From Gammaproteobacteria bacterium (GTDB lineage Bacteria > Pseudomonadota > Gammaproteobacteria > JACCYU01): a stretch of 64,000 bases of DNA. The stretch is taken from NCBI GenBank assembly GCA_013695765.1, contig JACCZW010000097.1:402-64401 (forward strand), read 5' to 3'. The position numbers and the translations under genes were made by a program. Below are positions 1-64,000 of the stretch, one piece after another. How positions within the stretch are numbered: position 1 is the stretch's first letter; the number at the start of each line of letters is the position of its first letter. Under the pieces are notes generated by a model, which worked only from the letters and a program-made list of their open reading frames with translations, did not search any database and was not told the origin of the DNA.

Positions 1-1943
1 TGGATGGTGCCGGGCGGTTGCGCAGCGATGGCGCGTCCGGTGGGCGCGCCGCCGCGACCTACCGAACCGCCCCGACCGTGGAAGAACGAGATGGGCAGCC
101 CGCGCTCCTCGCCGACCCGTTTCAGGCGTGACTGCGCCTTGCTGACTTCCCAGTTGGAACACAGAAAGCCGCCATCCTTGTTGGAATCGGAATAGCCGAC
201 CATGACTTCCTGCACGCCGCCCAGCTCGCGCAACAGGGTGCGACGTACCACAGGCACGCCCAGCAAGTCACGGAGAATGGCCGGACCGTTGCGCAGGTCA
301 TCGATGGTTTCGAGCAACGGTATTACCATGATCTGACAGCTTTCGATGCCTTCCGCGTCTGTGAAGAGGCCCGCGTATTTGGCCAACAGATAAACACCCA
401 GAACGTCCGCGGTGGTGCGCGTCATGCTGAGCACAAAACCGTTGAAGGTATCGCGATCCACTTCGTCACGCATCTCGCGAACCATGCGCAACATGCCGAG
501 CGTAGATTCGGACGACTCGGGAAGGCCGAAACTCGGCATCGAATCCAGCGGCCGCACCAGTTCGGTGAGCAGCCATTGTTTCCATTGCTCGGAATCGGTC
601 TTCGGAGGTTCCTTGTCGCCGGTGATCTGCTTCCAGATGTCGCCCAGCGCTTCGTTCGTCTTGGCGGTATTTTCGCGCAGGTCCAGGCTGAAAGTACGGA
701 ATCGGAACGCCTCAACCTGGCGTCGCAGCGGCTTGACGATGTTGCGTGCGATGCCCTCGCTATGCGCGCCAATCAAGCCGCTCTCCAAGGTGCGAAAGTC
801 CTCGATCAACTCGTCAGCGGTGCCGTAACGGTGCTGCGGCGCTACGTGATTGGCGCCGTGCTCATCGGCGCTGGCGGTGCCTTCCAGCTTGCGCAGCATG
901 CAGGTGGTGAACTGACGGAACACCTCGCCGGGGTTGCGCGCAGTGAGCTGTTCGCTCACGCCGCTGACCGCCAGATGCTCGCTGAGCGCGGTCAAGAACT
1001 CTTCGGGTACCTCCAGTGCGTGCGCGGCCAGACTCAGGCGCGGAACCATGCGCTGCAAATCCTTGAGATAACGTCTGATGCAGGCGTGCCGGTACAGCCG
1101 CAGGATGTCGCGCGTGGTGTCGTTGGTGACGAACGGATTGCCATCGCGGTCGCCGCCTATCCAGGAGCCGAACTGAAATATCGGCGGCAGGGTGAAGTGG
1201 TGGTCCGGGAAAGTCTCCGCCAGCACCTCTTCCATGCGGCGCTCGATGCTGGCGATGCCCACGAACAGCGCGTCGTTGAAAAAATGCAGCCCCCATTCCG
1301 CTTCCTGTTGCACGGTGGGTTTTTCCAGCCGAATTTCGCCGGTCAGCCATAACAGATCGATCTCGGTGCGCAGATCGTCGATCAGCGCCTTGCGTTCGCG
1401 CGGGGTCCAGCGTGTCAGTTCAATTTCGCGCAGCAGTAGAAATATGCGCCGGTGGATCTCCAGCACCGTAATGCGTTTGGCTTCGGTGGGGTGCGCCGTG
1501 ATGACCGGACGTATGCGTGCCGATGCCAGCATGGTCTGGATCTGGTCGGCGGTCATGCCGGCTTTAGCGGCTTGCGTGAACACATTGGCGAACGTGCCGG
1601 GCACATGCTCGGGGCCGCGCTCGGTTTCGGTGTGACGCAAACTGCGCATGACCAGATTCTGCTCGGCGATCGACAGCAGCCTGAACCAGACGCCGTGCGC
1701 CTGAAGGGTGCGCAGCAGCAGATTGCGATCACCTTCAGGGATCGACTGCTTTCCCTTTAGCACCGGATCAATCTCCGGGTTGCGGACGCTGATCACGTCG
1801 TGAAACAGCGCCTCCAGCAGCTGGATGATCTGTTCGGTGTAATCTGCGTCGCCCGTACCCAAGGGCGCGCCTGTCATCTGGTTCGGATCTGAGGGCGCTG
1901 CATTGCCGGAGGTTGCTTGGCTGGACTGGCTAGGATTGGCCAT
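1..1943 (-). CDS. ppc: phosphoenolpyruvate carboxylase, N-terminal ~645 codons (C-terminus lies beyond window start)
   Basis: Reverse-strand translation from ATG (complement of 1941-1943) runs without stops to position 1. It contains the PEPC hallmarks VITAHPTEAKR, VMVGYSDSNKDGG and FHGRGGSVGRGGAP. Absent from the ORF track because its stop codon is outside the window. Confidence 0.9.
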   Translation of the reverse strand, partial: MANPSQSSQATSGNAAPSDPNQMTGAPLGTGDADYTEQIIQLLEALFHDVISVRNPEIDPVLKGKQSIPEGDRNLLLRTLQAHGVWFRLLSIAEQNLVMRSLRHTETERGPEHVPGTFANVFTQAAKAGMTADQIQTMLASARIRPVITAHPTEAKRITVLEIHRRIFLLLREIELTRWTPRERKALIDDLRTEIDLLWLTGEIRLEKPTVQQEAEWGLHFFNDALFVGIASIERRMEEVLAETFPDHHFTLPPIFQFGSWIGGDRDGNPFVTNDTTRDILRLYRHACIRRYLKDLQRMVPRLSLAAHALEVPEEFLTALSEHLAVSGVSEQLTARNPGEVFRQFTTCMLRKLEGTASADEHGANHVAPQHRYGTADELIEDFRTLESGLIGAHSEGIARNIVKPLRRQVEAFRFRTFSLDLRENTAKTNEALGDIWKQITGDKEPPKTDSEQWKQWLLTELVRPLDSMPSFGLPESSESTLGMLRMVREMRDEVDRDTFNGFVLSMTRTTADVLGVYLLAKYAGLFTDAEGIESCQIMVIPLLETIDDLRNGPAILRDLLGVPVVRRTLLRELGGVQEVMVGYSDSNKDGGFLCSNWEVSKAQSRLKRVGEERGLPISFFHGRGGSVGRGGAPTGRAIAAQPPGTI

Positions 1944-2169
1944 ATGTTGTGCGCTTAGTGAGGGTCATAAAACCAAATGCCGTTGCAGAAATTTCAGGTG
2001 CATGAAATGGGTAGGTCGGTCGATACGCCCGCAAAGCTTGCGTGTGCTTGTCGAACGGTGTGGCGGCTTATCCACCCTTTATGGCCACATTGCCTGATCA
2101 CCGAATCATTGTGCTGAGGCACTTAAGCTTGAAATTCCACTGGCGTGATGCGCCGGTGACGACGTATAA

Positions 2170-3141
2170 CTAGGCAACGCGATCCGGCGGTTCCCTATCC
2201 GCGAAGAAAGCTTCCAGGTTGCTCAGTACGCGCTCGCCCATGGCGACGCGGGTTTCGGTTGTGGCGCTGCCCAGGTGGGGCAGGGCGACTACGTTTTCCA
2301 TCTTCAGCAGTGCCGCACTGACTTTCGGCTCCTGCTCGAATACATCCAGCCCGGCGCCCGCGATAGTGCCGGACTGCAAGGCTTCGATGAGGGCTTTTTC
2401 GTCTACGACATCCCCGCGTGCGCTGTTGATCAGAAACGCGTGATCCTGCATGAGCTTAAAGCGCTCAGCGTTGAGCAGGTGTTGCGTCGCAGCACCTCCC
2501 GGACAATGAATGGATACGAAGTCCGCCGCGCCAAGCACGTCTTCGACGCTGTCACGGCTCTCTGCGTCCAGCCCTTCAAGGGCTCCCGGTTTAGGCGGAT
2601 AGGGATCGTGGAAAATTATCTTCATGCCAAAGCCGTGGTGCGCGCGCCTGGCCACCGCCTGCGCGATACGACCCATGCCGATCAGCCCCAGCGTTTTGCC
2701 GGTCACCTGAGCGCCCATCATGTGCGTTGGGCGCCAGCCGGTCCAGTGTCCGCCGCGCACGTGCCGCTCGCCTTCGCCGGCGCGGCGCGCGGTCATCAGC
2801 AATAAGGTCATCGCCAGATCCGCGGTCGCGTCGGTCAGTACTTCCGGCGTGTTGGTGACGACCAGTCCGTGTTCCTTGGCCGCGTCGACATCAATGTTGT
2901 TGAAGCCGACGCCGAAGTTGCCGATCATTTTCGCGCGGCGGTTATCCGTGCCCAGCACTTCTGCCGTCATCTTGTCAGTGACGGTAGGACACACCGCGTC
3001 GGCGTTGCGCATGGCGTCCGCGAGCTGATCGGCGGTTAACGCCTCGTCGCTCTCGTTCAAGGTGACGTCGAATTGGCTTTTAAGTTTTTTCTCCACCGCT
3101 TGCGGCCATTTGCGCGTTACGATGACTTTGGGTTTTGCCAT
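2170..3141 (-). CDS. D-isomer-specific 2-hydroxyacid dehydrogenase, probable hydroxypyruvate/glycerate reductase of the serine cycle (hprA-like)
   Basis: 323 aa with NAD-binding GxGxxG (GLIGMGRIAQ) and conserved catalytic Arg/Glu/His region (SARGDVVDEKAL...LDVFEQEP). Family assignment is solid. The specific function is inferred from the adjacent mtkAB/mcl/sga genes. Confidence 0.7.
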   Translation of the reverse strand: MAKPKVIVTRKWPQAVEKKLKSQFDVTLNESDEALTADQLADAMRNADAVCPTVTDKMTAEVLGTDNRRAKMIGNFGVGFNNIDVDAAKEHGLVVTNTPEVLTDATADLAMTLLLMTARRAGEGERHVRGGHWTGWRPTHMMGAQVTGKTLGLIGMGRIAQAVARRAHHGFGMKIIFHDPYPPKPGALEGLDAESRDSVEDVLGAADFVSIHCPGGAATQHLLNAERFKLMQDHAFLINSARGDVVDEKALIEALQSGTIAGAGLDVFEQEPKVSAALLKMENVVALPHLGSATTETRVAMGERVLSNLEAFFADREPPDRVA

Positions 3142-3275
3142 GTTTTTGCTTCCTGTGTGTCATCCGGCCTGGTCACGTCAGAGATGACGTGACCAGGCTT
3201 GGACCTGGAAATCAGCGGGAACAGCTCGCGGCAGAAGGCGCTTCTACATTAAGCCACCCCTATTATGACAACCTA

Positions 3276-4166
3276 TTAGGACACCTTTGACAGCACTTCT
3301 TTCGCGGTAGCGCCGAACTCCGCGGGGCTGGGGACGACTACGATGCCGGCCTCCTTCATAATCTCCACTTTTTCGGCCGCGCTTTCGCCGCTGGACGAAA
3401 TGACCGCGCCAGCGTGGCCCATGCGCCTTCCCTTGGGCGCCGTCAGGCCCGCGACGTAACCCATCACCGGCTTGCTCATGTTCTCCTTAAAGAATTTGGC
3501 CGCGTCGCCCTCCTGCGGCCCGCCGATCTCGCCGATCATCAACACGGCCTTGGTTTCCGGGTCCTCTTCGAACAGCTCGAACACGTCCTGGAAGGAGCAG
3601 CCGTTGATGGGATCGCCGCCAATGCCTACCGCGGTCGATATGCCAATGCCCATCGCCCTCATTTGCTCAGCGGCCTCGTAGCCCAAGGTGCCGGAGCGAC
3701 CGACCACACCGACGTTGCCTTCGATGTAGATATGGCCCGGCATGATGCCCAGCATGGCCTTGCCGGGGCTGATGGTGCCGGCGCAGTTAGGCCCGGTCAG
3801 TATCATGCGATCCTCGTAACGGTAGCGGTACATATAGCGCTTAACCCGGATCATGTCCTGCGTCGGAATACCGTCGGTGATGGCTACGCAGTATTTGATG
3901 CCGCCATCGGCCGCTTCCATGACGGAATCGGCCGCAAATGGCGCCGGTACGAACAGGATGCTCGCCTGCGCGCCGGTTTCTTTCACCGCTTCCTTGACCG
4001 TGTTGAACACGGGCCGGTCCAGATGTTTGGTGCCGCCTTTACCTGGTGTCACGCCGCCCACCACGTTGGTACCGTAATCAATCATCTCCTGGGCGTGGAA
4101 AGTACCGATCTTGCCGGTAAAGCCCTGGATGATGACCGGCGTTTTTTCGTCAATAAGAATTGCCAT
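3276..4166 (-). CDS. mtkB: malate--CoA ligase (malate thiokinase) small subunit, SucD-type CoA-binding subunit
   Basis: 296 aa SucD-like protein (IIQGFTGKIGTFHAQ, GHAGAVISSSGESAAEK phosphohistidine region). Called Mtk rather than Suc because it sits between mtkA-like and hprA-like genes next to malyl-CoA lyase, and resembles Methylobacterium MtkB from memory. Confidence 0.7.
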   Translation of the reverse strand: MAILIDEKTPVIIQGFTGKIGTFHAQEMIDYGTNVVGGVTPGKGGTKHLDRPVFNTVKEAVKETGAQASILFVPAPFAADSVMEAADGGIKYCVAITDGIPTQDMIRVKRYMYRYRYEDRMILTGPNCAGTISPGKAMLGIMPGHIYIEGNVGVVGRSGTLGYEAAEQMRAMGIGISTAVGIGGDPINGCSFQDVFELFEEDPETKAVLMIGEIGGPQEGDAAKFFKENMSKPVMGYVAGLTAPKGRRMGHAGAVISSSGESAAEKVEIMKEAGIVVVPSPAEFGATAKEVLSKVS

Positions 4167-4187
4167 ATTTGTATCTCCGCGCCGGTT

Positions 4188-5372
4188 CTAAGCCTTGCTC
4201 TTTTCCACGGCTTCATTACGGGCCTTGACCGCCTTGTCGGCGGCCTCGGCCAGCGTTTCGGCCATAATAAAAGGGAACTCGCTTTTTTTGAGGATCTCTC
4301 GGCCTTTTTCGACGTTGGTGCCCGCCAGCCGCACGATCAGAGGGATTTTCATGTCAATCTTCTGCACCGCCTGCACCACGCCTTCGGCAATCCAGTCGCA
4401 GCGGTTGATGCCGGCGAAGATGTTGACCAGGAAAACCTTGACCTTTTCGTCCGAGAGCACCAGCCGAAAGGCCTTTGCAACCCGATCCGGCGAGGCGCCA
4501 CCGCCGATGTCCAGAAAGTTTGCTGGACTGCCGCCCGCCTGCATGATCATGTCCATGGTCGCCATCGATAAACCCGCGCCGTTGATCATGCAGCCGATAT
4601 CACCGTCCAGGCCGACATAGCTTAGGCCGCGATCGGCGGCGTTGGTCTCGCGCGGGTCCTCCTGCGACTTGTCGCGCAGCTCCGAAATGTTGGCGCGGCG
4701 GAACAGGGCGTTGTCGTCGAACTGCATCTTGGCGTCCAGCGCCAGCAGGCGGTTATCTTTGGTAACGACCAGTGGATTGATCTCGATCAGGGTGGCGTCG
4801 AGATCGCGCAGCGCCCGATAAGCGCCGGTGAAAGCCGCGCTGGCCTGACGGATCAGCGATGCGGGCAAATCCAGTCCGAATGCCAGTTCACGCGCCTGAA
4901 AGTCGCGCAGACCCACCGCCGGTTCCACCGCGATGCGCATGATGGCCTCGGGTTTGTCTTTGGCGAGATCCTCGATCTCCATCCCGCCCTCGGCGCTCGC
5001 CACTACCACGATGCGTTCGCGGGCGCGATCCATCACCAGGGCGAAATAGATTTCACGGTCTATGTCGGTGCCGGCCTCCACGTAGAGGCGATAAACAACC
5101 TTGCCTTGCGGGCCGGTCTGCTTGGTTACCAAGCGTTTGCCCAGCAGTTCATCCGCGGCGTCCCAGATCTCGCGGTCGTTGGAGCAGACCTTGATGCCGC
5201 CGGCCTTGCCGCGCGCGCCCGAATGGATCTGCGCCTTGACGACCCATTTTTCACCGCCAATTTCCTTGGCGCGGTAGACCGCCTGTTCAGGGCTGTACGC
5301 CAGCCCGCCCGCGGCGATCGGCACGCCGAAGCCCGAGAGAAGTTCTTTTGCTTGATATTCGTGGATATCCAC
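4188..5372 (-). CDS. mtkA: malate--CoA ligase (malate thiokinase) large subunit, SucC-type ATP-grasp subunit
   Basis: 394 aa with the [30 protein letters not shown]-terminus, close to Methylobacterium MtkA ([12 protein letters not shown]..). Located in the serine-cycle cluster. Confidence 0.75.
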
Positions 5373-5489
5373 GGGTATTGCCTCCAGTTTCCAGTGTCGC
5401 GCTGGCCCGCGACCGCGGGCGTTTTTATCGGTTAAGCGTCGCGACGACCTGACTTGCGAAATCGGTCGCCGCGAACCCTTGCCGTTACA

Positions 5490-6437
5490 TTATTTCGATT
5501 TGTCTTTTATGGCCTTGTCGGTACGCACCACGTTTTCCGCCATGCGCGCCGTCGCGGCATCGATCATCCTGCCATCCAGCTGCGCGGCGCCCTTGCCCTG
5601 ACGTGACGCCTCTTCCAGGGCTTCCAGCATTCGCCTGGCCTGCTTTACTTCGTCGTCCGGCGGGGAGAACACATCGTTTGCGAGATCGATCTGGCTGGGA
5701 TGAATCGCCCATTTGCCTTCAATGCCCAAGGCCGCGGCCCGTTTGGCGGCCAGGACGAAGCCGTCCTTATCGTTGAAGTCGCCGAACGGCCCGTCGATGG
5801 GCCGTAACCCGTACGCGCGACAGGCAACCGTCATGCGGGTCAGGGCCGCGTGCCACTGGTCGCCGGGATAGTCGGGGTTGAGGCCGCCGATATTCACGGT
5901 GCGTGCACGGTTACTGGCGGCGTAATCCGCCACGCCGAAATGCATCGCTTCGAGCCGCTTGCTTGACGTGGCGATGGCCTCGACATTGGCCATGCCCAGC
6001 GCGGTCTCGATCAATACCTCGATGCCGATGCGATGTTCACCGAAGTCCATCGCCTGCTCGATCTGGGTGATCAGGCAGTCAATGAGATAAACGTCGCCCG
6101 GTACGCCGACCTTGGGGATGAGAATGGTGTCCAGATTCTTGCCGGCCTGCTCCAAAATATCCACGACATCGCGGTACATGTAATGCGTATCCAGCCCGTT
6201 GATGCGGATGGACATGGTTTTCTTTCTGCCCCGCCAGTCGATGTCGTTCAGCGCTTCGATGATGTTCTTGCGCGCCTTGGTCTTATCGTCCGGTGCTACG
6301 GCGTCTTCGAGATCGAGAAATATAAAGTCCACTTCGCTCTTGGACGATTTCTCGAACATGTTCGTATTGGTGCCGGGCACGGCGAGTTCGCTGCGTTGCA
6401 GTCGGACCTTGCTGGGTTCGTAACGGGTGTGGCTCAT
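5490..6437 (-). CDS. mcl: L-malyl-CoA/beta-methylmalyl-CoA lyase (HpcH/HpaI-CitE family)
   Basis: 315 aa; near-colinear with Methylobacterium MclA as recalled (RSELAVPG, IFLDLEDAVAPDDK, NGLDTHYMYRDVVDI, GKWAIHPSQIDLAN). Confidence 0.85.
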   Translation of the reverse strand: MSHTRYEPSKVRLQRSELAVPGTNTNMFEKSSKSEVDFIFLDLEDAVAPDDKTKARKNIIEALNDIDWRGRKKTMSIRINGLDTHYMYRDVVDILEQAGKNLDTILIPKVGVPGDVYLIDCLITQIEQAMDFGEHRIGIEVLIETALGMANVEAIATSSKRLEAMHFGVADYAASNRARTVNIGGLNPDYPGDQWHAALTRMTVACRAYGLRPIDGPFGDFNDKDGFVLAAKRAAALGIEGKWAIHPSQIDLANDVFSPPDDEVKQARRMLEALEEASRQGKGAAQLDGRMIDAATARMAENVVRTDKAIKDKSK

Positions 6438-6451
6438 GCGGTCGCCCTCTC

Positions 6452-7696
6452 TTAAGCGGTTTGCTTCATGTCGGAGCCGGATTTCATTGCCCGGGCCTGC
6501 CCGGCAGTGCTTTTCTTGTCCGCCGCCGGCGCGTTCTTGCGGTAGTACTCGATGGCGGCTGCCAAGCCGCTACCGGCTTCGATCTCGATGCCGACATCCA
6601 GCATGGCCATTTCGGTGGCCGCGAGCGCGGCACAGCAACTGACTTCGTTGAGATCGCCCAGATGACCGATGCGAAACAGCTTGCCCGCGACATCGGTGAG
6701 TCCGGCACCCAGCGCCGTGTTGTACTTTCTGTAGGCAATGTCGACGACGTCCGCACCATTGATGCCTTCGGGGACCATAATCGCGCTGACCGTATCGGAG
6801 TACCATTTGGGCTGCCTGGCGCACAGCTTGAGACCCCAGGCCTGGATCGCCTGACGCACGCCTTCGCCAAGGCGATGATGGCGCGCGTAGACGTTCTCGA
6901 GGCCTTCCTCGAACAGCAGGTCCAACGATGCCCGCAGGCCGCGCAACATGGGCAGCGACGGCGTGTAAGGAAAGAGACCGTTCGCGTTGGTTTTGATGTG
7001 ATCTTCGAGATCCAGAAAGCAGCGCGGTAGCTTGGCCGTTTTGCGGGCTTCCAACGCCTTCTGGCTGGCGCACACGATGGCAAGTCCGGCCGGCAACATA
7101 AAGCCTTTCTGCGACCCGGCGATGGCCATGTCCACGCCCCACTCGTCCATGCGAAAATCGATGCTGGCAATGGAGCTGACGCCGTCGACGAACAGCATCG
7201 CCGGGTGTTTGGTGGCGTCCAAGGACTTGCGTACGGCTGCGATCTCGCTGGTCACGCCGGTGGCGGTCTCGTTGTGGACGATCATGACGGCTTTAATCGC
7301 GTGGTTCTTGTCCTCGGCGAGCTTTTTCTCGATGTCGGGCACAGGCGCGCCCTCGCCCCAAGGCACTTTGAGGAAATCGACGTCGAGCTTCAATCGTTCT
7401 GCCATGTTTATCCACAGGTGGCTGAACTGGCCGAAGCGCGCGGACAGGACTTTGTCGCCCGGTGACAAAGTGTTGGTCAGGGCAACCTCCCAGCCAGCTG
7501 TGCCGGTCGCGGGAAAGATAAATGACTGCCCCTTGGTGGTCTTGAACACCTTGTTCAGGTCCGCGAACAGCGGCTTGGTGAGCTCGTGCAGATCGGACGC
7601 GCGATGATCTTCCATCGGCACGTGCATCGCGGAGAGAACCGAGTGCGGAACGTTGGTCGGTCCGGGGACATATAAGTGGTTGTGGCCGTAACGCAT
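6452..7696 (-). CDS. sga: serine--glyoxylate aminotransferase (class V PLP aminotransferase)
   Basis: 414 aa; strongly similar to Methylobacterium SgaA as recalled (GRNHLFVPGPTN.., KAVMVVHNETATGVTS, FRIGHLGDLNE). Confidence 0.85.
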   Translation of the reverse strand: MRYGHNHLYVPGPTNVPHSVLSAMHVPMEDHRASDLHELTKPLFADLNKVFKTTKGQSFIFPATGTAGWEVALTNTLSPGDKVLSARFGQFSHLWINMAERLKLDVDFLKVPWGEGAPVPDIEKKLAEDKNHAIKAVMIVHNETATGVTSEIAAVRKSLDATKHPAMLFVDGVSSIASIDFRMDEWGVDMAIAGSQKGFMLPAGLAIVCASQKALEARKTAKLPRCFLDLEDHIKTNANGLFPYTPSLPMLRGLRASLDLLFEEGLENVYARHHRLGEGVRQAIQAWGLKLCARQPKWYSDTVSAIMVPEGINGADVVDIAYRKYNTALGAGLTDVAGKLFRIGHLGDLNEVSCCAALAATEMAMLDVGIEIEAGSGLAAAIEYYRKNAPAADKKSTAGQARAMKSGSDMKQTA

Positions 7697-7849
7697 GATC
7701 TATTCCTTATCGCTATATATCTGTTAATCAGGTGACCCGTAAGGTCGATGTGTCACAAAAGCATTCGATGGGCATCTGAGGCGGCAAGCGCGGTAGAGCG
7801 AGTACTCCAGATTGTAATTGCCGGCCGGCGACCGGCGCGGTGTGAACCT

Positions 7850-8773
7850 TTAAGCGGCTGGCTGTTTGTCCGGGTGCAGGTAAACCAGACTCTTGCCCAG
7901 CTTGCCGCCATAGTTGCCGGCCGAAATCATGTTCAAGCCCGGCGTGTCTGCCGCAGCCTTGATCGCAGCCTGCGTGGCATCGATGATCGCCTGCAGATCC
8001 TTGCCGTTCATGATGATCTCCATCACCGACTTGACACCGTCCGGCAGACCCGCTTCCACATCCGGATGATCCTGCAAGGTCGGGCAGAATTTGGTGAACG
8101 TGCTGGCGATGGCGAACTTGTACTTGCTGCCGGCGGTCGAGCCCGAGCCGGCGACGCCGCCCGGAAACGGCATGATGACGCCGGGAACATCATGCACGGC
8201 TTGCACCCCGCGCTCGGCCCCTGCTAGCGCCGAATCCACGCTATCGCCAAACAGCCATAGATTGCCGCCCATCAGCCCGTCCGTGTAACCGAGCCTGCGA
8301 TCGATTATGAATTCCCCGCCGAGGATCGGGACTACCCATACCTTGCGGCCGTAACGCTCTTCGCGCGTTTGAAAGCCGTTGCCGAAATACGCGACCTTGC
8401 GACCCATGTGGTAGTAGGTGTCGGAGTCGACCAGATTGAAGCAGGCTGCGGTGGGCGCGGTCAGCACGTTTTGCGTGATGCGCGCAAGCGCGGCTTTTTC
8501 CAGCGCCTCGACCCGGTCTTTGCGAAAGCGCGGCAGGTGCATCTGCACCACGGCACCGGGGCGGCCATCGGGCGTTTGAAAAGACTCATCACCGCCGGGG
8601 CCAACGTAGCGATCGAGACCGGCTTCGCAATCGCACATGATAGTGCTGGAACCGTGCCCGGTCGCCGCGTTGACCGCGTGCTCCAGCCAGGTGCGATCGC
8701 GCGCGGTGATCAGCATTTCGACGTAGATGCTCTTGAATGCCTCGGCATAGGTATCATCGATTCTCGCGGCCAA
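7850..8773 (-). CDS. Ftr-family formyltransferase (formylmethanofuran:H4MPT formyltransferase / FhcD-like)
   Basis: 307 aa. N-terminus IDDTYAEAF..MLITA and central TPDGRPGAVVQ...VLTAPT match Ftr/FhcD family members as recalled from memory. No fhcABC partners are in the window. Confidence 0.65.
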   Translation of the reverse strand: MAARIDDTYAEAFKSIYVEMLITARDRTWLEHAVNAATGHGSSTIMCDCEAGLDRYVGPGGDESFQTPDGRPGAVVQMHLPRFRKDRVEALEKAALARITQNVLTAPTAACFNLVDSDTYYHMGRKVAYFGNGFQTREERYGRKVWVVPILGGEFIIDRRLGYTDGLMGGNLWLFGDSVDSALAGAERGVQAVHDVPGVIMPFPGGVAGSGSTAGSKYKFAIASTFTKFCPTLQDHPDVEAGLPDGVKSVMEIIMNGKDLQAIIDATQAAIKAAADTPGLNMISAGNYGGKLGKSLVYLHPDKQPAA

Positions 8774-8775
8774 AA

Positions 8776-9405
8776 TCAGTCTCTCCCTTTGCCTTCGTAA
8801 ATGTCTTTCTCGGTTATGACCTTGTCCATGAAAATGTCATGGGGACCGACCAGAATTTCAGGGAACATCTGCGACTCGAAACAAAGTGCTATCAGCGGCG
8901 CGTCCGGGCGCGCACTCTCCAGCAGTCGATCGTAATAGCCTTGGCCGTTGCCCATGCGCCCGCCACGACGATCGAAACCGACACCCGGCACCATCACTAG
9001 ATCCAGCGCCTCGGGCTCGACCTCCTTGCCTTTCTCGCCCCAACGATCCTTGGGCGGCTCCAGGATTTTCCATTTGCCGACCACGAGTTCGTCCATGCTC
9101 TCCAGGAGCCACAAACCCAGCTTGTTTTCACCTTCCTCGTCCACTGTGCAATAAGGGACGACAATCTTTTTGTCGCTGTTGACGGCATCGCCGATCACGT
9201 GGCGCGTGCGCACCTCGGAGCGCACGTCCAGATACCACATCACGGTTTGGGCCGCGGCGTACTCGGGCAGGTTTACGAATTTATCGACGATGGTTTTGGA
9301 CAGCTCGTCCTTGTTTTCCTGCTCGTTGCGCGCGTCGTACGCCTCGCGGCGCATCTTTCCCTTGCGCTCCATCAACGCGTCCAGTTCTTGCTGGCTCAGA
9401 CTCAT
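8776..9405 (-). CDS. 5-formyltetrahydrofolate cyclo-ligase family protein (MTHFS/YgfA-like)
   Basis: GRMGNGQGYYDR motif and overall MTHFS-like layout. Start placed at the internal ATG (9405) preceded by GGAG, rather than the ORF-track start at 9492. Confidence 0.75.
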   Translation of the reverse strand: MSLSQQELDALMERKGKMRREAYDARNEQENKDELSKTIVDKFVNLPEYAAAQTVMWYLDVRSEVRTRHVIGDAVNSDKKIVVPYCTVDEEGENKLGLWLLESMDELVVGKWKILEPPKDRWGEKGKEVEPEALDLVMVPGVGFDRRGGRMGNGQGYYDRLLESARPDAPLIALCFESQMFPEILVGPHDIFMDKVITEKDIYEGKGRD

Positions 9406-9527
9406 GTGGCGGACTCCTCGATTAGGATGCGATGTTCCGCTGGTGATTAATGGGAATATAAGCTGGAACATGCAGCAAAATTCAAACCACAATGCAGCAA
9501 ACGAGCCAGTTTCTTTTCTAATGGGGG

Positions 9528-9780
9528 CGTTCGCGGATGTTTAAGCGGACACGATGAAGGTCAAAACCCATCCGTCGGGTGCGGATATCTAACCACAATG
9601 CGAGCATGGAAAGCCGCGGTTGCGGATTATGCCGAGCCGATGCGTTTGATCTCGACACACACGCCGCAAGGCGAGCGCCGGAATCCCGGGATGTTATGTA
9701 GAACCGCACGTGACAGATGTTTCAACCGCGAGACGGTTGCCTGTCGCATATCGACTCCGCGGAGCAGCAACGCTCCAAGG
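9528..9780 (+). ncRNA. ssrS: probable 6S RNA (SsrS)
   Basis: The plus strand reads GCGGAUAUCUAACCACAAUGCGAGCAUGGAAAGCCGCGGUUGCGGAUUAUGCCGAGCCGAUGCG...CUCGACACACACGCC. This resembles E. coli 6S RNA (GCCGAUAUUUCAUACCACAAGAAUGUGG..CCGCGGUUGGUGAGCAUGCUCGG...GCGACGACACAUUCACC) as recalled from memory. A 5' GAUGUUUAAGCGG matches E. coli GAUGUUCGCAAGCGG. A GGAGCagcaacGCTCC hairpin (9761-9776) and a T-run (9808-9814) follow. It sits beside the ygfA-type 5-FCL gene. Ends are approximate. Confidence 0.5.
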
Positions 9781-9950
9781 GCTGGTTTCCTGCCTGAGTT
9801 CGGGCTATTTTTTTGAGCGAAGATGACCACCGTGGTCGTCGTCCTCATCGCGGACGGCTGCCGCACTTGTCGGCTAATCTGAGGCCGCGCCTGTTATGCA
9901 CTTTGGGGAAGTCGCGCAAAGCAACGCCTGCGTGTAAGTGTATCGAGCCT

Positions 9951-10523
9951 TTACTTGTCCTTGCTTTTTTTTTCTTCTTCGCCATCTTCTTCTTTCTCGG
10001 GATCAACGTCCGCTGAGTCCTCCCGGGTTTCCTCGGCGTGACGGGTCAGCCACTGGAATAGACCCAGGCCGATTAACGCGAACACCGCCACCGCCAGCAG
10101 CGCGGCGGGATAGAACAGCAGGTAAGGTTCGTCCTTGTTCTGAAACACGATGACCAGCGCCTCCAGGCTCACCGCGATGATGATGATGGTGAAGAACATG
10201 GTCAGCGAGCGGCGCGCTTCGGAAATTCTGGCCAGTTCCCGCTCCTTGACCACCTGTTCTTCGAGCAGAAACTTGGCGACATCGAAGACCGCGAAGGCGA
10301 TGATAATGAGACCGACGCTGTCCAGCAGTTGGGCGAGAAACGGCTTGCCCGCCCATACCTCGCCGGTCATGGCCCAGATCGCCGAGCCGACCATGGCGAG
10401 CGCCAGCAATTGCAGTGCGAAGGCCGCGACGATGTACAGCGCCTTCGATCCCAGATTGAAAATCCGGAGCTCCCACGACAGGGGTTGTTCGTCGTCTTTA
10501 TCCCGCTTTTCGCTCATGGTCAT
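9951..10523 (-). CDS. hypothetical polytopic membrane protein (about 4 TM, acidic Lys/Glu/Asp-rich C-terminus)
   Basis: 190 aa ORF starting 6 nt downstream of the AI-2E gene stop. Hydrophobic segments; no recognisable family. Confidence 0.5.
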   Translation of the reverse strand: MTMSEKRDKDDEQPLSWELRIFNLGSKALYIVAAFALQLLALAMVGSAIWAMTGEVWAGKPFLAQLLDSVGLIIIAFAVFDVAKFLLEEQVVKERELARISEARRSLTMFFTIIIIAVSLEALVIVFQNKDEPYLLFYPAALLAVAVFALIGLGLFQWLTRHAEETREDSADVDPEKEEDGEEEKKSKDK

Positions 10524-10529
10524 CTCAGT

Positions 10530-12443
10530 TCATGTGTTGCGATCAATGACCGCGACGCGTTCGTTCATGCGTTGCCGCGCCCACTTGACACCCGCCGCCA
10601 GGTTCGCCAACACCGCGTCGGCGCCGGCCTCGTTAAGCCTTGGGGCTACGCGGGCGGCATACACGGGATTATTCCATACGCCCACCGCAACCCTGGCTTT
10701 CGGAAATTGCTGCTTTAGCCGTTTGCAGAGATACCGCGTGTGCGCAAGCGCCTTCGGCGGCAGGGCGGAGACGCACACCACAGGCTGCTCGCTCTCACCA
10801 ACGCGCTTCACCATCTCGCTCGCCAGACTCTTGATGGACAGGTGCTGAGCACCGATGCCCTGCACCTTCAGCACCTGCGCGAACATGCGCGCCGTCAGTT
10901 CATCGGCCAGATCGCGCGACGGCAGACACATCAGTTCGAAAGCCTGATGATGCGGCTCGATGGCCCTGCCGTTCGCGGCGATGCTGTCCTGCGTGCCGAG
11001 GGCATCGACGATCTCACTCGCGCTCTCGATTATGGATTGCTCCAACTCCGGCTCCAGGTGCCCGTCGTGACGATCGCGCTCCGCCAGTGCGAGGGCCGGA
11101 ATGATGACCTGATCGTAGACGCTCATGAGACCGTCGCCGGAGTGCTCCCGTGCGAGTTGCATGGCGCCCTCGTGATCGCCCGCCAGCAGGCGCTGATAAA
11201 AGCGTTCGGTAGCCGACAAGGCGGGTTCCTTGCCCAGCAGAATGGTAAAAAACTCGAACTGCGGCAGATGCCGGCCTGCGACCACCAGGCACACGGTGAG
11301 CGGAATGGCCAGCAGCAGCCCCACCCCGCCCCAAAGGGAACTCCAGAAGATTACCGCCAGCAGCACCGCCACGGGCGAGAGACCGGTGCTCGCGCCGTAC
11401 AGCCACGGTTCCATAACCATATTGGTGAATGATTCCAGGACGATAAACAGCGCCACCACCGCCGCCGGCAAGATCCAGCCATCGAATACCGCCAGTGACA
11501 ACAGGATGGGCATGGATGCCGCCAGCCAGGGGCCGACGTAAGGGATGAAACGCAGCAACATTCCCAGCAGCCCCCACAGCAGCGCGCCGGGCAAGCCTAT
11601 GATTGCCAGGCCAATCGCAATCGGCACGCCGTAACACGTGTTGATCAGCAGTTGTGTCCGCAGATAGCGGCCAATACGGTCGCCCGCGTCGTTCAGGGCA
11701 CGGGTGGTCACGTCCAGGCGGTCGCGACTCATGAGCCGGATCAGGCGGTCGCGCAAATCCTCGCGCTGCAACAGGAAGAAAATGACCAGCACCACAGCCA
11801 GCCCCAGCCGCGCCAACGGGATCAACGCCGGAGAAACATAGTCCCTGAGAAGTTCGAAGGTCGACGGGGACTCTTCCAGCATCTCGACCAGGACTGGCGC
11901 CCGCGACTGATCGGTTAATGGCTCGTCGCCTTGAAGTCCGCGCGCCCCTTGTGGCTCCGCGACGTCCGGTTCTGCCGCGGATGGTTTCTTTCTAATGTCC
12001 TCCCTAATCGCGAAGAAAGTCTCCGCCGCCCGCTCGAAGACACCACCCTCGCCGCCCTGCAGGCTCAAGAATCGTTGCGTAATATTATCCTGGTATTTGG
12101 GCAGAGATTCCGCAAGGCTGACGACCTGGTTGGACACCATCAGGCCGACTAACCCAAGGATCGAAAAAGCAAAGATGACAGTCGCAATGACGCTGGGTAC
12201 CGGCGGCAGGCGCCAGCGCTCCAGGCGATCGGCCGCCGGCGCGAGCACGAAGCTCAGCAGCACCGCCAGCGCGATCGGGATCAACACGTCCTGCCCCAGA
12301 TAAAGCCCGGCGATGACCATCAGCCCCAGACCGAACCGTATCAGCGGTAGCGCGGCATCGGGCTGTGACTGTTTTGGCATGGCGCGCGGCGGATGCGGGT
12401 TCAGCGACGAAGCTGGAACGCCAGACCGCAATGGCGCCAGCAA
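10530..12443 (-). CDS. AI-2E family transporter (PerM/UPF0118-like) fused to a C-terminal B12-binding-like (CarH/MerR-type) two-domain module
   Basis: 637 aa. Residues about 20-400 form a typical AI-2E permease core. The C-terminal 230 aa align from memory with the CarH B12-binding helical bundle (ERFYQRLLAGDHEGAMQL..YDQVIIPALALAERD) plus a Rossmann-like half ending VAVGVWNN. The canonical His of ExHxxG is replaced (SRDLADEL). Confidence 0.7.
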   Translation of the reverse strand: MLAPLRSGVPASSLNPHPPRAMPKQSQPDAALPLIRFGLGLMVIAGLYLGQDVLIPIALAVLLSFVLAPAADRLERWRLPPVPSVIATVIFAFSILGLVGLMVSNQVVSLAESLPKYQDNITQRFLSLQGGEGGVFERAAETFFAIREDIRKKPSAAEPDVAEPQGARGLQGDEPLTDQSRAPVLVEMLEESPSTFELLRDYVSPALIPLARLGLAVVLVIFFLLQREDLRDRLIRLMSRDRLDVTTRALNDAGDRIGRYLRTQLLINTCYGVPIAIGLAIIGLPGALLWGLLGMLLRFIPYVGPWLAASMPILLSLAVFDGWILPAAVVALFIVLESFTNMVMEPWLYGASTGLSPVAVLLAVIFWSSLWGGVGLLLAIPLTVCLVVAGRHLPQFEFFTILLGKEPALSATERFYQRLLAGDHEGAMQLAREHSGDGLMSVYDQVIIPALALAERDRHDGHLEPELEQSIIESASEIVDALGTQDSIAANGRAIEPHHQAFELMCLPSRDLADELTARMFAQVLKVQGIGAQHLSIKSLASEMVKRVGESEQPVVCVSALPPKALAHTRYLCKRLKQQFPKARVAVGVWNNPVYAARVAPRLNEAGADAVLANLAAGVKWARQRMNERVAVIDRNT

Positions 12444-12560
12444 CGCGCGATCGCAAGCGTGGTGACATTACCGCTGGCTGATTCACTACAGCGCCGCGCT
12501 GGCGTTGACCTGTCACCGCGCGCGTAATCTCGACTGGTCTCCGTGTGCGACCCTCGAAAT

Positions 12561-14267
12561 TCAGCCTTCATCGGTGATCGCACCGCGCGAGGCGGAGCTG
12601 ACCTGACGGGCATACTTCGCCAGCACCCCGCGCGAGTATCGCGCCTTAGGTGGTTTCCAGGACGCCAGACGCGCGGCGATTTCCTCTTTCGTAAGCTCCA
12701 GATTGATCTGGCGTTTGTCAGCGTCGATGGTGATCGCATCGCCGTTTTTCACGATCGCGAGAGGACCGCCTTCCGCGGCTTCGGGCGTGATATGGCCGAC
12801 CACGAACCCGTGACTGCCGCCCGAGAAGCGTCCATCGGTAATGAGCGCCACATCTTTGCCCAAACCCTTGCCCATCACCGCAGAGGTCGGCGCCAGCATC
12901 TCGCGCATGCCAGGCCCGCCTCTGGGTCCTTCGTAACGGATGACCAGCACATCGCCCTTGACTACCGTGCCATCGAGTATCCGCTTAAGGGCTTCTTCTT
13001 CCGAGCCGAACACGCGCGCCTTGCCGGTAAACTGCACGCCCTCCTTGCCGGAGATCTTGGCGACCGCACCTTCGGGAGCCAGGTTGCCGTACATAATGAC
13101 CAGATGCCCGGTTTTTTTGATCGGGTCATCGAAGGCGCGCACAATCTCCTGTTTTTTGGGATAAGGCTTTACCTTTTTTAGATTCTGCGCAAGTGTCTTG
13201 CCGGTGACGGTAAGGCATTCGCCATGCAGCAGACCGCGGACAAGCAAATCTTTCATCAACGGCTGGATGCCGCCGATCGCGATCAGCTCCGACATCATGT
13301 AACGTCCGCTGGGCCGCAAATCCGCCAGCACCGGCACCTTTTTGCCGATGCGGGTGAATTCGTCGATCGAGAGCTTGACATCGGCAGCAAACGCCATCGC
13401 CAGCAGGTGCAGCACCGCGTTGGTGGAGCCGCCCAGCGCGGTGATGACCACGATGGCGTTCCTGAACGCCTTTTTGGTCATGATGTCGCGTGGGCGAATA
13501 TTCTTTTGAATTAACGCCATGACCGCGCCGCCAGCCTCGAAGCTGTCGCGAGCCTTTTCCTCCGATAACGCGCGCTGCGCTGAGCTGCCGGGCAGACTCA
13601 TGCCCAGCGCCTCGATCGCCGAGGCCATGGTGTTGGCCGTAAACATGCCGCCGCACGCGCCGGCGCCGGGGATGGCGCAACTTTCCACCGCGTGCAACTG
13701 TCTGGCCGTCATGCCGCCGCCGGCCTGCGCGCCGACAGCCTCGAACACCGATACGATGTCCAGGTTCCTGTCGTCCAGACGGCCAGGGCTAATGGTGCCG
13801 CCGTACACGAACACGGCGGGTCGGTTCAGCCGCGCCAGCGCCATGAGACAGCCCGGCATGTTCTTGTCGCAGCCGCCGATTGCCACCACGCCATCGAAAC
13901 CCTCGCAGGCGGTCACGGTTTCTATCGAATCCGCGATCACTTCGCGCGACACCAGCGAATATTTCATGCCCTCGGTGCCCATTGAAATGCCATCGGAAAT
14001 GGTGATGGTGTTGAAGATGATTGCTTTCGCTTTAGCCGCATCGGCGCCCGCGGCGGCCTCGCGCGCCAGCTTGTCGATGTGCATGTTGCAGGGCGTGACC
14101 ATGCTCCAGGTCGAGGCGATGCCGATCTGCGGCTTGCGGAAATCCTTGTCCTCGAAGCCGACTGCGCGCAGCATGGCGCGGCTGGGCGCGCGCTCGATTC
14201 CATCGACCATTTGCGCGGAAAACGGCCGTGGATTTTTGGTGCTTTTGGAGGCGGTGCGTTTGGCCAT
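12561..14267 (-). CDS. ilvD: dihydroxy-acid dehydratase
   Basis: 568 aa with ILVD/EDD signatures ([28 protein letters not shown]). Confidence 0.9.
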
Positions 14268-14281
14268 TCAAGATCGCCCTG

Positions 14282-15283
14282 TTAATGATATTGCCTGATG
14301 ATATGCGGATGCGCCGCATCGCCGCCGTTCAACCGCGGGCAGTGACTCGGTGACGGCCCGGCAGCGGTGGCAGCCCGCACTTCTTCCAGCGTCGCCCGAA
14401 AATCGGGGTTGCTATCCGAATCCACGGCGACGGCGCGTCTGGCCGCCGTCAGTGCCTGCCTGTCGCAACCAAGCTCGGACAGGCTGATGGCGAGATTGTT
14501 ATGCGCGGCGGCCGAATCCGGCGCCAGGGCGGTAGCAATCGCGAATGCACGCGCCGCGCCGCCCGCATCGTCCAGCGCGTAACGCGCATTACCCAGACCC
14601 ATGCGTATTAAAGCGTTGTGCGGCCAGTGACCGGCCGCCGCCCGATAGGCTTCGCGCGCCGCCCGCGGATGTCCGGTCTCCTCCAGCGCGGCCGCCGCCT
14701 CGAGGTAGCGCAGCGCATTATTGCCGTGCGGCATATGGTCCGGGGGCAACGGCGCAAACGCCCAGTAATCGCCGCGCGCCCAGGTGCGCTCGAAGACGCT
14801 TAAGGCCAGCCGGTAATTTCGACTTGCACCGGAATGCAGAATGAGTTCGCCGGTGTTCAGATCGTAGCCAATGGCGACCGCATAATGCCACCGCAGGTAC
14901 CAGTTGACGCCAAGGTTCTGCAACACCACCACGGGATGTTGCGCCGCAATCTCCGCGAGCAGATGTTGAAGATCGGGCGCCAGCACATAGGCGAGCAGCC
15001 CCTGCCCGCGGGTGGCGGCCAGCATTTCTGCCTGCAGGCTGCCCTGGAGTCCGGGGACGTACACGGCCCGCGCCAGCGCCGACTGCGTAACCTCGACCCC
15101 GTAGTATTTCATGGTCATGGCCAAGGCCGCCGGGCCACAGTAAAACGCCTGCTGCGCAAAGAAAGGGACATCCTCGATGAGAGTTTTTGCGGGCAGGGTA
15201 TCCGGCAGGGATTGCATCAGGCCACGGGTTTGCGAAGGTGCGCAGCCATGTACGAGCAGTGTCACCATCGCGCACAGGAGCAT
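14282..15283 (-). CDS. PA2778-family periplasmic cysteine peptidase lipoprotein with C-terminal TPR repeats
   Basis: Lipobox LLVHGC. N-terminal papain/C39-like domain (FYCGPAALAMTMKYYG ... WHYAVAIGYD). TPR-like C-terminus. Confidence 0.6.
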   Translation of the reverse strand: MLLCAMVTLLVHGCAPSQTRGLMQSLPDTLPAKTLIEDVPFFAQQAFYCGPAALAMTMKYYGVEVTQSALARAVYVPGLQGSLQAEMLAATRGQGLLAYVLAPDLQHLLAEIAAQHPVVVLQNLGVNWYLRWHYAVAIGYDLNTGELILHSGASRNYRLALSVFERTWARGDYWAFAPLPPDHMPHGNNALRYLEAAAALEETGHPRAAREAYRAAAGHWPHNALIRMGLGNARYALDDAGGAARAFAIATALAPDSAAAHNNLAISLSELGCDRQALTAARRAVAVDSDSNPDFRATLEEVRAATAAGPSPSHCPRLNGGDAAHPHIIRQYH

Positions 15284-15317
15284 TGCCGGTGCGGGGCCAT
15301 GGCGACCGCGCCGCGCG

Positions 15318-15698
15318 CTAGAACTGGGTGAAGATATCGGTGATGCCCACCAGTTCGAGAATAACCACTACCAGTCCTGCGATGACCAGCACCTCGATGA
15401 CACCGGCGCCGGCCGGCAGTTTGTCGAAATCCGCCTGCGCCAACTGGCGCACCTCACGATCGGTGAGCGCATCGATGCGCTTTTTCGCTTCTTTCGGCGA
15501 GATGCCATGCTCGGCGAGTAGCACGCGTACTTCTTCACGTTCCACCGCGTTGCTCAGGCGCTCGCGATCCCAATCGGCTGTGGCTTTATTGACCAGGGCT
15601 TGTGTGCCGACCATGTCCGCGTAGGCCGGCATCACCGGTGTGATCATGAGGGCTGAAGTCAGCACGTAGGCCAGAAATCTGCTGAGACGTGAGCGCAT
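15318..15698 (-). CDS. PA2779-family protein (signal peptide, C-terminal TM anchor)
   Basis: 126 aa small exported protein immediately upstream of the PA2778-like peptidase. This pairing is conserved as recalled. Confidence 0.5.
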   Translation of the reverse strand: MRSRLSRFLAYVLTSALMITPVMPAYADMVGTQALVNKATADWDRERLSNAVEREEVRVLLAEHGISPKEAKKRIDALTDREVRQLAQADFDKLPAGAGVIEVLVIAGLVVVILELVGITDIFTQF

Positions 15699-15879
15699 GA
15701 TTTATTTCTCCTGAAGATTCTGGATGACGCCGCCCGCCGGGCGTTGCCTTGTACGTTTCCAATAGTCATTGACGGTCGATCAAAAAGCAACAGCCCGCCC
15801 GGGATTTGTCTTCCCGCATCGATATTCCCGGAACATCGCGCGCCGACACTATTTAACCCCCGCGTGCACGACTAAGGTG

Positions 15880-16977
15880 TCACGCCCGCCTGAACATGAC
15901 CGGATGCCGCAAGCTTACCTCGATCCCGATCTCGTCGCCGACGCCGTGTCGCTGGTGGCTGGGCGCGAAGCATAGCAACCTTGCGCCGCTCGCGAGCCTC
16001 AGGGTGTAAAGAAATTCGGCGCCACGAAACTGACGGCGCTCGATGCGCGCGCGCAACGGACTGCTGTCGTTGTGCTGGACATCGTGGGGCCGAATCAGCA
16101 CCTCGACCTTGTCGCGCGGGACGTAGGACGCCTCCCGCGGTCCGTCGAGTATTCCCAGTTCCGTCTCTATTCGGTTCAGGCCCAAAAAGCGTCCGGGCAG
16201 CATCACGCCCATGCCGATGAAGTCGGCCGCGAAACGGCTCGCGGGCCGGTGATAAAGATCGTACGCGCTGTCCCATTGTACGATGCGCCCGGCGTGCATC
16301 AGGCCGATGTCGTCGGCGACGGTGAAGGCTTCGAACTGATCGTGCGTCACCAGCAGCGCGGTCACTCCTTCCCGTTTCAGGATCGCGCGAATATCGTCGG
16401 CCAGCTGCTCGCGCAACTCGGCGTCCAGGGTCGAGAACGGTTCGTCGAGCAGCAGCATTTCCGGGCGCGGCGCCATCGCCCGCGCTAGTGCAATGCGCTG
16501 CTGTTGACCACCGGAAATCTGATGCGGAAATTTTTTCGCCTGCTCCGCGAGATCCATCAGGGCCAGCAACTCTTCGACTCGCGCCTGCTGCTCACGGGAC
16601 GATAATTTCCGGATTCCGAAGCGTATATTGTCGTAAACGTTCAGGTGTGGAAACAAGGCGAGATCCTGAAACAGCATGCCGACTCTGCGCTGTTCCGGCG
16701 GCACATGCAGACCGGGCCCGCTCACTGGCGCGCCGTGCAACCGGATGCGTCCGCGGGTCACAGGCTCAAAACCCGCGATCGCGCGCAGCAAGGTAGTCTT
16801 GCCGCAGCCGCTGGGTCCCAGGAGGCAGCCGATATGGCCCTCCGGCAGATCGAAGCTGATGCCTCGGACCACGGGATTACTCTGCAAGGCGACATCGATA
16901 TCGGCGACTTCCAGCCGCATGGCCGCCCGTTGCGGCACGCCGGCGCCGGTTGGCATCGGCGCGTTACGCATGGTCAC
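15880..16977 (-). CDS. ABC transporter ATP-binding protein, Fe(3+)/polyamine importer type (FbpC/PotA-like)
   Basis: Walker A GPSGCGKTT, signature ISGGQQQRIALARA, Walker B LLLDEP, and a C-terminal TOBE-like domain. Confidence 0.85.
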   Translation of the reverse strand: MTMRNAPMPTGAGVPQRAAMRLEVADIDVALQSNPVVRGISFDLPEGHIGCLLGPSGCGKTTLLRAIAGFEPVTRGRIRLHGAPVSGPGLHVPPEQRRVGMLFQDLALFPHLNVYDNIRFGIRKLSSREQQARVEELLALMDLAEQAKKFPHQISGGQQQRIALARAMAPRPEMLLLDEPFSTLDAELREQLADDIRAILKREGVTALLVTHDQFEAFTVADDIGLMHAGRIVQWDSAYDLYHRPASRFAADFIGMGVMLPGRFLGLNRIETELGILDGPREASYVPRDKVEVLIRPHDVQHNDSSPLRARIERRQFRGAEFLYTLRLASGARLLCFAPSHQRHGVGDEIGIEVSLRHPVMFRRA

Positions 16978-18661
16978 CGGCGCGTGCGCGAGTGATGGAG
17001 CGGCTTAACAATATCACCGGCGCGATGCCGGCCAGCACGATGGTCAGGGCGGCGCTGGCGGAATCGGCCAAGCGTTCGTCGGACGCCAGTTCGAATGCGC
17101 GCACCGCCAGGGTGTTGAAGTCGAACGGCCGCATGACCAGTGTCGCCGGCAGCTCTTTCATGACGTCGACGAACACCAGCAGCAGCGCGGAAAGCAAGGT
17201 GCCGCGCATGATCGGCATGTGGATTTCGCGCAGCACCGCCGCGGGCGCGCGCCCGAGCAAGCGCGCGGCGTCATCCATGGCGGGGTTGATCTTGCTCAAG
17301 CCCGCCTCCACCGCGTGCAGCGACACGGCCAGAAAGCGCACCGAATAAGCGAAGAGCAGGGCGAACAAGGTGCCGCTCAACAGCAATCCGGTGGATAGTC
17401 CGAACGTGCCGCGCAGCCACGCATCCAGCGCGTTGTCCAGGGATGCCAGCGGGATCATCACGCCGATCGCGACCACCACGCCGGGAATGGCGTAACCCAT
17501 GCCCGCCAGGCTTACGGCGAAACGGACCAACGGGCGGGTGCCGCGCATGCGCCGGCCGTAGGCCATCACCAGCGCCAGCAGCAGCACACACACGGCGGCG
17601 GTCGCCGCCAGCCCGATGCTGTTGGCGGCCAGGGTGATGAACTCCGCGTCCACCGTGTGGCCGGCGGTCTGTATCGCCCACGACGTGAGTTGACCCGCCG
17701 GCACCAGAAAGCCGAACAGCAACGGTGTAGCGCACACGGCGAACGCGGCGAGCGCGCCCATGCCCGTCAGTTCGAAGCGCGGCAGCGGCTGGTAGCGCTG
17801 ACTGGTGTGATGAAAACGCGCCTGGCGGCGCGAGCCGCGTTCGAGCATTACCAGCGCGAACACGAACAGCATCAGTATCGCGGCCAGTTGCGCGGCGGCA
17901 GCGCTGTCGCCCAGCCCGAACCAGGTGCGAAAAATGCCGGTGGTAAACGTGTTCACGCCGAAGTACTGCACCGTGCCGTAATCCGCCAGAGTCTCCATCA
18001 GCGCCAGCGACACGCCGGTTATGATGGCCGGACGCGCCATTGGAAGCGCCACGCGCCGGAATGCGGCCCAGGTGCTAAGCCCGAGACTGCGCGCGGTCTC
18101 CAGCGCGCACACTGACTGGTCCAGAAACGCCGCGCGCGCCAGCAGATAGACGTATGGGTACAGCACCAGCGAAAGCATCGTTATGGCGCCGCCCAGCGAG
18201 CGGATCTCGGGAAACCAGTAATCGCCGTATTGCCAGCCCGTTAAGTCGCGCAGCCCTGTCTGCACCGGCCCGGCAAAATCCAGCATCCCCGTGTAGGTGT
18301 AGGCGATGATGTACGCCGGCATCGCCAGCGGCAGCAGCAACGCCCACTCGAATACCGTCCGTCCGGGAAACCGGCAGGTGCTGCACAGCCAGGCCGTGGA
18401 GACACCCAGGCTCAAGGCGCCGACCGCGACCCCCAGCATCAACGCCAGCGAGTTGAGGATATAACCCTTGAGCACCGTGTCGGCCAGATGCGCCCAAATC
18501 GCGCCCGCCGGGTGGAACACGAAGCTCGCAACGGTGAGCAACGGCAGTGCGAGCACCGTGGCAATGGCAAGCACACCCGCGTCCCAGGCGCCCGGCCGCC
18601 CCCAGATCGCGCGGGGGCGGGCCGGGGCGAATGGCAATGTGCCGGCCGGGACGCTGCTCAT
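16964..18661 (-). CDS. ABC transporter permease, two-domain iron(III)-type (FbpB-like)
   Basis: 565 aa, about 12 TM, duplicated permease domain. Overlaps the ATPase gene by 14 nt. Confidence 0.8.
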   Translation of the reverse strand: MSSVPAGTLPFAPARPRAIWGRPGAWDAGVLAIATVLALPLLTVASFVFHPAGAIWAHLADTVLKGYILNSLALMLGVAVGALSLGVSTAWLCSTCRFPGRTVFEWALLLPLAMPAYIIAYTYTGMLDFAGPVQTGLRDLTGWQYGDYWFPEIRSLGGAITMLSLVLYPYVYLLARAAFLDQSVCALETARSLGLSTWAAFRRVALPMARPAIITGVSLALMETLADYGTVQYFGVNTFTTGIFRTWFGLGDSAAAAQLAAILMLFVFALVMLERGSRRQARFHHTSQRYQPLPRFELTGMGALAAFAVCATPLLFGFLVPAGQLTSWAIQTAGHTVDAEFITLAANSIGLAATAAVCVLLLALVMAYGRRMRGTRPLVRFAVSLAGMGYAIPGVVVAIGVMIPLASLDNALDAWLRGTFGLSTGLLLSGTLFALLFAYSVRFLAVSLHAVEAGLSKINPAMDDAARLLGRAPAAVLREIHMPIMRGTLLSALLLVFVDVMKELPATLVMRPFDFNTLAVRAFELASDERLADSASAALTIVLAGIAPVILLSRSITRARAGDHA

Positions 18662-18712
18662 GGGTTCAGGCTGACAGCTTCACGCCGTGGCGCGGCGTAG
18701 GTGGCTCGCACG

Positions 18713-19735
18713 TTACGGCCAGCCGACTCTATCCATCAGCTTTACGGCCTTCGCGTTGAGCTCGCCCAGCCGAGAAAGGTTCAGGTTATCGGCTTTGAAG
18801 CCGCCCCAGGAGCCCAAGGTTTCACTCGCCGCAACGCCGGCCTTGACGGGATACTCCTGATTGGCCTGCGCGTACCAGCGTTGCGCTTCGTCGCTGACCA
18901 GGAATTCCAGCAGCTTCACGGCGTCTTGCCGGTGCCGGGCAGCTTTGGTCACACCCGCGCCGCTGATGTTGACGTGCGTGCCGCGTCCCTCCTGATTGGG
19001 CCAGAAGATCGCCACTTTGCTGGCCGCTTCCTGCTGGCTGCGATCAGGATCGTTGAGCATCTGGCCGTAGTAATAAGTGTTGGCGATCGCGATATCGCAC
19101 ACCCCCGCCGCCGCGGCCTCGATCTGATCGCGGTCGCCGTCAGTGGGTTTGCGCGCGAAGTTGTTCACCAGTCGTCTGGCCCAGCGTTCGGTGCGTTTCT
19201 TGCCCAGGCTTGCGATCATCGAGGCGACCAGCGACTGGTTGTATATGTTGCTGGACGTGCGGATACAGATCTCCTTGCGCCAGCGTTTATCGGCCAGCGC
19301 CTCGTAAGTGGATAGCTGCGCCGGATCGACTCTTCCCTTCACGTACATCATGGGCCGCGCGCGCATCGACAGGCCGAACCAGTAACCGTCGGTGTCTCGA
19401 TAGTTAACCGGTATCGCGGCATTGAGAATGGCGGACTCAACCGGCTGTAGCAGACCCAGCATTTGGGCGCGATGCAGACGGCCGGCGTCGGTGGTGATCA
19501 GCACGTCGGCGGGTGTATTGCGGCCCTCGCTTGCCAGCCGCTGCAGCAACTCGTCGGCGTCGCCGGTCACCAGATTTACCTCGATGCCGGTCTGCTCGGT
19601 GAAATCGTCCAGCAAGGGCTTGATGAGCTGTTCTTCACGCGCGGAATAGACGCTAACCCCTTCACTGGACGAGTCGCAGCCGACGAGACTAAACATCGTA
19701 CAAAGCGCGATCGCGAGCTTGAGAATGGGTTTCAT
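18713..19735 (-). CDS. Fe(3+) ABC transporter periplasmic substrate-binding lipoprotein (FbpA/AfuA family)
   Basis: Lipobox LVGC; family-1 solute-binding fold. A Fur-box-like site lies just upstream. Confidence 0.8.
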   Translation of the reverse strand: MKPILKLAIALCTMFSLVGCDSSSEGVSVYSAREEQLIKPLLDDFTEQTGIEVNLVTGDADELLQRLASEGRNTPADVLITTDAGRLHRAQMLGLLQPVESAILNAAIPVNYRDTDGYWFGLSMRARPMMYVKGRVDPAQLSTYEALADKRWRKEICIRTSSNIYNQSLVASMIASLGKKRTERWARRLVNNFARKPTDGDRDQIEAAAAGVCDIAIANTYYYGQMLNDPDRSQQEAASKVAIFWPNQEGRGTHVNISGAGVTKAARHRQDAVKLLEFLVSDEAQRWYAQANQEYPVKAGVAASETLGSWGGFKADNLNLSRLGELNAKAVKLMDRVGWP

Positions 19736-19764
19736 AAATGGGGCTCCAATAAATTAGTCGTCGG

Positions 19765-19783
19765 CGCAGGATACCATAATGAG
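19765..19783. promoter_or_regulatory. putative Fur box upstream of the Fe(3+) ABC operon
   Basis: CATAATGAGAAACATTATC matches the GATAATGATAATCATTATC consensus at 16 of 19 positions. It sits about 30 nt upstream of the divergent substrate-binding-protein start. Confidence 0.5.
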
Positions 19784-19949
19784 AAACATTATCATTGCGA
19801 AGTGGCGGTACAATCGCAAACCCGTCGGCCACGGCCACGGCAAACCGTGGCGGGTTCTGGTACGCTCAAAAGCATGGATCTCCCCCATTGCGATCCATAA
19901 TCTGCCTGGCCCATAAGCTGATTGACCCACACGATTAACGATTAGCGCG

Positions 19950-22829
19950 GTGTCACCGAAATCTTCTAATGAACCGGGCGGCTTGCCGGAGTCCCTGCGT
20001 GCCGAGGTCCAGCACCACTGGGAGGAGTTTGCGGCGCGCGATGCGTTGCTGGATCGGCAACAGGAAATCCTGCACGTGTGGGCCGCCAGCCCCTTAGCCG
20101 CCAAGACCTGCGTGCAGAACCCGCAACTGCTGTCTGAACTGGTCAGCTCCGGAGATCTTGCGCGCGCATACACACTGGACGAGATGTTCGGGCGCGTCGC
20201 CGGCGCGGTCGAGAACGCCGATTCTGAAAGCGCGCTGATGCGCGCCATGCGCGTATTGCGCCGCCGCGAGTGGCTGCGTATCGCCTGGCGAGATTTGAAT
20301 GGTGCTGCCGACCTGGATGAAACCTTGCGCGAACTCTCGGCAATGGCCGAGGGCTTTGTCGAGCAAGCGCTGAAAAGTTGCTATAACCGTGCGTGCGAAA
20401 GATATGGCGTGCCGCGCAACGCCAACGGCGCCGCGCAGCAACTGGTGGTGCTGGGCATGGGCAAGCTGGGTGGGGCCGAGCTGAATTTTTCGTCCGACAT
20501 CGATCTGATCTTCGCGTATCCGGAAGACGGCCAGACCGATGGCCGCCGCGCGCAGGACAATCGTGAGTTTTTCACCAGAATGGGGCAGAAATTCATCAAG
20601 GTATTGAGCGAATACACGGCCGACGGCTTCGTATTCCGCATCGACATGCGCCTGCGGCCGTTCGGCGACGGCCCGCTGGCGATCAGCTTCGACGCCATGG
20701 AGCATTACTACCAGACGCACGGCCGCGAGTGGGAGCGTTATGCCATGGTCAAGGCGCGGGTCATCGCCGGCGATCGCGCGGCGGGGGACGAACTGCTGCG
20801 GCGCCTGCGGCCCTTCGTCTATCGCCGTTATCTGGACTATGGCGCATTCGGCAGCCTGCGCGACATGAAGGCGCTGATCGACGGCGAGGTCAGCCGGCGC
20901 GAATTGATCGACAACATCAAGCTCGGCGCCGGTGGCATCCGCGAGATCGAGTTCATCTCGCAGGCATTCCAACTGGTGCGCGGCGGCCGCGATGCGGAAC
21001 TCCAGCAGCGCGAGTTGCGCGCCGTGCTGCCGTGCCTCGCCAGAAAAGGCCAGTTGGCGCAGGCGGATGTCGATGCATTGCTAGCAGCGTATACGTTCCT
21101 GCGGCGGGTCGAAAACCGCCTGCAGATGGTGGGCGATCAGCAGACGCACGCGCTGCCCGAGCAGGACTCCGAACGCGCGCGGCTCGCGTTCGCCATGAAT
21201 TTCCATGACTGGGCGTCATTCGCGAAAGCGCTGGATGAGCATCGCCGTGCAGTGCACGAGCGATTCGAGCACACCTTTGGCGAGCCCGGAGCCGCTGATC
21301 CCGAGACGGATAATACCGGCAGCCATCGCGCGCTGGTGGAGTTGTCGCAGGGCCGCATGGACGACGACCGCGCGCTAGCTCTGCTGCGCAAAGCCGGGTT
21401 CGACGATCCTGCCACCGTATTGCCGGCGATCAAGGCGCTCTACACCGGGCACGCCTATCAGGCGCAGGGCGAAACCAGCCGCGTGCGTCTTAACCGGCTG
21501 ATGCCCCTGCTGCTGGCGGAGGTCGCCAGCCAGCCTGAGGCGGCCCGGACCTTGTCGCGCATTCTGCCGCTTATCGAGGCCATCGCGCGACGCTCGGTTT
21601 ATCTCGCGTTGCTCGCCGAGCATCGCGAGGCGCTCGCGCAGCTCGTCAAACTTAGTGGCGCGAGCAAATGGATCGCGGAGTATCTGTCCAATCATCCAAT
21701 CCTGCTGGACGAATTGCTCAACCCGCGCGATCTCTACGCGCCGCCCGACCGGGACGGTCTCGCAGCACAGCTTGGCGATGAGTTTGCCCGTATCGACCCG
21801 TTCGACATGGAGGCGCAGATGGAGCGTTTGCGACAGTTCAAGCAGGTCAACGTGCTGCGCGTGGCGGCGGCCGATGTGATGGAAGCGTTGCCTTTGATGC
21901 GGATCAGCGATCAACTGACCTGGATCGCGGAGGTGATTCTGGAGCACGTGCTGAAGATCGCCTGGCAGCAGATGACGGCGCGTTACGGCAAGCCCGGCTG
22001 CGTGATCGACGGCGAGCGCTATACGCCGGGGTTCGCGATCATCGCGTACGGCAAACTCGGCGGCATCGAGCTCGGTTACGGTTCGGATCTGGATCTGGTT
22101 TATCTGCACGACAGCGCCGGCAAGCAGCAATGCACCGACGGCGGGAAATCGATCGATAACGCCACATTCTTCGGGCGTCTGGCCCAGCGAATCGTGCATG
22201 CGCTGACGGCGTTTACCCCCGCGGGTCAGCTTTACGAAGTGGACATGCGCCTGCGACCCAGCGGTGCTGCCGGGATTCTGGTCAGCGGCGTGCAGGCGTT
22301 CGAGCTCTATCAGCGCGACCGTGCCTGGACGTGGGAGCACCAGGCGCTGGCGCGCGCGCGACCGGTGGCCGGCAGTGCGGATATTTCTGCACGTTTTCAG
22401 CGCATGCGCGCCGGCACCCTGGTCTGCGCGCGAGACACGGCAAAGCTGCGCCACGAGGTTAAAGAGATGCGTGAGCGCATGTGGCGCGAGTTGGGCAGCC
22501 GCGACGCGACGCGCTTCGATTTGAAAAAAGACCCCGGCGGTATCGCCGACATCGAGTTTATGGTGCAATACCACGTGCTGGCGCATACGCACGATCACGG
22601 CGCTTTAAGTGAATTCACGGACAACATCCGGATTCTGGACGCACTCGTGGCCAGCGACTTGTTACCGGTCAAGGACGCGCGCTTTCTGCAGGACGTTTAT
22701 CGCGCATATCGCGACAGAGTCCACGCCCTGAGTCTGCAGGGCGACGCCGCGGTTGTGGATAGCCATGAATTCAGCGAACAGCGCGCCGGCGTCCAGCGGT
22801 TGTGGCGGGAGCTGATGGAAGTGTCCTGA
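19950..22829 (+). CDS. glnE: bifunctional glutamine synthetase adenylyltransferase/adenylyl-removing enzyme
   Basis: 959 aa with two nucleotidyltransferase domains (GMGKLGGAELNFSSDIDLIF and GKLGGIELGYGSDLDLVYLH). Confidence 0.9.
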   Translation: MSPKSSNEPGGLPESLRAEVQHHWEEFAARDALLDRQQEILHVWAASPLAAKTCVQNPQLLSELVSSGDLARAYTLDEMFGRVAGAVENADSESALMRAMRVLRRREWLRIAWRDLNGAADLDETLRELSAMAEGFVEQALKSCYNRACERYGVPRNANGAAQQLVVLGMGKLGGAELNFSSDIDLIFAYPEDGQTDGRRAQDNREFFTRMGQKFIKVLSEYTADGFVFRIDMRLRPFGDGPLAISFDAMEHYYQTHGREWERYAMVKARVIAGDRAAGDELLRRLRPFVYRRYLDYGAFGSLRDMKALIDGEVSRRELIDNIKLGAGGIREIEFISQAFQLVRGGRDAELQQRELRAVLPCLARKGQLAQADVDALLAAYTFLRRVENRLQMVGDQQTHALPEQDSERARLAFAMNFHDWASFAKALDEHRRAVHERFEHTFGEPGAADPETDNTGSHRALVELSQGRMDDDRALALLRKAGFDDPATVLPAIKALYTGHAYQAQGETSRVRLNRLMPLLLAEVASQPEAARTLSRILPLIEAIARRSVYLALLAEHREALAQLVKLSGASKWIAEYLSNHPILLDELLNPRDLYAPPDRDGLAAQLGDEFARIDPFDMEAQMERLRQFKQVNVLRVAAADVMEALPLMRISDQLTWIAEVILEHVLKIAWQQMTARYGKPGCVIDGERYTPGFAIIAYGKLGGIELGYGSDLDLVYLHDSAGKQQCTDGGKSIDNATFFGRLAQRIVHALTAFTPAGQLYEVDMRLRPSGAAGILVSGVQAFELYQRDRAWTWEHQALARARPVAGSADISARFQRMRAGTLVCARDTAKLRHEVKEMRERMWRELGSRDATRFDLKKDPGGIADIEFMVQYHVLAHTHDHGALSEFTDNIRILDALVASDLLPVKDARFLQDVYRAYRDRVHALSLQGDAAVVDSHEFSEQRAGVQRLWRELMEVS

Positions 22830-22971
22830 AAGCACGTAGAATACAAAGATTAAACGCGAAGTACGAAGGCGCGACACGCAAACTTGGGTCACGTTACAGG
22901 CGTACAGCAGGCAGATAGAGAATTGTCCGCAAGCATATTTTTTTACGCTTTATATCTAACCCTATGTTTTA

Positions 22972-23035
22972 GTTTATTGGCTTTGCGCCCTTTGCGCCCT
23001 TTGCGCCCTTTGCGCCTCTGCGGGTCTTTGCGTAG
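22972..23035. repeat. tandem 9-bp repeat CTTTGCGCC x4 plus 2-3 degenerate copies in the glnE-ilvE intergenic region
   Basis: Direct reading: ggCTTTGCGCCCTTTGCGCCCTTTGCGCCCTTTGCGCCtctgcgggtctttgcg. Confidence 0.85.
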
Positions 23036-23094
23036 AGTACTAAAGCCCAGTGAATCACGCGCAATAAATGTTTAATGTTTAAGGAGTAGGCACG

Positions 23095-24018
23095 ATGTCC
23101 ATGGCCGATCGTGACGGTCTGATCTGGTTCGACGGCGAAATGGTGCCTTGGCGAGAAGCCAAAGTGCACGTGCTGACGCATACCCTGCATTACGGTATGG
23201 GGGTTTTCGAGGGCGTGCGTGCGTATGAAACCCGTCGTGGCACGGCGATCTTCCGGCTTGCCGATCACACCAGGCGGCTGTTCAATTCTGCGCATATCTT
23301 GGGGATGGCCATGCCGTTCGACAAAGACGTGATCAACGCTGCGCAACGGGCGGTGGTGCGCAAGAACCAGCTCAAATCGGCCTACATTCGGCCCATGTGT
23401 TTCTACGGCGCGGAAGGCATGGGGCTGCACGCGCAAGGGTTGCGCGTGCACTGCATGATCGCGGCCTGGGAGTGGGGCTCGTATCTGGGCAAGGACAATC
23501 TCGAAAAAGGCTTGCGCATCAAAACCTCGTCGCTCACGCGCCATCACGTCAACATCACCATGTGCAAGGCCAAGGCCAACGGCAACTACATGAACTCCAT
23601 GCTCGCCCTTCAAGAGGCCACGCGCGACGGCTACGACGAGGCGCTGCTGCTGGACATCGAGGGTTACGTGGCCGAAGGCAGCGGCGAGAATATCTTCATC
23701 GTGAGCGACGGCGTGCTGTACACACCGGATCTTACCTCTGCACTGGACGGCATGACGCGCCGCACGATTATCACTCTGGCGGGGCAACTGGACATCCCGG
23801 TGCGCGAAAAGCGCATCTCGCGCGACGAGGTGTACATCGCCGACGAGGCGTTTTTCACCGGCACCGCCGCCGAAGTGGCGCCCATCCGCGAGCTGGACAA
23901 CCGTGCCATCGGCACCGGCCGGCGTGGCCCCATGACGGAACGCCTGCAGACCATGTTCTTCGATCTCGTCGTCGGCCGCCGCGACGACCATCAGGACTGG
24001 CTCACGCCGGTCGCGTGA
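23095..24018 (+). CDS. ilvE: branched-chain amino acid aminotransferase
   Basis: 307 aa class IV aminotransferase (GMGVFEGVRAY, EAFFTGTAAEV). GGAG RBS upstream. Confidence 0.9.
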   Translation: MSMADRDGLIWFDGEMVPWREAKVHVLTHTLHYGMGVFEGVRAYETRRGTAIFRLADHTRRLFNSAHILGMAMPFDKDVINAAQRAVVRKNQLKSAYIRPMCFYGAEGMGLHAQGLRVHCMIAAWEWGSYLGKDNLEKGLRIKTSSLTRHHVNITMCKAKANGNYMNSMLALQEATRDGYDEALLLDIEGYVAEGSGENIFIVSDGVLYTPDLTSALDGMTRRTIITLAGQLDIPVREKRISRDEVYIADEAFFTGTAAEVAPIRELDNRAIGTGRRGPMTERLQTMFFDLVVGRRDDHQDWLTPVA

Positions 24019-24032
24019 GCTTAAAGAACGCC

Positions 24033-24254
24033 ATGCCCAACCCGCACAGTTCGGACGCGCAGGATAAGTTCACAACGCCCAACGACCGGCGCAGCTATAC
24101 CATCGCGCGCGCGGACCTGCCGCTGCACTGCCCGCTGCCGGGCATGAGCCTGTGGGATTCGCACCCATTGGTTTATATCCCCATCGAAGACAGCAAAAAG
24201 GGGCGCATGCGCTGCCCTTATTGCAGTACCGAATACGTGCTGGAGCCCGAATAG
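24033..24254 (+). CDS. small zinc-finger (zf-CHCC, NDUFS6-like) protein
   Basis: 73 aa with HCPLPGMSLWDSHP...CPYCSTEY, the CHCC zinc-finger pattern. Confidence 0.6.
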   Translation: MPNPHSSDAQDKFTTPNDRRSYTIARADLPLHCPLPGMSLWDSHPLVYIPIEDSKKGRMRCPYCSTEYVLEPE

Positions 24255-24346
24255 CCCGAACGGGTTGGCACTTTCATGCGCTCCGTCACTCGAGCGCCGT
24301 GCCGCTAAGGGCGCGCGTTCATCAAGTGCGCCCGTAGAACAGATAT

Positions 24347-25732
24347 TTGCGAACGAACCGCGTATTTATGGAACCCCTCGGGCGTTTGCACGTATTCCTG
24401 GCCGAGAAGGTGTTTCCGACGCGCTGGGATCGTGTTGGGGGCGCAAGACCGGCGGTTGAGACCATCGGTCTGCTCGGTTTCGCATTGATGGCGCTGGCAC
24501 TAGGGCTGGGCAACACCGGACAAAGTATAGGCATGGCCGTGTTGTTTATCGCGAGCCTTGGTGCCTGGCCGCACCTTTGGTCAGGGCTGAAAAAGGACTG
24601 GGTGGCCCGTGCGGTGCTAATCGGTTTTTGTCTCGTAATGCTGCGCACGAGTTGGGCGGTTTTGGAAATGCCGGCGCTCGCGGCCGATCGATGGGATAGC
24701 GCGCGATCTATCTCCAGAATGCTGACATTTCCGCTGGCCTGCTGGTGGCTGGGCGGCAGCTTAAGGTCGATCAAGTCGATGGTTATTTTGGTATTAGCGG
24801 GCGCCGTGATCAATATCGTGTATTACGGTAACTGGACCTACGTTGATTTGCTTTCACTCTCGCAACGCCGCTCGTTCGGCGGCGATGCCCGCATGGAGGG
24901 ATTGCTCGAAGCCAGCATCCTGGCCGGAATGATCGCTTTCGCGCGCAACTGGTGGGGCGCGTCTTCAAACAGGCCGGCTTTTGTCGCGCGTGTGGCGCTG
25001 TGGCTGTTTTTCTTCCTGTTGATGCTATGGGCGCTGATCGTTGTTCAGGCTAATGCGGCCTGGGTCGCCGGCATTGTTGCTGGTTTGCTGTTCTTCGGCT
25101 GGTTCGTTCGACGTGCGTTTCAGCAGGGTAAGGACAGCGGCGCGCAGCTAATGCGCGTGATGGTGCTGGCCCTGCTCCTCGGCGCGGGAGCCCTGCTGGT
25201 CGCTTTCGGAGATACGCTTGGCAATCGCGTGCTTGATCTGCGTGAAACTTCTGCATTGCTATTTCGAGGCGAGGTGGAGAAGGTTGAGAGTCCGTCGATT
25301 GCCGGTCGCGCCTACATGCTCGATGTCGGGTGGAACGCCTGGCTTCGAAGACCGCTTCTTGGCTGGGGCCCGGGAATTGGCCGATTCCTTGTTTACAGGT
25401 CGGACGTGCCGAAGGCATATAAGGGCTCATCGGAACTGCATAACAATTACCTGGATGTGCTCATGCAATTCGGTGTCGTCGGTGCGCTGCTTTTTTTTGG
25501 ATTCTGGTTGCGGCTGATCACCCGTTTCGCGGCGCGAGTGCGTGCAGGCAGGATTCCTGCCGACGTGGGTGGATTTGTGCTCGCAATTTCTTTGATGTTT
25601 TTTATCGTCAATATCACAGACACCTATATTGCCTTTCAGTTTGGCTGGTTTTACATGGCGTTTCTTTGTGCGCTGTTGCACAGTCCGTTAATGCGATCCG
25701 CAACTGAAACAGAACAGGCTATAGATGCGTAA
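24347..25732 (+). CDS. O-antigen ligase family membrane protein (WaaL/Wzy_C-like)
   Basis: Polytopic, with the Wzy_C-type motif SSELHNNYLDVLMQFGVVG. Within the LPS core cluster. Confidence 0.75.
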   Translation: MRTNRVFMEPLGRLHVFLAEKVFPTRWDRVGGARPAVETIGLLGFALMALALGLGNTGQSIGMAVLFIASLGAWPHLWSGLKKDWVARAVLIGFCLVMLRTSWAVLEMPALAADRWDSARSISRMLTFPLACWWLGGSLRSIKSMVILVLAGAVINIVYYGNWTYVDLLSLSQRRSFGGDARMEGLLEASILAGMIAFARNWWGASSNRPAFVARVALWLFFFLLMLWALIVVQANAAWVAGIVAGLLFFGWFVRRAFQQGKDSGAQLMRVMVLALLLGAGALLVAFGDTLGNRVLDLRETSALLFRGEVEKVESPSIAGRAYMLDVGWNAWLRRPLLGWGPGIGRFLVYRSDVPKAYKGSSELHNNYLDVLMQFGVVGALLFFGFWLRLITRFAARVRAGRIPADVGGFVLAISLMFFIVNITDTYIAFQFGWFYMAFLCALLHSPLMRSATETEQAIDA

Positions 25733-25771
25733 GTGAGAGTTGGGCTGACCAACTTCAGGAAGGGATTCAGC

Positions 25772-25975
25772 ATGTATAACTTTGAACATACCTGCTGGAT
25801 TACGCCAACCTGTATGAATGATCTGCGTCGCAGATCCGGTCTGAAGCTAGTCTGGAATGTCATGGTCATAAAGCCGAACTCTTTCAAATATTACATGATG
25901 AAGCTATTGCCGTTTACGAAATCGTGGATAGAAGGGTATACAAAAGAGTACATCTACATACTTAAGAGTGAGTGA
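25772..25975 (+). CDS. hypothetical small protein in an AT-rich islet
   Basis: 67 aa from ATG preceded by AGGAAGGGA. Local GC is far below the flanks. No family recognised. Confidence 0.3.
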   Translation: MYNFEHTCWITPTCMNDLRRRSGLKLVWNVMVIKPNSFKYYMMKLLPFTKSWIEGYTKEYIYILKSE

Positions 25976-26012
25976 CGGGCGCCCCAGCGCGCATCTGTCG
26001 ACCTAGCCGGGC

Positions 26013-27122
26013 ATGGCCACGATCATCCAGGTTTGCTTGTCCTCTAACTGCGGCGGATTGGAGATTTATATCGAGCGGATAAGCCGCGCACTCTCGCACA
26101 GAGGACATCGGGTGCAAGTGGTCACACTGGCGGGAACCTATCTGTCACAGCGGTTGCCCGCCGAGATTAACTACCCAATAAAGACCCATGGAATAGGCGA
26201 TGCAGCAAGGTTTAGCCTTGGCATTTCAAACAGGATTCTTGCCGAAAATGCAGATGTAGTGCATGTGCATGGTGGACGTGAACTGCCCTTTGCGGTCCTC
26301 GCCAAGCTCCGTTTCCGCCGCCGCATGCGCCTGGTTTATTCCAGGCATATCGTTCTGAATCGCTCCAAGAAAGATCTATGGCACCGGGTCTTGTACCGGC
26401 ACGTAGATGCATATCTGGCGGTGTCTGAGCAGATACGGGAGCAGGCCCTGCGGCGTGTGCCAATACCTTCCGAAAGGGTTCATTTTCTGCATCATGGTAT
26501 GGAATTACCTGCTAATGAACCGGATGCGCGCGCCCTCGCACGAGCGAAGCTCGGGTTCCGGGATAACTGCTTCCTGGTAGGCTCTTTCTCCCGCATCGAA
26601 CTTGCCAAAGGCCAGCATACCTTGATAGAAGCCGTCAGCCTCTTGCGGAAAAAAGCCGTGGATGTGCAGGCGTTTATCATGGGACACGTGTCGGAGGCCG
26701 CTTACGGGGAACACCTGACACGGCTCGTTCGCGAGTTGCAACTGGATGCGCACGTCATATTCCTCGACTTCGTTCCTGACGCCCATCGGCTCATGAGCGC
26801 TTGTGATGCCGTCGTGGTGCCTTCGAAGCAGGAAGGTTTCGGCCTGGTGGTGATTGAAGCCATGGCGGCAGGCATTCCCGTAATCGGAACTCGTGGCGCG
26901 GGCGGCATGTTAAATCTTATGGAGCACGAAAAGAATGGCTTGCTGTTTGACTGGGAGGATGCAGCGATGCTTGCGCAACAACTGGAGGCTCTCTATCAAG
27001 ATCCTGATTTACGTGCGCGCCTGGGGTGCAATGGCCGCAGCCTCGTTGAACGTCATTTCAGTTTGGAGGATCATCTGAACGCACTGGAGAATCATTTTTT
27101 CGGCCATGCCGCGAGCGGTTAG
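26013..27122 (+). CDS. glycosyltransferase family 4 (GT-B, EX7E motif)
   Basis: 369 aa with VVPSKQEGFGLVVIEAMAAGIPVI. Confidence 0.8.
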   Translation: MATIIQVCLSSNCGGLEIYIERISRALSHRGHRVQVVTLAGTYLSQRLPAEINYPIKTHGIGDAARFSLGISNRILAENADVVHVHGGRELPFAVLAKLRFRRRMRLVYSRHIVLNRSKKDLWHRVLYRHVDAYLAVSEQIREQALRRVPIPSERVHFLHHGMELPANEPDARALARAKLGFRDNCFLVGSFSRIELAKGQHTLIEAVSLLRKKAVDVQAFIMGHVSEAAYGEHLTRLVRELQLDAHVIFLDFVPDAHRLMSACDAVVVPSKQEGFGLVVIEAMAAGIPVIGTRGAGGMLNLMEHEKNGLLFDWEDAAMLAQQLEALYQDPDLRARLGCNGRSLVERHFSLEDHLNALENHFFGHAASG

Positions 27123-27162
27123 GTCGCATAATCCAACCCGTCAACGAAACAGCGCGGAACGG

Positions 27163-27186
27163 CCACGCCCGGCGCGGGATTTTTCG
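27163..27186 (+). terminator. possible intrinsic terminator after the GT4 gene
   Basis: GCCCGGCGCGGG stem followed by ATTTTTCG. Confidence 0.4.
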
Positions 27187-27323
27187 CGTTCGGTCCGTTA
27201 CGATCGCTAAGAGCGGGTCATGCGGGACGCGGTCGGCGCTTGAATCGCGCGTCTTAATCGTCGAGTGGTCTGAGAACGATCGATCGTATAAGCTAATTCC
27301 GCTCAACCGAAGCCACTGACTGA

Positions 27324-28751
27324 ATGCGATATTCAATTCCGGGTTTCTCCAACGCCCGAGTGCTGGTGGTCGGCGACCTGATGCTTGACCGCTACTGGTA
27401 TGGCACGACCTCGCGGATCTCGCCTGAGGCGCCGGTACCGGTCGTTAATGTCGGCAAGGTGGAAGAGCGTGCGGGCGGCGCGGGCAATGTAGCGCTCAAT
27501 GTCGCGGCACTTGGTTGCGCCGTAACCCTGATCGGGTTCACTGGTGACGATCAGGCGGCGACCTCGCTCAAGACGCTGCTGGAACGCGACGGCGTGCGCT
27601 GTAAATTTAACGCTGTCGGGCAACGGAAGACCAGCACCAAGTTGCGCGTGATCAGCCGCCATCAGCAATTGATCCGCCTGGACTTCGAGGATGGCTTCGC
27701 GGATGTCGATCAGGCGGCGCTGTCAGGCTCGTACGCGCGCGACCTGGCAGCGCATGATCTCGTGATTCTGTCCGATTACGGCAAAGGTACCTTAAGCGAC
27801 GTTCAAACGCTCATTGCACATGCACGCCGCGCCGGCAAGCCGGTGTTGATCGATCCGAAGGGTGCGGATTTCGCACGTTATCGCGGCGCCACCGCCATTA
27901 CGCCGAATCAGACCGAGTTCGAGGCGGTGGCAGGAATTTGCGCGGATGACGCGGAGATGGCCGCGCAAGGGCAGCGGCTACTCGCCGAGCTTGAGCTGGA
28001 TGCGCTGCTCGTCACCCGCAGCGAAAAAGGCATACTGCTGTTGCGAGCCGGTTCGCTGCCGCTGGATTTTCCCACCCATGTCAGTGATGTGTTCGACGTC
28101 ACGGGCGCCGGCGATACCGTGATCGGCGTGCTGGGCGCGGCACTCGCGGTCGGAACGCCTATGCCGGAGGCGGTCGCGCTGGCGAACCTCGCGGCGGGTG
28201 TCGTGGTCCGCAAGCTCGGTACGGCCATTGCGTCTTTGCGCGAGCTTCAGACCGCGATGCTGAAGCACAAACCCCTGCAACGCGGGCTCGTGACTGAAGT
28301 AGCGCTCCTTGCGTTGGTCGAAAAGGCGCGCGCCAGCGGCGAGAGCGTGGTGATGACCAATGGCTGTTTCGATATTCTGCACGCGGGTCACGTGGCGTAT
28401 CTTTCGCAGGCCGCGCAGCGGGGAGATCGGTTGGTGGTGGCGGTCAACGATGACGACTCGGTGCGGCGGTTGAAGGGAAAGGGTCGTCCGGTCAATCCGC
28501 TGATGCTGCGCATGGCGGTGCTGGCCGGGCTGGAAAGCGTAGACTGGGTGGTCTCGTTTACAGAAGACACGCCGCGACGGCTGATCGAGGCGTTAAGTCC
28601 CGACACGTTAGTCAAGGGCGGTGATTATCGGCCCGACGACGTGGCAGGCGGCGACTGCGTGCGTGCGTGCGGCGGCGAGGTCGTGGTACTGGATTTCATC
28701 GATGGTTGTTCCACCAGCGCAATGATCGCCGCGATACGCAAAGACATCTGA
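27324..28751 (+). CDS. hldE: bifunctional D-beta-D-heptose 7-phosphate kinase / D-beta-D-heptose 1-phosphate adenylyltransferase
   Basis: 475 aa colinear with E. coli HldE ([13 protein letters not shown]; C-terminal [13 protein letters not shown] cytidylyltransferase motif). Confidence 0.9.
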
Positions 28752-28756
28752 AACGC

Positions 28757-29719
28757 ATGATTATCGTAACCGGTGGCGCCGGGTTTATCGGCAGCAACAT
28801 CGTCCGGGCGCTCAATGCTCGGGGTCGCACCGACATTCTGGTGGTCGACAATTTGCGCAACGGCGCCAAGTTCGTGAATCTCGCTGACTGCGATATACAC
28901 GATTATCTGGACAGAGACGATTTCTTGCGGCGCGTGTGCAATGGCAAAGAGTTCGGCGGCGCCATCGAGGCGGTGTTTCATCAGGGCGCGTGCGCGACCA
29001 CCACCGAGTGGGACGGACGCTACATGCTGGACAACAACTACGAATACTCCAAGGCGCTGCTGCACTATAGTCTGGCGCGCGGTGCGCCGTTCATTTACGC
29101 CTCATCGGCCTCGGTGTACGGCATGGGCCCGGTATTCAAGGAAGCTCGTCGCCACGAACGGCCGCTAAACGTTTACGGCTACTCGAAGTTTCTGTTCGAT
29201 CAATACGTGCGCCGCGCGCTGGCCTCCGCGCAAAACCCTGTCGTCGGCCTGCGGTATTTCAACGTGTACGGCCCGGCCGAGCAGCACAAGGGCTCGATGG
29301 CGAGCGTTGCGTTTCATTTCAACCGGCAGGTGCTGGACGACGGCAAGATTAAGTTGTTCAAGGGTTCGGACGGCTACGCCGACGGCGAACAGCGCCGCGA
29401 TTTTATCTATGTCGGCGACGTAGCCGATGTAAATCTCTGGTTGCTCGATCATCCGCGCGTCAGCGGGATATTCAACCTCGGCACCGGCCGCAGCCAGACA
29501 TTCAACGAGATAGCGCGCGCGGTGATCGGCTATCACGGGTCGGGCGAGATCGAGTACATCCCGTTCCCGGACGCGCTTCAGGGTCGTTACCAGAGTTTTA
29601 CCGAAGCCGATATGACGCGCTTGAGCGAGGCGGGGCTTGTGCATCGCTTCAGACCGGTGGAAGAGGGTGTCCCGCTATATCTGGATGCGCTCATAAGGGA
29701 GCCGCGCAACGTATCATGA
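28757..29719 (+). CDS. hldD: ADP-L-glycero-D-manno-heptose-6-epimerase
   Basis: [17 protein letters not shown]-terminus and YxxxK SDR motif. ATG at 28757 just after the hldE stop. Confidence 0.9.
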
Positions 29720-30804
29720 CGCCCCATACGACGGCCCGCCCGGCACGCGTGCTGGTTGTGGGTCCGGCATGGGTCGGCGATATGATCATGGCGCAGACGC
29801 TGTTCAAGACTTTGCGCCACGAGCACCCGGACATCGAGATCGACGTGCTGGCGCCGGGCTGGTCGGCACCGCTGCTGGCGCGCATGCCGGAGGTGCGAAA
29901 AGCCGTGCAGGTGCCGCTGGGACACGGCGAGTTAGGTCTACGTACACGGTATCGGCTGGGCCGCGAACTGGCGGGGCGCGAATACGATCAGGCGCTGGTT
30001 CTGCCGCGTTCGTTCAAATCGGCCCTGATTCCCTGGTTTGCGCAGGTGCCGCGCCGCACGGGGTATCTGGGCGAGAGCCGTTACGGTTTGATTAACGACC
30101 GGCGGGCGCTGGATCGAGCGGCCGTGCCGCTGATGGTGCAGCGCTATGTCGGTCTGGGGCTTGAACCGGGTGTCGGTGCGCCGCACCTCGACAAGCTGCC
30201 GCGGCCAGCCCTGACCGTGGACGCGGCCAATGGCTCGCGGCTCGCGGAGAAACTGGGCCTTTCCACGACCGCGCCAGCGGTCGGGTTGATGCCCGGTGCG
30301 GAGTATGGTCCGGCCAAGCAGTGGCCGCCTGAATACTACGCTGACCTTGCGCGGAGGCTGGTGCAAAAGGGCGTGCAAAGCTGGGTGTTTGGATCGCAAA
30401 AGGATTTTGAACTCGGCGAGCGCATCGTCGCGCCGGTCCCGCCCGGTTTAACTCCGGGCGTTGTTAATCTATGCGGCAAAACGCATTTGCACGATGCCAT
30501 CGATCTGCTCGCGCGCGTGAAAATTGCGGTGACTAACGATTCCGGTCTCATGCACGTGGCCGCCGCCGTGGGCGTACCGTTAATTGCGATATATGGCTCC
30601 TCGACACCGGCCTACACTCCCCCGATGAGCGATCTGGCGTCCGTTATGTATACCGGCATCGAATGTAGCCCCTGCTTTGATCGCACCTGCCGCTATGGCC
30701 ACTATCGGTGCCTGCGCGAGATCACGGCCACAGGGGTTTTAGAGCAAGTTTGCAGACTTTTATCAACAACGCGCAACCCATGCAAAGCCGACACTTCGTT
30801 CTGA
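29716..30804 (+). CDS. waaF: ADP-heptose--LPS heptosyltransferase II
   Basis: GT9 family with [18 protein letters not shown]-terminus and a [18 protein letters not shown]-terminus, typical of WaaF. Confidence 0.8.
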
Positions 30805-31826
30805 ACCGGGCCGACAAAATCGGAGACGTCGTGCTGGCTCTGCCGATGGCCGGCATTCTCAAAAGCACGTTTCCAGGTTGCAAGGTGTCGCTGCTGGGCC
30901 AGCGTTACACGCTGCCGCTGGCGAGGTGTTGCGAGTACCTGGATGGGGCATACACATGGGATGAAATCAAAGAAGCGCCCAGGGCGGAGCGGATCAGGCA
31001 TTTTCAGGCATTCGGTGCCGACGCGATCATTCATATCTATCCCCAGCCCGCGATCTCGCGGGTTGCGAGACAGGCGCGGATACCACTGCGGATCGGCACC
31101 AGCCGACGCTCCTATCACTGGCTCGACTGCAACCGTCTGGTGCGGATGCGCCGCCGGGGCATTGCGCTGCACGAAGCGCAGTTAAACATCCAGCTGTTGC
31201 GTGGGCTGGGCCTTGATCGCCATTATTCTCTGGACGAACTCCACGAATACTTTGGCTTGACCCGCATTGATTCATTGCCCCCGCACCTCGCCGCATTCAT
31301 ACACCCCGGCCGGTTCAATCTGATTGTGCATCCCAAATCGGCCGGCAGCGCACGGGAATGGCCAATTGAGCATTTCGCACGACTGATCGAGAGCCTTCCG
31401 CCGGAGCGATTCAATGTTCTGGTCACCGGCAGCGAGAAGGAAGGCGAATCTGTCCGTGGCGAGCTGCCCATCCAGCTGTCGCACGTCAGAGACCTGATGG
31501 GCAGGATCTCGCTCGATGAACTCATCGCGCTCATCAACGCCGCGGACGGTCTGCTCGCGGCCAGCACCGGACCCCTGCACATCGCAGCGGTGCTGGGAAA
31601 ACACGCGCTGGGAATCTTTGTGCCGTATCGCGCCAAGCACGCCGGCCGCTGGGGACCGATCGGGCCGCGCGCGCGGGCGTTTCAACTCGCCGAGACGTGT
31701 GTCAGCTGCCCGAACGCAAGCGTTTGCGCGTGTATGCGGCGTATCGCTCCCGCCGAGGTCAGTGCTTATCTGTCCGGCCTCGCGCGACCGCCCGGTGCCG
31801 ATACACCCTCGGTGGCTGCGCGGTAA
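30780..31826 (+). CDS. glycosyltransferase family 9 (LPS heptosyltransferase family) protein
   Basis: 348 aa from the internal ATG. Overlaps waaF by 25 nt. GT9 hallmarks (KIGDVVLALP, C-terminal GPLHIAAVLG). Confidence 0.65.
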   Translation: MQSRHFVLNRADKIGDVVLALPMAGILKSTFPGCKVSLLGQRYTLPLARCCEYLDGAYTWDEIKEAPRAERIRHFQAFGADAIIHIYPQPAISRVARQARIPLRIGTSRRSYHWLDCNRLVRMRRRGIALHEAQLNIQLLRGLGLDRHYSLDELHEYFGLTRIDSLPPHLAAFIHPGRFNLIVHPKSAGSAREWPIEHFARLIESLPPERFNVLVTGSEKEGESVRGELPIQLSHVRDLMGRISLDELIALINAADGLLAASTGPLHIAAVLGKHALGIFVPYRAKHAGRWGPIGPRARAFQLAETCVSCPNASVCACMRRIAPAEVSAYLSGLARPPGADTPSVAAR

Positions 31827-32027
31827 ACGCGCCGTTCGAAGCTCCGGCCCCGACGGTTCTCGCAAATTTGTCAGGGCCAGGATTATCGAATTTAGTGCCG
31901 TTGGGTGCTAAAGTTCCGCTCGCGCGGGGATGTGGGTCCCTGGAACCGGCCGCAGCCGCGGGAGTGCCCATCTCAATAATACCGGCCGAAGCTCGGCCCA
32001 CGACGCCCAGGGGAGCGTTGCCATAAT

Positions 32028-32447
32028 ATGAGCCTGGTTAGCATACCGGTGTCGATCGGTGAACTCATCGACAAACTCGTCATTCTGGAAATCAAGGCCG
32101 CCCGCATCCGTGAGCCAGCCAAGCTGCAACATATCAACCACGAACTGGACCTGCTCACCAATACCTGGCTCACCTCCGGTCAGGCCGGCGGCGCGGAGAT
32201 CGGCGTGCAGCGCGAGGCGCTGAAGGCCGTCAACGGTGCGCTGTGGGACATCGAGGACCAGATTCGACAAAAAGAGGCCAACGCTGAATTCGACCAGACA
32301 TTCATCGAGCTGGCGCGCGCGATCTACATCAACAACGACCGGCGCGCCGCGCTCAAGCGGGAGATCAATCGGCTGCTGGGATCGGAACTCGTAGAGGAAA
32401 AGTCCTACGTCGCTTACGCCCCCGCCACAGGCGAAGGCATCCCATAG
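32028..32447 (+). CDS. conserved hypothetical small cytoplasmic protein in the LPS core cluster
   Basis: 139 aa, helical, no TM. Between the GT9 and kdkA genes. Confidence 0.45.
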   Translation: MSLVSIPVSIGELIDKLVILEIKAARIREPAKLQHINHELDLLTNTWLTSGQAGGAEIGVQREALKAVNGALWDIEDQIRQKEANAEFDQTFIELARAIYINNDRRAALKREINRLLGSELVEEKSYVAYAPATGEGIP

Positions 32448-32534
32448 GCAACCCGCACAAGTCCATCACGCATTTCTGGACGAGGCAGACAGATCGATGC
32501 GGGCGGTGCGGTTAGGAGGCGTGTCATTGGGACA

Positions 32535-33254
32535 ATGCGTGAGGCTACCTCGAGCTCGGGCGGAGAACATATCCTGTACGACGCGGATGCCACCAAAAGG
32601 CTCGACCGCGCGTGGTTCGATCCCGCCGCACTGACCGCGCGTGGAAAAGTCACCGGCAGCGCGGGGGGGCGCGGTCGCGCGCAATTTTTCGGTCAAGATG
32701 GCGCGCAATACGTATTGCGGCACTATCGGCGCGGGGGCGCAGTCGCAGCGCTACTCGAGGATCGCTATCTATACACCGGCCTGCATCGAACCCGCGCCTG
32801 GCGCGAGTGGCGGCTGTTGGTCGCGCTCGCGCAGCGCAACCTTCCGGTGCCGCGTCCGTTCGCCGCGCGCGTGGTCATTGCCGGCGCGTTGTACCGGGCC
32901 GATCTGATTACCTATCGACTGATGAATGCCACGCCGCTGTCCGAAGTGCTGGCGCGCGCGCCGCTGGCCGCGGCAACGTGGGCTGAAATCGGGCGCGTGA
33001 TCGCGATGTTTCACGCGGCGCGCGTGTGGCATGCCGATCTCAACGCGCACAATGTTTTGGTGGACTCAGGCGGCGCGGTGACCCTTATCGATTTCGACCG
33101 CGCCAGGGTCAGGTCGCCGGCCGCGCGCTGGCGGCGCGACAATCTTGCGCGTCTGCATCTCTCGCTGCGCAAGCTCAAATATCTAAACGCCGGACTGCAC
33201 TTCACAGAGTCCGATTTCGACGCTTTGCAAACAGGCTACGGATCGGCGGCCTGA
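32535..33254 (+). CDS. kdkA: 3-deoxy-D-manno-octulosonic acid (Kdo) kinase
   Basis: YVLRHYRRGG motif and kinase-like HADLNAHNVLVD. Adjacent to waaA. Confidence 0.7.
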   Translation: MREATSSSGGEHILYDADATKRLDRAWFDPAALTARGKVTGSAGGRGRAQFFGQDGAQYVLRHYRRGGAVAALLEDRYLYTGLHRTRAWREWRLLVALAQRNLPVPRPFAARVVIAGALYRADLITYRLMNATPLSEVLARAPLAAATWAEIGRVIAMFHAARVWHADLNAHNVLVDSGGAVTLIDFDRARVRSPAARWRRDNLARLHLSLRKLKYLNAGLHFTESDFDALQTGYGSAA

Positions 33255-33256
33255 GC

Positions 33257-34540
33257 TTAAGGGTCGCGCAGACGGCACAGCGGTTCCAGCAGCTCAAGGT
33301 ACGCCTCCAACACGTGCTCGTGCCCACGCATGAAGGCGGCCGCGCGCTGGCCCAGCGCGTTACGTAATTCCGCGTCGGTGAGCAGGCGTTCAAGCGCGAA
33401 GCCGAGTTCACGGTCGTCCTGGGCCATCAGCAGGCCTTCCGCCGCCAGCAGGCTGCTCGTTTCCTCGGCGAAATTTCCCATGTGCCGGCCAACCAGCACC
33501 GCCCTGGCCAGACGCGCCGGCTCGAGAATATTATGGCCGCCGCGCGGGATAAGTGACCCGCCCATGAACACGAACGCGGCGTGTCTCATAAACGCCTGCA
33601 ATTCGCCCAGGGTGTCGGCCAGGTAGATACGCGTCGTCGGCTTAACCGTATCGCCGCGGCTGCGCACTGCCGTCTCGAAACCCAGTGGCGCGAGTTCCTT
33701 GAGAATCGCATGGCGGCGTTCCGGATGGCGCGGCGCGATCACGAGCAGTTCGCCCGTGGCGGGCAGGCGCCGCCAGATGCGCGCCAGGTGCAGTTCTTCG
33801 TGCGGATGCGTGGACGCCGCCAGCCAATAGGGTTGGCCGACCGGGTCGTCCGTTGACTGTGCCTGACCTGGCTGGGCCTCGGTAGCCTGGGCCTGCGTCG
33901 GTCCGGGCGCGGCGAATTTGATGTTGCCGACATTGACCAGCAGTTCCGCGGGCGCGCCCAGCCTGCGGAATTTTGCCGCTTCCGCATCGCTGCGGGCAAG
34001 AATTGCCGTGACCTGGCCGAGCGCGTGTCTGTAAGCTCGTCGCAGTAGCGCCGGCGCCTTCAAGGTACGCCGGGAAAGCCGTGCGTTGATGATGATAAGC
34101 GGGATATCGAGCGTCGCGCATTGCTGATAGAGATTGGGCCACAGCTCCGTCTCCATCACCACCAGACAGCGTGGTCGCACTTTGCCTAATAAACGCGCGA
34201 CGCTGAAATTGAAGTCCAGCGGCAGATACGCGTGCGTTATTTCCGCACCCATTTCCTGCAATGCCACCGCGCGCCCGGTGGGTGTATTGGTGGTGATGAG
34301 CAGCGGCGTTTCGGGATGACGGGCGCGCAGGGCGCCCAGCAGCGGCAAGGCCGCGTTCACTTCACCGACCGAGGCGCAATGCATCCACACCGGCTGCGCT
34401 ATGTCGGGCAGGTGGCGTCCAAGTCGTTGCCATAGATAATGCGTGCCGCCCTCGCGCGCCGCGCGCCACAGCGTATAGCCGATAAAAAGCGGCGAGGCGA
34501 CGATAAGCGCCGCGCGGTAGGGCAGCAACTCATTGATCAC
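33257..34540 (-). CDS. waaA: 3-deoxy-D-manno-octulosonic acid transferase (Kdo transferase)
   Basis: 427 aa with WMHCASVGE N-terminal motif and GT30-family layout. Confidence 0.85.
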   Translation of the reverse strand: MINELLPYRAALIVASPLFIGYTLWRAAREGGTHYLWQRLGRHLPDIAQPVWMHCASVGEVNAALPLLGALRARHPETPLLITTNTPTGRAVALQEMGAEITHAYLPLDFNFSVARLLGKVRPRCLVVMETELWPNLYQQCATLDIPLIIINARLSRRTLKAPALLRRAYRHALGQVTAILARSDAEAAKFRRLGAPAELLVNVGNIKFAAPGPTQAQATEAQPGQAQSTDDPVGQPYWLAASTHPHEELHLARIWRRLPATGELLVIAPRHPERRHAILKELAPLGFETAVRSRGDTVKPTTRIYLADTLGELQAFMRHAAFVFMGGSLIPRGGHNILEPARLARAVLVGRHMGNFAEETSSLLAAEGLLMAQDDRELGFALERLLTDAELRNALGQRAAAFMRGHEHVLEAYLELLEPLCRLRDP

Positions 34541-34654
34541 GGGAGGTTGATCACAGCAGCTTGAACCCGACAGGGGTGATCACGATAGGCGTAATTAGAG
34601 TGGCTGGATTACCACGGGACGATCACGAACGCGCCATCATACGCGCCCGGGGGC

Positions 34655-36007
34655 CTAGTACAGCCAGTCATTGAGCCCGACAAGATCCTCTCCGGCCAGG
34701 GTGCCGGCCGCCTGTTTGAGTCGCAGGGTATTCAGCAGGTAGTTGTAGCGGGCGCGGGACAGGTCGCGCTGGGTGCGAAAGGTCTCGCGCAGCGCCAGCA
34801 GCACGTCCACGGAGGTGCGCGTGCCCACTCTGAACCCGGCGCGCGCGGAAGCCGCGGCCGCGCGGTTCGATTCCAGCGCCCGCTTGAGTGCCTTGACCCG
34901 GCTGATGCCCGCGATCACGTTCAGATACGAGGCGCGCGTCTGCCGTACCGCCTCGCGGCGCTGCAACTCCTGCAGGTTCTGTGACTGTTCGAAGAGGTAA
35001 CTGGCTTCGCGCGTGCTGGAGGTGACGAAGCCGCCGGAGAAGATCGGGATATTGAGCTGCAAGCCTACCGATTGGTCATCCGACTCGGTCGCGCCGAACA
35101 CCCCGCCGCCGGAATCGTTCTCGGCCTTTTGCGCGAACAGGCCCAACGTCGGGTAGTGTCCGGCCCGGCGCCTGTCCACTTCCAGAGACGCGGTCTCGCT
35201 GGCGAACTCGGCGGCGATCAACTGGAGGTTCCGCTCGATGGCCGTTTGCACCCACTGATCGACATCCGCCGGGTCCGGTGTCAGCAGCGGGATGCGATCC
35301 TGCAAATCGCGCAGTCGTCCGGGCAGCCGACCGGTGATCACCTGCAGCGCTTCGCGGGTGACGGCCAACTGGTTTTGCGCGCTGACCTGCTGTGCCACGG
35401 CCAGATCGAACGCGGCCCGCGCTTCCTTCACGTCGGTGATGGCGATCACGCCAACCTCGAAGCGCTTGCGCGCCTGCTCAAGCTGGCGGCCGATCGCCTT
35501 TTTCTCGGAGACCGCGAATGTCAGACTGTCCCGTGCGGCCAGCACGTTGAAATACGCCTTGCTTACGCGCAGCACCAGCGCCTGCGCGATCGCATCCAGC
35601 TCGGCCTGCGCCTGCGCGATGCTGGAATCCGCCTGCCATAACTGCACAATGAGCGAATGATCATAGATGATCTGATCCAGCCGCAGGGTATAACCCTGGG
35701 TATCGAAACCGCCGGACTGCCTGTTTATCTCGCCATCGAAAGTGCGCGTGGAATCGAGTGTCTGCCACACATACTCGCCGCTCAAATTGAGTTGCGGCAG
35801 CAGCGCCGACCACGCCTGCGGGCGAACCTCGCCGGTCGCCTCGAAGTCCGCCTGCGCGGCCTGCAAGCGTGAATCTTCCCGCGCGGCGGATTGATAAATA
35901 TCCAGCAGGTCTTCAGCCTGCGCGGGCAAGCTCGCGAGCATCGATACGCCGACCACACAAGCCAACAATTGTTTTCTAGTACGCATCATTTTTTCGGATC
36001 CCCTCAT
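34655..36007 (-). CDS. tolC: TolC-family outer membrane efflux protein
   Basis: 450 aa with signal peptide and two repeated helical/beta halves typical of TolC. Confidence 0.8.
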   Translation of the reverse strand: MRGSEKMMRTRKQLLACVVGVSMLASLPAQAEDLLDIYQSAAREDSRLQAAQADFEATGEVRPQAWSALLPQLNLSGEYVWQTLDSTRTFDGEINRQSGGFDTQGYTLRLDQIIYDHSLIVQLWQADSSIAQAQAELDAIAQALVLRVSKAYFNVLAARDSLTFAVSEKKAIGRQLEQARKRFEVGVIAITDVKEARAAFDLAVAQQVSAQNQLAVTREALQVITGRLPGRLRDLQDRIPLLTPDPADVDQWVQTAIERNLQLIAAEFASETASLEVDRRRAGHYPTLGLFAQKAENDSGGGVFGATESDDQSVGLQLNIPIFSGGFVTSSTREASYLFEQSQNLQELQRREAVRQTRASYLNVIAGISRVKALKRALESNRAAAASARAGFRVGTRTSVDVLLALRETFRTQRDLSRARYNYLLNTLRLKQAAGTLAGEDLVGLNDWLY

Positions 36008-36050
36008 TCACACATCGACTGTCGCTATTCCCACACCAGAGTGTGTCATA

Positions 36051-36704
36051 TCAGAGTACGAAGGTGGCTTTCCTGGACGTGTTCAATAGCGCAGGCAGAT
36101 CGGTTTCAAACAATTTTGCTCTTGAAAATTCATGCTCGCCGGCGCGCGTCACGCGCATTGCGGACATGACCGGCTGTTCGCCGACGATGACGAACAGACG
36201 CCCGCCGATGGCAAGCTGTTGTTCGAATACGGGCCGATACTCCGGTACCGAGCCGGTGACCGCGATGACATCGTAACGTTCGTTTGAGCGCCAGCCGTTG
36301 GCCGCGTCGCCGACGCCCACATTGACATTACGAATCTCCAGCACGGCCAGTTGTGTTTTGGCATCCTCGATCAGGTCATCGTAGAAATCAACGCTCTCGA
36401 CCTGACCGCCCAGCCTCGCCAGACATGCCGTGACAAAACCGCTGCCGGTGCCGATTTCCAGGATGCGGTCGCCGAAGCGGATATCCAGCGCCTGCAGCAT
36501 GCGGCCTTCGACTTTGGGCGCCATCATCGTCTGCCCATGTGTCAGCGGAATGCCGAAATCAGCGAACGCGAGATTTTTGTAACGTGCCGGCACGAAGCGT
36601 TCGCGCGGCACCGAGGTAAGCACGTTCAGCACATCCTCGTCCAGCACCTCCCACGCGCGAAGCTGCTGATCGATCATGTTGTCGCGGGCCTGTTCGAGAT
36701 TCAT
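36051..36704 (-). CDS. pcm: protein-L-isoaspartate O-methyltransferase
   Basis: SAM-binding motif ILEIGTGSGF and overall PIMT layout. Confidence 0.85.
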   Translation of the reverse strand: MNLEQARDNMIDQQLRAWEVLDEDVLNVLTSVPRERFVPARYKNLAFADFGIPLTHGQTMMAPKVEGRMLQALDIRFGDRILEIGTGSGFVTACLARLGGQVESVDFYDDLIEDAKTQLAVLEIRNVNVGVGDAANGWRSNERYDVIAVTGSVPEYRPVFEQQLAIGGRLFVIVGEQPVMSAMRVTRAGEHEFSRAKLFETDLPALLNTSRKATFVL

Positions 36705-36844
36705 GCGTGTTCTAAGTTATCGCGCCAGGTTATCGCGCCGGGCGCTAAGATTACGGACACCCGTGGCCGCAGACAAGTCCGAAGGCGCGCGCCGCTGCCG
36801 CCCGCGGTTGCAAAGCACGAGTTTTTTCTATAAGTTCAGTAGCA

Positions 36845-36925
36845 TCGAGACTAGGGGTGCCCGCCAGCGGGCTGAGAAATACCCTTGGAACCTGAATCGG
36901 CTCGTACCGGCGGAGGGAAGGCTCG
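36845..36925 (+). promoter_or_regulatory. TPP (THI-box) riboswitch in the thiC leader
   Basis: CUAGGGGUGCCC..GCUGAGAAAUACCCUUGGAACCUGAAUCGGCUCGUACCGGCGGAGGGAAGGC matches the THI element consensus. thiC starts about 70 nt downstream. Confidence 0.85.
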
Positions 36926-36945
36926 TGAAAATTGCTCGTGAATAA

Positions 36946-38903
<1,958 letters not shown>

Positions 38904-38904
<1 letters not shown>

Positions 38905-39242
38905 TGTCGCGCGCGACACCGCTACTCGCATTGCTGTTATTGACCGCGCAGGCGGCGACCGCAGATGCTGCGCGAGATTACGTAAAGCTCGTGGGCGCCA
39001 ACGACGCGTACTGCGTGGCTTTACCGGGTCAGATGCGGCAGGTCGTCAATACCCACAAGGCGCGCGCCATCGAGGTGTCGCTGGAGCGGCGTATGGGTGA
39101 GACCATGCAGCCGGGGCGTATGGTCGAGATCGCGCGGCCAGGCGGCAAGCCGATCGATCTCGGCTGTACGCGCATCATTGGCGGGTATGCGCAGAGCTGG
39201 GTCGTTATCGTCGCCGAGTTCGCCGCTGACACGCGTCGTTAA
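38904..39242 (+). CDS. hypothetical small secreted protein
   Basis: Signal peptide LLALLLLTAQAATA. GGGAGG RBS. Start overlaps the thiC stop. Confidence 0.45.
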
Positions 39243-39273
39243 CACGCCATCACCGGAACGGGAGCCACCAACG

Positions 39274-39633
39274 GTGCGGGAGCTGGTTGACTGCTTTCTC
39301 GATGCGATCGAGGCGCGCGAATTCGAGCAGGCGCAACGGTGTCTGTCGGACGATGAATTCCTTTATACAAGTCCCATCGATATTTTCGACAATGCGGCGG
39401 ATTTCATCGCGGACATCAGCCGTGTGGGCCCGATACTGAAACGTATCGAGCGCCGCAAGCTGTTCGTGGACGGCGACCAGGCGTGTGCGATATTCAATCT
39501 CATAGCCACCATGGACGCGCTGGCCAACACGCGTATCGCGCAATGGATGAAAGCCAGAAACGGCAAATTTTCTTCGATAGAAGTTTTTTTCGACGCGCAC
39601 GCTTACTCAAGCATGTTCGACACGCTTAACTGA
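39274..39633 (+). CDS. NTF2-like (SnoaL/DUF4440-type) small protein
   Basis: Start proposed at GTG 39274 after GGAGCC. Sequence VRELVDCFLDAIEAREFEQAQ... is typical of NTF2-fold proteins. Confidence 0.45.
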   Translation: MRELVDCFLDAIEAREFEQAQRCLSDDEFLYTSPIDIFDNAADFIADISRVGPILKRIERRKLFVDGDQACAIFNLIATMDALANTRIAQWMKARNGKFSSIEVFFDAHAYSSMFDTLN

Positions 39634-39795
39634 GATGCACTTTATTTGGAATGTCTTTTGCAAAACTATATGCAAGATCTGTATGTATGACGTACAGCAA
39701 ATTGTTCGATAAATGCAGTGCCCAATTGCTAGAAACTACAACCTGCGTATAGACCGCGAGCTATCGTTGTCCACAACCCCTGGAGAGGTTAACGC

Positions 39796-40062
39796 ATGAG
39801 CACATCCAGATCGTCCGCGACGCCCAAAAAACGTGTGGTCAAGGCCAAAACGCCGACCGTAAAAAAAACCGATGCGCGCGGCAGAACCGAGAAACAAACC
39901 CCGTCGCTGACGCTCACCCCCGAGGAACGCTGGCGTATGGTGGCGGTGGCGGCCTACCACATCGCGGAAAAGCGGGGGTTTTCGCCGGGCAACCCACTGG
40001 ACGACTGGCTGAACGCAGAACGGGAGGTCGAGTCGCTACTGGGCGTGCAGCCGGGCAAATAA
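39796..40062 (+). CDS. DUF2934-like small basic protein
   Basis: Lys-rich N-terminus. C-terminal ERWRMVAVAAYHIAEKRGFSPGNPLDDWLNAEREV resembles the DUF2934 motif. Confidence 0.5.
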   Translation: MSTSRSSATPKKRVVKAKTPTVKKTDARGRTEKQTPSLTLTPEERWRMVAVAAYHIAEKRGFSPGNPLDDWLNAEREVESLLGVQPGK

Positions 40063-40080
40063 CGGGTCGGATTGTAGCGT

Positions 40081-40106
40081 CCGAAAGTCGCTGCCGACAG
40101 ACTTTC
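40081..40106. terminator. possible bidirectional hairpin between convergent genes
   Basis: CGAAAGTCgctgccgacaGACTTTCG (8-bp stem) between the DUF2934 gene (+) and the J-domain gene (-). Confidence 0.3.
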
Positions 40107-40255
40107 GAGGTGTGCCCTGTATGAAGGCCAGCCGTTGTTTGTCGGCTCGACCGAGAAGTTAGGTCTCACCTTCGACTGGCGGCCCTTGCTGGACGTTGCT
40201 TTGCGCGTTGCCGGGGTGGCATGCGGTGGCGTTTCGTCAAACCTGACGCCCTGGC

Positions 40256-41152
40256 TCAGCCGGCAAGCAGATCCTTGGCCTGGTTGATTTTGGCGGCCAG
40301 ATAATTAGTGCCACCGCGATCCGGGTGCAATTTCTGCATCAAGCGGCGGTGCGCGTCGGTAACTGTTTTGGCATCGGCGCCGGCCTGGAGGCCCAGTATT
40401 TCGTAGGCTTCCTCGCGGTTCATGCCTTTGCCCATATCTCCACCATTAGCTTTACGCTGGCTGGACTCGGCGCGGTCTTGTTTATCCCGCCGGTCTGACG
40501 AGCCCTCCGACTTGCGCTTTGACTTGTCCTCTGCACGGGTTTCGCTGGATTCCTGTCTGGCGCTGTTGTCGTGCGCCTGCTCCATGTAGGCTGCCAGCAA
40601 CGCCGCCGATTCCGCGTCACGGCTGCTGTACTCCGCGTGCAGCGCCTGCAATTTTTCCAAGGCCAGTTCGCTTAAGTGTGCGCCGGTGTGGGCGCCTCTC
40701 ACGACCTTGCCGCGCATTTCGCCGGTCTGCTTGCTTATCGATATCCGCAGGTAACGCGTCTCGACTTTCGCATAGCCGTTAGCGCTACTGTTATCCTCCG
40801 ATGACTTCGCGGACGCTGGACGTTTGCGCGATGCCTTGCGCCGTCGGGTGCGCCCGGGCGGGGGTTCTTTTGGTTTCGCGGTTGCCGCGCGCCACAACAG
40901 CGGCAGCAGCCGGACCACGATGGGCAGCAGACCGCCAATGACGGCGAATATCCAGTGCAGATTCCCGGAAAATACCATCGCGAGCAGCGCCACGAGGGCG
41001 ACGACGATGCCCGCCTGCGAGAGGAAAAGCCTGAATTTTCCGGGCGGCTGCCGTCCGACCATACTGACCAGCAAAAAGATGGACAGCAGTATGAAAACGC
41101 CGATGGGAATGCGCCACCGGAAAACTTCCGTGAGAAAAAATTCCATGTTCAT
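40256..41152 (-). CDS. J-domain (DnaJ-like) polytopic inner-membrane protein
   Basis: Three N-terminal TM segments, a basic and serine/acidic linker, and a C-terminal J domain with HPD (EEAYEILGL...[11 protein letters not shown]). Confidence 0.65.
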
Positions 41153-41559
41153 GCTTGCTTATGACGGATCGCGGGGTTGCGCGATTCAAAAGAGCGCGGC
41201 TTGTTAGCGCCTGGATAAATGTGCAAAATAATAATGGATTTCCCGGGAGTCCCGCGCTGCCGTGCAGCATACGGTGTCAGGCTGCCTATTTTTCGATGTT
41301 AGCGTAGGTGGGCATTTTCGCCGTCCCACCAGCCCGGCCGCCGGTAAACTGACCCAGCTTACGTGCCGCGCGGCGGAAGGTTAGTTTACCCAGCGTTTGG
41401 GGGAGGCGTAAAGGCAGGCGCTGTTACGCCTGCCCCAGGCGAGCGAAGCATGGTACGCGAAATGGTGCAAGCGGCATCGACAGACTCATGCAGGCGCAAG
41501 TGCCGGCGTTACACTGACTGCCGGCCCTGATAGCGGACAAATAAATCAAAGGCGGGTCA

Positions 41560-42531
41560 ATGCAAGATTTCAATGCGAAATACAGCCGGCAGATCATGGT
41601 GCGGCTGGCCATAGCGGTGGTCCTGCTGCTGGTGGCGATGTTTCTGTGCCGGCAGTTTATCTTCGATTTTTACATCGGCGGTCAGGTCACGATCGCCGGC
41701 TACATCATCAACAGCGCGACCCTTACCTTGTTCCTGGCAGGGCTGCTCGCGATTGTCGCGGGGCTGCGTCACTATTCGCGCGAGGAAGCCGCGCTGGCCA
41801 GGTTCATGCGCTCGCTGGACGACGAGCAGCTCGATTTGACGGCGGGGGTGGACCCGCGCAGCATCATCCATCGACGCTACACCGCGATTCTAAGGATCAG
41901 CAAGCAGAACGCGCCAGTCGATCACGGCGCGCTGGCCGCGCTGCTGCTGGCCGATGAGAGCAAGCGACTGTCGTTCCCGCGCTTCGTCAACAATATTTTG
42001 ATCCTGATGGGCGTATTCGGCACCATTGTTGGTCTGGCGATCGCGCTTGTGGGCGCGGCCGACTTGCTCGAAGCGGAACAGAACCTGGGCAGCATGGATG
42101 TGCTGATCCACGGCATGTCGGTCGCGCCGGCCACCACCATCATCGCGATCATCTGTTATGTATTCACAGGTTACTTTTATATCCGCCTTACCGACGCGCA
42201 GACGCACGTCCTCAGCGGCGTCGAGCAGGTGACCTCGCTGTACCTGCTGCCACGGTTTTCCCGCAACGCCGATTCGATCATGTATGAGATCGCGCAGTTG
42301 GTCGACCAGCTCAGGCAGACGGCCGAAAGCATGCGCGGCAGTCAGACCGAATATGCCGAAGCCGGCATCCGCCTGCGCGAAACAGTCAACGACTACGCGC
42401 AGGTCGGCCATCGCATGAGCGTGATGCTGGCCGAGCTGGACTCGCGAATGAGCGGCATGTCCGGCGACGTGCGCACGATCAAAAGCATGTTGCGCGACGG
42501 ATTCCGCCTGCCGGCCGGCGATTCGCGGTAA
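41560..42531 (+). CDS. MotA/TolQ/ExbB-family proton-channel protein (4 TM, about 110-aa cytoplasmic tail)
   Basis: The layout is TM1-TM2, a cytoplasmic loop, TM3 with ILMGVFGTIVGLAIAL (compare LGLLGTVxG), TM4 with APATT...Y...F, then a long C-terminal tail. Stop TAA overlaps the ATG of the next gene (TAATG). Confidence 0.65.
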   Translation: MQDFNAKYSRQIMVRLAIAVVLLLVAMFLCRQFIFDFYIGGQVTIAGYIINSATLTLFLAGLLAIVAGLRHYSREEAALARFMRSLDDEQLDLTAGVDPRSIIHRRYTAILRISKQNAPVDHGALAALLLADESKRLSFPRFVNNILILMGVFGTIVGLAIALVGAADLLEAEQNLGSMDVLIHGMSVAPATTIIAIICYVFTGYFYIRLTDAQTHVLSGVEQVTSLYLLPRFSRNADSIMYEIAQLVDQLRQTAESMRGSQTEYAEAGIRLRETVNDYAQVGHRMSVMLAELDSRMSGMSGDVRTIKSMLRDGFRLPAGDSR

Positions 42532-44066
42532 TGAGCCGGGGCTTTGTCGATCTGCGCGTAGCGCACGGTGACGCGCTCTCCGAACACAACGCGGTATGGC
42601 CCTCGTTCACCGACATCATGACCGTGATTGTCATGATCTTTCTGTTGACCAGCATGGTGGTGATCATGCGCAACTGGGAGCTGGTGGAGAATCTGCGCGC
42701 CAGCATTGAGGCGGAGCAACAGGCCGCCGAGGCGGCGCGCGACACGGCGCAGGCCCGTCAATCGGTGGAACAGCAACTCGTGCGCGCGCAAGCGGAGATC
42801 GTGGATCTTAAGGCCGAGCGCGAACGCGCCGCCGTTGAAGCGCGGCGCGACGCGCAACTGCTGGCCGAGCGCGACAGCAGTTTGTCGTCGATCCGCGCCG
42901 AGGTTAAGCGATTGTCCGCGAGTTTGCAGTCGTCGTATGACGAAACGGATTCGCTGCGCGCCGATCGCGCGCAACTGCAAAGTGCAATCGCGCTAGCACA
43001 GACGCAACTCGAATCCGCGCGGGCAAGTGCCGCGGCCCTGTCCGGAAATCTGGCCTCGTCGCGGGAGCGGGTGAGCGCCCTGGAGCAGGAGGTGCGGCAG
43101 ACGGCGGCTCAGCGCAAGGCGTTGCAGACGGCTTTCGAGTCGCAGCGCGCCGACTCTAGCCGCCTGCAGGAAGAGTTGCAGTCGTCCCGTCAGCGGGGCG
43201 GCACGCTGGAATCAGCGCTCGAGCAGGCGCGCCAGCGCGGCGGGCAATTGCAGGCGGAATACGCTGCACGGCAGGCGGAGTTGCAGGCTGCGGAATCGAG
43301 GATCGCGGCGCTTGCGCAGTCGCTGGACGTTGCCGGCGAACGGGTGAGCACACTGGAGCGGGAGATCGAACAGGGACGCAGCGCGCGCGCGGCCTTGCGG
43401 GATTCACTGGCGGGGGGCGAGACGGAGCTGAGCGCGGCGGAACAACGGATTGCGCGGCTCACGCAGACGCTATCAGCCGCGAAGGAGACGGGGCGCGGCA
43501 TGCAGAGCCAGGTCGAACAGGCGCGCACCGAGACCTCCGATCTGCGGGCGGAGTACGACCGTCAGCAGACGCTTCTGAGCGCGGCGCAGGCCCGGGCCGC
43601 GGAACTCGATACGACGCTTAGCGCCCGGATGCAGGAACTGCAAAACCTGCGTCAGGCGCGCGCGCAAGCCGCGCAGCAAAGCCAGCAAAACGAACACCGG
43701 CTGACGGAATTGCGTGGCGATTTCGACACGTTGCAGGTCAAGTACGACCGACTGATTCAACCGGCGCGCAACGCCGACGGCAAACACGTCGTGGAAGTGC
43801 GTTACGACAAGGGCACGGAAGGTTACCGCATCGGTTTGAAAGACAGCGCGGATCAGGCTTACAGCACGGTAGGTCGCGACCAACTGATGCGCCGACTGGA
43901 TGAACTCAAGGCGCGCCATAAAGACGATTTGTATGTGCGCGTAATCATCCCCGACAGCAGCGGCCTGTCCTACAACGAGGCCTGGGATTTCACCAACGAG
44001 ATCCTGAGCAGCTACGATTATTATTATCAGGCGCCCGGCCGCGAATCCGGTGCGGAGGCGCCGTAA
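42531..44066 (+). CDS. MotB/TolR/ExbD-like stator subunit with a very long coiled-coil linker and a divergent OmpA/MotB-like C-terminal domain
   Basis: N-terminus WPSFTDIMTVIVMIFLLTSMVV matches MotB WMVTYADLMT..FFLL, including the protonatable Asp. About 370 aa are rich in A, Q, R, E, L heptads. The C-terminus ...STVGRDQLMRRLDELKARHKDDLYVRVIIPDSSGLSYNEAWDFTNEIL resembles the OmpA-like core (..LD.LA..L....D..V.V.GHTDS.GS..YN..LS..RA). Confidence 0.6.
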   Translation: MSRGFVDLRVAHGDALSEHNAVWPSFTDIMTVIVMIFLLTSMVVIMRNWELVENLRASIEAEQQAAEAARDTAQARQSVEQQLVRAQAEIVDLKAERERAAVEARRDAQLLAERDSSLSSIRAEVKRLSASLQSSYDETDSLRADRAQLQSAIALAQTQLESARASAAALSGNLASSRERVSALEQEVRQTAAQRKALQTAFESQRADSSRLQEELQSSRQRGGTLESALEQARQRGGQLQAEYAARQAELQAAESRIAALAQSLDVAGERVSTLEREIEQGRSARAALRDSLAGGETELSAAEQRIARLTQTLSAAKETGRGMQSQVEQARTETSDLRAEYDRQQTLLSAAQARAAELDTTLSARMQELQNLRQARAQAAQQSQQNEHRLTELRGDFDTLQVKYDRLIQPARNADGKHVVEVRYDKGTEGYRIGLKDSADQAYSTVGRDQLMRRLDELKARHKDDLYVRVIIPDSSGLSYNEAWDFTNEILSSYDYYYQAPGRESGAEAP

Positions 44067-44179
44067 GGGCGTTTCCGCGACGGCGTGTCGTTCCAGTCGC
44101 GTCGTTCTAAATCCGGCGGGCCGGGCGCATTTCGCCCAAATCTGGTCTGGGTGCTACTGGCTGGTTCGGAATTATCCTC

Positions 44180-45379
44180 ATGCGATCTCGACACTCGGAA
44201 TCAACGCAGCATGCGCTTTCGCTGCCAGCGCCCTCCGCGGACGCGAAAGCGTTAAGCGCGGCGCTGGTAGAGGAGGTTCGTCGCGCCATCGACGACGCCG
44301 GCGGCAGCATCGGCTTCGAACGATACATGGCTATGGCGATGTACGACCCGCAGTTTGGCTATTATCACAACGGCTCGCGCAAATTCGGCGCGGGTGGCGA
44401 CTTCGTCACCGCGCCTGAGATCTCGCCTTTGTTCGCGCGAGCGATGGCGGGTCATTGCGCGCGGGCGCTCAAGGAACTCGAAGGCGGCGACCTGCTGGAG
44501 TTCGGTCCCGGCTCGGGCGCGCTCGCGGCGCAGATGCTAACGGAACTGGAGCGACTCGAAGCGCTGCCAGGACGTTACCTGATGCTGGAACTGAGCGGCG
44601 AGTTGCGCCAGCGTCAGCACGACTGGTTGCGAACATCGGTGCCGCACCTGGCTGACCGGGTCGAGTGGCTGCAAGCTCTTCCCGCCCAGGGCTTTACCGG
44701 CGTGGTGCTGGCCAACGAGGTGCTGGACGCAATGCCGGTCACGTGTTTCGCGGTGCGCGAAGCTGACGTCCTGGAGCGACGCGTTGGCTGCGATCCGGGC
44801 GGCGCGCCAGCCTTTCGAGAGTACCGCGCCGATGAGCTTGCGCGGGCGCGGGTGGACGGGATCACCGCGTCACTGCCTGAACCGCTCTGCGACGGTTATT
44901 GCAGCGAATTCAACCCAGCGGTCGATGCGTGGGTGCGCGCACTGAGCGAACGGCTGGAGCGAGGGCTGATCCTGATCTGCGATTACGGTTATCCGCGCCG
45001 CGAGTATTATCATCCACAGCGCCGTAACGGCACCTTACTGTGCCATTACCGGCACCGCGCGCACGCCGATCCCTTCTTCTATCCCGGTCTGCAGGACATC
45101 AGCGCCAACGTGGATTTCACCGCGGTTGCTGAAGCGGCCGCGGCAGCGCAACTGGATCTTATCGCCTACACCAGCCAGTCGCAGTTCCTGCTGGGAAGTG
45201 GGGTACTGGATACGCTGGAACTCGTGGACAATGACGCGGAACGCCTGCGCGTAGCACAGGAAATAAAATTACTGACGTTGCCCGGTGAGATGGGCGATCG
45301 TTTTCACTTGATGGCGCTGGGTAAAAACTACACGCCGCCAGCTCGGTTCTCGCTGCGGGATTTCCGCGCGCGGTTATAA
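44180..45379 (+). CDS. class I SAM-dependent methyltransferase, MidA/NDUFAF7 (DUF185) family
   Basis: 399 aa with FVTAPEISPLFA and LLEFGPGSGALA motifs of the family. Confidence 0.7.
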   Translation: MRSRHSESTQHALSLPAPSADAKALSAALVEEVRRAIDDAGGSIGFERYMAMAMYDPQFGYYHNGSRKFGAGGDFVTAPEISPLFARAMAGHCARALKELEGGDLLEFGPGSGALAAQMLTELERLEALPGRYLMLELSGELRQRQHDWLRTSVPHLADRVEWLQALPAQGFTGVVLANEVLDAMPVTCFAVREADVLERRVGCDPGGAPAFREYRADELARARVDGITASLPEPLCDGYCSEFNPAVDAWVRALSERLERGLILICDYGYPRREYYHPQRRNGTLLCHYRHRAHADPFFYPGLQDISANVDFTAVAEAAAAAQLDLIAYTSQSQFLLGSGVLDTLELVDNDAERLRVAQEIKLLTLPGEMGDRFHLMALGKNYTPPARFSLRDFRARL

Positions 45380-45455
45380 GCTGCCGCGCCACCGAGCCAA
45401 CCGCCGCAGACCCTTCCGCTGCCAGTTTGGCGCGCTTGTTCGCCAGGCAAAAGCA

Positions 45456-46046
45456 TTATGTACCGGTTATTTCTGTGCCCAGGAGCGATCCGAATGCGTG
45501 CGTCTCGTGAACATTGCCAGAATAAGCCAGCTTAGCTTCACGATGAAGTTCCTCAGCTAACTTTTCTACATGGTCTTTTGCACGAGTGGCCGCGTCGGGC
45601 GACACTTCCGTTCCCAGTTCACTTTGGTAGTTTGGCGGGAAATTCCCCTCTTTGAATTTAACAGGTCTTTCGCCTGCCTCAGTTTTTGGATGCACTATCC
45701 GATCGCGTAACTTAAAGAGACGCTTCGCCGTTTGAAAAGCACCCTGGGAAGGATCAGGGGTCGGTAGGTTAAGCAGTTTGGCCAAGACCCGATACTTGCC
45801 GAGAGGTCCGTGAGTGGGGTGTCGCGAGAAGAACTGCCTTTCGTCCTCCCACACTTCCGGAGCAATGCGGCTCCCGAGCCAATTAAGGTAGCCTTCGAAA
45901 GCCAAGGCAGAGAGAAGCATACTAGTCAGCGCGAAGAACTTTGCGTCCTCGTTAGGTGACGTAGCCAGCTGCAGGTTTCTGTGGACCGCGACCCAAAGGA
46001 TTCGATGGTTGTAGGTTTCAAACGTTTGCTGTCGTTCTATTTTCAT
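45456..46046 (-). CDS. hypothetical protein in a low-GC islet
   Basis: 196 aa ORF. Region 45.40-46.06 kb is markedly more AT-rich than the flanks. No family recognised. Confidence 0.5.
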   Translation of the reverse strand: MKIERQQTFETYNHRILWVAVHRNLQLATSPNEDAKFFALTSMLLSALAFEGYLNWLGSRIAPEVWEDERQFFSRHPTHGPLGKYRVLAKLLNLPTPDPSQGAFQTAKRLFKLRDRIVHPKTEAGERPVKFKEGNFPPNYQSELGTEVSPDAATRAKDHVEKLAEELHREAKLAYSGNVHETHAFGSLLGTEITGT

Positions 46047-46066
46047 CGCCTAGTTTCGAGTAGCCT

Positions 46067-47356
46067 TCACAAGTTCGGCGTCTCCGATCCCTGTGCCGAA
46101 CTGGCGATGTTTGCCTGATCGTGGCTCGTGCCGGAACTTCGCATGTCGCGGATCGCCGCGATGCGCTTTTCCCGTAACGCCTGTTTCAGCATCTCGCCCT
46201 TGAGTCCCGAGTTCGCCAGCGCGCCCGCATTCACACCCGCTGCCGCCGCGCTCGCCGCGCGAAGAGTTCCGGCCTGCGGATAGTCGCGGTCCTGTAAGCC
46301 TGCGCGTCCGCGCGCGTCAGCTTCGCAGGCCACCAGAAACTGCTCGAAACGATCCGGGCGACGGAACGCATCGATTCGCTCCAGCACGTTCAAGGTCGTC
46401 GCCGGGCGCAGCTCCAGCGCGCGATGGCAATGCAGGTGATAACGCGCGACCTGGCCGGCCAGTGCCCGGTAGTCGTTAGGCGCCTTGAGGCGATCGCACA
46501 GCGCGGTTACCAGTGCCACGCCGTGCTGCTCGTGACGGTAATGGTGCGGCCATTGTTCACGCGGCGTGACTCCTTTGCCGAGATCGTGCGTGAGCGCGGC
46601 GAATCGAGTCCGCGGATCCGTAGTCAGCCGAGCGGCTTCGGTCAATACCAGCAGGGTGTGAACGCCGGTATCGATTTCCGGGTGATACCGCGCGGGTTGC
46701 GGCACGCCGAACAGACAGTCGAGCTCGGGAAATATCACCGCCAGCGCGCCGCAGGTGCGCAGCACTTCGAAAAACTCGGACGGCGTGCGTTCGCTTAGAG
46801 CCTTGACCAGTTCCTGCCAGACGCGCTCGGGCACCAGCGCGTCCGCTTCGCCACTCTTGACCATCGCGCGCATTAGCTGGTCGGTTTCCGCCGCCACGTC
46901 GAATCCCAGATGTTTGAAGCGGGCTGCGAAACGCGCGGTTCTCAAAATCCGCACGGGATCTTCGGCGAACGCGGGCGATATGTGGCGCAGTACGCGCTGA
47001 TGCAAATCGTCGCGGCCGCCATAAAAGTCGATGACGTTGCCGGCGTCGTCCTCGGCCAGGGCATTGATGGTCAGGTCGCGGCGCAGAAGATCCTGCTCTA
47101 AGGTCACGTCCGGCGAGGTATGAACGCTGAATCCGCGATAGCCGGCCGCGGTCTTGCGCTCGGTGCGGGCGAGCGCGTACTCCTCTTTGGTGCGCGGATG
47201 CAGAAACACCGGAAAGTCCCGGCCGACGGGTTTGTAACCCTGCGCTACAAGGTCTGCCTGTCGCGCGCCCACTACTACCCAGTCGCGCTCCTTGACTGCC
47301 AGCCCCATCAGTTTGTCGCGCACCGCGCCGCCCACCAGAAAGATTTTCATGCGCAA
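46067..47356 (-). CDS. cca: multifunctional CCA tRNA nucleotidyltransferase with HD phosphohydrolase domain
   Basis: GGAVRD and RRDLTINA head-domain motifs. C-terminal HD domain (HTLLV...THDLGK). Confidence 0.85.
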
Positions 47357-47449
47357 AAGCCTAGCGCATAACCGGCGGCAAATGCGACTGTCGCGTGGAT
47401 CCGATCACGATGGCGGTCATCGTGCCGCACGTGCTAAATTTCGTAAGTC

Positions 47450-48502
47450 ATGTGCGATTGTTGCCGGTTTTTAACCATAGTGTTGCTGGCGTTCTCGCTC
47501 GTCGCATGCGACACGATGTCGTATTATGCCCAATCCATCGGCGGTCAGCTGCGCTTGCTGTCCAGCCGCGAACCGATAACGGCGTTACTGAAGGATCCTG
47601 GCACGGATGCGAGGCTAAAAAAACGTCTGGCGCGGGCGCAAACGATGCGCGCTTTCGCAAGCGACGTAATCGGGCTGCCTGACAACGACAGTTACCGCGG
47701 CTATGTGGAACTTGAGCATCCGTTTGTCGTCTGGTCGCTGTTCGCCACGCCGGAATTTTCGCTCACACCCCGGCAATGGTGTTTCCCCATCGCCGGCTGC
47801 GTGCCGTATCGCGGTTATTTCGCCGCGCGCGACGCGCGGGAGTTTGCGCGCGCATTGAGGGCGCAAGGCATGGATGTGTACGTTGGCGGCGTCGCGGCGT
47901 ATTCGACGCTTGGATGGTTCGACGATCCGTTGCTCAGCAGCATGCTTTATCGCGGCGAGACAGAAACCGCGGCCATCATCTTCCACGAACTGGCGCATGC
48001 TGAAGTTTATGCGGCCGATGACGCGGTGTTCAACGAGAGCTTCGCGATGACGGTCGAGCATGCGGGCATGCATCGCTGGCTGATGGCGCACGGCACGAGC
48101 GCGCAACAGCTAGCCTATCGATCTACGTGGCGACGCAGACAGGCGTTTTACGATCTGATCGAAACCGCGCGCGAGCGGCTTTCCGTACTTTACGCGAGCG
48201 ACGCGAAAATCGCGTTCAAGCGCCGGGGGAAGCGGCGGATGATCGTGCAACTGCGAATGGATTACCGGCGTCTGCAACGGCGCGGGGCCGGCGATGACGG
48301 CTACGATTACTGGTTCAATGCGCCGATCAACAACGCCAAGCTGGCGGCGGTCGCGACTTATCGTGATCTGGTGCCGAATTTCGAGCGCCTGCTGGCGCGC
48401 TGCGATGGCGATTTAACACGCTTTTATCGCGAGGTCGTGCGCCTGAGTGAGGTCGCGCCGCGTGAACGCCGCCTACGACTGGAGTCGGCGTTGTCCTGCT
48501 AG
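47450..48502 (+). CDS. predicted zinc aminopeptidase lipoprotein (DUF2265/COG4324-like, HExxH)
   Basis: Lipobox LVAC; IFHELAHAEVY zinc-binding motif. Confidence 0.65.
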   Translation: MCDCCRFLTIVLLAFSLVACDTMSYYAQSIGGQLRLLSSREPITALLKDPGTDARLKKRLARAQTMRAFASDVIGLPDNDSYRGYVELEHPFVVWSLFATPEFSLTPRQWCFPIAGCVPYRGYFAARDAREFARALRAQGMDVYVGGVAAYSTLGWFDDPLLSSMLYRGETETAAIIFHELAHAEVYAADDAVFNESFAMTVEHAGMHRWLMAHGTSAQQLAYRSTWRRRQAFYDLIETARERLSVLYASDAKIAFKRRGKRRMIVQLRMDYRRLQRRGAGDDGYDYWFNAPINNAKLAAVATYRDLVPNFERLLARCDGDLTRFYREVVRLSEVAPRERRLRLESALSC

Positions 48503-49398
48503 CGGCGCCCGATATAGCCGGGCACCACGGATTCCAGCGAAGTCGGACAGCGCTGCTCGCCGACGCAGACGCTATCGCGGGTTAGCGACTGGTAATTGTC
48601 CAGCGAGAACGGTTTGCCAGGCACGTATTCGAGCACCTGCGCCTGCGCTCTAGACAGGCGCGCCGGCAGGCCGATGACCAGCCGTCTGATACCCATCACG
48701 CGGGCGATGTATCGCACCAGTTCGGCGAGCGTGTAATTGTGCGGACCGCACAGATCGATGCGTTTACCGAATGTGTTGCGGTCGCGCAGCGCGGCCTCAA
48801 AGGCGTCCACGACATCGCCGACATAAACGGGTGCGAAGCGCGCGTTGGGACAGGCCAGCGGCAACAGCGGCGATATCTTAAGCAGGCCGGCGAATCGATT
48901 GATGAAGCTGTCGTCGGGCCCGAAGATTACCGACGGGCGGAAGCTCGTAACGTTAAGATCATCGCCGGCGCCGGCATGGACAAAATCTTCCGCCTCGCCC
49001 TTGCTGCGCGAATAAAAACTGGGACCGTCCGCGGCGTCGGCGCCAAGCGCGCTCATCTGCAACAGCCGCCGCACACCTGTCTGCCGGCAGGCCGCGATCA
49101 CCGCGTGCGCCAGCTCGACGTGCGCGCGCTTGAAGCCCGCGCCATCGTGACCGCGTTCGTTGAGAATGCCGACCAGGTTGATGACGGTGTCGCAACCCTG
49201 AAAATGCCGGCCGAGTTGCACGGGGTCGTGCACGTCGGCTTCGACCAGCTTGACGGTGGGAAGCACGAGCAAACCGCGGTGACGTTCGGGCCTGCGCGTC
49301 AGTACTTTTACTCGCAGCCGTCGTTCCGCCAGCCGGCTGACGAGATGTTGCCCGACGAAGCCCGTGCCGCCCAGTACACAGATGGTTTGCTCACTCAT
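48499..49398 (-). CDS. NAD-dependent epimerase/dehydratase, complex I NDUFA9-like family
   Basis: GGTGFVGQHLV Rossmann motif and atypical SDR layout. Confidence 0.65.
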   Translation of the reverse strand: MSEQTICVLGGTGFVGQHLVSRLAERRLRVKVLTRRPERHRGLLVLPTVKLVEADVHDPVQLGRHFQGCDTVINLVGILNERGHDGAGFKRAHVELAHAVIAACRQTGVRRLLQMSALGADAADGPSFYSRSKGEAEDFVHAGAGDDLNVTSFRPSVIFGPDDSFINRFAGLLKISPLLPLACPNARFAPVYVGDVVDAFEAALRDRNTFGKRIDLCGPHNYTLAELVRYIARVMGIRRLVIGLPARLSRAQAQVLEYVPGKPFSLDNYQSLTRDSVCVGEQRCPTSLESVVPGYIGRR

Positions 49399-49461
49399 GA
49401 TGTAAATCGACCTTGGGTAAGTAAACAGACGTTCTTTTAAAACTTTGCTGTCCGCGCGCTC

Positions 49462-50736
49462 TCAGGCCGTCCGGCGCGCCGTCCGGTGCCGTCCTGGTCT
49501 GCCGGCGCCTGCTTTGGCCGGCGCAAGGCGGGGCTTGCGCTCGATCTTGGCCGGCGAGCGAGGGACGGCGAGTAATTCCGGTTCGACATCCGCGGCGGGA
49601 ATCTTGTAGTTGAGAAATTCCTCGATATCCGGCAGGTGAACCGCATAGTCTTCACAGGCGAAGCTGATGGCGTCGCCTTCCGCGCCGGCGCGCGCCGTGC
49701 GGCCGATGCGGTGCACGTAGTCTTCCGCGGATTCGGGCAGATCGAAATTTATGATGTGGCTGACAGCCGGAATGTGGAGGCCGCGCGAGGCGACATCGGT
49801 CGCGACCAGCAGCGGGTATTCGCCGGATAGAAAACCTTGCAACAGCGTTTGACGTTTGCGCTGCGGAACATCGCCGGACAACAGCGCGACCTTGTAATCG
49901 TTGCCGGTGAGCCAGGCCGCGACCTTTTCCGCGACGTGTTTGGTGTTGACGAAGATCATGGTGCGTTCCGGGCGATGCCGGCGCAGCAGGCCGATCAGCA
50001 ACGGGATCTTGTCGGCGTTCGACGGATAATAGATGATCTGGCGCACGTTGTCGGCCGTGACTTGGTCGGACTCGATCTTGATCAGTTCAGGGTTGTCCAT
50101 GTGTTCGTAGGCCAACTCCATCACGCGATACGACAAGGTTGCCGAAAACAGCATGGAGAGGCGCTCCTCCGGCTTGGGCATGCGCCGCAACAGAAAACGG
50201 ATGTCCTTGATGAAGCCGAGATCGAACATGCGGTCGGCCTCGTCCAGCACAAGAATTTCGATGGCGCGCAGATCGAACACTTTCTGCTTGAAATAATCGA
50301 TGATGCGTCCTGGTGTGCCGATGAGGACGTCGACGCCGGCCGTCAGGGTGCCGCGCTGTTTCACGTAGTCGGTGCCGCCATAAATCAACCCCAGTTCGAA
50401 GCCCGTGTGGCGGCCCAGTTGCACGGCGTCCTTGTGAATTTGTATGGCGAGTTCCCGCGTGGGCGCGAGTATCAGCGCGCGCGGCTGCGTGACGGTGCGG
50501 GTGGCCGGCGCCTCCGTGCTCAGTAGCTGCGTATACATAGCGACGAGAAACGCCGCGGTCTTGCCGGTGCCGGTCTGCGCCTGTCCCGCGACGTCGCGGC
50601 CGGCGAGCAGGTTCGGAAGGGCGCGGGCCTGAATGAGTGTGCAGCGCGAGAAACCCGCGTCGTCCAGCCCCTGCTGGACCGGCGACGGCAACTCGAATTG
50701 TGAAAAGCGTATATCGGATAATAGTTGAGTGGTCAT
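49462..50736 (-). CDS. rhlB: ATP-dependent RNA helicase RhlB
   Basis: DEAD-box motifs ([23 protein letters not shown]). Colinear with E. coli RhlB. Divergent from trxA as in E. coli. Confidence 0.85.
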
Positions 50737-50865
50737 GGGTCTAGCATAGCGTAATTTGTCGCATGCCGGCTAACCACTGCCGAACGTGGACTTGGTTTAG
50801 TCTATGCGTTAATCTCCAATATATTACAATTAAGCGCGCACCACGCCGCTGCGAAGGCTTATCCC

Positions 50866-51192
50866 ATGAGCGAAAAAATCACCCATATCACCGATGATAG
50901 TTTCGATGCCGAAGTGCTCAGCGCGGACACGCCTGTACTGGTCGATTACTGGGCGGAATGGTGTGGCCCGTGCAAAATGATCGCGCCAATTCTGGATCAG
51001 ATTGCCAGCGATTACGACGGTAAACTGAAGGTGACCAAGCTCAATATAGACGACAATCCCGCCGTGCCGCGTCGCTATGGCATACGCGGCATACCTACGC
51101 TCATGATCTTCAAGGGTGGCGATGTGCAGGCCACCAAGGTAGGCGCTGTATCGAAGTCACAGCTGACCGCATTTATCGATAACAGCATTTAG
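50866..51192 (+). CDS. trxA: thioredoxin 1
   Basis: 108 aa with WCGPC active site; almost colinear with E. coli TrxA. Confidence 0.95.
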
Positions 51193-51505
51193 GTCGCGGA
51201 TTGTAATAGTTGAAGCGGGCGGAATAAACGCTGGACGATCCACAGGTATGATGTTAGCATCCAGCGAGTTTTAGTTTATTCCTGCCGTTCAGGCATTTCC
51301 TCTTTTTTAGCAAACGATACACTGCCAAGACGACGTCCCCGCGGGCGCGAAGCGTTCGAATTACGCCGTCAAAGGTCAGGTTTTCATCGATAATTAAGAC
51401 CTCTGGCGCCTGCCGAAGGTCGCATGCCGGAATCTGTTTCCAGTGCTGTCGCTCGCATGTGCGTGCCGGTCAGCGCGATATATCCATTGATGGTAGCGCA
51501 CACTT

Positions 51506-52762
<1,257 letters not shown>

Positions 52763-52774
52763 GCCGCTTCACCC

Positions 52775-52800
52775 CGGTCATCAGCGAGTCACGGTCGCTC
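52775..52800. terminator. possible bidirectional terminator hairpin between convergent rho and purD
   Basis: AGCGAGtcacggtCGCTCGCT stem-loop in the 39-nt gap. Confidence 0.3.
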
Positions 52801-52801
52801 G

Positions 52802-54109
52802 CTAGACTCGACTGCCACCATCGGCGCGGCGGTTCATCGCCCGATAGCCAATATCCGTTCGGTAATACGCGCCTTCCCACCCTACGCGCCGCACTCCCCG
52901 GTAAGCGAGACTCCGCGCTTCTTCGACCGTCCCGCCGAGTGCTGTGACACACAGCACACGCCCGCCGCTGGTGACAATGGACCCGTTGCGTTCGGCGGTG
53001 CCGGCATGGAATACCTTTACATCGTCAGCGTCAATTTCGTGCAGGCCGTCGATCGAGTGCCCCGACTTGCAGGCGCCGGGATAACCGCCCGCGGCCATGA
53101 CCACGCCTAAGGCCACCCGCGGATCCCATTCAGCCTTCGCGTCCGCGAACCTGTCGCCAAGCGCGGCCAGGCAAAGCTCGACGGGATCGGATCGCAGGCG
53201 CATCAACATCGGTTGTGTCTCCGGGTCACCCAGACGACAATTGAATTCCAGCGCGCGGGGCCTGCCCGCGGCATCGATCATCAGGCCGGCATACAAGAAG
53301 CCGGTATAAGGATTGTCTTCGGCGGCCATCCCACGCACAGCCGGTTCGATCACCTCGTGCATGATGCGCGCGTATACGTCCGGCGTGACGATCGGCGCCG
53401 GCGAGTACGCACCCATGCCGCCCGTGTTGGGACCGGTGTCGCCATCGTCGCGCGCCTTGTGATCCTGTGACGTCGCGAGCGGCAGCACCTGTTCGCCGTT
53501 CACCATGCAGATGAAGCTCGCCTCTTCGCCCTCCAGGAATTCCTCTATAACCACCTGCGTTCCGGCGGCCCCAAAAGTCCGACCACCCAACATGTCACGC
53601 GCCGTGGCGATCGCTTCATGCTCGCTATGCGCGAGAACTACGCCCTTGCCCGCGGCCAGCCCGTCGGCCTTGACCACGATGGGCGCGCCGCGCTCGCGGA
53701 TGTAAGCGGTGGCGCTTTCTATATCGGCAAACGCGGCGAACGCCGCGGTCGGGATCTTGTGGCGCGCGAGAAATTCTTTGCTGAAGCGTTTCGAGCCTTC
53801 CAGTTGTGCGGCTTTTTTTGTCGGCCCGAATATACTCAATCCGGCGGCGCGGAATTCATCGACAATGCCCGCCACCAGCGGCGCTTCGGGTCCGACGATG
53901 GTCAGGTCAATCGAATTGTCGCGCGCGAAATCCAGCAAACCCGCGATATCTTCCGCAACTATTTTGATATTGACGGTCTTCGGCTCGCGCGCCGTGCCGG
54001 CGTTGCCGGGTGCTACGAACACGCGCTCGACCCGCGACGATTGCGCGACTTTCCAGGCAAGTGCGTGTTCACGCCCGCCGCCGCCAATGATCAGAATCTT
54101 CATAGTCAT
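52802..54109 (-). CDS. purD: phosphoribosylamine--glycine ligase
   Basis: MKILIIGGGGREHALAWK N-terminus and ATP-grasp domain. Confidence 0.9.
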   Translation of the reverse strand: MTMKILIIGGGGREHALAWKVAQSSRVERVFVAPGNAGTAREPKTVNIKIVAEDIAGLLDFARDNSIDLTIVGPEAPLVAGIVDEFRAAGLSIFGPTKKAAQLEGSKRFSKEFLARHKIPTAAFAAFADIESATAYIRERGAPIVVKADGLAAGKGVVLAHSEHEAIATARDMLGGRTFGAAGTQVVIEEFLEGEEASFICMVNGEQVLPLATSQDHKARDDGDTGPNTGGMGAYSPAPIVTPDVYARIMHEVIEPAVRGMAAEDNPYTGFLYAGLMIDAAGRPRALEFNCRLGDPETQPMLMRLRSDPVELCLAALGDRFADAKAEWDPRVALGVVMAAGGYPGACKSGHSIDGLHEIDADDVKVFHAGTAERNGSIVTSGGRVLCVTALGGTVEEARSLAYRGVRRVGWEGAYYRTDIGYRAMNRRADGGSRV

Positions 54110-54212
54110 ACCGCGAGCATAGCGTCGAAGGACAGGTTAGACCAGCCGGCTGTAACCTTTAAGCAAACTATGACAATGATGGATTCTGCAGCTTAAGCCG
54201 CTATTTTTGCGA

Positions 54213-55097
54213 CTATCCATATTTCGGCAGCGCATACGCAAGCGCCAGAGGCAAGGTCACCACCGTTGCCAGATTGCTGAGCATGACGATGGACGCGACC
54301 TTGGCGGGTTCCTGATGGTAGCGCTCAGCGAACAGAAAATTCAGCACCGCGGGCGGCAACGCGCCGAACACGAACAGCACGCCCGCCTGCGCTTTTGGCA
54401 GATCCAGAAAAACCAGCATCAGCGCGGCAATCAAAAGGCCGCTGACCGGGGCAAACACCGCGCCCAGCAGACCGATACGCCACTCGCCGAAGTCACCGTC
54501 GGTGAGCCGCACGCCCAGCGCGAACAGCATGAGCGGCACGGCGATCTGGCCCAGCATGTCGATCGGCAGCGCAATCGCTTTCGGTACATGCACTTGCGCC
54601 ATGCTGATCGTCAGCGCGACGATAGCGGTGACGACCACGGGCTGTTTCAACACCGTCAATGTGCGCGAGTGCTGATCGAGAATATAAGTGCCGAGCCCGA
54701 AGTGGGCCAGATTGCCGAGCAGAAAAAGAATCAGCGCCGCCGGCAGCCCGGCATCGCCGAAGGCCAGTATCAGCAGCGGCAGGCCCATGTTGCCGGCGTT
54801 GCGAAACATCATGGGCGGCGCGAACGTCTTGAACTGAATCGACGTTAACCGCGTCAGCAGCCAGGCGAGCAGGCCCGAACCGAGAATCACCGCTGCACCG
54901 CCCAGCGCCAACTGCGCGTGCGCCAGATTGAAAGACTGCGTCGACAGCGCCGAAAATACCAGCGCGGGTACGAACACATCAAGATTAATGCGGTTGGCGA
55001 CTTCCATCGCCGGCCGCCGATAATGCCCGTACACCACGCCCACCGCGACGATCAGGAAAATCGGCAGGACGATTTCCACGATGCGGGCCATGAGCAT
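54213..55097 (-). CDS. AEC (auxin efflux carrier) family membrane transporter
   Basis: 294 aa, about 10 TM, typical AEC/MdcF-like hydrophobic profile. Confidence 0.7.
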   Translation of the reverse strand: MLMARIVEIVLPIFLIVAVGVVYGHYRRPAMEVANRINLDVFVPALVFSALSTQSFNLAHAQLALGGAAVILGSGLLAWLLTRLTSIQFKTFAPPMMFRNAGNMGLPLLILAFGDAGLPAALILFLLGNLAHFGLGTYILDQHSRTLTVLKQPVVVTAIVALTISMAQVHVPKAIALPIDMLGQIAVPLMLFALGVRLTDGDFGEWRIGLLGAVFAPVSGLLIAALMLVFLDLPKAQAGVLFVFGALPPAVLNFLFAERYHQEPAKVASIVMLSNLATVVTLPLALAYALPKYG

Positions 55098-55100
55098 GGA

Positions 55101-55210
55101 AAATCCCCCTTGATCCCCCTTTGGAAAAGGGGGGAAGAATAACGATCGCGCTATGGCGATGAAGAAAGAATATCGCCCCCTTTTTCAAAGAGGGGGATGG
55201 GGGAGATTTT
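55101..55210. repeat. about 110-bp palindromic element: two inverted copies of a 35-bp G/C-hairpin unit flanking a 40-bp spacer
   Basis: The left arm is AAAATCCCCCTTGATCCCCCTTTGGAAAAGGGGGG. The reverse complement of the right arm is AAAATCTCCCCCATCCCCCTCTTTGAAAAAGGGGGC. Each arm contains a CCCCC(T)n..(A)nGGGGG hairpin. Confidence 0.6.
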
Positions 55211-56770
55211 TTAGTGTCTGAAATGCCGCATACCCGTGAATACCATCGCCATGCCGTGCTCGTCCGCGGCTTTGATGATTTCCGCATCGCGCTGCGAGCC
55301 GCCAGGTTGGATGACAGCGGCAATACCGGCTAGATGCGCGGCGTCGATGCCGTCGCGGAACGGGAAAAAAGCATCGGACGCCATCACCGCGCCCGCCAGC
55401 GGCAAGCCCCCGTCGGCCGCCTTCAGCCCTGCGATGCGGGCCGAATAGACACGGCTCATCTGGCCGGCGCCGATGCCTAGAGTCTGTTGCTCGCGCGCGT
55501 AAACAATGGCGTTCGACTTGACGAATTTCGCTACCCGCCAGGCGAATAGCAGATCGTCGAGTTCGTGCCGTGCCGGCGCGCGTTTGCTGACCACCTTAAG
55601 GTCGGCCGCCGTGATCGCGCGGTTGTCCGCGGTCTGCATCAGCAGTCCGGAACCGATGCGTTTCATGTCATCCGCGTTGTAACCCTCGCCCGGCGGAATC
55701 TCCAGCACGCGCACGCCGACCTTGCTTTCCATGACCTTGCGCGCGTCGGCATCGACTTCCGGCGCCAGCAACACTTCGATAAACTGACGGTCGATGATTA
55801 TTTTGGCAGTGGCCGCATCAAGCTTTCGATTCAACGCGATGATGCCGCCAAAAGCCGACGTGGGATCGGTGCGATAGGCGCGCTCGTAAGCAGTGCTCAT
55901 ATCTTCCGCGACGGCGACGCCGCACGGGTTCGCATGCTTGACGATCACGCAGGCCGGCTGCGCGAACTGGCGCACGCATTCCCAAGCCGCGTCCGCGTCC
56001 GCGATATTGTTGTACGACAGTTCCTTGCCCTGCAACTGCCGGAACGTCGCGAGCGTGCCGGGCTTAAGATAAAGATCGCGATAAAACGCCGCCTGCTGGT
56101 GCGGGTTCTCGCCGTAGCGCAGGTCCATGATTTTTATGAAGCGGCCATTGGCCTGCGCGGGAAAAGACTGGCGCGCGCCGTGGCCATCCAGTGAAGATAG
56201 ATAATCGCTGATCGCGCCATCGTAAACCGACACATGATTGAACGCCGCCACGGCAAGGCGAAAGCGCGATGAGTCCGAGATCGCGCCGTCGCGTTCCAGC
56301 GCCAAAAGCGCGGTTGCATATTGCGCCGGGTCGGTCAGCACGGCGACGTGCGCGTGGTTCTTGGCGGCCGCGCGCAGCATCGCGGGCCCGCCGATGTCGA
56401 TGTTCTCGATCGCTTCAGCCAGCGTATGGTCAGCGCGCGCCACGGTCTGCTCGAACGGATAAAGGTTCACCACCAGCAGATCAATGGGCGGAATATTCAT
56501 GCTGGCCATAACCGCGTCATCCACGCCGCGCCTGCCGAGGATACCGCCGTGAATTCTGGGGTGCAGGGTCTTGACCCGGCCGTCCATGATCTCGGGAAAG
56601 CCGGTGTAAGCGGAGACCTCGATGACAGGAATGTCATGCTCGGACAACAGGCGCGCAGTACCGCCGGTGGACAGGATCTCGACACCGAGGTTATGCAGAC
56701 TTCGCGCGAATTCAACGATGCCGGACTTGTCGGAGACGCTGAGCAGCGCGCGTGCGGGTGACGATGTCAT
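55211..56770 (-). CDS. purH: bifunctional AICAR transformylase / IMP cyclohydrolase
   Basis: 519 aa with MGS-like N-domain ([15 protein letters not shown]) and AICARFT domain. Confidence 0.9.
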
Positions 56771-56880
56771 GGGCAGTATTCAAGCCAGTGTACAAAGACC
56801 AGAGCGCCGCCCGCGGCATTCCGCGGATCGATCCTGCGCGGGCAGGCGATAGCCGATTGGGATTGACGAACCGCCGGGCC

Positions 56881-57159
56881 CTACTCCAGTCCGTAATGCT
56901 TGAGCTTCTTGCGCAAGGTGCCACGATTGAGACCAAGACACTGCGCGGCCTGAGTCTGGTTGCCGTCGCAGCGTTCCATCAGGATTTCCAGCAGCGGCCG
57001 CTCGACTTCTTCGATCACCAAGCGATAAAGGCTTTCCGGCTGATGGCCATTGAGCTGATCGAAATAGAGCGACATGGCGATTTTGACCGCCGTGCACAAC
57101 GGTTTTTTGCGTCGCTCCTGATGGGGCAATACCGACGCCGAATGCTGAACCATTCGCAT
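56881..57159 (-). CDS. fis: DNA-binding protein Fis
   Basis: C-terminal GNQTQAAQCLGLNRGTLRKKLKHYGL is near-identical to the E. coli Fis HTH. Start set at the internal Met to give about 92 aa. Confidence 0.85.
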   Translation of the reverse strand: MRMVQHSASVLPHQERRKKPLCTAVKIAMSLYFDQLNGHQPESLYRLVIEEVERPLLEILMERCDGNQTQAAQCLGLNRGTLRKKLKHYGLE

Positions 57160-57514
57160 ACTTTGCTTATCTCCGGCCATCCTCAAGGCGGGAATCGCTA
57201 GGCGGCCCCGGTGTCCGATCAAGTGCTGAGACTGGAAACGAACTCGTTACCAGTGTTGACGGAATACCGGCGCGCCCGACTTGCCCGGGACGGCTCTTTA
57301 TAAATATTTGGATGCAAGTGCGCGATGACTTGCAGGATCGTTATCATGGCATCCGGCTCGGGTGCTGCCAACCCTTTCGAGCATTCTTTTTGCCGCAGAA
57401 ATTAACGACGGTAATCGATAATCGGAATGGCAAGTGGACCTGAAGGATCGGTCGCGTTCGTTCAAAAGCAGGTACCCACTAAAGCAGGATCGGCGCGAGC
57501 ACCATAAACGAACT

Positions 57515-58345
57515 CTAATAAAACGAGAACTCGAAGGCGACCGCGTCTTCACCAGGGTCGGGAATCTCCACGCGGATCTCGACGCGCCCAGCGCGCGGCA
57601 TGAGCGCGTCAGGGGTCATTTTAGCCGGCAGATAGTCCGCGGGTTCAAAACGATTTATCGCCACCACCGTGCCCTGCAGATTGGTAAGCATTATGCTCAT
57701 GCGCGGGTAGGGTTGCGCGAGCGGCGCTTGGTTGAGCAAGGTCGCGGTAACGCGCAGGGTATCGCGGCGTGAAGGCCGCGAGGCGACCTTGCGATCGACG
57801 ATGCGGATCTGCTCCGGCGCGCGGAATATCGGCGCTTCGCAGCCGACGTACCGGCATGCGCGAGTCATCCAGTCCGCGAGCAGAGGCGATCGCGCCAGGC
57901 GATCGCGCTCGAGGTAGGCGTAGCCGGCCAGCAGCAGAAGAACGATGGCGATGATCAATAGATAGCGTGCGGCGCGCCGCCTGCCGCGCGGTTGCGAGCC
58001 GTATAAAAACGGCGGCAAATCTGCCGCAAGCTGGTGATCTTCCGCGTCGTGCGGGCTCTCCGGCGTCACACTCCCGTCCGGACTGTCCGCGGCTGCTTGT
58101 GGGTGTGTCGCGGGCTCGACGGTATGGCGCGGGGATAACTTCTCCGGCGCGGTCGTGTCCTCAGGCGAGGAGCGGGGGGTTTGCGGCAACGCGGCGGCGG
58201 TGCTCGGCGGCCTTGAGTACATGATGTTTGCGTTGCCATCGAAGATAGCGTTGCATTGCCCGCAGCGCACCCTGCCGCCGGCGGCCGATAACTGATGGTG
58301 CGTCACGCGGAACACTGACTTGCAGGTCGAGCATTGCGTACGCAT
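57515..58345 (-). CDS. MJ0042-type zinc-ribbon plus DUF3426-like inner-membrane protein
   Basis: Start MRTQCSTCKSVFRV...VRCGQCNAIFDG (double CxxC) overlaps the prmA stop (TGATG). One TM (YLLIIAIVLLLLAGYAY), then a periplasmic DUF3426-like C-terminus. Confidence 0.6.
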   Translation of the reverse strand: MRTQCSTCKSVFRVTHHQLSAAGGRVRCGQCNAIFDGNANIMYSRPPSTAAALPQTPRSSPEDTTAPEKLSPRHTVEPATHPQAAADSPDGSVTPESPHDAEDHQLAADLPPFLYGSQPRGRRRAARYLLIIAIVLLLLAGYAYLERDRLARSPLLADWMTRACRYVGCEAPIFRAPEQIRIVDRKVASRPSRRDTLRVTATLLNQAPLAQPYPRMSIMLTNLQGTVVAINRFEPADYLPAKMTPDALMPRAGRVEIRVEIPDPGEDAVAFEFSFY

Positions 58346-59256
58346 CAGCGGTTTGCCGGACGCCTGTGGCCTGCCAGCAACGACCAGCCATCTTTTTCGT
58401 GTGCCGGGGAAAAAGTGAACCACGGCGCATAAACCGCGGCCACGGCGTCAGCCTGGTCGGTCAGCAGTCCGGACAGCACCACACACCCGCCGGGCATCAC
58501 GCACGTTGCGAAGGTTTGCGCCAGCACCATTAGCGGGCGCGCCACGATGTTGGCGAGCAGCAGATCGGCCGCAAGCATGGGTAATTCCGCAGGGTTCAAC
58601 GTCAGCAGCGCCCGTGTGCCGATGCCGTTGCGCGCCGCATTGTCGCGTGTGGCGACGAGCGCCTGAGGGTCGATGTCCACCGCGTATACGCGCCGCGCGC
58701 CGAGTTTCAGCGCCGCCAGCCCCAGGATTCCCGACCCGCAACCATAGTCGATCACCTCGCGGTCGCGGGGCGGATTCGCGTCCAGCCACTCAAGACAAAG
58801 CGCGGTGGTGGGATGATCCCCGGTGCCGAAGGCGAGGCCGGGATCGAGAAAAAGATCAAACAACAAAGTGTTCGGTTCGTTGCCATCATTGCCAATGCCG
58901 TTATTTTCGGGGCTGTCGCCACGGCGAACGCGCAGGCAACGTCCGAAACTTAAGGTCGCGCAATCCTGTTTCCACAATTGCGGCCAGTCGCGTTTCGCTA
59001 CGCGCTCGATTTCGAGTGGGGGCTGGCGGGCAAGCATACCGTTTAGCATTCGCTGCAACGGCTGGAAATCCATGTCGTCGTCAAACAAAGCGGTGACGAT
59101 AACGGTGGGCCACAATGGTGCTTCGCCCGGTAGCGGTTCCAATACCGGATCATCGGCGGCGTCACGCAAGGTCACCGAGCAGGCGCCATGATCCAGCAGC
59201 GCCTGCTCGGTTGAGAGCAGTTGCGCGCGATCTATGGTGACGGAGATTTGCAGCAT
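58345..59256 (-). CDS. prmA: ribosomal protein L11 methyltransferase
   Basis: SAM-MTase motifs (VIDYGCGSGILG, DIDPQA). Start chosen at MLQISVT by analogy with E. coli PrmA. Confidence 0.8.
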   Translation of the reverse strand: MLQISVTIDRAQLLSTEQALLDHGACSVTLRDAADDPVLEPLPGEAPLWPTVIVTALFDDDMDFQPLQRMLNGMLARQPPLEIERVAKRDWPQLWKQDCATLSFGRCLRVRRGDSPENNGIGNDGNEPNTLLFDLFLDPGLAFGTGDHPTTALCLEWLDANPPRDREVIDYGCGSGILGLAALKLGARRVYAVDIDPQALVATRDNAARNGIGTRALLTLNPAELPMLAADLLLANIVARPLMVLAQTFATCVMPGGCVVLSGLLTDQADAVAAVYAPWFTFSPAHEKDGWSLLAGHRRPANR

Positions 59257-59342
59257 AAGTAACGCACGTGGGCGCGGTTTCTCGAGGCTTAGGCTCGCCC
59301 GGGGGCGCAATTGCGGGACGACCGTCGTGCGAGCAGGCGCGT

Positions 59343-60683
<1,341 letters not shown>

Positions 60684-60763
60684 GCAGGCTAAATCTGAAG
60701 AACTGGGTGTGTAGACATTTTAATAGACGACAGTCAGGCGATAACCCATTAGTAGATAACCCA

Positions 60764-61228
60764 TCATTCGATAACAAACAGGCTCTGGCCGAATTCCACC
60801 GGCTGGCCGTTTTCCGCCAGCACCGCGCTGATCGCACCGGCCTTGTCGGCCTCGATCTGATTCAGCATTTTCATCGCTTCGATAATGCAGAGCGTATCGC
60901 CAACCTCGACTTGCTGACCGATATCGACAAACGGTTTGGCGCCCGGTGACTGCGCGCGGTAAAAAGTACCAACCACGGGCGAGGTAACCTGGTGTCCGGA
61001 AATCGCCGGCTCGGCCGTTTCCGCGTCTGTGGATGAGGTCGCGGCGGAGCGCGTCTGAGCCTCGCCCATCGGGTACGGGGCGCCGCCCGAAATGTAAATT
61101 GGCGTGCCGGCGGGTTGCGGCCGCTCGCGGCTGACGCGTACCCACTCTTCGCCTTCCCTGATTTCGATTTCCGCAACGCCCGATTCGTTGAGCAGTTCGA
61201 TCAGCTTTCTGATTTTTCGGATATCCAT
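60764..61228 (-). CDS. accB: acetyl-CoA carboxylase biotin carboxyl carrier protein
   Basis: Biotinylation motif IEAMKMLN. Confidence 0.9.
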
Positions 61229-61276
61229 GATGTTTCCAGGTCAGGCGTTGCGCGGAACCTTGCCAATTCTCATCCG

Positions 61277-61729
61277 CTAGCTCGATTCGATGGATTGCAA
61301 GGCGTCGGTCGCCGCCGCGAGCGCCAGTTCGTATCCTTTCGCGCCTAGCCCGGCGATTACACCGACGGCGATGTCGGAAAGATACGAATGGCGGCGAAAC
61401 GGCTCGCGGGCGTGGATGTTGGTGATGTGGACCTCGATGAACGGGACTTCCGCTGCCAGCAGTGCGTCGCGTAGCGCGATGCTTGTGTGCGTAAACGCGC
61501 CGGGATTGAAAATGATATATGCCGTGCCGTCATCACGCGCCAGGTGAATGCGCTCGATCAACTCATGTTCCGCGTTGCTTTGGAGCGCACTGAGCACATG
61601 TCCGGTGGATTGCGCCTGGCTGCGGAGCGTAGCGCCGATCGATTCTAGGGTGGCGGCGCCGTAACGCTCCGGCTCACGCGTACCCAGCAAATTCAAATTA
61701 GGCCCGTTGAGCAGCAGTATTTTTGCCAT
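61277..61729 (-). CDS. aroQ: type II 3-dehydroquinate dehydratase
   Basis: [21 protein letters not shown]...[14 protein letters not shown] from the internal start. Confidence 0.85.
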
Positions 61730-61945
61730 TTTTGGATGATGTTTGCCGATCGCCGGTGACGGAAGAATTGATGTTATACGAGCGCACCGGATTGTGCACG
61801 AGCCTTTCCGGCATGTCCAGATTGCAGCCGTTGGCCGCAACTTCGCGCCAGAACGCGCGCAGAACGAATCAATTAATAGTGGGAATGCGGATCGTCGGGG
61901 CGTGTGACGAGACCATGTTCGCGCGATCGAGACAGAGCAGGTCGT

Positions 61946-62503
61946 TCATAGCAGTTGCAATAACTCATCTATGAGCTCCCGCCTGCTCAGGCGCCCCGCC
62001 TTGATGAAGCGGATTATGCCGTCGCGATCGATCAGCACGCTATGCGGCAAGCCGCCGTAAGCGTTACCGTATCGATCCGCGACGGCCATGGCGTTTTCGC
62101 GGCCGATGAGTTGCGGGTAGCCCGCGCCCACCTCTTTTATAAATTCCGCGACCGGCCGCGGGCGATCCAGTGCCACGCCGATCACCTGGAATCCACGCGC
62201 GCGGTACTCTTTTTGCGTCTGCGCGAAATCGGGCATTTCCTCACGGCATGGCGGACACCAGGTGGCCCAGAAATTCAGCAATATGACCTTGCCGTCCCAG
62301 CGATTGATCGACACGGGCCAGCCGTCAAGATCAGGCAGGCTAAACGCCGGACGCGGCGCGCCCAGCAGATCCTGCGGCCCTTGTGACGATGTCGCGGGCT
62401 GCGGCGCACTTGACCATTGATAAATGGACAAACCCGCGAGTGCGGCGACCAGCGCCACCAGCAGGTAAGCGATTGAAATGCCGCGTGTCACCGGCGCACT
62501 CAT
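61946..62503 (-). CDS. TlpA/ResA-like membrane-anchored thiol:disulfide oxidoreductase (thioredoxin fold)
   Basis: N-terminal TM then WATWCPPCREEMP. Start at the ATG forming ATGA with the upstream gene stop. Confidence 0.7.
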   Translation of the reverse strand: MSAPVTRGISIAYLLVALVAALAGLSIYQWSSAPQPATSSQGPQDLLGAPRPAFSLPDLDGWPVSINRWDGKVILLNFWATWCPPCREEMPDFAQTQKEYRARGFQVIGVALDRPRPVAEFIKEVGAGYPQLIGRENAMAVADRYGNAYGGLPHSVLIDRDGIIRFIKAGRLSRRELIDELLQLL

Positions 62504-63125
62504 CGGGCCGCTTCCGTTAACGCCGCGCGGCCAAGCCCGTGACGGGCGATGACGCGGCTTTGCGTCCATGGCGAGGTTCGCAGTGCCGCGTCTTCCTTCG
62601 GGGCAGCGGCAGGAAGGCGTAAGCGTACCTGTCTGTCGATCGGCGGGTAGCAGATGCCGGCCTCGGCGCAGCCTTGATAGCGGACATTCAATGTGATGGT
62701 CCGCGCGGCGGCGGTATCGCGCCGCAACGGCAATGTGATTTTCAGCAGATCCTGCGTGTAAATTTCGACCCTGCCGAAGTACTCGTCTTCTTCTATTTCG
62801 CCTGCGGGGAATTTCGCCATGCCTAGAGCCACGCCATTGTCCCGCAAGCTGAATCGCATTTTGTCGCGGTACAGGTAATAGCCCTGCGCAATCTGCCAGA
62901 TCACAAGCAGGCTGGACGCATCCTGGACCATGACGTTCAGTTTAAACGCCTCTTCCACCGGTAGAAACTCCGGCTGCCCGCCGCCGAACAGCTTGCCCAG
63001 CGCCTCAAACGGGTTTGCGCCGGCCGCAAGGTATGCGCGCTGCGCCGATGCTGGCTCATCCGGCGCGGAAAGGACAAGGCACAGCAGGATATAAAGCGGC
63101 GCCGTCCATTTCCGGCGTGCGTTGC

Positions 63126-63153
<28 letters not shown>
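62500..63153 (-). CDS. exported DsbD N-terminal (alpha) domain-like protein
   Basis: Signal peptide. YQGCAEAGICYPP resembles the DsbD-alpha Cys motif region. No TM (beta) domain follows. Confidence 0.55.
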
Positions 63154-63735
<582 letters not shown>

Positions 63736-63738
63736 CGT

Positions 63739-64000
63739 TCAGGCCGTGGCGGATACCGCCACTTTATTGCGTTTGACCGCGCGGCTTTTGATTCGCTCGG
63801 TTAAGTACCCCGCGTCGCGCGCTATGCCGGAGAAGCGGCCTGAGCCCCAGGTGTAAGCCACGGCAGACCAAGAAAATATAACCCCGGCTCGCGGGTCACG
63901 CCGCGCACTTGGCCGGGATAGCCGCGGCCATCGAATACTGGGGCGTCGATGTAGCTGAAATCGATTTGGTATCCGATACACCAGAGCACCGACGTAATGC
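63739..64000 (-). pseudogene. C-terminal part of a CzcO-like flavin-dependent NAD(P)-binding oxidoreductase, apparently frameshifted near 63845 (continues beyond window)
   Basis: Two minus-strand frames join to give ...GYPGQVRGVTREPGLYFLGLPWL / YTWGSGRFSGIARDAGYLTERI, typical of the FMO/CzcO C-terminus. A +/-1 shift in a GGGG run is needed for continuity. Confidence 0.35.

Follow-up and report, generated by a model that had tools for sequence, protein, structure and literature searches.

A conserved MTHFS-Ftr gene pair at the head of a gammaproteobacterial serine-cycle block, and a possible route for formyl units into the folate pool

The genes for an MTHFS-type cyclo-ligase and an Ftr-family formyltransferase make up a module that is conserved and translationally coupled. 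The recognition of the pair as such a module is new here; no description of it, or of a two-step route through it, was found in the literature searched, and an earlier mention is possible. Our preferred reading of its function, to which we give slightly less than an even chance, is that Ftr makes an N5-formyl pterin, probably 5-formyl-tetrahydrofolate (5-formyl-THF), which MTHFS would then convert in an ATP-driven step to methenyl-THF for MtdA or FolD and for serine synthesis.

Organization of the locus

The stretch of DNA analyzed, referred to below as the window, comprises 64,000 nt of contig JACCZW010000097.1 (GCA_013695765.1) from a Gammaproteobacteria bacterium of the JACCYU01 lineage. 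The features at and around the pair, listed in the direction of transcription, are the following.

9406..9950, minus strand: upstream intergenic region of MTHFS, with one sigma-70-like site (9655-9626)
8776..9405, minus strand: MTHFS-family 5-formyltetrahydrofolate cyclo-ligase, 209 aa, first cistron of the pair
7850..8773, minus strand: Ftr-family formylmethanofuran:tetrahydropterin N-formyltransferase, 307 aa, second cistron, of planctomycete/archaeal-like type
7697..7849, minus strand: Ftr-sga spacer, 153 nt, with a possible internal promoter
6452..7696, minus strand: sga, serine-glyoxylate aminotransferase-like class-V aminotransferase (PF00266; nearest NCBIfam model BhcA, 608 bits, below the cutoff of 650)
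5490..6437, minus strand: mcl, malyl-CoA lyase-like HpcH/HpaI family protein (PF03328, 4.6e-37)
4188..5372, minus strand: mtkA, malate-CoA ligase beta subunit (NF010647, 689 bits, above the cutoff of 604)
3276..4166, minus strand: mtkB, malate/succinate-CoA ligase alpha subunit (CoA_binding and Ligase_CoA domains; NF004230, 424.6 bits)
2170..3141, minus strand: hprA-like D-2-hydroxyacid dehydrogenase, hydroxypyruvate/glyoxylate reductase-like (PF02826 and PF00389; glyoxylate reductase model, 316 bits, below its cutoff)
1..1943, minus strand: ppc, phosphoenolpyruvate carboxylase, N-terminal two thirds, the gene being cut by the window edge (PEPcase, 1.1e-148, profile positions 49-635 of 919)

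The open reading frames and coordinates that an earlier note on this DNA gave for Ftr and MTHFS proved correct, as did its description of the serine-cycle genes as co-oriented: by Pfam and NCBIfam profile matches, sga, mcl, mtkA, mtkB, the hprA-like gene and the cut ppc all lie on the minus strand with the pair, and downstream of it. That note had placed Ftr before MTHFS, and this order must be reversed, since MTHFS is transcribed first and Ftr second. Only mtkA among the serine-cycle assignments reaches an equivalog cutoff, the others being family-level assignments backed by conserved gene order. The remainder of the window, as annotated with Pfam, contains housekeeping genes only (ilvD, glnE, an ABC transporter, LPS core, thiC, rho, purD, purH and accC) and no further C1 genes.

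The TGA stop of MTHFS (8778-8776) and the TTG start of Ftr (8773) are 2 nt apart, and the Ftr ribosome-binding site, GGGAGAG, located 7 nt upstream of that start, sits within the 3' end of MTHFS. MTHFS itself has an ATG start at 9405 and the ribosome-binding site GAGGAG. A promoter scan of positions 1900-10600 gave a single sigma-70-like match, at 9655-9626, against 3.0 expected by chance, and because the matches are fewer than chance would supply, this site is weak promoter evidence. No Rfam family, including 6S RNA and the THF and glycine riboswitches, was matched even at E <= 1 across positions 7650-10000, which take in the 550-nt leader and the Ftr-sga spacer, and when that spacer was scanned for terminator patterns, its minus strand gave no match. 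The spacer is poorly conserved except for a TCGACC/TTGACC...TATA-like stretch shared with another locus (L002). An internal promoter is possible within these 153 nt, and because of it the pair is a putative member of the sga operon.

The Ftr and MTHFS proteins

Both lobes of the window Ftr score above the Pfam gathering threshold (FTR, 147.4 bits, 3.4e-43; FTR_C, 167 bits, 3.9e-49), and the protein also passes the curated cutoffs of TIGR03119 fhcD (310.6 bits; cutoff 292.6) and NF002554 (328.4 bits; cutoff 297), in agreement with its earlier assignment to the Ftr family. Residues 4-300 of 307 align with the structures 1m5h, 1m5s and 1ftr. The catalytic Glu of the family is Glu245 in M. kandleri Ftr and Glu252 in FhcD (PMC6926001); Glu252 of the window Ftr ('VMEIIMNG') aligns with Glu245 of the M. 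kandleri enzyme ('VYEIVING') and is invariant in 78 clade members. Judged by these alignments, the gene encodes a full-length Ftr-family formyltransferase that keeps the catalytic Glu. The protein is also more similar to the Ftr of archaea and planctomycetes than to the FhcD encoded in fhc clusters of Proteobacteria, scoring 247.6 bits against A. fulgidus Ftr (1m5h) and 164 bits against M. extorquens FhcD (6s6y_D), with 62-77% identity to planctomycete copies and 39% to Azoarcus FhcD. Since Planctomycetes have been reported with H4MPT/methanofuran-linked C1 genes (PMC5020050), this resemblance means that the window Ftr may be an ordinary H4MPT enzyme, which counts against the preferred reading.

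MTHFS passes both PF01812 (1.5e-38, 133.1 bits; cutoff 27) and the TIGR02727 equivalog model (132.6 bits; cutoff 84.9), so that its family assignment likewise stands, and its relatives in the PDB are 1ydm, 1sou, 2jcb and 3hxt. A 64,407-bp contig of a Gammaproteobacteria MAG encodes an identical protein. K15, R19 and the GxGxGYYDR motif (here G-N-G-Q-G-Y-Y-D-R) are invariant in 78 paired homologues; from MTHFS structures, we take K-x3-R and GxGxGYYD(R) to be the nucleotide and substrate motifs of these enzymes. The predicted product is a canonical-looking, MTHFS-type ATP-dependent cyclo-ligase. The paired copies make up a tight subfamily, with pairwise identities of 42-100% (mean 61%), versus 25-39% to ordinary MTHFS. 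The window protein falls short of the cutoff of NF007661, the model of the E. coli YgfA type (47.8 bits; cutoff 343). The earlier suggestion that this gene had been uncoupled from a 6S RNA co-transcript carries little weight, because the paired MTHFS is not of the E. coli YgfA type; no 6S RNA was found at gathering score in the 64-kb window.

Both Ftr and MTHFS score as standard members of their families, which favors the main alternative, one that we regard as somewhat doubtful, namely that the two have separate, conventional roles. Ftr would then be an ordinary enzyme of H4MPT-dependent formaldehyde oxidation, with fhcABC, mch and fae scattered as in Planctomycetes, and MTHFS would repair 5-formyl-THF, a dead-end SHMT inhibitor arising from a side reaction of SHMT or from a promiscuous Ftr or Mch; the genes would be neighbors only since a high C1 flux needs both. 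SHMT flux is very high in a serine-cycle organism, so salvage of 5-formyl-THF by MTHFS would be useful there, and this counts for separate roles, as does the spacer before sga, which may carry its own promoter. The Ftr clade is, in addition, common to Planctomycetota, for which H4MPT/MF-linked reactions have been reported (PMC5020050).

Conservation of the pair

We surveyed 89 loci with this type of Ftr, from Gammaproteobacteria, Planctomycetota and Acidobacteriota, taking 10 kb on either side of each. In 82 of them MTHFS is the gene immediately upstream of Ftr, in the same orientation, and in about 47 of these 82 the two genes overlap or are separated by no more than 7 nt. Between loci, identity in one protein is correlated with identity in the other (r = 0.69, Mantel p = 0.001). 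The survey of adjacency, which the earlier note had proposed, was strongly positive across three phyla. In Planctomycetota the pair is flanked by unrelated housekeeping genes, so that only the pair itself is conserved there. The pair is not a peculiarity of the serine-cycle cluster, most of its copies being stand-alone pairs in Planctomycetota. No MTHFS-Ftr fusion protein was present among the best 120 matches of each protein. TMED127/Methylaequorales proved alphaproteobacterial and unrelated.

These data weigh against separate roles, which leave unexplained both a coupled pair in 82 of 89 loci, among them planctomycete loci that lack serine-cycle genes in their vicinity, and the fact that MTHFS tracks Ftr, not glyA or mch. 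Seven planctomycete loci have Ftr but no MTHFS within 10 kb, and these count against a joint route, as does the possible promoter of sga.

Folate and serine-cycle genes beside the pair

The pair is repeatedly linked with genes of THF metabolism and the serine cycle (FolD, MtdA, sga and hprA) in several independent architectures. Eight gammaproteobacterial loci, including those of Thiohalorhabdus methylotrophus and Ca. Oxydemutator, have the order MTHFS-Ftr-FolD, and in Gammaproteobacteria outside the serine-cycle group the pair and FolD form a self-contained triplet. Another gammaproteobacterial architecture reads MTHFS-Ftr-(FolD)-sga-mcl-mtkAB-hprA-ppc-mtdA. The order sga-hprA-MTHFS-Ftr occurs on one 4.68-Mb contig; in Acidobacteriota-type loci the pair lies beside sga and hprA, and in Vicinamibacterales these two genes adjoin it on the opposite strand.

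The closest relatives of the window locus (91% Ftr identity) carry a strong MtdA orthologue after ppc, and the tail gene of the relatives' operon matches M. extorquens MtdA (1LU9) at 362 bits; by analogy, the mtdA of the window's own cluster would fall just past the left window edge. The earlier proposal that the pair stands in place of mtdA and fch was consequently half right. Pfam annotation, together with tblastn for fhcABC, showed neither fch, ftfL nor fhcABC inside the operon or in the 10 kb around it, but mtdA has not been replaced, since it closes the operon in the relatives.

The triplet with FolD points to consecutive steps, which again argues against separate roles, although the FolD loci already possess a cyclohydrolase path to methenyl-THF, and this counts against the route proposed here. 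These neighbors also bear on a further alternative, which we think very unlikely, in which the MTHFS homologue acts on N5-formyl-H4MPT. It would spend ATP to replace or assist Mch, drawing units derived from formyl-MFR to methenyl-H4MPT for reduction by MtdA. N5-formyl-H4MPT is the known product of Ftr, MtdA orthologues take both H4MPT and THF derivatives (according to PDB names), and the paired MTHFS subfamily is both tight and distant from ordinary MTHFS. However, Mch needs no ATP, and from known thermodynamics the two enzymes together would make a futile cycle; moreover, FolD, the direct neighbor in eight loci, is THF-specific, the serine cycle requires methylene-THF, and the score on TIGR02727, the equivalog model of MTHFS, is above its cutoff.

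Absence of fhc genes near the pair

The annotated FhcA, FhcB, FhcC and Fae of Azoarcus pAZKH were used as tblastn queries, and no match to any of the four was obtained in the 64-kb window or within 10 kb of the pair in the 88 further loci. Within the window Ftr is thus a lone gene without fhcABC, as the earlier note had it, and locally the pair does not belong to a fragmented fhc cluster. The converse comparison gave a similar picture. Azoarcus pAZKH has a 40-kb fhcBADC-fae region without an annotated MTHFS, and the 35 plasmid or chromid records with an fhcD of the fhc-cluster type share none with the 60 best MTHFS matches listed, beyond which there are 68 further MTHFS records. That the fhc-cluster FhcD of Proteobacteria lacks an MTHFS neighbor, in pAZKH and among those 60 best plasmid matches listed, is another point that separate roles leave unaccounted for.

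The lack of fhcABC and fae within 10 kb of any of the 89 loci would also suit an Ftr homologue that works without methanofuran. In lineages free of MFR and H4MPT, another compound with an N-formyl group, for instance an N-formyl amino compound, would pass that group by way of Ftr to N5 of THF, and MTHFS would complete the entry into folate. Several carriers have small genomes (about 2 Mb), and the self-contained triplet with FolD is compatible with this idea; we nevertheless hold it to be very unlikely, for the window Ftr aligns over nearly its full length with the archaeal enzyme and keeps the catalytic Glu, and the neighboring genes point to no alternative donor.

A possible route from formyl-methanofuran to methylene-THF

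In the preferred reading, the formyl group that Ftr moves would come from formyl-methanofuran or methylofuran, and its acceptor would be N5 of a tetrahydropterin, most probably that of tetrahydrofolate. The product would then be 5-formyl-THF, a thermodynamic sink, from which MTHFS would lead on to 5,10-methenyl-THF at the cost of one ATP. Reduction to methylene-THF would fall to MtdA, the last operon gene of the relatives, or to FolD, the next gene in other lineages, and methylene-THF would then enter the serine cycle encoded downstream. Formyl units would in this way leave the methanofuran/H4MPT pool and reach folate without passing through free formate. The route would take over the work of Fhc hydrolase, FtfL and Fch, and like them it would consume one ATP. 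Which pterin Ftr uses, where its formyl group comes from, which way the flux runs and whether the pair is transcribed together with sga are matters of inference.

An N5-formyl tetrahydropterin is, to our knowledge, the only chemistry common to the two families (EC 2.3.1.101 and EC 6.3.3.2), and the MTHFS reaction is irreversible towards methenyl. We know of no Ftr or FhcD that has been shown to accept THF, the characterized members using H4MPT, and this counts against the route. Formyl transfer to N5 of THF is energetically plausible, since the hydrolysis of formyl-MFR yields -22.9 kJ/mol (PMC6926001). Family membership, conservation of the pair and its THF and serine-cycle neighbors are all consistent with the two-step conversion of formyl to methenyl that the earlier note had suggested, and the overall interpretation given there is partly supported.

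A more specific version is offered tentatively, with less confidence than the general route: the pair would constitute a formyl-methanofuran:THF N5-formyltransferase and an ATP-driven cyclization, together a shunt that among serine-cycle Gammaproteobacteria stands in for Fhc hydrolase, FtfL and Fch, and it would assign an anabolic function to the H4MPT-linked genes of Planctomycetota. Textbook accounts of serine-cycle methylotrophy have the H4MPT and folate pathways branch at free formate, which FtfL and Fch take into folate. If the proposal is true, Ftr-MTHFS would join these cofactor systems by a second path that avoids formate, and 5-formyl-THF, usually seen as a dead-end by-product, would become a pathway intermediate. 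The H4MPT-type genes of Planctomycetota, a puzzle since 2004, would acquire a testable anabolic role, the provision of C1 units from formaldehyde to folate. Metabolic reconstructions would also improve for uncultured C1 users among the Gammaproteobacteria and Acidobacteriota, and a compact two-gene part would be available for engineering formyl entry to folate metabolism.

Comparison with known systems

The window Ftr resembles archaeal Ftr (EC 2.3.1.101; 1FTR/2FHJ, 1M5H, 1M5S) in its two-lobe family, in an end-to-end alignment at 233-248 bits, in the catalytic Glu and in a gene that stands alone, outside any fwd or fhc cluster. Unlike archaeal Ftr, its type is bacterial, with MTHFS upstream in 82 of 89 loci and links to folate and serine-cycle genes. 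FhcD of the fhcCDAB complex (M. extorquens 6S6Y) belongs to the same family, and the window Ftr passes the fhcD model TIGR03119; it is, however, only about 39% identical to FhcD, scores 164 bits against it versus 248 for archaeal Ftr, and has fhcA, fhcB or fhcC neighbors at none of the 89 loci (within 10 kb or the window), unlike the fhcB-A-D-C-fae arrangement of Azoarcus pAZKH. The paired MTHFS shares PF01812, the TIGR02727 cutoff and the K...R and GxGxGYYDR motifs with canonical MTHFS/YgfA (EC 6.3.3.2), which serves 5-formyl-THF salvage, but differs in being co-inherited with Ftr and in having no 6S RNA gene nearby.

In alphaproteobacterial serine-cycle methylotrophs, FtfL, Fch and MtdA bring formate into methylene-THF. 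Their clusters (sga-hprA-mtdA-fch and mtkAB-ppc-mcl) have sga, hprA-like, mtkAB, mcl and ppc in common with the window, together with MtdA in its relatives. In contrast to those clusters, the genes described here all run in the same direction as a single gammaproteobacterial block, which lacks fch and ftfL and is headed by the MTHFS-Ftr pair, either alone or with FolD.

Organization of the MTHFS-Ftr pair and the serine-cycle operon

Eight genes, all co-oriented on the minus strand, make up the block under study, and they are listed here in transcription order.

Genes of the block, with coordinates in the window
8776-9405 (-), MTHFS, 209 aa; PF01812 1.5e-38; TIGR02727 132.6 bits (cutoff 84.9)
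7850-8773 (-), Ftr homologue, 307 aa; Pfam FTR + FTR_C; TIGR03119 310.6 bits (cutoff 292.6)
6452-7696 (-), sga-like aminotransferase, class V
5490-6437 (-), mcl, HpcH/HpaI family
4188-5372 (-), mtkA, NF010647 689 bits (cutoff 604)
3276-4166 (-), mtkB, CoA ligase alpha subunit
2170-3141 (-), hprA-like D-2-hydroxyacid dehydrogenase
1-1943 (-), ppc, PEPcase 1e-148; cut at the window edge

The ORFs and the above-cutoff family matches confirm the coordinates and the Ftr and MTHFS assignments of the earlier note. MTHFS starts with an ATG at 9405, preceded by GAGGAG. Only 2 nt separate its stop codon (8778-8776) from the TTG start of Ftr, and the Ftr ribosome-binding site, GGGAGAG, sits within the MTHFS 3' end, a layout that suits translational coupling. 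Pattern scans, which are weak evidence, gave one sigma-70-like site upstream of MTHFS (9655-9626) and no terminator-like hairpin on the minus strand between Ftr and sga. The 153 nt spacer between Ftr and sga (7697-7849, minus strand) is poorly conserved overall. One -35/-10-like stretch (TCGACC/TTGACC...TATA-like) is common to it and to the Ftr-sga spacer of a related locus, L002 (GCA_975322995.1, 10925-11063); this stretch might serve as an internal promoter or as the binding site of a regulator. Because this stretch is shared within an otherwise poorly conserved spacer, an internal promoter is possible ahead of sga, and co-transcription of the pair with sga is putative.

The block has a GC content of 0.58-0.59, not anomalous against the window range of 0.56-0.65, and an identical Ftr protein is encoded on a 4.7-kb contig of GCA_020063725.1. 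The site, in the order glnE-ABC transporter-ilvD-operon, is a conserved chromosomal position that recurs in a lineage whose genomes measure about 2 Mb. Two genes (9951-12443, minus strand) separate ilvD from the operon. One is an AI-2E family transporter that carries a long extension at its C terminus, with a weak, below-cutoff match to a B12-binding domain, and the other is an ORF of 190 aa that matches no Pfam family; both are missing from two otherwise syntenic loci (L004 and L089).

Types of Ftr and MTHFS

By sequence score, the window Ftr resembles the stand-alone Ftr proteins of archaea more than M. extorquens FhcD: it reaches 247.6 bits against A. fulgidus 1m5h, 239 against M. barkeri and 233 against M. 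kandleri Ftr, compared with 164 bits against 6s6y_D. Its identity to proteobacterial FhcD encoded on plasmids is about 39%. In the alignment its Glu252, invariant in 78 Ftr clade members, falls opposite Glu245 of M. kandleri Ftr, a catalytic residue equivalent to FhcD Glu252 and with a proposed role in oxyanion stabilisation (PMC6926001).

The MTHFS retains the K-x3-R and GxGxGYYDR motifs but is of another type than E. coli YgfA (NF007661 47.8 bits, cutoff 343). It shares only 25-39% identity with ordinary MTHFS proteins, whereas pairwise identity within the Ftr-linked subfamily runs from 42 to 100% (mean 61%). Since the protein fails the YgfA model and the window has no 6S RNA, an earlier remark that a ygfA-type gene had been uncoupled from 6S RNA is uninformative.

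Conservation and gene neighbourhoods of the pair

With each species represented by a single genome, a scan yielded 80 loci that encode close relatives of the window Ftr, and exact-protein look-ups added more. The ftr-MTHFS adjacency survey that had been suggested was run on these loci: in 82 of 89, the window counted, an MTHFS homologue lies directly upstream of Ftr on the same strand, and in about 47 of these the two genes overlap or are no more than 7 nt apart. The seven loci without MTHFS within 10 kb of Ftr are all planctomycete. Pairwise identities of MTHFS and Ftr co-vary (r = 0.69, Mantel p = 0.001), which argues that the two were inherited or transferred as a unit. Carriers include Gammaproteobacteria MAGs, Thiohalorhabdus methylotrophus, the sponge symbiont Ca. 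Oxydemutator (PMC11685487), many Planctomycetota (Pirellulales, Planctomycetaceae and Gemmataceae) and Acidobacteriota (Vicinamibacterales); the pair is widespread, not peculiar to the serine-cycle cluster. For Azoarcus pAZKH, the annotation covering 40 kb around fhcB-A-D-C-fae contains no MTHFS. Each of the two proteins belongs to an already known family. Our literature search found no description of the pairing or the implied route, which appear to be undescribed; an earlier mention in planctomycete papers of 2004/2005 is possible.

In Gammaproteobacteria the pair is never alone. The window-type order is MTHFS-Ftr-sga-mcl-mtkAB-hprA-ppc, and in three loci (L010, L011 and L015) this operon has FolD inserted behind Ftr. 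A bare MTHFS-Ftr-FolD triplet occurs in T. methylotrophus (L003) and in L014 and L016 (Ca. Oxydemutator), and L012 and L017 show the three genes on contigs that end too soon to tell what comes after FolD. The earlier note held that mtdA had been replaced at the cluster, but it has not been: in relatives it ends the operon, where the gene after ppc matches M. extorquens MtdA (1LU9) with 362 bits, and here it would fall past the window edge. In L002, mtkA is split into two ORFs of 274 and 118 aa (13384-14567), probably by a frameshift or assembly error; it is intact in the near-identical L007.

Two Vicinamibacterales loci have sga and hprA adjoining the pair on the opposite strand, and a 4.68-Mb contig (L088) has the order sga-hprA-MTHFS-Ftr. 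Near the latter pair (13135-18969) are two luciferase-like genes (Mer-family fold), an F420_oxidored-domain gene and ETF alpha/beta, neighbours that may hint at F420-linked metabolism or be coincidental.

A possible route for formyl units

N5-formyl tetrahydropterin is the only chemistry that the two families have in common: Ftr makes or uses it, and MTHFS, by established enzymology, spends ATP on an irreversible conversion of 5-formyl-THF into 5,10-methenyl-THF. Methenyl-THF is the substrate of FolD and MtdA, the enzymes that are encoded next beside the pair, and the serine cycle requires methylene-THF. In the simplest consistent model, with all substrate assignments inferred, Ftr would transfer the formyl group of formyl-methanofuran (formyl-MFR) to THF, MTHFS and ATP would convert the resulting 5-formyl-THF to methenyl-THF, and MtdA or FolD would form methylene-THF, which would go into serine synthesis. 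5-Formyl-THF is the most stable formyl-folate, which would explain the ATP requirement of the second step. With the formyl group of formyl-MFR also being activated (hydrolysis -22.9 kJ/mol; PMC6926001), the first step should be favourable. As minor alternatives, the formyl donor could be methanofuran-independent, or the MTHFS homologue could be an ATP-dependent 5-formyl-H4MPT cyclo-ligase; the latter would work against Mch in a futile cycle. That objection and the link to FolD both speak for THF as the pterin.

The main rival reading separates the two enzymes: Ftr would be the usual H4MPT enzyme of a pathway whose fhcABC and mch genes lie elsewhere, and MTHFS would salvage 5-formyl-THF. FhcA, FhcB, FhcC and Fae gave no tblastn match in the window or within 10 kb of Ftr at any locus, so that the Ftr homologue is, as proposed earlier, a lone one there, and no FTHFS (ftfL), FTCD_C (fch) or Fwd/Fhc domain occurs in any precomputed Pfam neighbourhood. 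Such an H4MPT enzyme, with its partner genes at other sites, would be expected in Planctomycetes, for which H4MPT/MF-linked C1 genes have been reported (PMC5020050), and salvage would be useful under high SHMT flux. However, clustering of all neighbouring ORFs showed no conserved neighbours in Planctomycetota apart from the pair (by inspection of sequence, those present are thiolase-, ferrochelatase-, MoxR-ATPase- and NADH-dehydrogenase-like housekeeping genes), and separate roles leave the tight pairing unexplained in planctomycetes without serine-cycle genes nearby. If the route from Ftr through MTHFS to MtdA or FolD is true, it would stand in for the Fhc hydrolase, FtfL and Fch, spending the same amount of ATP and bypassing free formate.

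Other features of the window

By a Pfam survey, the remainder of the window consists of housekeeping genes. A TPP riboswitch (RF00059, 66.8 bits, 36843-36935, plus strand) lies directly upstream of thiC (36946-38901), an ordinary arrangement. An LPS core/O-antigen cluster at about 24300-34600 encodes a Wzy_C ligase, a GT4 glycosyltransferase, an HldE-like PfkB kinase with a cytidylyltransferase domain, two GT9 heptosyltransferases, a Kdo/WaaP kinase and a Kdo transferase. Sizeable ORFs with no Pfam match lie at 41545-44063 (+), 38986-39630 (+), 45459-46049 (-), 60723-61529 (-) and 22972-24069 (-), the last with a GAKGAKGAK repeat at its end.

Follow-up and report, generated by a model that had tools for sequence, protein, structure and literature searches.

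The window analysed here, by which we mean the whole stretch of 64,000 nucleotides, contains a gene in which an AI-2E family transporter is fused to a C-terminal module with a diverged B12-binding fold, and in this module an aspartate occupies the position of the cobalt-ligating histidine. The reading that we favour, with a probability of about 0.6, is that the protein is a secondary transporter of the AI-2E (TqsA/PerM) type whose B12-fold module would act as a regulatory or sensor module that gates transport, and not as a CarH-type photoreceptor. AI-2E transporters belong to the most widespread membrane protein families of bacteria, and their substrates and regulation are largely uncharacterised. 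Our survey shows that thousands of AI-2E proteins carry the same B12-fold module with the same fixed aspartate, and that this module is frequently linked to signalling domains of the GAF or phosphatase kind. The features on which the following sections are based are listed in Table 1.

Table 1. Position of the features in the window; residues are given in the 637-aa numbering.
Feature	Position	Strand	Details and basis
AI-2E / B12-fold fusion ORF	10530..12443	(-)	637 aa from TTG at 12443; stop TGA at 10530-10532
AI-2E (TqsA-like) transport domain	11268..12356	(-)	residues ~30-392; Pfam, phmmer, Foldseek
Helical-bundle ("cap", B12-binding_2-like) half	10971..11213	(-)	residues ~411-491; Pfam sub-threshold, model helices, alignment register
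Rossmann/flavodoxin-like (B12-binding-like) half	10536..10934	(-)	residues ~504-636; five beta-alpha units; Pfam sub-threshold, model, Foldseek
Asp514 codon, position of the cobalt-ligating (lower-axial) His of DxHxxG	10902..10904	(-)	hmmsearch and hhalign
Small membrane protein gene	9951..10523	(-)	190 aa, or 188 aa from ATG 10517; four hydrophobic segments

The fused transporter gene and its neighbourhood

The sequence-only reading had described an AI-2E permease fused to a C-terminal extension, and had named a stop or frameshift separating the two parts as a possible source of error. Neither is present: the ORF is single and uninterrupted. Furthermore, the fusion is not an artefact, because the same architecture is kept in more than 100 full-length homologs that share 40-90% identity. 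Its start is most likely the ATG at 12380, giving a protein of 616 aa; the NCBI protein MBA2410088.1 (P0001; 616 aa, annotated as "AI-2E family transporter"), which is 100% identical, begins at this codon. The membrane half matches the Pfam family AI-2E_transport (PF01594, TC 2.A.86) over residues ~30-389 (E=5.6e-48, 164.2 bits against a cutoff of 34.3), and it is similar to TqsA (7nb6_A) both in phmmer (E=2.5e-23) and in Foldseek (E=1e-10, TM 0.77 normalised to TqsA). The transport domain contains a hydrophilic insertion (about residues 153-180) that is disordered, and low pLDDT is confined to residues 132-159 of the 616-aa model. No hydrophobic segment lies beyond about residue 388; therefore, the tail of ~240 residues that follows the AI-2E/TqsA-type membrane domain is soluble. 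Judged by its sequence, the fusion gene is a real AI-2E family membrane-transporter gene, for which transport itself is predicted.

The fusion gene is followed by a small gene, whose product was correctly recognised by the sequence-only reading as a protein with four hydrophobic segments encoded 6 nt downstream. The intervening sequence is TGA-ACTGAG-ATG, and the gap becomes 12 nt when the second ATG at 10517 is taken as the start, which is the start of its NCBI homolog (P0121, 188 aa). The tail of the small protein is acidic/lysine-rich, no Pfam family was found for it, and its homologs form 44 clusters. The claim that the two genes are co-transcribed is plausible, because the gap is only 6-12 nt and no terminator lies between them, whereas their partnership is limited to a narrow clade. 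The small gene adjoins the fusion gene only in close relatives, no more than a 17-aa remnant of it is left in a relative that is 79% identical, and it is absent or a remnant in others. Its distant homologs occur in unrelated gene contexts, and tblastn of the small protein against 80 loci gave no match. The two genes are probably co-transcribed, with the small gene being only a lineage-specific neighbour. A promoter and terminator scan at the locus gave counts equal to the shuffled expectation and was uninformative. A conserved operon partner was also considered and rejected, since clustering of the neighbouring ORFs gave no family present in more than 9 of the 80 loci. The few neighbour families that were found (in up to 9/80 loci) seem to be large genes without a relation to the fusion, or else spurious ORFs.

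A B12 fold with a fixed aspartate

The extension of ~240 residues had been interpreted as a helical bundle followed by a Rossmann-like cobalamin-binding half, and this interpretation is borne out at the level of the fold. The structural model of the module (pLDDT 93.8) consists of two subdomains, a helical cap and a flavodoxin/Rossmann-like half, and Foldseek matched it with a probability of 1.00 and TM values of 0.60-0.66 to MtmC, AppA-SCHIC, photocobilin, CtMerR, CarH, AerR and MetH. The AppA SCHIC structure 4hh3_C was matched with E=1.5e-6 and TM 0.65, and 4hh0 and 4heh were matched too. The profile search that the sequence-only reading had recommended likewise returned a B12-binding fold and not an unrelated one. 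A profile was needed for this, as a phmmer search of the PDB sequences with the C-terminal 237 aa as a single sequence yielded nothing above noise; comparison by hhalign of the module profile with a real CarH-type domain gave 93.6% (E=2e-7). On the window protein itself, the Pfam hits are below threshold (PF02607: E=0.018, 15.7 bits, cutoff 23; PF02310: E=2e-5, 24.8 bits, cutoff 32.1). Relatives, on the other hand, pass the thresholds of PF02310 (P0051 with 43.8 bits and P0056 with 37.7) and of PF02607 (P0166 with 24.8). Because relatives pass while the window protein falls short, we consider the homology of the module to the B12-binding fold to be secure and the domain to be diverged. A CheY-like receiver was considered for the flavodoxin-like half and rejected: every fold match listed is a two-subdomain B12 module, and on inspection by eye the receiver Asp, Thr and Lys positions were unmatched.

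The motif SRDLADEL, which had been noted in place of the lower-axial histidine, corresponds to residues 509-516 and contains Asp514. This aspartate aligns with the histidine of the CtMerR CBD (8jbs) in hmmsearch, and with the histidine in hhalign as well, and in the model it lies in the helix that follows strand 1, within its first turn. The glycine of DxHxxG (position 517) is Thr in the window protein and Ala or Val across the family. The SxL motif after strand 3 is retained as S559-A-L561, with Ser in 133/144 representatives and Leu, Val or Met at position 561. After strand 4, the GG motif is replaced by G588-V589-W590 (consensus G-L-W, with Trp in 142 of the 144), an equivalence that we take from the position in the secondary structure and from the known arrangement of MetH, and not from a residue-level alignment. 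The cap contains a near-invariant Y416-Q417-R418 and E455, and Y416, R418, P563 and W590 are each conserved in at least 96% of the relatives. The light response of CBDs has been associated with the signature GxxW, EH, GxxH and GxxxP (PMC11796333). In the alignments, all four elements are missing from the module, the residues at these sites being R458, E468-Q469, D514 and S536...L540, respectively; Trp is present at position 458 in just 4/144 representatives. Directly after the position of the signature Trp lies H459, at the position of His132 of TtCarH.

The substitution had been treated as a peculiarity of this gene, and this view does not hold. Asp is present at position 514 in 116/116 close homologs, 80/80 distant genomes and 143/144 representatives, that is, in 339/340 relatives in all, and a very large family is thus fixed for Asp in place of His. 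The survey of AI-2E fusions that had been proposed, for which a full-length alignment was used to search related loci, found the fusion in at least 567 species genomes from many phyla; the family comprises 5,624 representative protein clusters at E<=1e-3, and 1,564 when the limit is set to E<=1e-30. With few exceptions, these clusters have a size of ~600-690 aa with the module at ~360-620, and in some relatives the module is followed by a GAF domain, a SpoIIE (PP2C phosphatase) domain or a second B12-like module. Carriers include soil Planctomycetota, Verrucomicrobiota and Acidobacteriota, as well as cultured Rhizobium, Azospirillum, Microvirga and Halomonas-group bacteria; one protein of the family is WP_175488707.1 of Modicisalibacter muralis.

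Possible roles of the module

We propose that the cofactor cleft may have been rebuilt around Asp514 (in place of His), Tyr416 and Arg418 of the cap, Pro562-Pro563 after strand 3, and Trp590 at the GG site, and that the occupancy or conformation of this cleft would control the movement of the transport domain. Gating would be the most likely mechanism, because the last hairpin and helix of the transport domain lead straight into the module; we infer it only from this order of the domains, and a regulatory role of the module is likewise what the architecture suggests. In relatives that have GAF or PP2C phosphatase domains behind the module, these domains might receive the signal. The ligand would be neither AdoCbl nor MeCbl, and could be either a corrinoid that is held in a non-canonical manner or a molecule that is not a corrinoid. 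It may go too far to deny that the module is a cobalamin domain, since the binding of OHCbl by a relative (see below) shows some affinity for corrinoids. A latch between the two subdomains with a purely structural function would explain the strong conservation of the cleft residues equally well.

The suggestion that the transporter is gated by light or AdoCbl in the manner of CarH draws on the two-subdomain fold that it shares with CarH, and CarH-type CBDs are indeed the best sequence-profile match to the module in the PDB. However, all four elements of the light signature are missing and the lower-axial His is an invariant Asp, while in CarH the H177A substitution abolishes the binding of AdoCbl (PMC4557120). 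Moreover, the CBD of the relative HaAI-2E (WP_052573826; AI-2E-CBD-diguanylate cyclase), which Yu et al. (FEBS J 2024) had included as a negative example, bound OHCbl only, neither AdoCbl nor MeCbl, and was light-independent (PMC11796333). CarH-like gating is largely refuted and, in our view, highly improbable. The window protein is almost certainly not a light sensor; as predicted from its residues, the module is unable to hold cobalamin in the canonical base-off/His-on mode, and AdoCbl binding would not be expected. We give even less credence to the other role that had been put forward, the transport of a corrinoid-related substrate, or of cobalamin itself, in which we would see the module as a domain that binds the substrate or hands it off. 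The resemblance of the fold and the in vitro binding of OHCbl by the relative are all that speaks for it. Against it, control by a B12 riboswitch was rejected, as there is no cobalamin riboswitch within the window; the neighbours of the fusion gene are ilvD and genes for a C39-like peptidase, a 5-formyl-THF cyclo-ligase and Ftr; no conserved neighbour, B12-related or other, was found across the 80 genomes; and the characterised AI-2E members handle small molecules or ions.

Two further possibilities would leave the module in a non-canonical state. On the one hand, it may sense corrinoids by binding aquo- or hydroxocobalamin base-on via His459 of the cap as upper-axial ligand, like AerR and light-state CarH, in which case the transporter would sense oxidised or photolysed B12 and not AdoCbl itself. 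The binding of OHCbl only by the HaAI-2E CBD is what would be expected if an exchangeable upper ligand is required. His132 of TtCarH, with which H459 aligns, sits above the cobalt, and an upper-axial His is used by AerR (PMC4557120), whose structure 7te2 was one of the fold matches; H459 is kept in 104/116 close homologs. However, only 95 of the 144 representatives and 36 of the 80 distant genomes have His at this position, the others having Arg or Gln, and the truly invariant residues are different ones. Free imidazole or histidine readily coordinates aquocobalamin. HaAI-2E was purified on a His-trap column (PMC11796333), and its binding of OHCbl may be adventitious; in addition, neither a B12 riboswitch nor a B12-related gene context accompanies the window gene. 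We consider such a sensor unlikely. On the other hand, the module may be a degenerate, ligand-free B12 fold in which a salt bridge of the Arg418/Asp514 type closes the cleft and which has a structural, oligomerisation or protein-docking role under the pentamer. This would agree with the loss of the His, the change of Gly517 to Ala, Val or Thr and the replacement of GG by G-[LV]-W, which together remove the space for the nucleotide tail, and with the "limited space" for AdoCbl that the authors noted in their AlphaFold model of HaAI-2E (PMC11796333). It would also agree with the sub-threshold Pfam scores of the window protein, and with one of the top structural matches being the SCHIC domain of AppA, which does not use B12 and acts by protein-protein contacts (AppA-PpsR complex, 4hh3). 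Set against this, polar and charged residues are near-invariant at the canonical cofactor loops across thousands of clusters, a pattern seen more typically at ligand-binding or catalytic sites; the GAF and PP2C domains that are often present downstream suggest a signalling chain; and some corrinoid binding has been reported for a relative. A ligand-free module seems to us quite unlikely, and a diverged regulatory module gating an AI-2E transporter is the reading that we retain.

A wider proposal is possible, which we put forward tentatively. Asp-type B12-fold modules (Asp514, Tyr416, Arg418, Pro-Pro563, Trp590) may represent a distinct and ancient class of ligand-sensing modules found almost only on AI-2E proteins, which would make these proteins ligand-gated transporters, or "transceptors", with additional control over GAF, PP2C or diguanylate-cyclase outputs. 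The ligand might then be aquocobalamin, held via an upper-axial His without a lower protein ligand, or a non-corrinoid molecule in a repurposed corrin cleft. Identification of the ligand would provide a handle on how and why AI-2E fusion transporters are controlled. For annotation, Pfam "B12-binding" hits on AI-2E fusions should not be taken as an indication of cobalamin dependence or light sensing.

Comparison with AI-2E and B12-fold proteins

The membrane domain is homologous to those of the E. coli AI-2E proteins TqsA (7nb6), YdiK, PerM and YhhT, of which TqsA has a cytoplasmic C-terminus, forms a pentamer and has been proposed to work by an elevator-like mechanism (PMC9475539). By analogy with this topology, the module of the window protein would be cytoplasmic. 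The E. coli proteins have a size of ~340-350 aa and end in a short terminal helix, whereas the window protein carries the B12-fold module of ~240 aa instead, and its hydrophilic insertion between helices 3 and 4 is longer.

With the CBDs of CarH, CtMerR and photocobilin (5c8d, 8jbs, 8j2w), the module shares the architecture of a cap and a Rossmann-like half as well as the SxL motif. It differs from them in having Asp for the lower-axial His, Arg for Trp and E-Q for EH, and in the missing GxxxP. No MerR DNA-binding domain is present either, as Pfam gives only AI-2E_transport N-terminal to the module. AerR/PpaA (7te2) is a B12-fold regulator in which an upper-axial His ligates cobalamin; the corresponding position of the cap in the window protein is taken by His459, which is, however, not invariant in the family. 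AerR is, moreover, a soluble anti-repressor partner of CrtJ/PpsR in which a lower-axial His is also thought to be used, and this lower His is absent from the window protein. The SCHIC domain of AppA (4hh0, 4hh3, 4heh) is likewise a B12-fold regulatory sensor without canonical cobalamin binding. It has been described as heme-binding and is part of a soluble anti-repressor, beside a BLUF domain, whereas the module of the window protein is tethered to a transporter. Knowing the ligand of the latter would show how the B12 fold has been repurposed, as in AppA.

HaAI-2E resembles the window protein in having an AI-2E domain followed by a B12-fold domain without the CarH light signature and without a His to ligate the cobalt. 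HaAI-2E has an additional C-terminal diguanylate cyclase (GGDEF) domain, whereas the window protein ends after the module. At the position of His177, Arg has been reported for HaAI-2E (PMC11796333), while the window protein and nearly all of its relatives have Asp. Arg is common in relatives one residue before Asp514, or at position 510. HaAI-2E, the published relative, presumably belongs to the same Asp-type family. The window gene adds one member to a barely characterised kind of protein.

Layout and fold of the fusion protein

The sequence-only reading of this locus had described an AI-2E transporter gene extended by a B12-type tail and followed 6 nt downstream by a gene for a small membrane protein, and our ORF calls, spacing (TGA-ACTGAG-ATG) and hydropathy analysis bear this out in every particular. 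A frameshift artefact is ruled out by the continuous fusion ORF and by the identical layout of more than 100 full-length homologs (40-90% identity). P0001 (MBA2410088.1, "AI-2E family transporter", Gammaproteobacteria MAG), a database protein of 100% identity, is shorter (616 aa), with the ATG at 12380 as its start codon; residue numbers in this text follow the 637-aa version. P0121, an NCBI homolog of the small protein, has 188 aa and begins at the following ATG, 10517. Beyond about residue 388, hydropathy analysis finds no hydrophobic segments in the large protein.

Features of the window and of related loci
Feature	Sequence	Position	Strand	Remark
Ftr	window	7850-8773	-	both Pfam lobes
5-formyl-THF cyclo-ligase	window	8776-9492	-	directly adjoins Ftr (pair, 7850-9492)
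Indel	window	9493-9950
Small membrane protein ORF	window	10523-9951	-	190 aa; four hydrophobic segments (hydropathy)
Tail of small ORF	window	9951-10000	-	A9 run
Fusion ORF	window	12443 (TTG) to TGA 10530-10532	-	637 aa, no interruption
Asp514 codon	window	10902-10904
ilvD-type dehydratase	window	12561-14267
C39-like peptidase	window	14282-15283	-
TPP riboswitch	window	36843-36935	+	66.8 bits; gathering score 54.3
C39-like peptidase	L081	3181-4176
C39-like peptidase	L086	1-431
Small-protein remnant	L081	7893-7943		17 residues
Small-protein remnant	L082	2043-2093		17 residues
Haem_oxygenas_2/TENA-like and PAS-GGDEF-EAL genes	L081	8352-12109
Haem_oxygenas_2/TENA-like and PAS-GGDEF-EAL genes	L086	5949-9592

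Residues ~30-389 match Pfam AI-2E_transport (164 bits; cutoff 34.3) and E. coli TqsA (7nb6, E=2.5e-23), and the fold of this membrane half resembles TqsA with a TM score of 0.77, normalised to TqsA. The C-terminus of TqsA faces the cytoplasm, and its C-terminal half putatively forms the elevator-type transport domain of a pentameric protein (PMC9475539). The B12-fold module begins right behind the final hairpin and helix of the transport domain.

The tail had been assigned by eye to a helical bundle plus a Rossmann-like B12 fold, and profile and structure searches bear this out, both leading to B12-binding modules. In the window protein, PF02607 (15.7 bits; cutoff 23) and PF02310 (24.8 bits; cutoff 32.1) match below threshold and in the correct order, and several relatives exceed the curated Pfam cut-offs (P0051, 43.8 bits; P0056, 37.7 bits; P0166, 24.8 bits for PF02607). 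The AlphaFold model of the module alone (pLDDT 93.8, pTM 0.90) contains a helical bundle and then five beta-alpha units. Each of the best 50 Foldseek matches listed from the PDB is a B12-binding module of two subdomains (probability 1.00, TM 0.60-0.66), among them MtmC, AppA-SCHIC, photocobilins, CtMerR, TtCarH, AerR and MetH, and the module profile aligns with the sequence of the CtMerR cobalamin-binding domain (CBD; 8jbs) by hhalign (probability 93.6%, E=2e-7) and hmmsearch (E=0.004).

The histidine site and the spread of the family

Both alignments to the CtMerR CBD give the same register, in which Asp514 aligns with the cobalt-ligating His; in the model it lies in the first helix turn after strand 1, the place of this His in canonical domains. 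Arg458 takes the place of the Trp in the GxxW/Wx9EH signature, Glu468-Gln469 that of the EH pair and Ser536...Leu540 that of GxxxP; with these residues and Asp514 at the respective sites, the window protein lacks all four elements of the published light-response signature (GxxW, EH, GxxH, GxxxP; PMC11796333). His459 aligns with the residue following the signature Trp, which, going by the motif and by PMC4557120, corresponds to His132 of TtCarH. Of the three classic His-on motifs only SxL is retained (S559-A-L561); the other two are broken, with GG reading G588-V589-W590.

The loss of the lower-axial His, already noticed by eye, extends to the whole family. The position is Asp in 116/116 of the closest full-length homologs, in 80/80 loci from species-representative genomes (37-53% identity) and in 143 of 144 representatives of 50%-identity clusters, the other being Glu; throughout this very large family, Asp is fixed at the site. 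Near-invariant among the 144 representatives are also Tyr416 (140), Arg418 (142), Trp590 (142), Pro562-Pro563 (141 and 144) and Ser559 (133). His459 varies more (His in 104/116 closest homologs, 95/144 representatives and 36/80 loci).

An exhaustive profile search returned 5,624 representative clusters at E<=1e-3, of which 1,564 still match at E<=1e-30. Nearly all of the best 150 matches are 600-690 aa long and carry the module at ~360-620, that is, they are the same AI-2E fusion; shorter matches look like gene fragments. In a genome scan, at least 567 species carry the fusion, among them Planctomycetota, Verrucomicrobiota, Acidobacteriota, Chloroflexota and Burkholderiales, with Microvirga, Rhizobium, Ensifer, Mesorhizobium, Azospirillum and Allohahella as cultured carriers. 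Modicisalibacter muralis is a further carrier.

In 25/80 loci a further 160-230 residues follow the module. Where tested, these were GAF domains (loci L019 and L020; homologs P0063, P0117, P0166, P0189, P0247 and P0308), a SpoIIE/PP2C phosphatase (P0051, P0056), GAF plus SpoIIE (P0231, P0299) or a second B12-like module (L015), and all tested extended variants keep the Asp-type motif. The second, tandem module of L015, a Thermoanaerobaculia MAG locus, covers residues ~245-439 of the part that follows the transporter domain and scores above the Pfam thresholds (PF02310, 54.7 bits; PF02607, 37.2 bits); it also appears to lack the His, its site reading EEEEEIG by eye. Larger AI-2E homologs with C-terminal "ATP/GTP-binding", GAF or TPR-like domains have been described (Rettner & Saier 2010, as cited in PMC9475539); going by that citation, the "ATP/GTP-binding" domain may be the Rossmann-like module.

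Genomic surroundings

The window neighbours are housekeeping or C1-metabolism genes unrelated to the fusion. The proposed corrinoid link found no echo here: an Rfam scan detected no cobalamin riboswitch in the whole 64-kb window, and when all ORFs lying up to 4 kb from the gene in 80 loci were clustered, no conserved neighbour emerged. The sole Rfam family in the window is a TPP riboswitch. The adjacency of Ftr (formylmethanofuran-tetrahydromethanopterin formyltransferase) and 5-formyl-THF cyclo-ligase suggests that this gammaproteobacterial MAG has a C1 pathway linked to H4MPT.

Co-transcription of the small gene with the fusion gene, as had been proposed, is plausible in the window organism because of the tight spacing and the lack of a terminator between them. 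A functional partnership is not supported: the small protein, a family of 44 clusters (159 to 234 aa) with no Pfam match, adjoins the fusion gene only in close relatives and is absent from the 80 distant loci, its distant homologs lying after trpD, beside SelR or close to an ankyrin-repeat gene. A 17-residue remnant, 82% identical to small-protein residues 158-174, sits immediately behind the transporter gene of a 79%-identical relative (L081, L082) and suggests recent loss there. The C-terminal tail of the small ORF is highly acidic and lysine-rich, with purine-rich coding (gaagaagaaaaaaaaagc); its A9 homopolymer is a potential slippage-prone site.

In the close relatives L081 and L086 (74-79% identity), a Haem_oxygenas_2/TENA-like gene and a large PAS-GGDEF-EAL gene follow the transporter locus, in L086 with a 5-formyl-THF cyclo-ligase gene behind them; the first two genes are missing from the window, which marks an indel immediately downstream of the locus described here. 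In the window and in relatives alike, a C39-like peptidase gene lies upstream of ilvD and the transporter gene, and in the relatives Pfam also finds TPR repeats in it. This gene adjoins ilvD in the window and L081, and in L086 the two are separated by an acetyltransferase gene of opposite orientation.

Proposed function and published relatives

We consider it probable (about 0.6) that the window gene encodes a secondary transporter whose cytoplasmic module, a diverged B12 fold, has a regulatory or sensory role. Our data show the fold, the residue register, the conservation and the distribution, and from these we infer the topology, the gating and what kind of ligand is involved. The rebuilt cleft (Asp514, Tyr416, Arg418, Pro-Pro, Trp590) would control the transport domain and, in relatives, also the downstream signalling domains.

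The CarH-like light gate that had been suggested is very improbable given the missing signature, and a corrinoid transporter, with neither a cobalamin riboswitch in the window nor conserved neighbours, is hardly credible. That the module is a ligand-free structural or oligomerisation domain seems improbable to us; the near-invariance of the cleft residues speaks rather for a ligand or catalytic site. It is possible, if unlikely, that the module is a non-canonical OHCbl sensor with His459 as upper-axial ligand. An upper-axial His is used by AerR and light-state CarH, and in CarH H177A abolishes AdoCbl binding (Kutta et al. 2015, PMC4557120). The variability of His459 speaks against this proposal.

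In the literature, the AI-2E plus B12-fold architecture is represented by Yu et al. (FEBS J 2024, PMC11796333) alone, whose example without the light signature is HaAI-2E (WP_052573826). The authors noted that it offers little room for AdoCbl and that the His177 position holds a residue other than His (Arg, in their account), and its CBD, purified by His-trap, kept only OHCbl, with no AdoCbl or MeCbl, hence the authors' label "light-independent CBD" (PMC11796333). HaAI-2E differs from the window protein in the diguanylate cyclase behind its CBD. Aquocobalamin readily coordinates imidazole and, since the protein was His-trap purified, its OHCbl binding may be non-specific. Proteins of this kind are already visible in databases, through precomputed Pfam hits on many relatives, and have been sampled by one paper. 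To this we add a His-to-Asp substitution that, as far as sequences tell, is invariant across thousands of clusters, a module essentially restricted to AI-2E proteins and often placed between transporter and signalling domains, and the placing of the small membrane protein and of any B12 pathway link outside the system; the significance would be greater should the module turn out to form a ligand-sensing class of its own.
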